A stretch of DNA of 57,686 nt, counting the filler, from Platydemus manokwari (Eukaryota): assembly GCA_037951405.1 (NCBI GenBank). It is 5 parts of 5 records of this genome, joined end to end, with 100 filler letters (N's around TTAATTAATTAA, not from the genome) between each part and the next. Parts side by side here need not be neighbours in the genome. Positions count along the whole stretch, not along the records: positions 48,219 to 57,686 come from JBBMOY011245097.1; 4 more parts are not named here. One strand, written 5' to 3'. Below the pieces are notes generated by a model that had not been told where the DNA came from, did not search any database, and worked only from the letters and a program-made list of their open reading frames with translations. Below, piece after piece: positions 1 through 57,686 of the stretch (position 1 is its first letter; each line of letters opens with the position of its first letter). A program made the position numbers and the translations under genes.

Positions 1-434
1 TTATCAAATTCTAATAAACAATTTTATAAATTTATCAGTTCATCAAAATAAATATCATTTTGATGGAATTAATATTTATCAAAAATATTATTAATAATAA
101 TAATATTTTTAATGATTAGAACAAATGCTCTCATATCGATTATAATGGCATCATTTGTAGTAAAAATATTATTTGATATTCTATTTTTTGATAATGATAT
201 TACTATTTACAATCTTTTCATCTCTGTCCTGGTTTCTTACAGTTTTTGTTGTTTCGCATTTCTTTCTTTCATCTAATTACTAAATATTTTCAATGTTGGT
301 TATATTCTGTGTTCAAGAAAAGATAATTATTTCTTTAGTTACGATAGAATTGCTCACGATTTTATTTGGATATTTTCTCTATTTTATTCATGATTACAAA
401 TTTCAATAAAATATGTGAATTTATTTTCCTTCAG

Positions 435-627
435 AACCATATCGTAGAAGTTCACAAGGTCGTCAGCATATGTGCTACTCACAGAGATCAACCAGTCAAC
501 GTCGAGATTCCGTGGAAAGTGATAGAGTTCATCATGTGATGCCACGTTGTTGCCCCAATGAATATATCAACAGAGATCTCGAAATTGAATCGCCGAATAA
601 TGAATTCAGAAGCAATTCAGTACTCAG
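435..627 (+). CDS. Orphan internal coding exon of an unidentified gene (Ser/Arg-rich, low complexity)
   Basis: Polypyrimidine acceptor ttattttccttcAG at 434 and donor AG|gtttgg at 628. The 193-bp GC-richer island is open as (E)PYRRSSQGRQHMCYSQRSTSQRRDSVESDRVHHVMPRCCPNEYINRDLEIESPNNEFRSNSVLR. No family recognised and partner exons not found. Confidence 0.55.
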
Positions 628-3600
628 GTTTGGTTATTCTGCTTTGTAATTTATTATTATATATTTTTGTATTTTATTATTAGTTATTTTGAAGTTTTTC
701 TTTAAATTTTTTTTCATGAAATCGATATCATCTCTGATCTTGTTATGGCTGCATTCATTGCCTCACTCTGTGTGAAGAATATCTTTATGATCGACCATTT
801 TCGTATCATATATGAATGATATATCACATACTAAATTAGTTTCAAAATAATAATTCATGCTTTGTCTCAAGTGGTGAGGATTCTTTAAATCTAGATGTAG
901 AATGAAAAACAGTATTTGATTAGATATGTGTCCGTGGCTTCCAGTTCAGTATCAGTAAAAGATCATTTTATAATTTATTAGGGAATATTCTTTATAAGCT
1001 ATAAATAATTATTAATTGTTTAGTTGATTAAAGCCAAATAGAATCTTTCTAAAATTCCATTTGTTTAAATTTGCCTCTATTTAAAATATTTTTGCAAAAA
1101 TAAATATTTATTCTTTGACGCACTGTATATTATTATTTATATTAATGATGTTGTTAGTAAAAATGTGGTTGCAGCAGACACCGCTAACCGTGTGTATTAA
1201 TTTTTTAGATCATACGCAATGGAAATCATAAAAAATTGGAAATTATCGATTATAAAATATCACTAATTAAAACTATAAAAAAGATGACTGACAAAAAATA
1301 TGTCGTGTAAAGTAAAGTATGTGATTTACGTAATTGGAATTTTCTGTTATAGAATAGTTCCTTAAGAAACCACATTAAAATGCGTTCCAAAAGATTAGAA
1401 CCAGAGAGATAAAAATTATTTCATTAAGTAATATAATATATTATATTTTTATTCAATAGTTATTTTCTTGTTTAAATGATATATATGTTCGAAGCTCTTT
1501 TAAAGATATATTTGGTAAAAAGTGAGATTCGATATTTTGCATCATTAAGAACGATTTTTGAAATAGAAGCCAACGAAACAACGTTTAAAAATTCTCTATG
1601 TCAAGGATATAATTTCTGAAAAAAACAATCTTCCAACAAACATTGAATATCTTTCATTAAATCACATCAAACACGTTTCATACCAATGGGTAGGTTTTTC
1701 ACTGTTTTTCACCTCACACTTTTACAAACCATATAAAAATGAATTTTGTCTATTCTTCGAAACTCACTATTTCAAAACAAGATTAACAAAACCAGTAACA
1801 TCTAAAGTAGAACGTGTTCGATTTGTAGTGCATAACATAGCTATTCGGGAATGTTGTAAAGCGAATGAAAAGACTTCAAATAACGAAATCTCGAATCAGA
1901 CTACCGGAATCATAGTTATTAAGATTTCAATTTAAAAATCGATCTGAGGACTTCTAGATCTAACTCCAAAGAAGTTGTTATGCTTTGCAAATTAAATGAG
2001 TAGATACAATGATAAATATGCTAGTTGAAGTGATAAGTGAAATGATTAACATAAGATCATCGATGATGCACAAGGCAATTAAATGATAAGCTTTATTTGA
2101 ATATCGGAAAACATAATTGAGCCTTATTCTCTATACGAAAAATTGAACCAGCAAAGCTTCAGTAACTCAACTAGTAGGAAAAGATCAATAAAACAGTGTT
2201 GAACCTCATGATTGTAGTAAAAAGGTGTGAAAACGAAAACAAATTATTTTAGAAGATACTGAACTCGATTACAGCGAAATAACATCATTTTATCTATTGA
2301 TTTATTATTTAAGAATTTCTGGGGCGTATTTTTTCGCCTTTTACAACTCGGATTTTAAGTTAGCAATAGTTCTTGACTACTCTAAAAATATATTAAACCT
2401 GCTGCCAATGTCCAGAATATTGATGTGAATAATTATGCTTGGTGTTAAAAAATATTTTGTCCCGTTGTGACAGTTTTCTCCGGGATTTTATATTTGATTT
2501 TACTGTTCTTTGCTTATTAGTTATGATTATTATTAGTCTTAGTCCTGCTTTCTAATCAAGGCTTTTTAAATTACTAGTTTATGATAATTTTCCCTTTTTT
2601 GACTTACTTATTTTATTGAAATCTATTTTTAGTAATTATAAATGCTATTTTAGGTTTATTTAAATTTTAATTCTAAAAATAGTATTTATACCTTATTTAT
2701 TTTATTTATATTTTATATACTTAATTCAACGAATCAAAACAATTTTCATCATAAAACATTGCACGATGATTTATAAATGCAATCAAAGGCATTTGATGAA
2801 TTAATCTCACAGAGCGAAACATAAAACCACTTATTCTGATATGGTTTATCGAGAAAACTGTCCACTTCATAGCATTAGACGGCAATTATTTCGTCTTCTT
2901 TTGTATTTACAGACAGATGGTGATGTTTTCAGCTGATCTGATGTTGACTTTCTGGTGCTTGAATGGATATTTGAATGTGAATCAACAAGAATCGAATTTT
3001 TCATTTGAATTTGATCGATGATGTTCAATTTTTGTATTTAACAAAACAAATTTAACGATAACAAGCAATAACTTGTATTTTCAGAAGCCCTCTATTTCGG
3101 TTAATAATTGAAATCGATGTTCTTAATTAAAAACTAAAAATTCTTAAAATTAAAAAAATTTAAATTAAACTTTTTTTAAAAATTTGAAATTTTTAAAAAC
3201 TAAACAAATTCATAAACAAAAAATTTAAATCAATTTAAATTTATTTGTCTTGTGATTCCAATTCTTGGAGTGAATGATGAAACAATTCACAATTTATTTA
3301 ATTCACAACTCATTTAATGTAACCCGAATAAAAAATAATTCCATTAATAATATTCAATTAAATTACTATATTTGAATTTCTAGTTTCGAAATTTTCGATA
3401 TCACTTATAGAAATGTGCTTAAATTTGATTGGCTGTTGTAAATCGATTAATTATTCCTGCAAATAAAACCCACTGATAGTTATCGATCACAATGTTAGTC
3501 ACACAATTAGAAGCAATCATTTATTAGCTCTTCATTTGATATTAAAGCTGCAATTTTCCTGAAATTAAATTAAAAAATGTCATCGCATTAAAAGTTAGAA

Positions 3601-6600
3601 ATTGTAAGGAGTGTAAGCAGTCTACCGAGAGACCGATTTGGTGGTTCTCTCCTCTCAATACGGTGTGATTGGACTTTTATTATACCTTTTTATAATCCAC
3701 ACGGTAACGGATTCGAATATTTAGGGAATTAACTTCGCACTTACATACCTTCATGTAACTGTTGTGTTATCTTTGGAAAAAGTCCCAAATGGGTTCTGAT
3801 AATCGGCAAGGAAAAGATTGAAATGATATTTTAAATATATTATGAAAACAAAGCCTGGTTATGCCAGAAATTATTAATAACCACGTATCCAGGGTTTTAT
3901 TATCCATTGAAGAAAATGTGTTTTGTGAGATTTGTACTTTTCATTCATATTCATCTGTATGGGTTGAATAGGAAATGTAAATTATTGGAATTCAGAATGG
4001 TAGAAAATCACTGGTTTATACAGAGGCAATGTAAATGGAGCAGCTCGAATCAGGTCACAATTTTGATTCAGTTCGAAGTAATGTTTCAGAGTATCTTGGA
4101 ATAAATTGACAGTGTGTTTATTCCTAGCAATCGAATTACATAAACCTGAAATATAACTCCAATCTTTAAAATTAGTTAACTAGTTTAACTTAATTTAAGA
4201 AGTAGCCTGCCTTCCAAACAGACAGACTAAGTTTCGACAATCTTATAATTTATCAAAAATTATGATTTAGGATTTCTAGGAAAAATTTAAAGAATTTCGA
4301 TAATAATAAAGAAGGTAAATTAACCCAGATTAACAGCAATCAAAATGCTACACGTAGTTGATCAATTTAGATGAGTTAGACGCAACATTTTTCACAAAAG
4401 AATTTTTTTCGTCAAATTTGAGATTGATCTAGGCAAATGTTGTGAAAAGCGACAGCTACGAATATTATCGACTAAGGTACATTGCGAAGAAGTACATTAT
4501 CGATTAAAGTGAAGTGTATTAGTGCTTGAAACATATTCGTGGAGAAGATGTGTTTGGTGGAAAAGTATATTTTAGTATGAATGGTGAAAGATAAGGTTAT
4601 TGGAAAGAATAAAACTACTTTCAAACTCATTATTTGATTCACCCAGAAAGATTATCAAAAAATTATGATCCAGAAAATTGGAAAAATAACAAGGTTTTTC
4701 AACACATAGACAAAGTATTGATATGAAATTGTGATATTAAATTATTGATAATGGCCGACAAAATTGCTCGCCTAATGCAGCTTAAAAATGATGTTGATCT
4801 GGTATAATATTAATATATTAAGTTGGACACGTTCCTTCCTTTCCTTTGTTTACGTTAGATCATCCACTTGGTTCTTGTGCATCCAAAAATAACGGACAAA
4901 AAAACAATTCGATTCGCATACTAAAGATTTTCGAAGTATTCCAAATTGATCCAAAGAATCCACAGAAAATTTCTGTTTGACAAAATCTTTTATTTAGGAC
5001 ACTGTTATCAGGCTTGCATTTCCTCCAAAGATCTCAATTTTTAGAAATTATCGATAGCCTTTATTCGAATATTTTCCAAAACAAATCAACACGACCTGAA
5101 AATTTATTTTCAAATTGGAGTCACAATGCAACCAAATAAGTATTTTTGGAATTGATAAATACAATACAAGATTATCTTCACAGTTTTGTGATTGTTGAAA
5201 ATAAAGGAATCTTTTAGATGAGTATGTCAGCACATTCGTGAATTTTATTTTGAAGAATAGAAATAAATGGCAGTAATATTTAATTGGGCTGAATTTTTGT
5301 GAAACCACTGAAGTTAATACAATTTGTTTTAATCTAGTGCTATCTTCAATGATTTTATTGATTTTCTTTGGTTTTACTTATTATTTTATTTATTTATTAC
5401 TTATTTATCATTCCAAAATCATCAGTGGCTCCGATGTGAAAACTGTGAACATTTTATGTAGCTAATTAGAGCGAGATTCTTAATATTTAGATTTCAATTC
5501 ATGACTTCAAAAGCTTAACAAATCTGTATCTGAATTAAATAGGTAATTTTATATGGTTGAATTGGCTCTGAATTTTATTTAAAAAGAATGTCGTGATGTG
5601 ATTTTTAACTTATGCAATGTCTGCTTTAAGGTTTGTTACTGAAATAACTTGAACTGAAGTAAAGGCAAGTAGAGAAAATGAATAAACAAAATGACCATGA
5701 AAACTACACGAAATATCGCATGAAGCTTTGCCGTAATTCATAATAAGATTGTGACATAAAGGACAATCAAAGGAACAATTATTCATGGGATTCACATAAA
5801 AGAATTAGCGGAATGCTTGATTTCTACCAAAAGAATAATCTTAATAACCAATCGTTTCGCTTTTGAAAGATCTCAATTTAGTTTTCACGGTATAAGTAAG
5901 ACGTCCACTATTCGAATGAAAGAAATAATGATAAATACAAGCTTAGGACCAAATTTAGAGATCCAACAATTGTTTTTCAAATCTTCAGACGTTTTAGCTA
6001 TGTTCCATTGAAAATTTCATTGATTTTTGAAACAATTAAAAAAACCCACAATTGTCATTCATCAACGTAATTTCTTGGGAAAATTAGATATTTGCAAACC
6101 AGTGGCAAAGTATTCCTAAATCGAGATATGTCTGGTTTTTTAATCTATCTAATACATAATTTAGTATTTTCTTTCTACCTAATTGATTCAATGAATATCG
6201 TTTTGATGTGGCTTTTGAACTCTTCAGTTGATTCTTATTCGATATTGAATGAATCGATTTCATATTGATAATTATATTTTCAAGACGTAACAGACTCCAA
6301 AATTGGACTGCATATGAACCGTTTCCAATTTCATTATCGATACCACAATGCTGTTTACGATAGTTGTGTGGAATATTGTTTACAATAGCAGATTTGTTTT
6401 TTATTTTTCACTCCCAAATTTTGGTTTTTGTTTAAAATCGAGTGATGATTTTGAAATTAGAACGAAAAAGCTATTTCTATTAAAAGGCTTTAAAATAGAT
6501 TTCGATATGGAAATATATATAAGCTTGTTGGGTTACTTTTGATATGGTCTTTCAATCGATATAAAATCAAACATCATGATAAACTCACAAAAACCAAAAT

Positions 6601-7539
6601 TAATACCAAAACACTAAAATCAATAAAAAAAATAAAAAAAAAATATTTAAACAATTCACTGTGATTCTTTGTTGTGGAACTCTATTAAGATTTTCATTCC
6701 ATGAAATCTGAGAAGTCGACATAAACAATCAACATATGACTTCATCAAGGTACGCCTATTTTGGGATAATGTGAAATTTACCTCACACGATAGTCACGTA
6801 TGAATCGTCGTTTCGAATGGACATTGCTTAAATTTTCACCTCTTCGATTTGCCTTCATCAAACAATCAATAACAGCAAACTAATAACAGAAAACAACAAC
6901 AAAACAGATAAACATTCTTTTTATTTTGTATACAAATAGATCGGATTAACGATAAGCATAACGAACGTTAAAATAACATTAACATCTACATAGTAAATCT
7001 AAATCGGTACTTATATATTTATTTATTTTTCTCAATCTTCCAAGATCAGATCGGCTGACAACAATCCGTAAAATATCCATCAAAATATAAGTTCAAAACG
7101 ATATCGATTTTATATATTTTCATTTTTGTCACTGGTTTTTTGTTTGTTTATCTAATAAATCTCGAAATCTCATTTCATTATTTATATCAATCTTGATCCA
7201 ATAATAAAGATTATTCCATTTCATTTGGGTTTTTGTACGAAAATATATAATAACGTGATTCGATCGATAATATGAAATAAAAACCAATATGGATGTCCAG
7301 CATCAAAATTAAAATTCAAAACACTTTTTGTGACAAATCCACAATGTGACGGCCGTACAATACAAGCCAAAATAGTCAGTATTAAATATTTGAATCTACG
7401 ACATCTGTATACATGATCTGAGAGATAATAATAGTAATAATAATAATAATCGTAACCATAATTATAATATTAATAATAATGACAGTATCGAATTTGACTT
7501 GAAAACGATAAAAGTCATTTTTTTTCGAAAAATCTGTGA

Positions 7540-7731
7540 CTATTTGCCTATTGATGATGTCGAGAGACGCCTGGTCTGCACTGCAGGATGAGGCAATTCC
7601 GATGCAATCGAACTATATAGTTTGTACCAGCCAAACACAATAGATGAAAAGTCAAGGTCATCGAGGAGAATTTCACAGCGACCCATAAACGACTTTTTAT
7701 CCATTCTACTGTATTCTCCCCAAACTGTAGC
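7540..7731 (-). CDS. RIMS: Terminal exon of RIM/UNC-10 (Rab3-interacting molecule): C-terminal half of the C2B domain
   Basis: Acceptor tttgtttattAG, then phase-0 ATVWGEYSRMDKKSFMGRCEILLDDLDFSSIVFGWYKLYSSIASELPHPAVQTRRLSTSSIGK*. This matches the RIM C2B end (V.VWGDYGRMD.K.FMG...I.L..LDLS..V.GW.KLF and the downstream TRR.S.SS motif). The ORF track shows a different frame. Upstream exons were not found in this contig. Confidence 0.9.
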   Translation of the reverse strand, partial: ATVWGEYSRMDKKSFMGRCEILLDDLDFSSIVFGWYKLYSSIASELPHPAVQTRRLSTSSIGK

Positions 7732-7951
7732 CTAATAAACAAACACAATAGAAACCCATTAAACAATATCATTAAATGAGCTGTAAATGTATGATATTTA
7801 TCAAAATACTTTTTAAAATTATTATATATTTAGGAAAACATTAAATAATCTAAAAATCAAATTAATGTAAAAGTATGAAATATATTTCATTTATTCGATA
7901 ATAATAAAATAAATAATAATTAAGGGTGTCATTTTTGCCATTAAAAATGGA

Positions 7952-8560
7952 GGCTTAAGTTAAAAAATAAGGTCCGAAAATGAAATTTTTAATTTGTTGA
8001 ATGTATTGCAAAATTCTATATAGTTTATTTAATAATGTTCTTCAAAAACATTTTTAATTTTTTATTTAAGTATTTAAGAAGAGTTTTAGTATTTTGAAAT
8101 AAAATATTAAATAGACTAGAGCCTAAAAATCTTCTAAAATTTGATTGTTTGAAAAAATGAAAAAAATAAATCGAATTGCAATTTATTGAAAATTTGCGAA
8201 GACCTGTTTTTTAACATTGGAAATAAATTGAGAGATATTCTCAATTTTTACAATTATTTTATAAAAATAACCAATGATATCATTAAACATGTCTGTAATT
8301 AACTAACTCGATTTATAATTATAAAAATTTAAATTTAAAAACTCAAATAATAATATAGAAGTTCTGTGATTGGAATGGGAACTTGGTTTTATAACTATGC
8401 TTTGTCACCACTAGACATCTTAAAAAATGAGATATAAACTGAATTATACGAATAAATTAAACATAGCAGTTATATATATAGTTAAGTAATAAATTTGCCT
8501 GATGCGCGAAAATCCATTATAACGAAAGTAGGTCAAAGGACCCTTTTCTTAACTTAAACC
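7952..8560 (+). mobile_element. ~600-bp non-autonomous DNA transposon (MITE), copy 1
   Basis: ~23-bp imperfect terminal inverted repeats: GGCTTAAGTTAAAAAATAAGGTCC ... GGACCCTTTTCTTAACTTAAACC. The body aligns by eye with 29999-30597 and, reverse-complemented, with 46686-47288. No ORF. Confidence 0.85.
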
Positions 8561-10503
8561 ACATTATTATTAATTTTCGTTGGGAGCATTGTGAGAATAT
8601 TAAATCTTTCAAGATTTAATTTTATATTAAATTATATTAATGTGTTTAAGTAACTATTTAAAATCATAAATTGGTGTCTTGTTTTTGCAGTTAGTTTTTC
8701 ATGCGTGTTTTATAAAATAGTACTGACTTACAAAGATAGCCTAGATAAATCCCATAGAACCAGTTCCAGCTGATAAATACCATTGAACCTGAATATATAT
8801 CATCTTGGTTTGAAATTCAATAATAAATAATACGAAAACCTTGTTAATACAGCAGTTCTCGAGTTCATCTGAGTTTCAAATTTTCCCTAGCAAAAACCAG
8901 GTCAATGCATATTTTAAAATTTTATGTGAAGTCAATTTAACGAATTCACTTGTTGGATTAAAGCACAACAGTGTGACAGATTGAGAATTTTGTCCCTATT
9001 AATAAATTATTGATCGAAAACCCAATGGATTTAATTGAATGTATACAGTCCGTTACAAATACACATCTTATTATGGTCATCATAAAATCAAACGATAACA
9101 TAAACCATCATTGTTTAGAAACGTTTAATAGGTTTTCCAAAATCAGATTTCCATTCATGGATTTTTGCAATTATTTTCTCGCAATATAAAAAAAAATCTG
9201 GAATTATTTCCTGGTGCATTTGTCGATAATTGTAGGTTATATATTTACTTCACTATAATTACAATGTCCATTACAAAGATAATTGTTTGCTTCGTATCTA
9301 CGTGAGATGCTTAATTATAGACGTTGGCATCAATGTGTGGCTAATGTGCAGGAATAAATAATGTGAGATAATTGTCAACAAATATATCTACCAAATATCA
9401 ATCCTGATCTGAAATTAGCATATTATAAAAAAACTTATTCTTATGGAAAGATATTTCATAATATAATCAGACACATTGATAGGTTGTCATTTCCAGGCTA
9501 GCGTCATCTATTAACAGAGTGATTTCTGGCAAATATCCTATTAAGATCGACAATAAAAAATATCAATGAAGCGCTTAGAAATTTTTCAGGCTGATATTTA
9601 TTTCTTATGTTATTGTTTTATTCTCAAATATTTCTTTGTATTTTAATGAAAAATATATTTATCATTGTTTTTTTATTTGTGTTTCATTTCGTTACTTTTT
9701 TCTATACTTGATGTACAGGCAGTAATTAATGGTTTATGCAATATAATGCGCTTGATTTACGATAAAATGTGTTTCAATCAAAAATAATCTTTTAACCAAT
9801 AAATTTGGCCACAATTGTTTCGTGTTTAGTGTCGAATGAAAATGAGTAATGTGAGGTTTATTTAAAAATACGATAAAATTATTGATAAATTGAGCCAAAA
9901 GATATTTTTTAAAAAATTATATTAAAAATTAATATAGCATATTAATGTTTATAAAAGGATCTTGCTTGAAAAATGCTGTCAAACTCTCAGTTTTGAAATT
10001 ATTAAACGTAAAATGTAAACCTTTTTTAAAAAATAATATCCAATATCAAATGCGGATTAAAAATGAAGACAAATCAGGTGGAAATAAATTTAAAATTTGT
10101 TTGAAAAGTGATGTATTATTTTTTGTTCTACTTCAAAAATGACTTTTGATTTGACAATCAATACTGAAAACATGTTGCCAACTAACAAGAGAAATGACCA
10201 AAGATATAAATCAATACATAATCGAATTGTGAAGATGTGGCTGCAAAGTACTACATGTCTACTGATGAGTTGAAAGAACTACAAAATCTATTTTTCGACG
10301 AGGTATTTTAAATATTCAATAAAATAATACCACAATCAATGGTATCGATAATATAAAAATATAAAGCAGATATTATTCGAGGTTGATATGGATTTAATAG
10401 ATAAAAACAGGTTGTTACAAGTTTTCGAAATAGCCTCTAAATTCAAATATGAAATTAATTGATTTATTATATTAAAAAACAATTTAAAATTCCCATAATC
10501 AAT

Positions 10504-10603
10504 NNNNNNNNNNNNNNNNNNNNNNNNNNNNNNNNNNNNNNNNNNNNTTAATTAATTAANNNNNNNNNNNNNNNNNNNNNNNNNNNNNNNNNNNNNNNNN
10601 NNN
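10504..10603. other. Artificial contig-joining linker (N44-TTAATTAATTAA-N44)
   Basis: 100-bp spacer with a palindromic 12-mer that gives stops in all six frames. The same structure occurs at four sites. Confidence 0.95.
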
Positions 10604-10670
<67 letters not shown>

Positions 10671-10680
10671 CATTATCATT
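10604..10680. repeat. (TTA)n microsatellite at contig edge
   Basis: Pure TTA run of about 22 units that decays into TCA variants. Confidence 0.95.
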
Positions 10681-12001
10681 TATATTATTGTGTCTTTCTG
10701 GTGTATAGGGTAACAAATACTCGTGTGTTCTAACTTTTTGATTATTTATCACAACCTGTCTGAAATAATTCTTCATTAATATTTTAAAAAAGTTTTAACT
10801 GTTCTATTGTATTTTGTTCTTTCGTTTTACAGATTTCAACCTTTCTCGTATATATTTATATATGTATATTCTAAAATCCACCTCCAAAGTGTTAACCTTT
10901 TCAAATCCCTTGATAAAGATAATACTTATGTCTGATTATCTCTATCATTAATACATTTATCTATTGTGCTCACATAAATCCATTTAAAAATTTCATAAGT
11001 TAATGGTCCATTAATTGACCTTCATTGGCATTAATTTATATAGGCTAGTTCCTTTCGAAATAATCAGCAAAGCGAAGAGATTCTTAGGAAATCTTGAATT
11101 TATTTTCTAGTATTCCTTGTTTTATGTAATTATTTATAAAAGTTTCTATTGAATCTGCTAATGTACAAAAATATTATGCTTAGTATCAAACTTTGTAATC
11201 CCATAATGTTTTACTAGAATCATTTATTAGAGAAAGGGAATTTACCTTTTCGATGGAAATTATACAGTCAAATAGATAAATTCCTTTAGAATAAATATCA
11301 GAAAATTCAGTGTTTAAATTTACAAGCACCCCTTTCATTGATTTACATAGTCCGACTAAAGCATTTTGAGATAATCCTAATAAATATCAAAATCTTAATA
11401 AAATACCATTAAAGGAAATATATTTCTTTAGATAACGGAAATATTTTTACTTCCTTATTTGTATTTCACGAGTCTATTTCTTTGACAATTAAACAGGAAT
11501 CACATTCTGATCCATTGGAGGTAATATTAAGGAATATCTTTTGGTTTTTTGGTTAAAATATTTACATGGTTTGCAAGCGGCTCTTCGATAATACTGTTCT
11601 TTCAAATAGTCACGGTAATTATTATTTACAATAAATACACGAGTTGAATTATTTAAAATTATTTAATTCTTTTTATAAATATTTTATTTTCAAAATTACT
11701 TAAATCGGTTTGGGTTTATGTTATTGTTGCATTTTGTTGATTTTACTGTTATTGATTTTGATTGGTGTTTGCTGTTTTGCTGTGTTTTTTAGGATATTTG
11801 TGATTATCATTTTATATAATGTAGCTATAATTAATTGATTCGATGTTGATAAATTTATTAATGAATCGATTATTTTAAATTATGTAATAACGATTGATTT
11901 AATATATTATCAAATATTTTATATAATAATATCAATTCAATCCAATCAATCAATTCAATCATTATATTTCAAATCAAAGATATTCATTATAATCAATTAT
12001 T

Positions 12002-12406
12002 TTAACCACATTTGCTAATTATTTTCAAAGATACAGTCGTGTAATTCAAAATATTTTCCAATTTGGATTTGAGCAAAATTCGAAATGATTTTGTTTCGCC
12101 TTGTGGTCGAGGACCATTGCAATCTTTAACTTCAATCCAAGATGGAGGATCAAAACATGGATCGATTATCATTTGATATATTGCTGAAGACTTGTTATTG
12201 GTGATGACTTTAATCTCTTGTCGTGAAACATTCATTACTACAGTGCCGTTGAGTGTGAAATTGTTTTGATTTAAATTCTCTTCAACATTATCCATTATCA
12301 TTGGCCATGACATGCTCTCAATACATTCTTGTGATTCTGGTAACGCATATGGTTTGGACATTCCATATGAGATGATGGTGAATAATAAAATGTATAAAAT
12401 TGTCAT
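12002..12406 (-). CDS. Intronless secreted 134-aa glycoprotein, possibly ML (MD-2/NPC2/GM2A-like lipid-recognition) domain
   Basis: Longest ORF in the window, ATG to TAA. It has a hydrophobic N-terminus MTILYILLFTIISYG (signal-peptide-like), 4 Cys and five N-x-S/T sequons. The segment IIDPC-x11-C-xxP-xx-GET recalls the ML-domain D-x-C...CP...GE motif. Family assignment is inference. Confidence 0.65.
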   Translation of the reverse strand: MTILYILLFTIISYGMSKPYALPESQECIESMSWPMIMDNVEENLNQNNFTLNGTVVMNVSRQEIKVITNNKSSAIYQMIIDPCFDPPSWIEVKDCNGPRPQGETKSFRILLKSKLENILNYTTVSLKIISKCG

Positions 12407-12959
12407 TATTATTATTATTGATATCGTTAAAGATGTGGAATGAGAGGAGAATAAGCATTTATACGAATAAAATTTCTACAAAAATAGCAATTATATGAAT
12501 AATGCGACTACTGCTAAATTTGTGAGTAAATGAATTTGGAAGTTGTTGATAATGATCGTTCAATCCAATAATAAATCTGGAAATCAATTCGCCAAATATT
12601 ACAAGATAACTCATGTGATGTTGGCATTGATATGTAAACAATTGGTTGAGATTATATTAAACGCAATCTTGACAAAACATTCTATTAATTATTGACAACA
12701 TTTGTTTTAGTTATTTAATGCTAATATCTTGTAGAACTAATTTTGGGATAATCTTTCAACTTGAACTCGAAACTGAAGCCATGTTAATCTAATAGCACTT
12801 CCATTACTTATTAGATAAATATATATAATCTTATATTTCGTTTATTAATATTATTGATATTGTAATTGAAGTAAAAAAAGATATTTTAATAGAATTATCT
12901 CTCTTAATCAAGAGGTCAATTTCATGGAGAACTGACAATTTCCCTTATTCTGTAGTCTC

Positions 12960-13520
12960 TGACTTCAGAATTTCATCTTTTTCTTTGGGGTGCCAAGAAT
13001 ATTTTTGATCTGATTTTGTTTGCGATGTTGTTTTCGATATGCTTTGGCCATGAGCCAATTAAAATTAGAAAATAATCCAGAATAGAGATTGATTCGGAAT
13101 TTGAAAAGATACTTGTAGGACTGAGATGTATGAAAAAGCCTTTTAAGCACCACAAGATGAACGTATACCACGGTTCCCAGTCCTTATCAAACTATTTTTA
13201 ATAATGATCTACACCAGCAGCTATATGAGCAGTGCTGGGCAACGAATATCCAATGGCACAAGTCAGCTGAGGACTAAAAACTCTGGAGAAAATCTACGCT
13301 GTAATAGAACTCGAAGCACAGTCTATGCTCTCAAAAAGTTCAGATCTCATATATTTGGACAGAGAATCATGTACTAACCGAGCACAGATTAATGGATCTT
13401 ACAACACAAGGATAAAGCATCAAGGCTTATCCTATAGGCATTCAAACCTCAACAATATAATATCAAAATATGTTATCCTAAAGGCAAAAATAATGCAGAC
13501 TCATTATACCGAGCCATACT
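12960..13520 (+). mobile_element. Degenerate Ty3/Gypsy LTR retrotransposon pol fragment (RT connection and RNase H)
   Basis: Frameshifted motifs TEMYEKAF, YAVIELEA, VYALKKFRSHIFGQR, WILQHKDKASRL and QQYNIKICYPKGKNNADSLYRA match the Gypsy RNase H consensus (ELEA.A..AL.KFR.YL.G...; Y.F.I.YR.GK.N..ADALSR). Confidence 0.85.
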
Positions 13521-16500
13521 AGAAGGGTATGAAATTGAAGCAATCAATATTGGACAAAATATCAACTACGTAATTCATTGTAATTTTTCCATGGTCCATT
13601 ATTAAATTATTTTTTATATATTTCTATTTATTTCATTAAAATTATATTTATTATAATCATCTGTGAAGATTGTTAGTGTTTGCTTAAAGTTGTTCAAAAA
13701 ATTATTGGGGATAGAAAGATGAATTTAACATTCCTACTAGGGGTTCACACAAAGACGTATAGGCCTGAAATGATCTTCAAGAATAGCTAATACTTTATAT
13801 GGCTGGTGAAAACAAAAATTTATCAATATTTGGAAGAGGATGATTCTTATATGATTTATTGTGTTGAATTCGAATAATGTTTATAAATTTCCAGTCATGT
13901 TGATGTAGAGGAAACATCTGAGAAGGATGATTTAAAAGTCTTTGTACTTTTGTTTGGCATACAACTTAGTTTTACAAAATTCTAACTTTTTCTTTGAGTA
14001 AGATAATAGAGATACGAAATCACTATCAAGTAAAATAGTCACTTTTAAACAACGCAAATGCCTTTAATAAACGATGCCTTCAAAACACGATATCGATATT
14101 TTACAGTTATTTAAACAATATAAGAGTGATCGACAGACTATTCGATTAATTTCGAGGTTAATTAATATTAATTCTATGATATCAAATAAATATTTAGTTT
14201 CTACTTAAATGGTTTCTGTGCCTTTGCAAAAAATTTGAAAATTCTTTATAAATCATTCAACCATATCTTACAGGCACAATCTCCAAACAATACACAACAA
14301 TATTAGTATTTTAAGGAATATTTGCTGAATGAGAAATTATTTTATTTCTTTTTTTATGTTTTCTGAATTAATCAGGTGTATATTTATACTCTGATTTCTG
14401 TTCTATATAGCTTTGAAACTGTTAAATGATTTCATTTTATGTATTTAGCCGATTTCCCCACGTGATCATCAAAATTAACCAAAACAATCAGTTTTTTTTA
14501 ATAAAATGGAAATTTTTTCCTCAATTATTTTATTTAATTTATTATGTATCATATAAGTTCTTATCAATTATTATTAAACTTCATTTTTACTAAATTTTTC
14601 TCATTAATTTTAACTCTAACAGACATTTATCACCACTGTTTTTGGCATTGGCCTCATTTGTTCCTCAAATCAAACGTGACCAATGTGAATATCCGAATGG
14701 AATATGCTTGTACCCGTCGCATAATTTTTGTGCAAAGTGTATGTGAAGTAAAAGTATGTTTTTTAATGTTAGGAATACAGTCTCTTACATACTCTTAATG
14801 GCCTTTACTCCATTGTCTATCTGATTAACTCCTAAACTTGTTTTCAACACCTCATATGTTGATGAATCGATATTGATATTTCTTACAGAACTAATAAACC
14901 GTGCCAATCCCTCTAATTAAACTTTGCCTTCAACACACGAGAAATAAATTTAAACGTGGTAATATAACTTTTATATACAGAAAAAATGTTTTAATTATCA
15001 ACCTAACCCACTCAAATAATTAATTAATACAAGCATAGGACTCAGTGATTTAATTACTGAAATACTGAGTAACGATTGAGTGATTATTGTAACATTGCAG
15101 TTAAACTATTCCACTGGACTTGATCTCTCACTGAAACATTTCTTAAAATGTTGGAAATTATTTCTGAAACAGGTTCAGCATGTATGAACATATTTTGGTG
15201 ATTTTTATTCTTCAAAATTTAGTTGAAATTATCCACGTTATGCGTTTGAAAATTTAATGGAAGTCCTTCACCTTTTCTTTTCTCGACCATGCGTTTATAC
15301 AGAGAATTTTTAAATTTATATTTTGAAATACCATCTTGACTTCTAGTTTTTAAATAGTTTTCAAATTTGTATTTATTCAACAATATTTTGTTCGCATTTT
15401 CACCGTTTGAAATATGATGGGTAATGTGATTGTTTTGTTAAAAACCTTGAACTTACATCTATTTCTTAAATTTAATTAATCTTCTCATTTGATGTCTAAT
15501 GTGATATCTCTTCTGATTTTAATAATGTATTTGATGTTCTTGTGGTCAAGGAAATCGGTTCTAATTCTGATTCCAAATTTCTTATTATGCATCTTTGGCT
15601 CTTTTATTAATATTGTTCCTTTTTATCCGACTAAGATTGTAGCAATGACTAGTGTCAAACATGTATTAGATCACAATTAAGCCACTATGATCAAATGATT
15701 TCTGTATAATTCTTAGCATTGGGTTAATATTGTATCTTTTTAACACATTATTCACCATAAGCATAATACTCATATTAGTCTTTATATTAGTTATGTTGGG
15801 TATATTGCAAATCAGTCAAAATGGTCCCAAGAACCAGGGAAAAACCCTAAAAAAGATCAATACATACAAACCAGTTAAACACACATGATGTTAACCAATC
15901 AGATTTGTTATAATGTAAATTCATATTTAGAAACTAAGAATCGACAGGCACATGCCTACAAACGGCAGCAAACTCAAATATCCTCAAATAAATCGATCCA
16001 CAAACAAATTCGGCGAATTGAAAACGAAGATCCGCGACATCAAGCAGATACACCCGATGGATCTACAAAAGAGGTTGAATTCCATAGATTCTTTCGAGTC
16101 TTTTTTGGTCAGCAACTTCAGTGCTTAGCTTATGTTTGATTTCAGTAATCAGTCTTTTTGATTTCTCTTCATTTTGTTAGTGACTTTCAGATGCTGATCT
16201 CATCTTGAATGATTTTCTTTGTGAACTGCGTAGGGATTTGTTATTGTTATTATTGAGACTTTGAGTGTATTATGTTAGTTAGATTCAAACTGTTGTTAAT
16301 AACGCAACAGTTATTGTGCTGCTTATTTTCTCAAGAATTACAACGGTAGATAGGTTGTTCATTCTAATTTTACTTTCTTGGTAATATAAAAATAATGAGA
16401 TAATTTTTAGATTTTATCCATAAATCATTTAAATAACAATTGGGTTGTTTGATGAAGGTTTAATTTTTTGAGAAAAATTAAAAATTTTCAAATAAATCAA

Positions 16501-17289
16501 ATGCTCATGTTCACTCTTAACCGAAACGTACATAATTGATTGATCTCACAATAAGCAGTTTTTACCAAAATAAAATGAAGACTATTTAGAGAAAATTTGA
16601 CATCATTTGATATTATAAATAAATATTTTAGTATATGAATACGTTTATCAAATAGGTACCTCTTAAAATGCAATTAACCATTTATCGAAGATTATCGCAA
16701 CTTCAACGCTTTATCGCATATTAAAATAACTCTCAAATACTTTATCTAAGTCTAACTATAATATGATTGCTACTGCTACATATAAGATACATAATTAATA
16801 ATAAAAAACATAAAATATACTAATGAGCTAAAAAACTACAAAATAAGATTCCACTGATAATAGTTAATTTCTATGAATTTTCGTTGTCATGACGATATAG
16901 CATCAACCTAAAACTTTCAAATTAAAAAGCAAATCATCACAGCAAAGTAGTAAATAATCATATTAATTTTTAAATCCCTAATAATGTGTCATACAGACCA
17001 CAAATAAGTAATATAAAACCAATAGAAAGAGTTTAACACAATATTTTCCAGTAAAATTCACTCACACTTTGACTGTAAACCACGTGTTAGATAACTAAAA
17101 TCATCATCAGAACATTCGATGTGCAATTAGTATGTAAGAAATTATACATCATTCATATTACTCAACGGAGACACATCAGTTCTATATGACTCAACAATTA
17201 TCAAATCATAGAAAATATTTTAAAATATGTTCATTATAATAATCTTCAAAAGGGATTCGTTATAATTTTTTGATCAACCACTCCACAAA

Positions 17290-17641
17290 GCCCGGTGGAA
17301 TTTGTCAGTACCGAAAAAAAGTTTCAATTATTTTCACATTATAGCAAGGAGCCACTTAGATCTTTGAGTCTGCTGTTTATATCCTACAAGCCATTACTCT
17401 TGCTGTTTCAGCTTATAAGCGACAATAAGTTGCCCGTTTGTCGTATATCATATAAAAAATCAATTATCAGACTACTAATTACTGTAGTAAAGAATCGATT
17501 TGTACTTCAATTAAACCATTCATAATTTCCTTTGCCACAATTTTCTAATGAAGCAATGCTGTTCTAAATGTTCTGCTATCTTTGTTTATTCCGTGTTTTT
17601 ACCTGAATTGGTCTACTATTTGTACTCATTTCAGGGCGCCA
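17290..17641 (-). mobile_element. Possible LTR retrotransposon 5' relic (primer-binding-site-like TGGCGCCC followed by a decayed reading frame)
   Basis: The minus strand reads TGGCGCCCTGAA at 17641-17630, like a tRNA-Lys-type primer-binding site, followed by GC-richer stop-interrupted sequence. No LTR was delineated. Confidence 0.25.
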
Positions 17642-20600
17642 AATTTATATTCGTTTTTAAAAATCATTTTCAATTTATAGTTTTATACATTAAAAATTAA
17701 TCATTTCTGTATTTAACATTGAATTATTTTTACTTTTTTAAAGTTTATTTTCATCCATATTCTAATAAAACTAAATTTTCAGATAACAACCCTAGCAATT
17801 GAAACTTTCAAGTAATATTAAGTATAATGTTACCCTTGAAATTCAGATACAACATAGCCAAATGAATTATAGACGAATAAATTGTTTTTCAAAACGTACC
17901 AGGTGACTTGGAAGAAATTCTTAAATGCTACTCATTGCAAGCCAACAAAAATATTCATTCTTCTAATAAATTTTTTAAAATTCGCTGTTATAATATAATA
18001 TATATCTGATATGAAATAACTTACTATCATTATTACTGTTATACATGTTTTCATTTCGAGTATTATTATTAGTTCATGAATTTTTTATTAACAACGCACT
18101 TTACAGTCATTAAACAACTTCCAATATCAATGTAGCAATAAAAGCACTCATTATATAAATATATTTGAAAACAATACAATCGAAAGGTTATTATAAATAT
18201 TATTGTTTAATGAATAAATACCGAAATAAACGTGGTTTTATTTTTGTTCGTTGAAATTCTTGATTCTCAGCGTTTATTTTACTCCGAAAAGTGAACGAAA
18301 ATTCCAATTCATATGGAAAAATAAATATTGGAATATCTACTGTCTTTGAAATACAACGAAAACGCAATGGAAATGAATCTGTCTATTGTTACTAGATCAT
18401 TAAATGAACATAATAAGACATGACAGTAAAGAAAATTTGACCTGACAGTTCTTTTATTCAAAGAGAGTTTCTATCATTGAATAAATGGTTAATGAGACTA
18501 ATGTTCAGAATGCAAAAGTTAATTGAGCTTTCGCCAGGAGAGTTAGAAATTTTTATTTAATTATGAATTTTTATGGAAAATATTATTAACGTGTTTTCAA
18601 CTTTTTGTACTCAAAACCAATATCAAAATAAATTCGAATGAGATTTAATTAATTTACAGTTGTCAAAGCCCGAAACTTGTAAAAAAAATAATAAAACTCA
18701 TTTTTGTGGTTTATATTCGAAATTTAAAAGAAAAATTATATTAAAATCAGAGAATTTCGAAAGATTTAAATTGATAACAATGAAATACTAATTTTTTTAT
18801 TAAAGAGAGTAAATGAAGATATGAAAATTGATGGATAAGCTATATCGTACTAAATGTTATAAAGTACTATGAGCTCACGTAAGCATAAATTAACTGAATG
18901 TTTGAGATAGATCGACAAGTGTGTTGGGAAGTTTATCTAAATTTACAAAAAAATGTTCATAACTGACAGACAACCTTGATATTCACAATCTAAATAACCG
19001 ATAGCTCAAATTAGCCTATAATCCATCATTATTCTAAACATGTTGAAAATGTGCTAATCACGATTTTCCGATTAATCGGATCATGGGTCCACATTTAACT
19101 AAGATGATGACATGGCAATTAAGATTTGTGATCACAAGAAAACCCAAAATATAATGAAACCCGTGTACAACAAGAGGAAAAATCGACACTACATAATTTA
19201 CAATTTGAGTCTAAGTTTAGTTACAGAATTTAGCAATTGAGCCAATCACAGATCAGTAAAGTCAAGGTCGAATAATTACGGATAAATGGAACAAAGAATA
19301 TTTTAATTTTCTCTTATATTTTTTTGGTGATCAATCACTGTGATTTTTATGGTGATCTAATAGTTTAACTTTCTGAACTAGTTATTGACAACGTATTTTG
19401 ATTTTCTAACAACTATCTATTTTCATGAAAAATCCAAAATCACAACAAGTTTTTGTTTTTACTCAAAATATAAAGATCAGAATGACATCAACATTTTAGT
19501 TGGCTTGGAATCATTGTGTCTTTCTCTCAAATAAATATTGAAGTTTGATTGTTTATTATTAATCTTTCATTCATTAGTTTTTTAATTTCTGGTGCCATTT
19601 GAATGTCATATGTTGGATACTATATTGGTGAATTATAATTCTTGTTGAATAATAAATGGGTCCCAATTGTAAGTTGAATTTCTGACTCTTATATAACACA
19701 GAAATAGATGTGATGGACTATCATTATGGTATAGGAAGGTATGATAAGTTCCAGTGTACTTCACAACAATATTTTCTAAAAGTTTTCCAAGGTAGAGATG
19801 ATGGAGTCTCGATGGTTAAAAAGAAGCAACCAAGAATTCAATCCAGAGCCTTATTTACAGCAGAAGCTAGGAAAATAAATGAATTCGTAATTCGATAAAT
19901 AAAAAAATTAAAATGTAAAACAATCTTTAAAAATATGTGCAAAGAAACAACGCATAATCCTTAATTTTCATTGAAAGGTGGAAATTAATGTAACTTTATA
20001 AATTCAGACCACTTCAATATTTATATTAGCGAGTTTATCATCTCAACTAGTAATGCCATTTTATATTATTAACATCACAAATTTGACATGGATGAGAAAA
20101 CTCTGTATCTGACAAATGATTTTACTAAATATCTGCGGTGATGGAAAAATTCAATATACTTCATAATAATAAAAAATCAATTTAGAGATGAATTATCAGA
20201 ACTGCACATAATGCGTGAATAAAGTTAATAACAAATCTGCCATAAGTACTAAAAATTATTACTGGATAACGGTACAATTAACTATCAAAATATTTCAAGA
20301 CCATTGCATAATTTAATTTTATTCATTTAAATAGATCAAGTATATTCCAATATACATACAATTTAACTTCTGATAAAAAAAATTAAAAAACACATGCGAG
20401 TTAATAGTTATATTTATAATCGAAGATAATCATTTAGGCCAATCTTTTTATTAAGATCCTTTATTTAATGCCAGTTTACTTGACTTTTTATTTCTTTTCA
20501 AATCTAAAATCAGAATTTCAATTTAATAATTTATGTAATTAGTTCACTTTGATCAAATATAAATATCAATTCTTCATGAGACTTAACAATGTTTTCATAT

Positions 20601-21389
20601 TTTCACAATAAAAAATTCGTTATTACTTGGATAAAACAATCTATGCATAACTTTCGGAATGTTTATGGAATTAAAAGTACCGGGAATGAATGAAATTATT
20701 TCAAAGCATTTCCAGTTTATATTTCTAATAACGAAATTTATAGTTAAAACATAAAATTATAATGTTTAGAAGAAAATGGAAAAATTCATTAGGTTTCAAT
20801 AAAAAATTTTGAAAGTTTTATGAAGAAATAAATAAATTATAGATTAAGCTCCAATCGAAGATTCAATATTTGTGATAAATGGTATAGTTATTTTGTTCCA
20901 GAAAATATTTTTGAAAATCATCAAAGAATATGTGGTAAAGATGGTAAAAATATAACGAAGGTATATAATTTTTTATAAACAAGTTAGCTAAAATAATTTA
21001 GACAATTTTAATCAAAGAAAATAGTTAGAAAAAAAAATTAATTTACAATTTTAAACATTTACAAATTATGTAATAAAATTTTTAATGTCAATAAAATTTA
21101 ACAAATTTTTCAGTTTAAAGAACTTTTAAAATCATAAATAATTAGTATAAAAGTAAATTAAATGATAAAATTTGTAAAAGTGATGGAAAATTCTAGGTAC
21201 AAAGTACCAAACACCAGCAATTACATAAGCTGATGACTTAATATCAAAATACACTCTTAAAAAATTTCGAAAGTAAATTAGAGGTTTCTTGAGGAAAATT
21301 ATAAATAAGAGATTTTGATTTAGTGAAAATCTACAAGAAATGATTAAGAAAGAAAGTATTCCACTTGTTTGGTGTTTATCAGCTGTTTA

Positions 21390-21489
21390 NNNNNNNNNNN
21401 NNNNNNNNNNNNNNNNNNNNNNNNNNNNNNNNNTTAATTAATTAANNNNNNNNNNNNNNNNNNNNNNNNNNNNNNNNNNNNNNNNNNNN
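21390..21489. other. Artificial contig-joining linker
   Basis: N44-TTAATTAATTAA-N44. Confidence 0.95.
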
Positions 21490-21503
21490 AATAATAATAA
21501 TAA

Positions 21504-21564
<61 letters not shown>
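21490..21564. repeat. (AAT)n microsatellite at contig edge
   Basis: Near-perfect AAT run directly after the linker. Confidence 0.95.
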
Positions 21565-22919
21565 TTTTAATATAATAATTTTTAAGTCGATATTTTTTTC
21601 AAAATTTCATCATTTAATTTCAGAAAATGAAATTTGAACAATCTGAATTTAGAATAGTCATGAATAAATGCATGGGATTAAAGTTAAGCAATAAAACCTC
21701 CAGTTAAAAGCACTATAAAAAGCACAAAGGAACTGTTTTGATGATATTTTTTGGCAATTTCATTGAAGAGCAATTATCAAAGTTGGCATTGACCAATTTT
21801 GAAGTTGAGAAACAGGAAATGGACTGTTGAATAACTAATCGATGGCTATTATGTTCATGATTTGAAAACTTCTATCAAAAGGAATGAGATATAAAGCGTT
21901 TTTTATGATCAATCGTATTGTTTATTGGAAAATCTCAAAAACTTTTTTTAACCAAAACAAGTCTACATTTGATGCGATTAAGAAGATAATTATAAGCTAA
22001 TAATGATTAAGGTGATGATAAGAACTTATTTTTATATACTGTGGACTCAATTATTGACACAACATCCCATGAATGATTATATTATCCGGAAAAATCGGTT
22101 TTGATTAAAATATAAAGATAAAAAATATAAAATTTTAGTCACATAAATGTACTTTACTTTGTAATATGTGATGAATTTTATTCAGTGGGAATTATGTAAT
22201 AAAAAATGTAATGTTGTTATGCCTTAAAATTTTAAAAGTAGCTTGAGTTTAAATTTGATGTGCGTAAAGAAAACTCGAAAATCAAAAATATATTAGCATG
22301 GACCTCAATTCGGTACAGCTGTCAACCTAGGAAGTGAAGAAAATTCTTCTACCTGTTCAAGGAATGAAAATATAAAAAGCCAGTTGCTCAATCACAATAA
22401 AATATGAGGTGAGGGATTATCCCACCGCCTCGAGAAGATCATATTTGTGTTAAATAAATATTAGATTTTTTTTAGTTGAGGTGTGGTTTTAGATGATTTC
22501 AGCTATAATAACACACACACACACGTGTCAACCTTACGTTTTATGATGAAAATAATTCAATTCCTTTTGTTTATTAGTGGTTCAAAATAGATGTTCTGCT
22601 TAAATCTGTGAATTAAGGTAATGATAATTCCACACCATTTATTCCATGCTTTTTGTGATTCATTTGAAGAAATAATTTCATTTGGTTTTTCTTTCCGCTT
22701 CCAAATTAATCGGAATTATGTTTCCATCATTATTTTCATTATATTATCTTTGTTTTAATACTATGCTTTTCCTTTGAAATCTTTTGATTTTGTTTTTATT
22801 TATATTGATAAGAACCATAGGTAACATTTATTTCATTAATTTGATTCATTTCGAACGAGATAATTTATCATCGCTATTTTCAAATCAGTTTTTCTCAATC
22901 ATGTTTGAATCGATAAATC

Positions 22920-23335
22920 ATTATACCGCGCGATTCATAAGTCTCCGTCTCTAAAACTTAAATAAAAAAAGAATCTTTGAAAGGTTTTATTTTTTTCTTC
23001 TTTGAGAAATCTGTCAACGGAATTTGGTGAAGCCATCCATACACAGTCGTGCGGTTTCTCGTTGATTTGTGCCATTATTCTCTTATACATAATTTACCAC
23101 CTTTTCCTTCATGATTTCATCAGACGGTCTTCCTGATCACAATCAAGTGGATAAGTTTCCAGTTTCTTTAAACTTCTGTTTATAGTATTCCACTGTTGTC
23201 CTAGCTGATAGTGCGCGATTGAAATTTTGTTGAAATTTTCGACAAGCTTTGGCACTACTCTGGCACACTATTGCATCACTAACTAAAAACACTATCTGCA
23301 AGCGAAAATTTAACATCACGAGTTACTTCTGCCAT
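22920..23335 (-). mobile_element. Degenerate Tc1/mariner-superfamily transposase N-terminus (DUF4817-like HTH)
   Basis: Minus-strand translation SSAKACRKFQQNFNRALSARTTVEYYKQKFKETGNLST*L*SGRPS...NQRETAR, then after a frameshift SPNSVDRFLKEEK. This has the typical KF.ETG....RSGRP linker and second HTH of Tc1/mariner transposases. In-frame stops show it is dead. Confidence 0.8.
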
Positions 23336-26300
23336 ATTCTTATAATGCAACTGATTAATAAGAAATAAGAAATGAAGTACATTAATCGGTGAATAATAAT
23401 TATTATCAATGAGTATAAATATGTGAATATAAATAATATTGTGTTTTGTTGTTTTATTTTAGTTTTAGGTATATTCCATATTTAAATTCTATTCAGTAGA
23501 AAGTTATAAAAGTAGATTGTGTTTAAAAATAATTCCACGAATATCATCTTATATCAGACTCACTAATGCATATATTTCAATTGATAAAATCTCCTTTCAA
23601 TATTTTTCTCAATAGTTCCACATGCATAACACCACATGATTCTTTCATTGCATTTCAACTGTCGAAGACATCGAATAATAATATTATTGACTGTGAGATA
23701 TCACTTTTATCACGACAAACGTCAAATAAAATAAAGAATACTGAATCTTTATATTAATCTAATTATCGATTTGTTATCATCGTATTTTCTGATAACGGTA
23801 TAAATTGAGTAACTTTCTTATGGGAAACAAATAAAATTAAAAGCGCAAAGAATCAAGCACGCACGAAATTCATTTATTGTTTATAAATCGATAGTTGTCA
23901 GTAACGAACCCCTCACGAGTAATTTTTATAAACAACCGTACCTGTTAAATGATTTATCGATATCAATCAAGGTTAACTTGAAATTATTTACCCATAGATC
24001 ATATCGTAGGAAAGTTTAATGACATATTAACATCTTATTTCCAGAACAATATTTTTATATAGCTTTTGTGCAAAAGACAATGCAATGTGCATGAATGCAT
24101 TGTGAGTTCAGTGAGTAACTTTATATGTGATATTTAAATGATAAGTTTCATCAGATAGATCGACTTAAATCAATTCCTCAACTACTACGTACTGAATTTT
24201 AAACCGCTATATTTTATCAATGTGAATTGCAAGTAATACAAACCATATAACAACCTGATCTATACTCACCTTCAACAGGACGTAGAGCCATTAGTTCATG
24301 CCTTTCTGCTCAACGCCAGTCAGCAGTTTCCAGAGTCTCTTGTTCAGTCTATAAATAATGGCGCATTGTGTCTTATCTCCTTGTTATACCCTCCGTACAA
24401 CTGTATGATTATTGATAAACCACTAAGCATTAATAAAGCGGTATTGATATCGATATCAAGTTCTCAAGAAATTAAATTTTTAAAATTCTCTCAAGAATGT
24501 TATTCGGATGCTATGGCATTATTTCAAGTATAAAAGGCTCTGTTAAGCACACCGTATTAATAAAATAAAAATACAATTCGAAAATATTTTTTTTAAAGTT
24601 TTAATCAATAAAAAATCTTCACTTACATGTTAATGCTATTGATTAAAACAGGTTTCATTCATTTTACATAATTAATACTGTGATGCAGACTTCAGCAGTA
24701 AGTTAAGGACAAAAATTTGTGATTGTGTTTTATGTGATATCATCATTAATTATGAATAAATCTGATTTGTTTTAATAATAGATTTATTAACCTAAAATAT
24801 CGATTAATTTATTAGGTTCTCCCTGTTTAATGTAGATAAACAGCATTGATTTCACAAATAACTTATCGTGTTAAACTGAAGTGTTTCAAATTTATTGATA
24901 AAGCCTTTTACTATTAATAATAAATTACCTAAAACATTTATGAAAAAAATTTAATTTAAAAATTTTTTTAAAATTTTTTGAAAAGAATTTTTGTAGTTTA
25001 AAAATTAAATAAACTTAAACTTAAAATTTTCACAAAACGATTATTCGATTTGCAAGTCTAAGTGAGTCAAGCGGAAAAAAATGAAAATTAACTTGGGCCT
25101 TTTCTGTTTACCTTAGAAGTGAGATGAAATTCTGGTAAAAGTAAAATGGGTTTGTACCTTAGAATCTTTTTTTAAGCACTTTAAACATTTGCATGCCTCC
25201 ACAACCGTACAAGCATAGCAATCAGCCAATCACTGCGAAGCTAAATGGTAAACAACAATTGGAAAAAGGAGCATAGCTACACTATGACGCTTACAGAGAT
25301 TGACCAATTCTACTCAAGTAAAAAAATTAAAGCCCAATAAAAATAAGGAAATGCAAATATCGAATCAAAATATAATGCAATATGACACAGAAAAATTACA
25401 CAGAAATCGCGAATATAAAAACCTATGTAAAGACAACTTTTGATTGATATTTTGGGCTGTGCAGTTTGTGTAAATGTATCGATTAGTTTCCGGGAAAATA
25501 TATTATTATCCTTCTCTTTTGGAGTCAGAGTTTAATTAGTTGTTGAGGACCCAACAAAAGCAACCGGAGACGTGTTTTAAAATTTGACATTCATTTTGAA
25601 AGAATAATTAATATGTCAGGTGCTTGGTCAGTCCATTTACAATTATAATAAATATGTTGCGTGTAGTTACGGGAATCCTATAGGAATTTCTTACATATTA
25701 AAGGAATCGTATAAATAGCAATGTCACATATGTAAGGAAAGTGATAGAAATAGAATTGAATCTTGGTATAAATAATCAATATAGCTACCCTGCATATTTT
25801 TACCCTGACTTATACAGTGTCCGTACAAAATGTCAGTCATTAAATGAACTCCGTGAATAAATCAACCCTAACAAATGATAAGAAAATTATAAAAATGAAA
25901 ATGAAAATTTTAAATAATTTATTAGATTTCAAAATTTAGCGATATCACGATTATTTCTTGTTTCCAACCCTAAGCCGATTTCCAGTCCAATGACAACTCA
26001 AAATATAATAATAAGAAAATAAAGATAAAATTAACATTTGTTGTATTACTTGATAGTCAACTGATTATCGGTAATGCCGGTTGAATCATTTATATTTAAA
26101 ATTTAACCTCCTGCTATCTACACAGCATTGTTCTCCATTCAATTTGCTCTGTTGATTCCAGTAACAAAGTCATTCATTATTAAAGGGAATTCTGAAATTC
26201 AATAAATTCTTGCAATTTTTCTCTAAAATTTGAATTTTTATAAAACTTTATTTTGGAAAGAAAATTTAGAAAAAATATATTTATAAATTTATGAAATTCA

Positions 26301-28826
26301 AAAAATCACGAAATAAAAAAATGAAAAATAGGTAAACTGACTTCTTTTCTTAAATTACGTCATTATTTTTTTATTAGCTCTGTTGATAATTATTCCATAT
26401 GATCCACCAATAATTTTACTTTCTGCCATTCAATCTAATCTTAAAATTCTTGACAGCAGATAAACTCGATAAAGCATTTCAAAAATATATTTCATTTTCC
26501 CGTAATATTTGGTTGTCGATTATCAGCCAAATGGCGTTGATTATTTTCAACTTACTCTGAGATACCGTTACAATGGAGCCTTGTTTCAGTAGTTAATTCT
26601 GTATTTTCCCTGTAAAATATCGAGCTTTTAATCAAATTTGGTTTAAATTTATTTTTAATGATTTAAATTAGAGAAAGATTTCAATCCAATCAGTTCATAG
26701 AAAATCATATCAACCATAGAATCAATTGCCAACTGATTTGTTGTTCCTGATGATGTTACTGAATCATTCCATCTCTATGAATGTCATCAACACTTGAATC
26801 GTTTCCCCTATTAATTAGAGAATTAAATGATGTCTTCAATACCTATTTATGTTTTCTTTTGACTTCGATTTACCATTATTTGGCCACAGATCTCAAATGA
26901 ATTGAGAATAGGAATTTTAATTATTCATTGGACAGAGGTATATAACATAGTCAATAATTTCTTTTTCAATTACAAGTTCAGGAAATAATTATAATGATTT
27001 GTACTTTTTGAATTTCTCGTTTTATAAGATGGGATAATTTTTGACTTAATATTTTATCGAGCACACATTATTTATCATATAATAATAAAAATATATTTAT
27101 AGAACGACAACGTAATATTGTTTGTCAAAATAAATATTACTGCACAGCAATGCCAGTAAATTGGTGTGAATACAGAAACAGTCAGATGGTGGCTGTAAAA
27201 TAAAAGTTCTACAAAATATTTGAAACCCAACAAGATAGAAAAAACTCTCCATGTTAGAAGGAAATTCTACAAGACAAGAAGATATTACTCAATGATAGAA
27301 GCTCTCCACGAGATAGGAGGATAGTTTTCGTAAATGAAGCTTCTAAACAGTAGCGGTAGACAGTTACGATACTCTTCCTTCTTTAGTATATTACTATTGA
27401 TCATGTTTGCTTTCTTCTGTGTTACAAGATTTAATTAAATACGAATTTGTTTGGTTTATTGTATTGATTGTGACCTGCTTGGGTCTGAAAGCTTTGATTC
27501 GTGAAGTTATCGGCAAAGTCATTCCTCTCAGCAAATGTTCAATATTTTAAATTGCGCGATCTTTGACCAAGTTTTGGATATTTTTTTCAGCACGCCAGTT
27601 TTCGCCAAAATTGTTACTGTACCAAGTGAGCCTATAATGCACGTGAAAAGCTCAATAATGAAATCCGGTTTCGATTTGGCTGGCCTATTCCTAAAAATGA
27701 ATTATAATATTTGTGTTTGATTCCTCGAAGTTTTGTATTCTGTCAATCAATTTGCAACACTGTAGTACACGTGACATTGTTTCAGGGAAACTGTGGTAAC
27801 GTCGGCACTTTTGGCTTTGCTCATTTGTTTTCCAAGGCGATGGATTAATTGCTAGAGTATTTGTTCTAGCTCGATGAATGAACCTAAACGCATAAAAATT
27901 GAAAGTCAATTTCTGTCAATATTTGACAGAGCACTGATGATATATTATTACCGAAACCACCTTTACATCATGGCTAAACTATTGGTCTGTCTATCAGTCA
28001 ATATTTCTGATTTAATATTATGTTTTTAAGAATAAAAAAATCATTTTTTAGTAAAAAATATTTAAATTTTTTTTAAAAATCAAAGGAGCTCAATAATTAA
28101 TAGATTTCCATTTGATTCTTTACTACAGGTATGTAATTAAATTTTGTCAATGGAAAACTTTAATGAAATCAAACGGGATCAATTAACCAAAATTAATTTA
28201 AGCCATGCAGATTGGTGGGTTGAAAATCAAAAAAGAATATCATTATGGATTTTTTATTTATTTTAAATGGAATAAAAAATATCACAAATAACGATGTGAA
28301 TCGATACGGGATAACAATAAACAGATAAACATGTAGCTCAGCAACTGGAACTGAAACTAGTTTTCAAGGTTTTTTATACATATTTTTCTTAAAATTATTT
28401 TTCAGATATTAAATTCTAAATTACCATATTTCAAACATGAATATAAAATATATATTAGACAAGAAATAAAAAAAGAGAACAGTAATTCCCATCTCAATTA
28501 GGTACCATTTGTAGTCGACACGGTAAACATCGCGTTTTGATCCATGTTTAATTTATTCGTAAAGACGTTAATAAGCTCCAGAAATCCCAACAAAATACCA
28601 AATTAAATATCTAATTTTAAACATGAAAACAAAATTGGAAATTTCCTGTTAAATATTTCTCTAATAGTTTTCTATATTTTGTAGTCATTGTCATTGACAT
28701 AGACGACATTATTCAGCTTTAGGATATGAATTGATATTTGTATTAAAGTGAAAAATTTAGAATAAAAATTTGAATTATTAATATCTCAACCACACATATC
28801 TGATTACCTATTCGCGGCAATAATTT

Positions 28827-28969
28827 NNNNNNNNNNNNNNNNNNNNNNNNNNNNNNNNNNNNNNNNNNNNNNNNNNNNNNNNNNNNNNNNNNNNNNNNNN
28901 NNNNNNNNNNNNNNNNNNNNNNNNNNNNNNNNNNNNNNNNNNNNNNNNNNNNNNNNNNNNNNNNNNNNN
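28827..28969. other. Assembly gap (143 N)
   Basis: Plain N run without the linker 12-mer, followed by an (AAT)n-like tract. Confidence 0.95.
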
Positions 28970-28993
28970 TAACGATAATAATAGTAATAATGG

Positions 28994-29024
<31 letters not shown>

Positions 29025-29072
29025 AAGAATGGTGATAATAATAATAATAGTAATAATAAAAATAGTAATAAA
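28970..29072. repeat. Degenerate (AAT/GAT/AGT)n microsatellite
   Basis: Trinucleotide tract after the N gap. Confidence 0.85.
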
Positions 29073-29998
29073 AGTTAATTAAACAATATCGTGATATATC
29101 CGATGTTAAATCGAAACAAAAAAGACACTAACATGTAATAATTTGTCGAAACGAACGAGATTGATAAATCGAATCGAACTGATTGAGAAATGAAACAATA
29201 ATAACAATAATAGAATGGGATATTAGAATTTATGGTGTATTGAACAGGAGAGAACATTGGTTAGTGTTGACATAGTGAATCACAAATCAATATCTGGCAT
29301 AGAAGATTTGGAGAAGAATGAAAAGTTTTGGAAAAGATTTTGCACAAGGAAAATATGATATTTCATTTCAATTGGTTAATAAAATGCTTATTTATGAAAT
29401 ATATTTACTTTTATATTCATTTGTTAACGTGAAAACATTCTGTTTGAAATAATGTAATAATATTCTCGTTACCGATCGATTTGTTAATTCGTCGTAATAC
29501 TTCTGATGGCAAAATAGTAATATGTATACACATCAAGTAAGTTCAGTTATGATTCGAATATTTATCATTTGTAACAATATCTCAATAAAATGTGAACTTA
29601 TCATGACTGATATATTTCCATAAAACAATGATATCAATTCATATAATTATTCAATGTTGTTTTAATGATTTGATTTTTAGTAGCAATTTTGAAATTCAGA
29701 TTTTTCTGTTCTTAATAAATTCTTTGATATTTATTTTTTTCTGTCGATTATCGATTGGTGTAAATATATTGAAGATTTTTAAATGGTCTTTTCGTCGAAA
29801 TAGAGTATGTGCAGGTGTCGAGTTATAATGGGCTGGTGCACATGTTATTCACATCATTTTGGTTGGCGATATATATATATCATTGTCGAAACATATCAAC
29901 AACATCAGAATTTAAGCAATATATTATGAGCATGAGCATCTGGATGATAATAAAAACATGTATGGAAATATGTTGTACAAAACATAAAAACAATATAC

Positions 29999-30597
29999 CG
30001 CTAAAGGTAAAGAAAACGGTTCTAGAATGAAATTTTAAATTTGTTGAGTGTATTGCAAAATTCTATATAGTTTATTTAATTATATTCTTTAAAAAACATT
30101 TTGAATTTTTTATTTAAGTACTTAGGAAGAATTTTAGTTGTTTAAAATCAAATATTGAATAGAGTAGAGCTTAAAAAATCTTCTAAAATTTGATTATTTT
30201 AAAAAATGAAAAAGTAGGTCGAATTACAATTTATTGAAAATTAGCGATAACCCCTTTTTTTAATATTAGAAACAAATTTAAAGATATTCTCAATTTTTAC
30301 AATTATTTTATAAAAATAACCAATGATATTATTAAGCATGTCTGTAGTTAACTAACTCGATTTATATTTTTAAAAATTTAGATTTAAAAACTCAAATAAT
30401 CATATGGAAGTGTTTTGATTAGAATGGGAACTTGGTTTTAAAACTATATTTTATCCCTATTAGTCATCTTAAAAAATGAGATATTAACTGAATTATACGA
30501 AGAAATCAATCAGTCAGTCATATATAAAATTGTCTGATGCGCGAAAATTCATTATAACGAAAGTAGGTCAAAGGACCCTTTTTCTTAACTTAAGACC
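29999..30597 (+). mobile_element. ~600-bp MITE, copy 2 (just downstream of the LIM exon on the minus strand)
   Basis: Shares blocks with copy 1, e.g. GTATTGCAAAATTCTATATAGTTTATTT, GAATGGGAACTTGGTTTTA and CATTATAACGAAAGTAGGTCAAAGGACCCTTTT. The left inverted repeat is degenerate. Confidence 0.85.
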
Positions 30598-30757
30598 AAT
30601 GTACTACTTTCTATTATTAACCAATTAAAAAGTTATTCTAGTGATGGAAATGTCTATCAGTGATCAATTTATAAATAAAGAGAGAGAGTTATCACTATAT
30701 GTTGAATTTTAAATTATATGATATAATTATATAAATATCATGTCATAAAATTCATAC

Positions 30758-32315
30758 CTCATCACATCCATAGCAACGGTTGTAATTTACTTCTCCATAA
30801 TGTCTCAAGCAATATATTGAAGCTTTTTCATCATTGTAACAGTAATGGAAATCGACTAAATTTTCATTACACGTTCGACATTTGAAACAAGATAGATGCG
30901 AAATGAACAAGGCAGAATGGGTGATTCGAACGCAATATTTATCAGATTCCTTGAATGGTTCCTGGCAATTTGTACAGATCTAGAATCAATTCACAATTGA
31001 CAATAGGAAAACATTATTTATTAACATAAGAATAATATGAGGAGAATATATTTATTTTCAAGGTGGGAATTATGTTGATATGGTGACAATCACAGTAGGA
31101 TTCGTTCATATTAATCGGTATCACATTACACACCTCAAATCTGATAAAAAAATGAATTCGTTCATTGGTTGATTCGAACGCACATTATCTTATTCTGTTA
31201 TCATTCTTAGCCAATAAGCTTGTCTTTTAAACATCGATAATTTTTGTTATAAAATAATAATAACCATTATAAATATTATGATTGTTGGTATTATTTTTAA
31301 TATTATTATCTACATATTCAATCAGTATGATGAACAGAGCATTTTAGTCTTTGATCAACACCGTTTGCATAGAGAAAAATAAATCAATAACGCACATATA
31401 TTTTAAAATAACAGTTAATAATTGCATTTTATCAAAATGTGTCACATAGAAGATCTTTCATGATGATATCTGGCTTAAATAACGCTGAAATAATGTTGCT
31501 TCATGCATTTATTATTTCTTACAATATTTTACATAAATACAGGCTTATACAAGCGGAATAACAGAACAATCTAAAGCAAGGAGGAGCGAGGATTTCAATT
31601 TGGCAAAGTACATGATCACAGGACAACACATACAGGGTGGCTGACCAATCTAAATCATGATAAATCAATAACTCCTACTGGAATCTTGAGAAAAAACAAT
31701 AAATACAATTTCTCGGTTATAAATTACGTTGCAAACATGCTCTGTTGATAGTTAAAGCCATTTGAGAGAATGAATTTCGTCTGTGTTGATTGAAATTTTT
31801 GGAAGCCAATAAACGTTTCAAACACAATCTTCGATATAATTTTTTCAACTATATTAAGAACATAATAAATAAATGGTAATAGCTTCAAAAATTAAAGGTT
31901 TATTCAAGAGGTTTATTATTTTGTTGTATCAACTATTAAAGAGATCTCTGAAAATGTAATAGTCCGCCAGGGGAAAAACATATTAAAGATCCGAGGAAGC
32001 ATTTACAATGTCAAAGCATATACAATTCATTCAACAATACCGAATTATTCGAGAAACAAAAACGGATACCTCTTCCAGATCCACTGGATCTATCTCCCCG
32101 AATCCTAGATGATTTAAATCTCGTTTTTTTTTGAATGCTTGCTCGAATCGTTCGATCAATTTATCATCGGGAAACTTTTCATCTGGATTCAAAGTCCAAT
32201 CTGTCTTGGGTATTTGTGTGAGTACAGTGATTGTTCGGTTCAATCTATTGGTCTCATTGTTTTCCAGAGAATATGAACAACCGATCTGGTCCCAAAGATG
32301 CAAGAAGCCTTTGAT
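30758..32315 (-). CDS. PET + LIM domain protein (prickle/testin/LIMPETin family), two internal exons: 32070-32315 and 30758-30979
   Basis: The first exon (phase 0, AG/GT) reads IKGFLHLWDQ...VLTQIPKTD...ERFEQAFKKKRDLNHLGFGEIDPVDLEE, a PET domain (QLP.HD...F...RK...LG.G). The second reads ICTNCQEPFKESDKYCVRITHSALFISHLSCFKCRTCNENLVDFHYCYNDEKASIYCLRHYGEVNYNRCYGCDE, LIM1 (CxxC...HxxCxxCxxC...CxxH) plus the start of LIM2. The exon end at CDE and LVD.xYC resemble Limpet/LIM-9/LIMPETin. Confidence 0.88.
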
Positions 32316-34628
32316 CTAAAATGAGAAAAACTAAAGTCTCCCAATTATTCAATGAGTTCTAATCAATGTTTGTTGATCTATAAAAGATAAGATAAACAAT
32401 CAAGTAATGAGATATCATAAAATTGATTGAGCACATGGCTATTATAATTGATATATAATCTTCGGTCTCATTACAGTTAAATGATGACATTCATGAGATA
32501 ATATTTTTGTTTTGTGTAGCAATCAATAATAATAATAACAAGCGGTTTGTTAAGCTATTTTTCAATTTATTGATATCGCTTTTAATTTTATTAATATCAT
32601 TATCACTTTGAGGATTAAAATTTAAATTAAATTATTTTAAAATTATTAAAATGATTGTAAAATAATTTAATTTAAAAAAAAAATTAAATTTAATATATTA
32701 TAAAAAATATTTTTAATATATTATATTAAAAATATTTATGTATCTTGGTCAGACATTCATTGTAATCTCTCAAAATTTAAAAACATTAAAATGTGTTAAA
32801 ATAATTTTATATCAATTATTAAAGAAGGAATATTTGTTTAAATAATCTTTATTATGAAATATATTTTTATACATTGAGAATTATGAGTTTTGACTGTAAC
32901 CATAAGTGAAGAGGTGTTAGCAGCTAACAATAACCATTTTTTGTTTCTAAGGTTGACATGTTGATGATTCACTCTATTACTGTCTCGTATATTCCTGATG
33001 TTTTTGAAATTTCATTAAAATTCACTTGTTAGCATAATTTCTGGTCACATATGAATATTTATCTACTTAAGTCATTTCGCTGTTATTTTCATACAATTAA
33101 ACTTCATTATCTCCGAAGCATTTTTGGCCTTTGATTGTATTATTTCAATTGTCAGATTCTTCATCAATAGTGCTCCAACAGTTTTGAAAAATCAATAAAT
33201 TATTTATACAAATTGTGTTACATACCTTTATAAATAAGTTTGTTTAACAGAGGGATAAATAATTAATTACAAACTTGGAACTAAATTGCCTTCAAGTTTT
33301 TAGAACTCGCTTAAACTGATGATAATAATGAATAAAATAATACCAATGACGTTTATATTTAATTTGTTGATTTTGAAAGTCTGGCAGTCGATTATCGTTT
33401 ATTTTGGTGAAGAGATTTAATGCATTTATTCACATATTTTCTATTGTTTAAGTTCAATTAAGAAGGATAAATTTTTACAAAAGGAAAGTTTACATATCGG
33501 ATATTATTTTCAATAAAGTTACGAAATCGATCTTATTCCACGTGATTTTGGAATTTACAAAATTAAATACATTTTTGTTTTTAAATTTTTATAGATTCAT
33601 CATTTATTTTTACAGTAAGGTGATTTCAATTTTCAATTTTTTAAAATTTGTAGCAAATAGAAGTAATTATAGATTTCAATATGATTTCTTTTCCAGACCA
33701 TTTCAGGATCATAATATTTTAATCTTGTTATAGGTTAACTGTATCTTGTTGCTTTGTACGGTCACTGATTTCGATCTTGCCCATGGAAAGGGTATTAATG
33801 AAATCTTTGTTTGGTGTTGCTATTGATTCATATTAACTACGATAAATTTCCGATAATTTGAATGATAACTCAATATTGCTGCTAAAAACCTGATATATGG
33901 AAGTTAGTCTATCAATATCTGATCATTAGCACTGATTATATTGTATTATGTCGAATTGCTAGCGTTAATAATTATCTAACTATTATATATTCATTTTCCA
34001 ATTTACATTGACTTTTCCATTAGGATATTTACACTCTGCTTTCATTATTGTCAATTAAATAATATCATTTCGCTAATTTATAAAGCTGTCCGTAATGTAG
34101 CTGGTTTAGTAATATTTTTCTTTTGTTCACTGCTAGTTTTGGTTCTTTCATTGTATTTATCGTGTTTAAATATTAGATTTATCACATTTTTTATCTCAAG
34201 GCATAAACGATTATTTAAAATGATATTCATTTACCAGTTTGTTCCAAGGATTTTACATACTATTTCCTGTTATTATCATAAACTGTCTAGGATAAATGGG
34301 ATATTTATTTACATATTATTTTAAAAATCATTGTTTATGATCTTTATAATTATTCATCTTTTCAGATTTTAAATTAAGGAACATTTGATAATACAATTTT
34401 ATTAAAAATAAAATAATATATTCCGGTTTAAAAAATATATTTACTAGAACAGAAAAATGTTTTCAATAAGAAGATGAAAATATTTTTCCAAACACATTTT
34501 AATACGATACATACTTATATTGCATCATTATACAATAAATTGTCAATGAATTTGATAACAATATTGTATTTATTCAAGTTTTTAATCAATCAGACTATAT
34601 TGGAGTTGAATTATTTTCTTTTCATTGA

Positions 34629-34728
34629 NNNNNNNNNNNNNNNNNNNNNNNNNNNNNNNNNNNNNNNNNNNNTTAATTAATTAANNNNNNNNNNNNNNNN
34701 NNNNNNNNNNNNNNNNNNNNNNNNNNNN
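34629..34728. other. Artificial contig-joining linker
   Basis: N44-TTAATTAATTAA-N44. Confidence 0.95.
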
Positions 34729-36983
34729 AAGTGATGAATAAAAAGCCAAGGACAGTTATAGAGTATACGAATGAATCTGTCTTTTCGAACAATAAAAAGA
34801 ACAATTATGTTTGAATTATTGCTTATTAGCCATTTATGCCGATATAAATCTGTGATTGATTGATGAATATTGTATGTCACCTGTCGCTTACATTTATCAA
34901 GACTCACTTACATTTGACGAATTGGATGATTCCTATGAATATGAACTTTGTTGACATCGGTCCTAAACTGTATGACAGTCGTGTGCGAAATTTGAAAGTC
35001 ATCAATAGCCATGACCGCGATAATTTTAAGCTTTAAAAATATAAGAAGATTACAAACTCCAACTGAGTTACTGAGTCGAATTTTAAATAATGAAATTTAT
35101 TGACTTACCGATTTGATCAACACGATCCAATCCAACACTACCGTAAATCAAATTGAGATACAATTATCAATAATTAAATTGTCGTGAAGGATATAAAAGT
35201 TTCCTCATTAACACTTCTGAAGTTTTCCAGTTCTTGGTTAGTAAGTACCTGTGATGAATATTATCTGATTTTAGTCTTTCGAAAAGAACGAGTCTTGGTA
35301 ACCAACTGGTTCATAATTCATAATCCTTTGACCATTCTTAATAAATCCCGAAAATTCTTCTAAATAGTTTAGTCAATCTTAAACCCTTCTGACACCGCTA
35401 AATATCGATAAAACTCCAACTAATTAATAATCACAGTCAATTCAAGCTAATCACTACTTAATAGCAACAAGAGATCACCAGTAAATAAATTTCATTATGA
35501 AAATAAGTTATAATGAGTGCTAATAAACTCATCTACAGAAATTATTCGAAATTAAATTTGTTTTTTTCCTATTTTTCTCTGAATCAATTCATAGGTTTCC
35601 AACATCGACATAAGGGCTATAAAGGTTCTCTAAATAAAACCTTTTGAATTTCAATTATTATTAAATAGTTAGACCCATTTATAATCCAATTTAACTCATA
35701 CATGTCGATTAGAACATCGAATTCTCTCAAATTTCATAATTCGTTTATTTGTATTTTTAACTATCAACAGTTCCACAAACATTCACTATAACTCTAGTAA
35801 TTTCATTTGGGTTTCATATCAGCTTATCCGTCACAATTGATAAGTATTTTTTATTATTCATCATAATTTTTGATGTTCGAAACGTTTTCGGATGAATTTT
35901 TACAACACAATCACTCTGACATTCTTCTATTTGAAAATAAACTTAGTTTGTGAAACAAACTCAACGATTGATTTCCAGTTATTATTTAACATTCGCTTAT
36001 TCAAGTCGTCATTCCATCGGATAAATTTTTGTACATCATTTACTGGCTTGATCATCTCAAGAGATTTATTTTGAAAGATAAATGACAAAAAATTATTTAT
36101 TATTCATTTTATTTAAAATATTTTTAAAATATATTTTTAGGATAATAATTCGCTGATCGAATGAATTTCAATCGAAAAATTATCAAAATTAAATAAAATA
36201 GCTCTCTTAGCACATAATTTGAATACCACCGGCATGAAATAAGATATTGTTAACAATTTTTCTTTTTGTAAAATATCCTTAACTGCTTATACTTGAATGA
36301 TAGTTCTCATTGTTCTGTCACGACTGCAGTTCGTTAGATATTTGTTTATCTTTTACCCGAATAAAATCGAAATCATATTTATCGTATTTTTTAATTCGAG
36401 AAAAAAATTATGAAATAAATGGAGTAAGAAATCTTCTTAAAGGAAAAGGAAATGTGAAATTATATATTTCATTATTTAAAACCAGAGTTTATCTGAGATA
36501 GTCATTGGAAAATTAATTTATCAATCCACATCAAAAACTGGTCTATAATTTTGGAAAATAAAATTCTGCTTTCATTAAATTCCAAAATTCGATATCGAAA
36601 ATTTAAACAACGGATTTTGATTCAATTGAATAAATTTTTTTTTATCCCGATGATTGGTGTTTTGTGTAGACATTGATGGAAAACATTGGAACTCAATCAG
36701 ATTTTGAAGTGATGGAAATTTTTTTAAACGTCATTAATATTCTGTTGTCGAATGAGAGAATTTGGTTTGAATTGAACAGGAAAATTATGGGACATGAAAA
36801 TTTTCTGAATTTCTATTGCTTATATTATTAATAGAAAAAAAATCGTTAATTGAGATCCAATGAGTTTGAGAATGAAATAAAACAGAATTGTGAAATCATC
36901 ACAACAATTATCGTAATTATTAGAATATTAAAATTTAACAATTATTATCATTATAGTTAATAATACAAACAAAATAATCTTAC

Positions 36984-39900
36984 TGAACCTATAAATTTTC
37001 CACTTAGTGGATCAAATAGACTGGGTAATACATTTTTCAAATACCAACGAAATGAATGACATTTTAGTTTCCTTCTCAACTTCAATCTTTCAGATATGTC
37101 CCCCATGTCGAATTGCTAAAATTATCATTCATAAATATATATTTTCTTTAAACTTTTCACTCAAATCGACAAACAATTAAATTTCGCCTTTGAAGTGATA
37201 GAGCAATATGAACCATGTTAATCCACAATCAATATTTTCTTACATAAAATGTTTGAAGTCTGTTCAAAGACGTTTTAATTAAATCCGAATTCGTTCCGTA
37301 AGTTCAAAATTATAAGTAGTATTGATTCAATTGATGATTTTCTAAATATCTGTAATCAAATTCAAATCTGATCATTTCGAAAATCAGTTGCAATTTTATA
37401 AATACATTTGATCCCATAAATTTTGTAAAAAAAAATTATCATAAAATTTTAAATAGGTTTTAATATTTTTTTTAATGTTTAAAAATTGCGCTACAAAATT
37501 AAAGATTGCTTGTCAATTAAGCTATGGATTACGTCATTTAAATTACATCTTTCTTATTAGTAAACGCATAGAAGATTTCCTTGTATTCATCCAACCAAAC
37601 TTCTACTAATCGTCTTTGATTAATAGTCAAAATCTTTTCAACGCTTTCCACCCAATTGTATGGTGATTGTTTTCTGAAAACGTGCGCCACTTGTGAACAA
37701 GGAATTACTTCCAAAGTTCCTCCACACATCCATATCTAAAATTGAAATCATCTTAATAACTACAAAATTTAAAACTATTTTAAAATTTCTGAATTTCTTT
37801 AACATTTTATTAATTTTAAAATTTTCAGTTTTAAGCAGTATTTATGCAAATTTCATTGCTCGCATTGAGAATTAAACACATTTTAAAAATTTTCCTTTTC
37901 AATAACTATATTCACAATGAGTCCGTTATTAGGTTATTTTAATATTAATGATAAACATAACATGGTGTTTTATTTCTATTAAAATTGTATTAATATTTAT
38001 ATTTAAAAGAAAAATCCTAACTCTCAATGACATTTCCACATTTTCCGATCCCCATATCTTCATTCCCGGATCGTATGTACCAAGTTCATAAAAGTAAGAT
38101 CTTTTTATGCTGAAAAGACCTCCAGCCATAGCGGGAGTTCTAAAATATTTCAGAGTTTTAAAAAATAAAGATTCATTTTTAATTTCTTTCAATTTAATTG
38201 ATTTACATTTATTATCATTACAAATATAAATTTGATCAATATAAATTAAAGTCTTGATATTAATTTAATTTTGTATTTGTTTGAAAGATTTCATAATTGG
38301 AGGTATCATTTTCGAAACAAAAGTGCATAATATTACTCAACATCAACATAAATGAATCATAATTTTCTTAGCTCGTCATGTGAATATTAAAAGTGAATAA
38401 TATAGTATGCAGTCATTTGTTATCACAACTAATGGAGACTTGCGTAGATCAACGTTTTATGTATACCTGGACGAAAAAGATGGATATTAAAGGATTTTTT
38501 CGAATATACCATTTACTATTGAAATATTGTTTCAGTTTTTATTTAGTTTTATAATTGACTATCAACTACAAAATTGGCTTATGGTTAACGTTTGAATTCA
38601 AAATATGGTGTTTTAACATTGAATGAATCGTTGGAAATTATCTGTGCAATGAAGATATTTTTAAAATTAGGAATTAGTGATGTTGTTTTCGTTGAAAGTC
38701 TTCATGTAAAACGATAAATTTGCTGAAGTTATTTTTTGTGATTTACAAGCATTTCAAATTCATGATTTATCTGAATTTAAGAAATTGGGCGTACACAGTT
38801 ATTAATTTTTTCAGAGACTTGTATTATTTTATCACAATGACCAAAATAAAAACGTTAAATTAACGTAAACATGTATTCATTATTTCGAAAACCTGGACGA
38901 TCTCAAATGTTCTTTATTTTACCTTTTGAAAATTCATTGTTGACATAATTAGAGTCAATTTTACTACAATTAAAATCCAAATTACAATAAATCATGATAT
39001 CTAGAATCAAATCACAAAGATCAAGATGAGAAGGTTGATCGCAAATGATAAAATGTACTTTGTAACATCTAATTAAATAATTTAAACGTTTTTATTAATA
39101 GATTTCCCCCAAGTTTCATTTGGTTATTGCAATTTTCGTTTATATAAAAATTAATTATGACATTATATATATGAAATAAATAATATCCATAATATTATCA
39201 ACATAATTATAATGCTTATAAAATAAACAAGAAATGATATCTAATTTAGTCAAATTAAAAATTCTGAAAATAATAATCCTATTGGAAATTATTTTATTAT
39301 TTATAAGTTAAATAAAGTTTAACCACCGGGAATAGCAATTTTTACGAAAATTCAGCTTTCACAATGCAAACAAATATCGAATAACGTACAGATTTATATT
39401 GTCGTATTAAATCTCAATTTAAGAGAACAATGACAATTCAATACACAAAATATGCTGAATTTTATACATTATATATTATTTATTTATTTACTTCGTTCGA
39501 CCTGTGTTCGCATATTTTTTATTTCAAAAATATTTAACATATTTCTCTTATACATCAGGATAAATGATAATATCGCGGTTCGTTGCAATTATTAGCTTCA
39601 TCTATCACGTCAATTATTGTCGGCATTTAATGATTATATCGGCAAGTAGAAAAACGTGACAAATAAATATAAATTATTATTATTATTATTATTATTATTA
39701 TTTGCTTGTTTTGATAAAGTCACGATTATATTCTTAAATAGTCCCGGATTTCGAAATCGATATATACAGATCTGGAATTTAAAATTTACCTATCAGGGAT
39801 CAGAAAATCACTGATGATCACAAACTTAAAGAATATATTCTAATATTATTTGTTTTAATTATAAGGTAAGATGTATAAATATACTTTATCATTCCTCTTT

Positions 39901-42900
39901 TATATATAAAGGGAACGAGAAAGCAGGTATTCTGATAAATTAAAAATTATTATTATTACGTTTGATTGATTTCGTTTAATAATTATTATTGCGGTTCTAT
40001 ATCTACGTCAATTAAACTATCAATTCCAATTTCTTGAGTTGCATTAAATGTATTTTTGATGGGTCTATCATTCATAACAACACTGATCCTTATTTTGTTT
40101 TTCATAAAGAATTTTGTTAATAAAGAATCTCATTTGATTGTAATATTTTCAGTAATCAATAACTTCTTTCATCATTTTTACCTTTAATAATTTTTACTTA
40201 TTAATATTATTCGGACAGGTCATCTTGTCAGATTATTTTTAATGAATAACAGAGCTTTATGATCTCTTGCTAATGACATTTAAATTCCATCTAGCAAAGA
40301 CGAAACAATAAAATTTTCTTGTTTTGGCTATTTACTTTGATGATAATATTCATATTTTATTAAATATGGATTAAATGGGCTTATGTGGTCAAAGTATAGT
40401 AGTAAAACTTGTTCATTTACTAAATTTAAAAATGGAAACATGCTGTTTTGTTAATCTGAAGTTGTCAATAAACTTCATCTCTAATCATTTCATCAATATC
40501 TGAAATAGATTCATATTTTATCTTATAAATAATCTTTTTGATTTTGATTGCGATCATTTAATTTTGTATCGAATTCCAAAATATGTTTGTCAAATTTACT
40601 ATTTGCTTCGTATAGTATTACATTAATTATTTGTGATTTGTTTTATAAAAATCAAACCCAAACAATCAATTAGATAATTAAAACCACTAGTTGACCTTGT
40701 AAGAAGTACACTGATTAAAAAAAATGGATACTACGATAAATAAATATGATGAATACATGCTGCTGAATATGGATTTAAAAGTGACTTGTCATTGATTACA
40801 TCTGGTCCTTCAAATTGATAGAAAAAACAACAAACTCGATTTATAAAATTACATTAATATCAGAAATAGCAGAGTATTAAATATTTCCATGCTCACCAAA
40901 CTATGACCTGAAAATCGATTTTGTCAAGGAGACTACTAATTTAAATTTAAAGGTTTTGTTATTGTAAAGAAATGTCCCAAATTATATTTTTCCTGTTTTA
41001 TACCAATGATGTAAAATTTAATTTATAATATTAGATGATGTCAGTACAATTTTATCTATCTCTTGTGAAGTTTACTACTTAGCTTATGTTGTCTAGATTT
41101 TTTTCGTTTGTCCTCCTTTTGGTTCTTTTTCTCGATTTGTTCATATTTTTTATGTAATGTAGATTGAATATTATAAATTAAAAATCTTTAAATAAATATG
41201 TTTTGTAACTAATGTAATTTTTAAAATTTTCAATGGCTATTATATTGAAATGATGATTACAATAAAAAAATCCAACTTCAGTTATTATTAAAAGTTTTAC
41301 CAAGAAAGACAGATGAGGTTAAACTTCAATATGAAAAATCGATGGCATAATTCAGTAGAGACAAGTCAGTGAAGCAAAAATACAAAAAAAATAATTATTC
41401 TTAATTAGCATCTTTGATCTATTGCCATCTTTCACAGAAGCAAGAAAGACTGCTGTAAATAATACAAAAGTTTTATTTAAAGAGGCGTTTACTACCAAAA
41501 AAATAAAATTAGATATATATATATATATATATACGTGTGCGTATGTGTGTCTGGAACTACAAGATATGAAACAATTGAAAAGCAAACGCTTCGCAAATTT
41601 CGAAATCCTGGTATATATGGTCTGTAAAGTAGTTTTAGACTTTGAACTAAGTATAAAAATGATATTAAGAATCATTATTCAGAAAAAAATTAGAAATTCG
41701 GTTTAAAAGATTCAACTTTGATAAAACTAATCCACAGAATCAAATGAAATTTGATCACTCACAGAAATTTATTATAACAAAGAACAATCGCCAAACTTTG
41801 AATAGATTATGGTTTTTAATGCAGTTCAAATATCAAATCTTTCTCAGAAGCAGTCGAATCAAACTATGGACAAAATTGAGAGCTGAAAAATATTGTGGTG
41901 GCTGTTAAAAAGAGGAATAGATGTGAGGGAATTTATAAAAAGAGCCAGGAACATAAAATTTGATAAATGTCATATGGACCATGATAATACAATCAGGAAT
42001 GAGTTGCAGAAGAAAGAGATCCGAAATACAAATCAGAGCATTCCGTTTATTTTAGTATCATTGGCAGAAATCAATACAATGAGAAACTTGAGTTAGTAAA
42101 TATTATGTCTATAACTGTTATGGCAGTAACGAGAAAAGTAATTTTAGAAGTTTTAATGAGGAAGTATTTTTGATTTTTGAACACATAGTTTATGTTTCAT
42201 TGAATGTCAACTAAAACAAGGTATTAGTCACAAGTAAAATCGAGAAATATTTTACATTCTGGATGAAAATATGATTCAAACTATGAGAATACATTATCCC
42301 TCGGTTATGTCACAAAAAGCAATTTTGAACAATAATTAAGGAACTTCAGGGTTTTTGCGAGCTTGTTGTTCATTTTAGACAATACCTTTAAAGGTAAGGA
42401 TCGTATATAAAGCAGATCACAAGGCACGGGTTATCAGAATTTGACTTAGAGGCTCTTAGACAACAGCTTCAGACTTGGTTAACTGTACGATCTGAGTATA
42501 ATTTTGAACTGCAATACGGAGGAGACAAACTCAACAACCCAGATTGTATTATATGAAATGCAAAACATTAAATTTACAACGAAATACTAAGTTCGGAAAA
42601 CTCAAAGTAGATTTACCGACAAATAAATATATGGTACAAACATAAAATCTATGGATCATGAAAGACAACAGAAGAACAAAAAAAGTTTATCATTAAAACT
42701 GTGGTATGTTCATTACCATAAAGTTCCAAATTTTAGAAAAACAATTCTCTTAATAATTAACCGATAAAGATCACTTGCTTATATTAGACAGCAGCAATGT
42801 TAATCCTATCGTTGTACCCAGAAACTAAACGATAGAAGTTATTAATAATAAACATATCATTTTGAACTATATATTACGCATGCTAATTTACAAAAAATTA

Positions 42901-43849
42901 ATTTTTATTTCCAGATATTTTTATAGCTATCAATACAACCATACTTTATAAAAACTTGTGTATTTTGAGAAAAAAGAAAAACAGCTCGTAGTCACACAAA
43001 ACCGACTTAGCAAATAGAATAGGCAGATAATTTCTGGAATCAACAGTAGTAAACATGTCCATTTTGAACAAGGTTCGTTAACTCAAAGGGACGTGATGGT
43101 TATTATTAACATATTTTTGTAAACAGATCCGACAGAAAATGTAATGAAAATTTTTTTTTTCATTCTGAATTCTTGGAAATATCATATTTTAGAAAGACGA
43201 AGTATTTTGATCGATCCTCACAAAACAATTTTTATATTATATTAATAAATATTGATATTTTTAGTTTAACAATATTATTATATTTTCAAAATTACATATT
43301 CTGTCAAAAATAAGTCTTTTTTTAAAGCTATATTTTGAAGTCTTCATTATATCCAGATAGGAAAGAGAATTTATTTAAGTAATAATGAGTAATATTATTT
43401 TTTAAAATTCAAAATACTCATTACTTAATCGGAGCATCCAAGGTTAATCTTTTAATATTTAACTGCGAAGGAAACTTCCAATTGAATTGCATAGACCAAT
43501 CAAATACTCCAACAGCGATACTACTTTCACTTATGGAAACGGGTTGGAATGTATCTTCCATAATAGCTCCAATAACTGGGCAAACAACTATTTTGTCATG
43601 TTCTGCAATTCTCGATAATAAAGGCTCTAACCAACCTCCATAAATATTTTAATATTAACATTATAATTTTCAACATATTAAAACCTGGAAAACATTCTAT
43701 GTGCGCATCAAGAAATGTCAAAATTTCTCCAGTTGCTCCTTCAGCTCCGAAAATTCGAGCTTTCATCAATCCTTCACGTGATTCCATTCGTTTAATTTTT
43801 ACAACTTTCAAAAGTTTCATATAAGATTCTAGTGCTGATCCGAGATGCT
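36984..43849 (-). CDS. GALNT: Polypeptide N-acetylgalactosaminyltransferase (GT27), partial; exons 43685-43849, 43425-43635, 38022-38139, 37547-37735, 36984-37115
   Basis: Phase-consistent splicing gives [12 protein letters not shown]...[19 protein letters not shown] (DxH motif), [31 protein letters not shown]...[47 protein letters not shown] and [25 protein letters not shown], the canonical ppGalNAc-T catalytic domain. N-terminal and ricin-lectin exons were not found. Confidence 0.95.
39674..39702. repeat. (TTA)n microsatellite in a GALNT intron
   Basis: About 9 perfect TTA units. Confidence 0.85.
41840..43000 (+). mobile_element. Degenerate Ty3/Gypsy pol relic inside the 5.3-kb GALNT intron (antisense to the host gene)
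   Basis: RNase H motifs RQYL*..SYIKADHKA and [29 protein letters not shown] at ~42378-42550 (consensus RQYL.G..F...TDHK.L; RW...LSEY.F.I.YR.G..N..AD). Boundaries are approximate. Confidence 0.7.
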
Positions 43850-46685
43850 CTAAAATTATAAAGCAAGTCTTTGTAAAATTTCGAATAGCAGCAATAAATG
43901 AATTTATTCTTTTAAAAATAAGTATTTTTAGTTAGAATTATTTTATTTTTATTTCCAATATCATGCATTTACAAACGCATATAGCGGAAATTCGTACGAC
44001 ATATTATTTATCTAACTTAACATTCAATACGATAAAATAGATTGAGATATGATACGAATATTTCCTGACTTTTTTAGCTGTTCCATCTGTGGTTAAGCAA
44101 ATCATAAATATTTTAAATATTAAATAAATAGCAGAAAAGAACTATTTTATATGAATAAAGAAAATTTTCAACTAGTTAGTTCTTTTTGTCAAAATGGATT
44201 TCGAAGCCGAGGGGAAAATGACTCGACTCCGATTCTAAGTAACGTGCTCTGTCTGTGAATTCAAAGAATTCTCTTAAATTGTCCTATCAATTTTCATATT
44301 TCAAATATTTTTAACGTAACGTATGGAAATTTTAAATTTTCTCTGTCAAAATAATAAATACATTAAAATAACCGATTTATAACTATTACCGTTAAATGGG
44401 TTTGCAGTTTAAGTTATAATTAAGGGGTACAATTTGTAAAAGATATTTATCAACATGACTTCAAAATCGGCGTTCAATATGGCTAACAATATCTTGAAAA
44501 AATAAATAAAGTAACTAAATAGAAATAATAAATATTTTGAAAATTAATTATAATTATTATTAATCATAATCATAATAATATTTAATTATAATTACATAAT
44601 AAGATCAATAATATGAATGCTAAAGTAAGCAATTGTAGTAAATTCTATTATTATATAAACAGTTTATAATGCAGACGTCCTTGATTTCGTTGACTGTAAA
44701 AGATCTCTAATGTCTGCTTAGACCTAAATGTGATTGGTTCTATTGTCTACTGCTTGAATTCAGTTTAGTGATTTTAATTTTTAATTACATTCTAGTTAAA
44801 TTAGATTCAAGCTAAAGTATATGATATTAAAAAAATTGGAATTAAATAGACGCTTGAAATAAATAAGAAGATCAATATATTTTTATTAGTATAATAATTG
44901 ATTTTTTTAAATTGACAAGTAACTGCGTTCCGAACAATTTTAAGGTTAATGTTACTCTTATTTGTATTAATATGCATCTTATGACCTTATCTTTTTTATA
45001 TTATTATTATTGTGTTATTATTTTAATCGTTTATTTTTCTATTAATATTTTATTTATTGTTTTATTAATATATAATAAAAAATCTTAACAGTTAAATTAC
45101 ATTTATATTTAATACCATATCAATTCTTTAAGTTACTTAAAGGAACGTCAAATTTGTATTCACAATCACAAATAAAACAAAATATTAGAAACTTATGTTG
45201 GGAACTTGTAAAATACTCAGATTTCCTTTGCAAAACCAATTTCCATCCAAGATTCACGTATTATTTTTATTTATAAATGTATCTAAAAAGAAATTCTGCG
45301 AAAACTATAAGTTTCACCTGTGCAATATTTAATAATGTCAAAATTATATTTATAAATATACAAATATATATTGTTCAATAATTTAAAACAAAAATATTTT
45401 CTGGCAAAGAACTTCAAGCTTAAATAATTAAAATTCCCCATAAATCCTTATTTATCAGGATTATTGATGAAAAAGAAGATATTAAAATATAGAAGAATTA
45501 GAGTTTTTGTGTAATGAGATAAGTAGAGCATTCGATACAGAGTCCATTAAGAAAATCAAAGATTTTAAAGAAAGGGGGTGTGAGATACTTTAAATGAATT
45601 AATTTTTTAATGATAATTTAATTAAAATTTTATATAAAATTAAATTTATTGGCTTAAATATTTAAATAGATTTTTGGTGTCTTGACTTTTCGGTTCGTTT
45701 TTAATGTGTGGTTCTTAAAATAGTACCAGGTAACAGTATAAATGTATTTTTTGCTGAATTTTCAATTTTAAATGAGGTACCTACTGTTACCATTTCGTAT
45801 ACCAGCTTCGAACACTTGACCCATATTTTGAAATCCATTATCTAATTATACACTATTCATGATTTTGTTTAAAAGACAGAATTTTATTAGTTTCATATCA
45901 TTGAGATCTGGGAAAATTTTCCCGTTATAAAAAATATTTGAAATAAACAACAACAAATTGATTGTGCCTTGAGAAAGGAAAACATTGTTGTCATTTAATT
46001 GTTTATGTAAAAACGGATTTTGGACAAAATTTTGATTTTCTTGATTTTTATTTTATAATTTCAGTAATTTTGTTTTTCGTTGTTTAATGAAATGCAAGAG
46101 ATATACAAAGAGAATCAATGAGTCAAAAGAGTTGAAAACGATTTCAATGCAAAGGATTTATATTTTAATTTCAGTTTAGACTAGACTTTGGATTTTTTTT
46201 TCGATTTCCTGCCTGGAGAAATGAAAGGACATTAGAGTATTTATTAGAAGTAAAATTTTAACCTCCACAAATAAATCTGCAGTTTTAATGCAGTTCTAAC
46301 GTTGGTGTTTCTTTCCTGTTGCTTAATCTATAAATTAATTCATTTATTTACTTATTACTAGACGTTTTCAATGACGGTTGTTAATAACATTGGCAAATAT
46401 GATGAATTTTGTACCAATTTCTTACATTTGAGAAAAATCAAGAGATAAAACATAATTTTAAAATGATTTATTAAAATCTTTATAATAAAACAGTTTGTTC
46501 AATTATCGAAATCTTGAACCCCGGTAACATTTTTTCCTATATTATATTCGTACACATCTGACATGTTTAATTACAAACGACTTATTAACTTGTAGATAAA
46601 CCAACAGATAATACACCGAGATAAACATTCTAGAATTTGAACTTTCAAACTCATCGTATATATTTTAAATGGAAATAAAAATTTT

Positions 46686-47288
46686 GGCTTAAGTTAAGAA
46701 AATGGGTCCTTTGACCTACTTTCATTATAATGAATTTTCGCGCATCAGATAATTTTATAACTTAATTTTATTTATAATTGCAGTGTTTGATTTATTCGTA
46801 TAATTCGGTTAATATCTCATATTTTAAGATGTCCGATAGTGACAAAACATAATTTAAAAACCAAGTTCCCATTCTAATCACAACACTTCTATATGATTAT
46901 TTGAGTTTTTAAATTTAAATTTTTATAATTATAAATCGAGCTAGTTAATTACAGATACGTTTAATAATATCATTGGTTATTTTTATAAAATAACTGTAAA
47001 AATTGATAATATCTCTCAATTTGCTTCTAATGTTAAAAAAAGAGTGCTCGCCAATTTTCAATAAATTGCAATTCGACCTACCGCTTTTCAAATAATCGAA
47101 TTTCAAGAGATTTTAAACATCTAGTACATTTAATATTCGATTTCAAATAACTAAAATTCTTCTTAAATAATTAAATAAAAAATTGAAAATTTTTTTAAAG
47201 AATATAACTAAATAAACTATATCGATTTTTGCAATACACTCAACTATTTTCAAATTCTATTTTAAGACCTCTTTTCTTAGCTTTAGCC
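46686..47288 (-). mobile_element. ~600-bp MITE, copy 3 (inverted)
   Basis: Starts GGCTTAAGTTAAGAAAATGGGTCCTTTGACCTACTTTC, the reverse complement of the end of copies 1 and 2, and ends GACCTCTTTTCTTAGCTTTAGCC. Confidence 0.85.
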
Positions 47289-47504
47289 AAAGTTGTTTTG
47301 GTAGGCATCGAATATTGATCGAATCAAATAACAATCCTTTGTTGTTGGATATTTGTTTGAGAGTTTCTATTATTCTGAAATAATTTCCAAACACAATTCA
47401 CCATTCGTATTTTAAAAACTAAAAACTAAAAACAAATTCGTCTTCGGTTTTTGAAAAAAAGTTTGCTAATAATTATTTTTAATAAATTAAAACAAAGTGA
47501 AATC

Positions 47505-47518
47505 GGCGGGAATTTGAA
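47505..47518 (+). promoter_or_regulatory. Composite E2F/CDE + CHR (DREAM-type) motif GGCGGGAATTTGAA
   Basis: A GC-rich E2F-like GGCGGGAA directly followed by CHR TTTGAA in a very AT-rich background. The target gene is uncertain because a linker lies between this site and THOC3. Confidence 0.3.
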
Positions 47519-48118
47519 ATTATGAATGTTGGCAATTACGTATATGCAGTTGGATTTTCCATCTCATTTCAGGAAATCAGAAATTGAAAACAAAACAAGA
47601 AATCATACGAAAAACCATTGTTGTTTGTTTCGGTATGTCTTTGCGTTAATCAATTAATCCCATTGATTCAAACAACTAATGTAGTCATCACTATATTTAA
47701 ACAATTATACTCGTTCGTCTACAAAATGAAATTACAGCATAATTGTTGATATTTTACAACTATTAGAGTTTTTTGATTTGAGCTTTATTGCTAATTTTTT
47801 TTGTTCTTCTATTTTCAAAATCAATCTATCGACTATGAAGAAATGATTTCTTTGTGGATCTTCTGAGTAAAAATCCGATTAAAAGAAATTCCATGTTAAA
47901 TATTGAATGCTTAATTTTACTGATATTTTTATGAACAAAATATTATTTTTCATTGAGCAAACTAAAAATAAAATTTCTACACTAATCCGAGTTTTATTGA
48001 TTTTTATGAGAATTCTTTCTTTGTTAATATTTTTTCCATGAACGAAAACAATTTAAAAATCAAAACTAATCCTTATTGTGAACAAGCTATTAATAATAAT
48101 TATAAAGAAAGAGTAAAT

Positions 48119-48218
48119 NNNNNNNNNNNNNNNNNNNNNNNNNNNNNNNNNNNNNNNNNNNNTTAATTAATTAANNNNNNNNNNNNNNNNNNNNNNNNNN
48201 NNNNNNNNNNNNNNNNNN
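48119..48218. other. Artificial contig-joining linker
   Basis: N44-TTAATTAATTAA-N44. Confidence 0.95.
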
Positions 48219-48353
48219 AATACTTTATTTAAAAGTTATTAGCACGATTGATGGAAATTCAAAGATATATAGGATCTTATAAATTAACTTTCTAGTTACT
48301 GCTTTTGTTTAAATAATAATACTATTATAAGTAAAGTTTTTAAATATATTAAA

Positions 48354-50280
48354 ATGTCAACTGAATATGCTCAAGTTGTAAAACAAATCTTTACAAAAAG
48401 TAGTCGATTAAGAGATCAGCGAATTTATAATAATAAAGTGCACTCACTTGGATGGAGTGCAGATGGTTCAAAATTAGGAACAGGCTCTTCGGATAGAGCG
48501 ATTAACATATTCTATTTAGATAATTACAGCCTTGTAATATTATTTATTCATTTTTTTCATAAATAAGTATTAAGACAAAAGGGTCAACAATTCGTGGCCA
48601 TAGTAATGCCGTTGATCAACTACGTTGGCATCCAACTGACTCCCATATATTTAGTACAACTGGAGCTGATGGTTCTGTCAGATTATGGGATACTCGAACT
48701 TCTAACAAGTCCATTGGCTTAATGCAAGGCAAAGGAGAAAATATTAATTTAGCTTGGTCACCAGACGGAAATACTCTGGCTGTGGGTAATAAAGAAGATC
48801 TGGTATTAGATTAAAATATCAGAATCCATTATTTCAGTTATAGGTTTCTTGGTTAGATGTGCGCAAAGGCTTAGAAGCAATCCACGTCGAACAGTTTAAA
48901 TGTGAAATTAATGAATTTTCCTGGAATAACGATGGGGACTATTTTGTTCTTACTACCGGATTGGGAACTCTTTATTTTTACAGGTAAAGTAAATGAACAG
49001 CATTGTCATAAATTTAAGCTATTTAGCTTTCCAAATTTGAAGCGAGAATATACTTTGAAGGCACACGCAGTCAATGTTATTTGTTTACAATTTGATCCAA
49101 CCGGAAAATATTTTGCAGTTGGATCAGCTGATGCAGTCGTTTCAGTGTGGGATATTTCTGAAACAGCTTGTATTGGAACTTTGTCGAGGTTATTATTTAT
49201 ATTTGTTTTCTTTTATTCAAGTTAATAATTTAATTTTAAATTAATTTATTAATTAATATGATTTTCTAAACTGTCTAAATCATCGGACAAAATTTCTTAT
49301 TGTACATTGAAAAATTCTTAATTTAAATAATATTTTTTTTAATAAAATTATTGAATGTTTATAAATTATATAAAGCTTGTTGGAAATGTATAAGCTTTGA
49401 TTAAATATTTGTTATCCTCAAACCGAATTTATTTAAAAATAATTTATTTCTCAATTAATTAAAATCAAATTAAACATGTTTTATAAAAAATTCTTCGTTC
49501 ACAATAAGGATTCATCCCTAATTGCTTAAAATTTATAGCTACAAATAATAAGAGATAAAAAAGTACTTTCTGACATTGAAAAACATTTTTACACGTTTAA
49601 GATATTTATTGTTTCTTTCTGGATTCGTTAAAAATCATTTCTCAAAAAATAAATTTGAGAGAAAAATTTTCTTAAAAAAATCTTCCCAAAATAGATTTTT
49701 ATCATTGTGAAATATCTTAATTTATTTCTCTGTCTGTCATTCGATACCGATTAGAAATTTCTTAGTTACAAATCGATTTTTATCCATATCTTACAGAATG
49801 ATTTTGATTGGTCAAATTTTATCACATAAATTGATGTGTTGTTTCAGTGGATACTTTTAAAATTTTTTCTCAAAAAAACTCATTTTTATTTTTTTTAATG
49901 AGTGCTTGGATTCGAATTCGAGTGGCTCTGTGTTCGTATTTCACTGTTAAAAAGATTGAAAAAAATTGTCTTCTTCCAGACTTGAGTGGCCTTTGAGAAC
50001 CGTTGGGTTTTCATGTGATGGTCGAATGATTGCATCTGGAAGTGAGGATCATTTCATCGATATTGCAGAAGTCGAAACGGGAAATCAAATCTATAAACTC
50101 AATACAAATTCAGCCGCTTTCACATTGGCTTGGCATCCAAAAGAATATCTGCTCGCATTCTCTAGCGACGATAAGACCAATGAGAGAGATCGAGATCAAG
50201 GCTCGGTCAAGATGTTTGGAGTCAATCAGTCGACAGATAGCCTTCTGCCAGCAGCATTTAAATTCGATGTTCCTCTTTAA
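48354..50280 (+). CDS. THOC3: THO complex subunit 3 (TEX1 homolog, WD40), complete, 336 aa; exons 48354-48533, 48575-48802, 48844-48983, 49027-49188, 49980-50280
   Basis: All introns are GT-AG (41, 41, 43 and 791 bp) and in phase, giving a 1011-nt CDS. THOC3 signatures: KVHSLGWSADG, RGHSNAVDQLRWHP, KGENINLAWSPDGNTLAVGNKED, AHAVNVICLQFDPTGKYFAVGSADAVVSVWD, SRLEWPLRTVGFSCDGRMIASGSEDHFIDIAEVETG, FTLAWHPKEYLLAF. Confidence 0.97.
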
Positions 50281-53167
50281 ATTAAATAAATGAATTCCTC
50301 GTCTTAAATTATTATTTTATTATCGTCCAATAATTAAATTATTATTTTAATTTTTCCTAATTCAAGTTGACTTCTGCTAAATGATCGCAGATCGTAAGAT
50401 TCTTCGAGCTTTTTAACTGTTTTTATCGAGCATTTTTTGAGCTCAACACCAATAAGGAAGTCCTAAAAATTTAAAATTTTGTGGCGGGTAAATTTTTGTC
50501 GTAGTTTTCCATATCTAGATGATTTGAAATGTTATTTTTGTTTTACTTTATTAATATTTGTAGAAATAATTTTTCAAACGTTTTTCACAAATGCAACACA
50601 ATTTTTTTCAAATTGTCCAGCTAAAAACAAAAAATGTTGTATTTGGTTGCATTTTAATGTTGAGAAACCGGCATACACGGCCATGGGAAATAATCTTTTA
50701 TTGAAACGAAATGAAATAGTATTGTCGGTCGCTAGATAAATTAATGTCTAGTTTTAATGCATACATCATTTCAGTAATTAAATACGAAACTTTGAAGGAG
50801 ATATGGCGAAGTTTGGTTTGGTTTAATAAATGTGACGAAGCTAATATTGGGTTCTTGTAACCAATCATTTGCTCAACAGAGTAAATTCATGTTAGTTTTG
50901 CTGAAGACTTATTAAAACAAGATCTATACACTATAACTTCTATTATTAATGTACGATTAATAGCTACCAATTTCAATATGAACAACAACCTTTATAGCCC
51001 ATAATCTATTTTCGAAATATCAAAATCAACCTCAATTAAATGCAAAAAATTATTTACTTTCAAACCCAAACAATTTTAAACTGAAGAATTTACTAAATTT
51101 AGCCCACATTTGAAAATAAAAAATAGAAACAAGGCTATCATTTATTGCCCCAAAAGTGAACCTTTGAATAATTTTAGATTTATATAATTTACTTTCGGAT
51201 GTCAATTTAGTCGTTTCCTACCAAATGAATTTGACTCCAGAAATCCACAAATATCGATATTGTTAAAACGGTGCAATAATTTGGATTAACCGACAAATAA
51301 TAGTAATTTTTACTTTGTGTCGTATTTTACTTGGAATATTGAATTTCTTATTTCAATGTAAAATTTTGTCGATTATATATTTATGAATACTAATTCTTTG
51401 GGAAATTAATTATAAAGATAAATAACGCCATTGAATTAACCAGTGCAGTAAAATCATACATTAATAAATTCCCAATAGAAATAGAATTTCTCCAAAAATT
51501 AATAATTTATTGACATTTAAAATAAACAGGTTGACTTTAAATCACATTGAAAGCTCGAGTGCAGGAAGATCAGAGCGAACTAAAATTAAATACGTAGAAG
51601 TTTGTGGATGTTCCCTGCCAATGACTCACTCAACCATTTATTATATAATCATTGATAGAGAGTGTCAGTTCTGTTGCGGTTTAGAGTCTATAGTATGTTT
51701 ATTTAGTATGTCTATATATGTATATGTGAGTTCGATACTACCGGTTGAAGTGCAATGTCTAACCGGTAGGTGCGCGCCCTTAAGATTATAATATAATAAT
51801 ACACTAAATAAATACAACAATGATGACAATAAAATGTATTTTCTGTTATAACAATTTACAAATATTAAAGTTTTTGAACTCTACTACAAATATGATAAAA
51901 TCCCTTTAAAATTTTAAACAAAATTATTCATCCAATCAAACAAAATTTCAGATTGTTTAGAACACGCAGATTACGAAAATGTGTTCAGCAAGGGAAGGCT
52001 CAGATAGCAAACCTCCTTTACGTAGATATATGATTTTAAATTATTATATATTATATTTACTCAAATCACACCTTCTATATTTATTTTTATCGACGTTTGC
52101 ACCTTTTACAGAGTTCTTTTTAAAATAGTTTAGTCCTTTTAAGATCGTCTAGTAATTTTTGTGAGTGTGAAATTTGTGATTTTGGCTTTCCTTATATAGT
52201 ATTTTCTAGGACGGATTCTGAGTAATCGTTTTTGATTATTATTTTCTTTTTCCCTATTGGATATTAAAATTATTTTACAAATTAAAAATTTTAATTTATT
52301 TTTCACCCTTATTATTCACAATCTTTTTCTTTTTCTACTACATTTAAAATTCCAATTTTCGCATACTATTATTTATGGAAATTATTTTATTTTTTATTAT
52401 CTTGTTCAAAAATTATTTTCTTTTTACTTCATGGTTTTGTTATTATTATTATTCCTCGTAATAGTTTTTTTATATATAATTTGAAAATATAATTATATAA
52501 TTATTTTTATGTCCAACATATAATTTTCGTGGTTTCATAATTTTCATTGTTTTATATACAATTTTCAAAATTTCTTTACATATCAATAAGTCATGCAAGA
52601 TTAAAAGAGTCAGATTAATCACAAAAAATAAGATATAGTCAAATAATTACTAAAAGTAAAATATAGGCCAATATTTGTCACTTATCTATGTCTACCTTCC
52701 ATCTGGATTGTAGGCTTTGATAAGAGAGGGTTGATTGAGACTACTGGGGCTAGACCTTCTGATATGCTGAAGATAAAGGTGATAAAAATGATATTGTTGA
52801 GCTTGAGCTTGATTTCATTCTGTAACAGTACTAGTTATTTTGGAAGTCAAAATTCAGTGATTCGTTAGTTGCGGAGAGCCCATGTGTTTAGTATATTGCC
52901 AATGTGCTCACAGAAGTAATGAAGTAATTGAAGTAATTTTCTTTGCTATAAAATATTATTTAAAAATATATATTTCTTATATTTTCAACGTCCTTGTGGA
53001 AAATTCATCACCGATACTACCAAGGAGAGATGAATCCAATACTTTTTCTTTGAAGTTGTAATCCTAGGTTGAGAGCCTAAAATAAAATTTGTATTTCCTG
53101 TGTGGTTATAATATACTTTATTATTAATTTACCTTGGTTTTCAGTTCATGTACGTTTTGTTGTTAAA

Positions 53168-54290
53168 TATGAAACGTTTTGGGGTCACTCTCTTTTGGTT
53201 TATTATTTATTTGTTTTAATTGAATCGATTTCACGACTTAATCAGTGTTCTGAGTCCGTTATCGACCCTCAGGTAGCAGTTATGTTTTTAATTATTTGTT
53301 CGCCTCGACGATCACTTCTTATATGACGATAAGTGGATCGGCGTAGAAATCGATATTTGTATTTTAACTTTATCTTTTTGATCTTAATACTACTTTCATC
53401 ACTCGGTCCTCACTCGTTTAATCAGTCTCTATTTTATTCTCTCAATAAAATTATTCCCAAATAGGTGATGAATGATACTGATATTCACTATATGAATTTA
53501 TGATACCTTATATCAAATAACAATTCAACAAGTCAACTCGATTTTTGGTTATGAATTTTTATTGTGATTACAATTATACATCAAGTACTACTTTTATACA
53601 ATTATGGAGCTATAAATTACTACTTTTACTATGCAATTATTACAATGAATACAATATACAATGGGTTTAAATGCTACTTATATACACTCAAACGCTGGAC
53701 TAATTCGATGTGCAAATGAAATGGAAGCAGATGTTGGACAAAACAGTTACCCTTCGTGCTATTGGGTCAGTGTCCGTTTCTTCAGAGTTTTTCCGAGCTC
53801 GGCTCGATAAATAGGAAGAGTATGCGAGATAGATAAGGATATATTGATTTTACAGTAACTATTCTTACTTGATCTTGTCCCCAGATGAGTAGTATTATTA
53901 AATACTCTTCCTATAAAATTATAGGGCATAAGCTGGAACTACAGCTGCAGAGAGATTGACGGCTTTGACGGCGATAATTAACTTCGAGTCTTCTCAACAC
54001 ACTATTCTAGTGGTTTCTTCTAAACGGGTTAGTGGTTTCGGTATAATAGGGCAAAGGCGTATGATGTTTTACTGCCTTATATATGTTTTGGTGAACAATT
54101 GGATTTTATTCGGGCTGAATAAAATATGCGGGTGGCTTTTATTCTTTATTGTGACAAATTCTCACAATTCAAAATAATTTTCTCTCTGCCTGAGTTACCG
54201 TGCGAGTTTTATTGTTGGGTATCATTTTAATATACGGGTAATTTTTGGAAAAATAGGGGTTTTAAAGATTAGATTTTTTAGTCGTTAGGC
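53168..54290. repeat. ~1.1-kb structured non-coding element, copy 1 (candidate ncRNA or solo LTR)
   Basis: Colinear homology blocks with 55134-56290 and 57480-57686, many conserved hairpins, and no conserved ORF. Boundaries are approximate. Confidence 0.75.
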
Positions 54291-55133
54291 AGAAAATGAA
54301 AATAATTAACTTATTTTCATTTTAATTAATTCCATTTTATCTAAATTTTAACCAAAATTAACTAAATTTTTATCCTAAATTATTATCATATTAAAATATG
54401 ATAAAATATTTAACTGTAATTATTATTATTATCCAAAATACTTAATATTTTAACTAAAACATTCAATATTCTAATTTAAGACAGATTTTCTTAACTATTT
54501 CTTATTTTTAACTTCAACTAAATATTATTATTTTTAAACGACTAAAAACTTCCAATTAATTAAGGGTTTAAGACTATTCTGCTTCGAAGAATAATCAACG
54601 AGATAAAAAGATAAGATAATATTTGCATATCAGAATTATTTACAATATCCATAAAAAATAATACTTATATACACCAAAATCAATATCAATCAAATGTTTT
54701 TCAGGAGTCATTTTCTCGAAAGCCCAATAAATACAAAGGGAATCTACTTTAAAATATCAAGTTTTTAAATCTTAAATAACATAACAAACATTTTACTGTC
54801 GAGATAAAATTAGTTCTTGATCGATTGCGGAAAATGTTTACAATATTTTGTCTAAGGCGTTTGCGTAAAATATTGATAAAATTCACAGAAATATCAAACT
54901 AAGTTTTTCAATAATAAAAAATTACTTACAATGCCAAATTTTGTAATTGCAACCTTCGTTTCCTTGCTTAACTTGGTGATACAGCGATAATTGTTATAAT
55001 CTTCCCATTTGATAACATGATTTTTATCCCTCATTGTAGTTCAATGACTTAGAGTCATTGTTTCTCAAACACCAGTGGGAGTTTTACAATCTCATGAAAA
55101 CTAAAATTAATAATATTATTATCATTATTATTA

Positions 55134-56290
55134 TTGTTCGATTTTGGAGTTGGAGTTTTTTGAGATATTTTATTTCGTTTTTATTTTGATTTTTGATTAT
55201 GTAACATCAGAATCTTATCAGTCTCTCGGAGTTCTCAAAAACCTCAGATATAAAATAAACCCTTTGTTTCCTTATGATCTTTCTTCGCCTTGATCGTATC
55301 AATCTTCATATGAAGACGGGATGATCGGCTTAATGATATTGCTTTTGATTTTATCAGTCTCTTATTTTTATTATTTAAACGCCTCTTTACACCCTTTTAA
55401 AAAAGAATAAGTTGACAATGAAATGATTTTTATTAAACTAATGAAATGACACTTGCCAAATCTAAAAGTCAACTCGGTTATGTTGACTAAAACTTTTATT
55501 GCTAATAAATTACAACTAAAAATGTCTACTTTGATACAATTATATGAATTACTACAACTATGTTTAAATATAACAATACTTTTATACACTACAACGACAA
55601 GGGTTTAGCACAATTCTGGACAAAGCTCCGGTTAACAATGCTCACAAGAGGAGTAGAATTGTTTATACAAGGACTTTGGGTTTAACCCTATAAATAGGAA
55701 GAATATACGACGTTGATGTTGTAAATATGTCAATGAACTTATAGAAATTATCTTACTCGATCCTTGGTCTTCTCCTCGAACAAATTGATTATGAATTATC
55801 AAAATTGATTCTCCAGATAAATCTGGGCATATACTGGTAGCAAGGAAATTGACTTCGGCTTGGTCGGCTTCGGCAAAGGAATACTTCGAATTTTTGATAA
55901 CAAGCACACTACGATAGTGGTTTCTGTCTATTTCTCTGGCAAGGCCTATTGGTTTTAAGGGCCTATTTATACGGGATTTTATTGATGGCAAATTTTGATT
56001 AAAATGCGTGCTCTTTTCATTTTAATCCGAATGAATATCTTTTGACTGCGGGTTGTCAGCGCATTATACGGGTGGATTTTTGATATCCTTTATTATTTAA
56101 TAAAAGGAATTTATTTTATTCAGAGGTTTATTTCTTGTTGCCAGCTGAATTCATTTATTTAAAAATAAGGGTAATTTATTTTAATGCGGATGATTTTAAT
56201 ATCAGGGTATTTTTTATAAGGGCTAAATTTTGGTTGTTGGGTGAAATATTTTCGGGTTATTATTATTTTTAGGATTAATTATAAACGGTT
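55134..56290. repeat. ~1.1-kb structured non-coding element, copy 2 (more diverged)
   Basis: Shares with copy 1, in order: CTTATCAGT..GAGT..CCTCAG, TTCGCCT..GATC..ATATGA..GATCGGC, ATCAGTCTCT, TACTTTxATACAATTAT, TGGACAAA, ATAAATAGGAAGAxTAT, TCTTACTxGATC, CACACTAxxxTAGTGGTTT, and a GGG-motif tail. Confidence 0.7.
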
Positions 56291-57479
56291 CTAATTTATG
56301 ATTTTATTTTTATTTACAAAATCATTTATTATATTTCATTTTTACGAATTATATTTGTTAACCTTTGTCCAGAATCAAAGATAAAAAATAAAGAAAAAAA
56401 TATAATTGGTAACAAAATTCATACTTTGATACACTTATTACCATAAAATATTACAATAAAAGTTTCATGCACACAATTTGAATATTCCAAAACCCCAACA
56501 TTATTATTAAATATTTTATGATGAACTTTCTTATTTTTAATGAACTTTCAAATAACATAATTCAAAATATTAGCACAGCAGGATCGTGAAAACGTTTTTT
56601 AGAAGTATGTGATCACAAAAAACAATAATTTATTCCATCTGTTTTAAATTACATTATTTTTTGTTTACTCTTCTAATAGTCTCTCATTTCTAAAAATGTA
56701 ATAACCTCTAAGAGAAAATTAACAAAATGCTGCTATGTGGTTTCATATATATATATATATTTCATTCTTCGACACAATCAAGAGATTTGTAGAAACATTA
56801 TATCGATCTAACAATAAATTCTAAAAAAATCAACTACCTCAGGATTTGTTGATTTATTCTTCATTCATTTTCCGTTTTTAAAACATAAGCAACATTTAAT
56901 CGACACAAAAGTATTTTAATTAGTAAAACGGTTCAACAAATCATTTAACAGATTATTATGAAAAACTATCTCAAGTTAATTTAAACAAATAATTTACCAA
57001 ATCACCAATTAAGTACACCCAATAAGTCGCTGTCAGGGTCATCAAATTAACAATTAACATGAATTCCATTCGAAAACAATGAAGAAAATACACTCCAAGT
57101 TTGAGATATAAAATGTATATAATATGTAGAAATGCGAAATATTTTTAAATGCTTTAGAAAATTTAATGTTATAAATATCTATTAATCATAATGAATAAAC
57201 AATTCTGAAAATATTTTATAACTGACAAATTAAAATCATTTTAGTTCTCATTTGGTCAAATATGACTCAACCATAAGAAAACTTTCATAATAAAATATAA
57301 ATAATTATTCTAGATTCAGAAAATAAAATCCATTGGAAATTTTGTTCTACTAGGTTCTGTGTATTCAAGAGATTCTTTGTTCGTAAAGACTTTCAATATT
57401 TCAATTGTAACTCTTCGAATATTGTAAATTTACCATAATCCAATTTTAGTAGACCTGGATTTAGAGAACTATTTATACT

Positions 57480-57686
57480 TGTGATGCGTTTTGGGGTCAC
57501 TCTCTTTTCTTGTTATTATTTGTTTGTTTTAATTGATTGAATCGATTATACGACTTAATCAGTGCTTTGAGTCCGTTATTGACCCTCAGGTGGCAGTGAA
57601 ACCTTATACTTATTGATGTTCTTTCGCCTCGACGATCACTTCTTATATGACGATAAGTGGATCGGCGTAGTAATCGATTTTGATAT
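57480..57686. repeat. Structured non-coding element, copy 3 (cut by the window end)
   Basis: Closely matches 53168-53360: CGTTTTGGGGTCACTCTCTTTT and the identical CGCCTCGACGATCACTTCTTATATGACGATAAGTGGATCGGCGTAG. It begins with TGTG. Confidence 0.85.

What the first reader, a model, noticed from the sequence alone, without database searches (positions are those of the whole stretch)
53168..57686. Head-to-tail array of a ~1.1-kb hairpin-rich non-coding element with compensatory base changes
Seen: three same-orientation copies start at ~53168, ~55134 and 57480 (period ~2.0-2.3 kb), separated by AT-rich spacers with no obvious similarity. Copies 1 and 2 are heavily diverged with many indels, yet stems persist. 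CCTATA-AAAT-TATAGG (53910-53925) becomes CCAGAT-AA-ATCTGG (55813-55826), with several compensatory pairs. CACTA-TTC-TAGTG (54000-54012) becomes CACTA-CGA-TAGTG (55907-55919), changing only the loop. AAGGC..GCCTT (54054-54078) becomes AGGCC..GGCCT (55942-55964). CTGAGTC..GACCCTCAG (53250-53272) becomes GGAGTT..AACCTCAG (55228-55247). I recognise no rRNA, snRNA, tRNA, SL RNA or ribozyme core. Inference: selection on RNA structure, meaning either an undescribed clustered long structured ncRNA family or a cluster of solo LTRs/TRIM units with an unusually structured R/U5 region.
Basis: partly seen in the sequence, partly recalled or inferred. Interest (0 to 1): 0.8.

Follow-up and report, generated by a model that had tools for sequence, protein, structure and literature searches.

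The report
Three copies of a high-copy repeat
The three "hairpin-rich units" are real. They are copies of a repeat present roughly hundreds of times in this genome, most likely solo LTRs of a retrotransposon, so this is ordinary repeat DNA and not a special structured-RNA gene cluster.

Summary
Three same-orientation copies start at 53168, 55132 and 57480, and the spacers between them are unrelated. Copies 1 and 3 are 84% identical. Copy 2 matches only in collinear islands and is about 55% identical overall.

The decisive result comes from the one public DNA run that holds this genome. Contigs at least 80% alike pile up to a summed depth of 4,000-16,000 on copy 1, 900-2,700 on copy 2 and 12,600 on copy 3. 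The spacers reach only 15-29. The unit is therefore a dispersed repeat with roughly hundreds of copies and a continuum of divergence. It is not a local gene array.

"Hairpin-rich" is not supported:
- Fold energies equal those of shuffles.
- Stem density is no higher than in the surrounding DNA.
- Rfam and ARAGORN find nothing.

Only one stem (53909-53925 / 55812-55827) shows real compensatory changes. A second (CACTAnnnTAGTG) has invariant arms.

Several features fit solo LTRs: a TG start, a probable CA end, an AAATA/AAATA duplication around copy 1, a conserved TATA-like box, and no coding, inverted termini, PBS or PPT. The class is inferred. No full-length element, RNA data or repeat library was available. 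Interest is low.

The parts
53168..54447 (+). Copy 1 of the repeat, about 1.28 kb. The 5' end is firm. The 3' end is inferred at ...TCCA and could lie up to about 54470.
   Evidence: 84% identity to copy 3 from 53170; a unique contig covers 52785-53204, and summed depth is 4,400-16,000 from bin 53140 to bin 54469, then 677. The 5-mer AAATA at 53165-53169 recurs at 54448-54452 if the element runs 53170-54447 (read).
55132..56374 (+). Copy 2, a diverged subfamily member of about 1.24 kb. The 3' end is inferred at ...GTCCA. Faint similarity to copy 1 continues to about 56460.
   Evidence: Collinear blocks with copy 1. Summed depth is 900-2,700 between 55230 and 56179, 496 in the next bin and 61 after 56370.
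57480..57686 (+). Copy 3: only the first 207 nt, cut by the end of the piece. It is closer to the family consensus than copy 1.
   Evidence: E 5e-49 against copy 1; a unique contig covers 56364-57509, and summed depth is 12,600 in bin 57510-57686.
53806..53828 (+). Conserved TATA-like box and flank, (T/G)ATAAATAGGAAGArTATrCGA. The counterpart in copy 2 is at 55689-55711. It is the best conserved and deepest-covered part of the unit, and a putative promoter.
   Evidence: Family D13 and alignments. The depth peak of 16,057 falls in bin 53710-53899, and 53820 G>A occurs in nearly all other copies, matching copy 2.
53303..53345 (+). Imperfect long palindrome/hairpin H1 (CGCC..GATC...GATC..GGCG). 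Counterparts are at 55287-55329 and 57627-57669. The outer arms are conserved and the inner stem differs in copy 2.
   Evidence: -11.1, -15.9 and -11.9 kcal/mol, with z -0.7, -2.8 and -0.7. Co-located stems are listed.
53909..53925 (+). Hairpin H2, (U)CCUAUA-AAAU-UAUAGG(G). The counterpart at 55812-55827 is (U)CCAGA-UAAA-UCUGG(G). It has three compensatory double changes and sits directly before the conserved GGGCATA.
   Evidence: (z -4.3 and -3.5).
54000..54012 (+). Palindrome H3, CACTA-nnn-TAGTG, inside a conserved 22-nt block. The counterpart is at 55907-55919. Only the three central bases differ, so there is no covariation.
   Evidence: z -2.6 and -2.8.
54555..54680 (+). Possible rearranged fragment of the same family inside spacer 1. 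AAGGGTTTAAGACTATTCTG resembles 55599-55618, and AATAATACTTATATACAC resembles 53672-53689 and 55572-55589.
   Evidence: Short matches (E 0.02-0.2, weak). Summed depth is about 650 at 54470-54849.

Best explanation
The three units are copies of a high-copy, non-coding interspersed repeat of this AT-rich, probably animal, genome. Copies 1 and 3 belong to one subfamily and copy 2 to a diverged one.

The most likely class is solo LTRs of an LTR retrotransposon. Each would be about 1.25 kb, running 5'-TG...CA-3', with a TATA-type promoter about 640 bp in. Sequence upstream of that box would be U3 and sequence downstream R/U5.

The islands conserved between subfamilies include the 5' terminal TG(T)GATGCGTTTTGGGG, the TATA box and flank, direct CGGC repeats and two or three palindromes. 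On this reading they are the element's own cis-acting sites: integrase end, promoter and enhancer, and possibly leader RNA stems. Purifying selection on active copies kept them before the copies landed here. They do not reflect selection on a host RNA gene at this locus.

Shown: repeat status, copy boundaries at the 5' end, absence of coding capacity, and absence of known RNA families. Inferred: LTR class, 3' ends, orientation of transcription and the role of the palindromes.
For: -: 4,075 contigs of the only DNA run lie on the stretch at 80% identity or more. By identity class they number 465 (>=99%), 850 (95-99%), 1,464 (90-95%) and 1,296 (<90%).
- summed depth is 4,400-16,000 on copy 1, 900-2,700 on copy 2 and 12,600 on copy 3. 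Bins 52950-53139, 54850-55039 and 56560-57129 reach only 15-29, and the locus's own unique contigs have depth 10-17.
- at many positions nearly all other copies carry a letter different from the window copy (for example 53248 T>C and 53820 G>A). This is what decayed copies of a consensus look like.
- joints show internal-deletion variants and mosaics between copy-1-like and copy-2-like forms.
- all three copies start with T(G/A)TG-like TG ends.
- AAATA flanks 53170-54447 on both sides.
- the TATA-like block is conserved.
- no conserved ORF, no Pfam hit and no protein relatives.
- no terminal inverted repeats.
- the spacers are unrelated to each other.
- no known RNA family and no tRNA.
Against: - No full-length element with gag-pol between two such units was seen. 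No genome, Dfam or Repbase search was possible.
- The 3' ends are inferred from 190-bp depth bins and a weak alignment.
- The AAATA duplication has roughly a 2-3% chance of arising at random in this AT-rich DNA, given the candidate ends tried. Copy 2 shows no duplication; an (ATT)10 microsatellite abuts its start.
- Three same-orientation copies within 4.5 kb is denser than random insertion would give.
- The summed contig depth is, by the tool's own warning, not a copy number.
- Co-located stems are in modest excess: 6 against 2.05 +/- 1.21 in slid controls, with 0 of 110 controls reaching 6. Some selection on palindromes or hairpins therefore cannot be excluded.
Confidence: 0.62

Rival explanations
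1. It is a transposable element of another class. Candidates are a non-autonomous Helitron-like or other DNA element, or a retroelement-derived dispersed unit prone to local tandem duplication. Rolling-circle or recombination-based amplification would explain the same-orientation clustering with captured unique DNA between copies.
For: High copy number and variants. Same orientation of three copies plus a possible fragment. Palindromes are common in Helitron-like elements. The LTR class is not proven.
Against: The 5' end is TG(T)G..., not TC. No CTRR end with an adjacent hairpin was recognised. There are no inverted termini. There is no 3' poly(A) or 3'-biased depth as expected for SINE/LINE; depth is highest at the 5' end and at the TATA block. 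No head-to-tail junction of about 1.3 kb appears among the best-supported joints.
Confidence: 0.2
2. It is a massively amplified family of TATA-driven non-coding RNA genes, or of pseudogene-like retro-copies of one. The conserved stems downstream of the box would then be RNA structure under selection.
For: A conserved TATA-like block is followed by conserved islands. H2 has three compensatory pairs. Co-located stems are in excess over slid controls.
Against: There is no Rfam hit at E<=1. Long-range fold energies equal those of shuffles. Sliding consensus folds average z of about 0 on the + strand. Stem density is not above background. H3 and the outer arms of H1 are sequence-conserved palindromes, which fit protein-binding DNA sites equally well. 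The conserved part extends 640 bp upstream of the box to a sharp TG terminus, as in a mobile element. No RNA data exist.
Confidence: 0.1
3. It is a locus-specific tandem duplication: an ancient 2-kb unit duplicated in place and maintained by selection as a host regulatory or lncRNA array.
For: Regular 2.0-2.3-kb spacing and shared orientation. Conservation is island-like against 55% background identity.
Against:: the unit is present at roughly hundreds of times single-copy depth, with many copies more than 90% alike, while the spacers are single copy. Copies 1 and 3 are closer to the genome-wide consensus than to each other's flanks. The spacers share nothing.
Confidence: 0.03

Closest known systems
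Solo LTRs of LTR retrotransposons (Ty3/Gypsy, BEL/Pao, Ty1/Copia)
   Same: It is non-coding and 1.2-1.3 kb long. It has a TG start and a probable CA end, and a possible 5-bp target duplication (copy 1). It carries an internal TATA-type promoter block and conserved terminal bases. Copy number is high, with subfamilies and deletion variants. No PBS or PPT lies beside the copies.
   Different: No full-length parent element, PBS, PPT, gag or pol was seen. The superfamily is unknown. A target duplication appears at only one copy. Three copies sit within 4.5 kb in one orientation.
TRIM / LARD non-autonomous LTR elements, including tandem LTR-internal-LTR arrays
   Same: Direct repeats alternate with non-coding intervals in one orientation.
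   Different: TRIM LTRs are 100-250 bp and the internal region carries a PBS and PPT and is itself repeated. Here the unit is about 1.25 kb, and the two intervals are single-copy, unrelated to each other and lack a PBS or PPT.
Helitron-derived dispersed or tandem repeats (for example DINE-1-like)
   Same: High copy number, non-coding, palindromes, and a tendency to occur in same-orientation clusters.
   Different: The 5' end is TG rather than TC. No CTRR 3' end with a subterminal hairpin was recognised, and insertion into an AT site was not seen.
Clustered small-RNA gene repeats (SL RNA, snRNA, 5S arrays)
   Same: Repeated units with a promoter-like box.
   Different: No Rfam match at E<=1. 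The spacers are unique. The unit is far longer than such genes. No perfect tandem junctions are seen.

Membership tests
Solo LTR of an LTR retrotransposon | 5' terminus TG | tested here: met
   Similarity between copies 1 and 3 starts at TATGAAACG (53168) and TGTGATGCG (57480). Copy 2 has TATTGTTCG (55132). Unique contigs break at 53204 and 57509, 30 nt inside.
Solo LTR of an LTR retrotransposon | 3' terminus CA | tested here: inconclusive
   ...TTATCCA (54447) and ...TTTGTCCA (56374) coincide with the depth drops in 190-bp bins and with a weak alignment. The exact ends are not proven.
Solo LTR of an LTR retrotransposon | Target-site duplication of 4-6 bp | tested here: inconclusive
   Copy 1 has AAATA at 53165-53169 and at 54448-54452 if the element is 53170-54447. 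I estimate the chance of this at random at about 2-3%. Copy 2 shows none; an (ATT)10 repeat abuts its start. Copy 3 is cut.
Solo LTR of an LTR retrotransposon | Dispersed, multi-copy, with diverged subfamilies | tested here: met
   summed depth is 900-16,000 against 15-29 on the flanks. 4,075 contigs span identities from below 90% to above 99%. Dispersal across scaffolds itself was not seen directly.
Solo LTR of an LTR retrotransposon | The same unit occurs as paired LTRs around PBS-gag-pol-PPT | not testable with these tools
   No access to the rest of the genome. Word search with an element ORF and motif scans of metagenome, genome and viral collections found nothing related.
Solo LTR of an LTR retrotransposon | Internal promoter (TATA) defining U3/R | tested here: inconclusive
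   A conserved (T/G)ATAAATAGGAAGA block lies at 53806 and 55689. Transcription start is untestable because no RNA run exists.
Structured non-coding RNA gene family | Match to a described RNA family | tested here: not met
   Rfam 15 with permissive filters gives 0 hits at E<=1. ARAGORN gives 0.
Structured non-coding RNA gene family | Folding more stable than shuffled sequence; enriched in stems | tested here: not met
   z-scores are -1.39, -0.57 and +0.83. Stem density is 16.7 and 13.4 per kb against a background of 9.9-24.8 per kb.
Structured non-coding RNA gene family | Covariation supporting a consensus structure | tested here: inconclusive
   Only two full sequences are available. One stem (H2) has three double changes. 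Co-located stems number 6 against 2.05 +/- 1.21. Sliding RNAalifold gives a mean z of 0.03 on the + strand on a poor alignment.
Structured non-coding RNA gene family | Discrete transcript | not testable with these tools
   No RNA run holds the stretch.
TRIM | Short LTRs (about 100-250 bp) around a repeated internal region with PBS and PPT | tested here: not met
   The unit is about 1.25 kb. The intervals are single-copy and unrelated to each other. No PBS-like or PPT-like tracts lie at the junctions.
TIR DNA transposon / MITE | Terminal inverted repeats | tested here: not met
   The best local alignment of the reverse-complemented 5' end against the 3' region scores within the range of shuffled controls.
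Tandem satellite | Head-to-tail units without unique spacers | tested here: not met
   0.7-1.1 kb of single-copy DNA lies between units. No unit-length 'goes back' joint appears among the best-supported joints.

The most novel reading that the evidence does not exclude
The repeat is a mobile, promoter-bearing non-coding element whose leader hairpins (H1, H2) are under selection across subfamilies for its own RNA biology, such as packaging or reverse-transcriptase recognition. The same-orientation pile-up downstream of THOC3 would then be part of a uni-strand small-RNA (piRNA-type) source locus and not a chance cluster.
Probability: 0.08. Interest if true: 0.4.

Novelty: new member of a known kind. 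Interest (0 to 1): 0.12.

Why it matters
It matters little beyond annotation. The result removes a candidate 'new structured lncRNA family' and replaces it with an unclassified interspersed repeat that should be masked.

It is also a caution for the scan. Island-like conservation and a few matching palindromes between diverged copies are expected for subfamilies of a mobile element, and short stems are frequent in 28%-GC DNA. If the LTR reading is confirmed, the conserved blocks mark the promoter and terminal sites of that family.

Tried and rejected
1. Finding the organism and more copies all failed:
- The search of protein representatives with the last THOC3 exon was swamped by multi-repeat WD40 proteins.
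- The look-up of encoding contigs with two ORF guesses found nothing on record.
- The search for homologous proteins with an element ORF and with the THOC3 exon found nothing usable.
- The protein-atlas search gave only generic WD40 clusters.
- Motif scans of metagenome, prokaryote-genome and viral collections gave nothing, or 15 chance 18-mer hits in GC-rich contigs with no further similarity.
- A full-text search for three motifs gave 0 papers.

2. Coding readings were rejected. No ORF has a Pfam match. Six-frame comparison of copies 1 and 2 gave only equal weak hits in two frames at one place, which reflects DNA similarity and not a reading frame.

3. The TIR, TRIM, satellite and known-RNA readings were rejected.

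4. Sliding-window RNAalifold on a MAFFT pairwise alignment is of limited value, because the alignment misplaces short stems by 1-2 columns. I replaced it with an alignment-tolerant count of co-located stems with slid controls.

5. The BLAST of the spacers against the element returned only short AT-rich matches.

Full report
**What is in the piece.** The piece (48219-57686) is 26-39% G+C.
- On the + strand, 48354-50280 holds a five-exon WD40 gene. It has three introns of about 41-42 nt and one of 791 nt.
- Its last exon matches the C-terminus of human THO complex subunit 3 at E 2.6e-35. The source is therefore a eukaryote, probably an animal.
- The species could not be determined.
- The rest of the piece has no convincing coding sequence.

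**The observation.** Self-comparison confirms three units in the same orientation.
- Copy 1 and copy 3 are 83.9% identical over 205 nt (E 5e-49), up to the end of the piece.
- Similarity begins at 53168 and 57480, with TATGAAACG in copy 1 and TGTGATGCG in copy 3.
- Copy 2 (from 55132, TATTGTTCG) is far more diverged. It gives only collinear weak blocks at constant offset: 68.7% over 131 nt (E 1e-8), 61.7% over 253 nt (E 5e-6) and 59% over 297 nt. Identity is 55.5% over aligned columns.
- Conserved islands stand out:
  - the 5' terminus;
  - TAATCAGT...CCTCAG;
  - a long imperfect palindrome, TTCGCCT.GA...TCATATGA.GA...GATCGGC;
  - AAGTCAACTCG;
  - CTACTTT.ATACAATTA;
  - (T/G)ATAAATAGGAAGA.TAT.CGA;
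  - GGGCATA..CTGG;
  - CGGC direct repeats;
  - CACACTAnnnTAGTGGTTTCT;
  - several CGGGT motifs.
- The two spacers share nothing significant.

**The decisive result.** Only one public run, a DNA run kept as Logan contigs, holds the stretch. No RNA run does. I laid its contigs on 52000-57686 at 80% identity or more.
- 4,075 contigs were laid. By identity class they number 465 (>=99%), 850 (95-99%), 1,464 (90-95%) and 1,296 (<90%).

| Region | Summed depth |
|---|---|
| Copy 1 | 4,400-8,300, peaking at 16,057 over the TATA-like block |
| Copy 2 | 900-2,700 |
| Start of copy 3 | 12,600 |
| Bins 52950-53139, 54850-55039, 56560-57129 | 15-29 |
| The locus's own error-free contigs (52785-53204, 54729-55093, 56364-57509) | 10-17 |

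- The tool warns that summed depth is not a copy number. Even so, a contrast of two to three orders of magnitude between unit and spacer shows that the unit is a genome-wide repeat of roughly hundreds of copies and that the spacers are single copy.
- The unique contigs break 30 nt inside the unit at 53204 and 57509. This fixes the 5' boundary to within a few bases.
- At many positions almost all other copies carry another letter than the window copy (for example 53248 T>C and 53820 G>A, the latter restoring the base seen in copy 2). Decayed copies of a consensus look like this.
- Joints show variants with internal deletions and mosaics between copy-1-like and copy-2-like forms. Copies 1 and 2 are therefore members of subfamilies of one repeat.

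**The structure claim.**
- Rfam 15 with permissive filters gives no hit at E<=1 on either strand. ARAGORN finds no tRNA.
- Long stretches fold no better than dinucleotide shuffles, with z of -1.39, -0.57 and +0.83.
- Perfect stems of at least 5 bp occur at 16.7 and 13.4 per kb in copies 1 and 2. The gene and intergenic part has 20.6 per kb and the two spacers 24.8 and 9.9 per kb. The unit is not hairpin-rich.
- Sliding RNAalifold windows average z = 0.03 on the + strand, but the alignment is too poor for that test to count for much.
- An alignment-tolerant count finds 6 stems of copy 1 with a stem of copy 2 centred within 4 columns. Controls with the partner slid by 20-400 columns give 2.05 +/- 1.21, and none of 110 reaches 6. 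This is a modest excess.
- Part of that excess is simply conserved palindromic sequence. H3 (CACTAnnnTAGTG) has invariant arms, and the outer arms of H1 are also conserved.
- One stem shows true compensation. H2 at 53909-53925 versus 55812-55827 has three double changes among six shared pairs, with local z of -4.3 and -3.5.
- By my estimate, one such case among the 11 stems of at least 6 bp in copy 1 is not significant on its own.
The third pair is not at aligned positions.

**What it is.**
- The unit has no conserved reading frame, no Pfam match and no protein relatives. It has no terminal inverted repeats.
- No 3'-biased coverage or poly(A) tail is seen. No head-to-tail junction appears among the best-supported joints.
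- It starts with TG. The depth drops and a weak alignment place the ends at ...TCCA (54447 and 56374).
- If copy 1 is taken as 53170-54447, it is flanked by AAATA on both sides. I estimate about a 2-3% chance of that at random, given the candidate ends considered.
- A TATA-like block about 640 bp from the start is the best conserved and most abundant part. No PBS-like or polypurine tracts adjoin the copies.
- Together this fits solo LTRs of about 1.25 kb from an LTR retrotransposon family, with the conserved islands being the element's own terminal and promoter sites.
- That class is inferred. I could not see a full-length element or query a repeat library. A different class of mobile element remains possible.

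**Why the clustering is not decisive.** Three copies in one orientation have a 1-in-4 chance with respect to orientation alone.
- The neighbourhood is repeat-rich. A very high-copy short repeat lies at 52190-52379, and moderate repeats lie at 52000-52950 and 54470-54849.
- A uni-strand small-RNA source locus is a speculative alternative. It cannot be tested without RNA data.

**Verdict.** The copies are real and homologous. The 'array' is three insertions, or remnants, of a high-copy repeat. The novelty is at most an unclassified repeat family, and interest is low.

Noticed in passing
window 48354-50280 (+): A THOC3 (THO complex subunit 3) orthologue with five exons. It has three very short introns of about 41-42 nt and one of 791 nt. 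The last exon matches human THOC3 residues 265-348 at E 2.6e-35.
   Followed up: partly
window 52190-52379: A different, very high-copy short repeat. Summed depth is 11,153, and at 52222 G>A occurs in about 30,100 of 30,200 depth units across 97 contigs. It may be a MITE- or SINE-like element. The whole 52000-52950 stretch is moderately repeated (300-570).
   Followed up: no
window 51738-51770: A perfect 9-bp stem, CTACCGGTT-(15 nt)-AACCGGTAG, in a locally GC-richer block (51540-51790). It is followed by GGTGCGCGCC. It is not called a tRNA by ARAGORN and has no Rfam hit.
   Followed up: no
window 54470-54849: Spacer 1 is moderately repeated (summed depth about 650). It carries short pieces resembling the central part of the unit, at 54562-54581 and 54656-54679. 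It may be a rearranged fragment of a fourth copy.
   Followed up: partly
window 55106-55135: An (ATT)10 microsatellite directly abuts the 5' end of copy 2. It may hide or have replaced a target-site duplication.
   Followed up: no
window 53960-54260 and 55960-56270: The 3' third of the unit carries 8-12 degenerate copies of a short motif, (A/C)GGGT followed by a T-rich run, at irregular spacing of about 15-50 nt on the G- and T-rich strand. Its role is unknown.
   Followed up: no
window 53909-53925: Hairpin H2 of copy 1 contains a canonical TATAAAA. It could act as a second TATA box about 105 bp after the first. The copy 2 version (AGATAAATC) does not.
   Followed up: no
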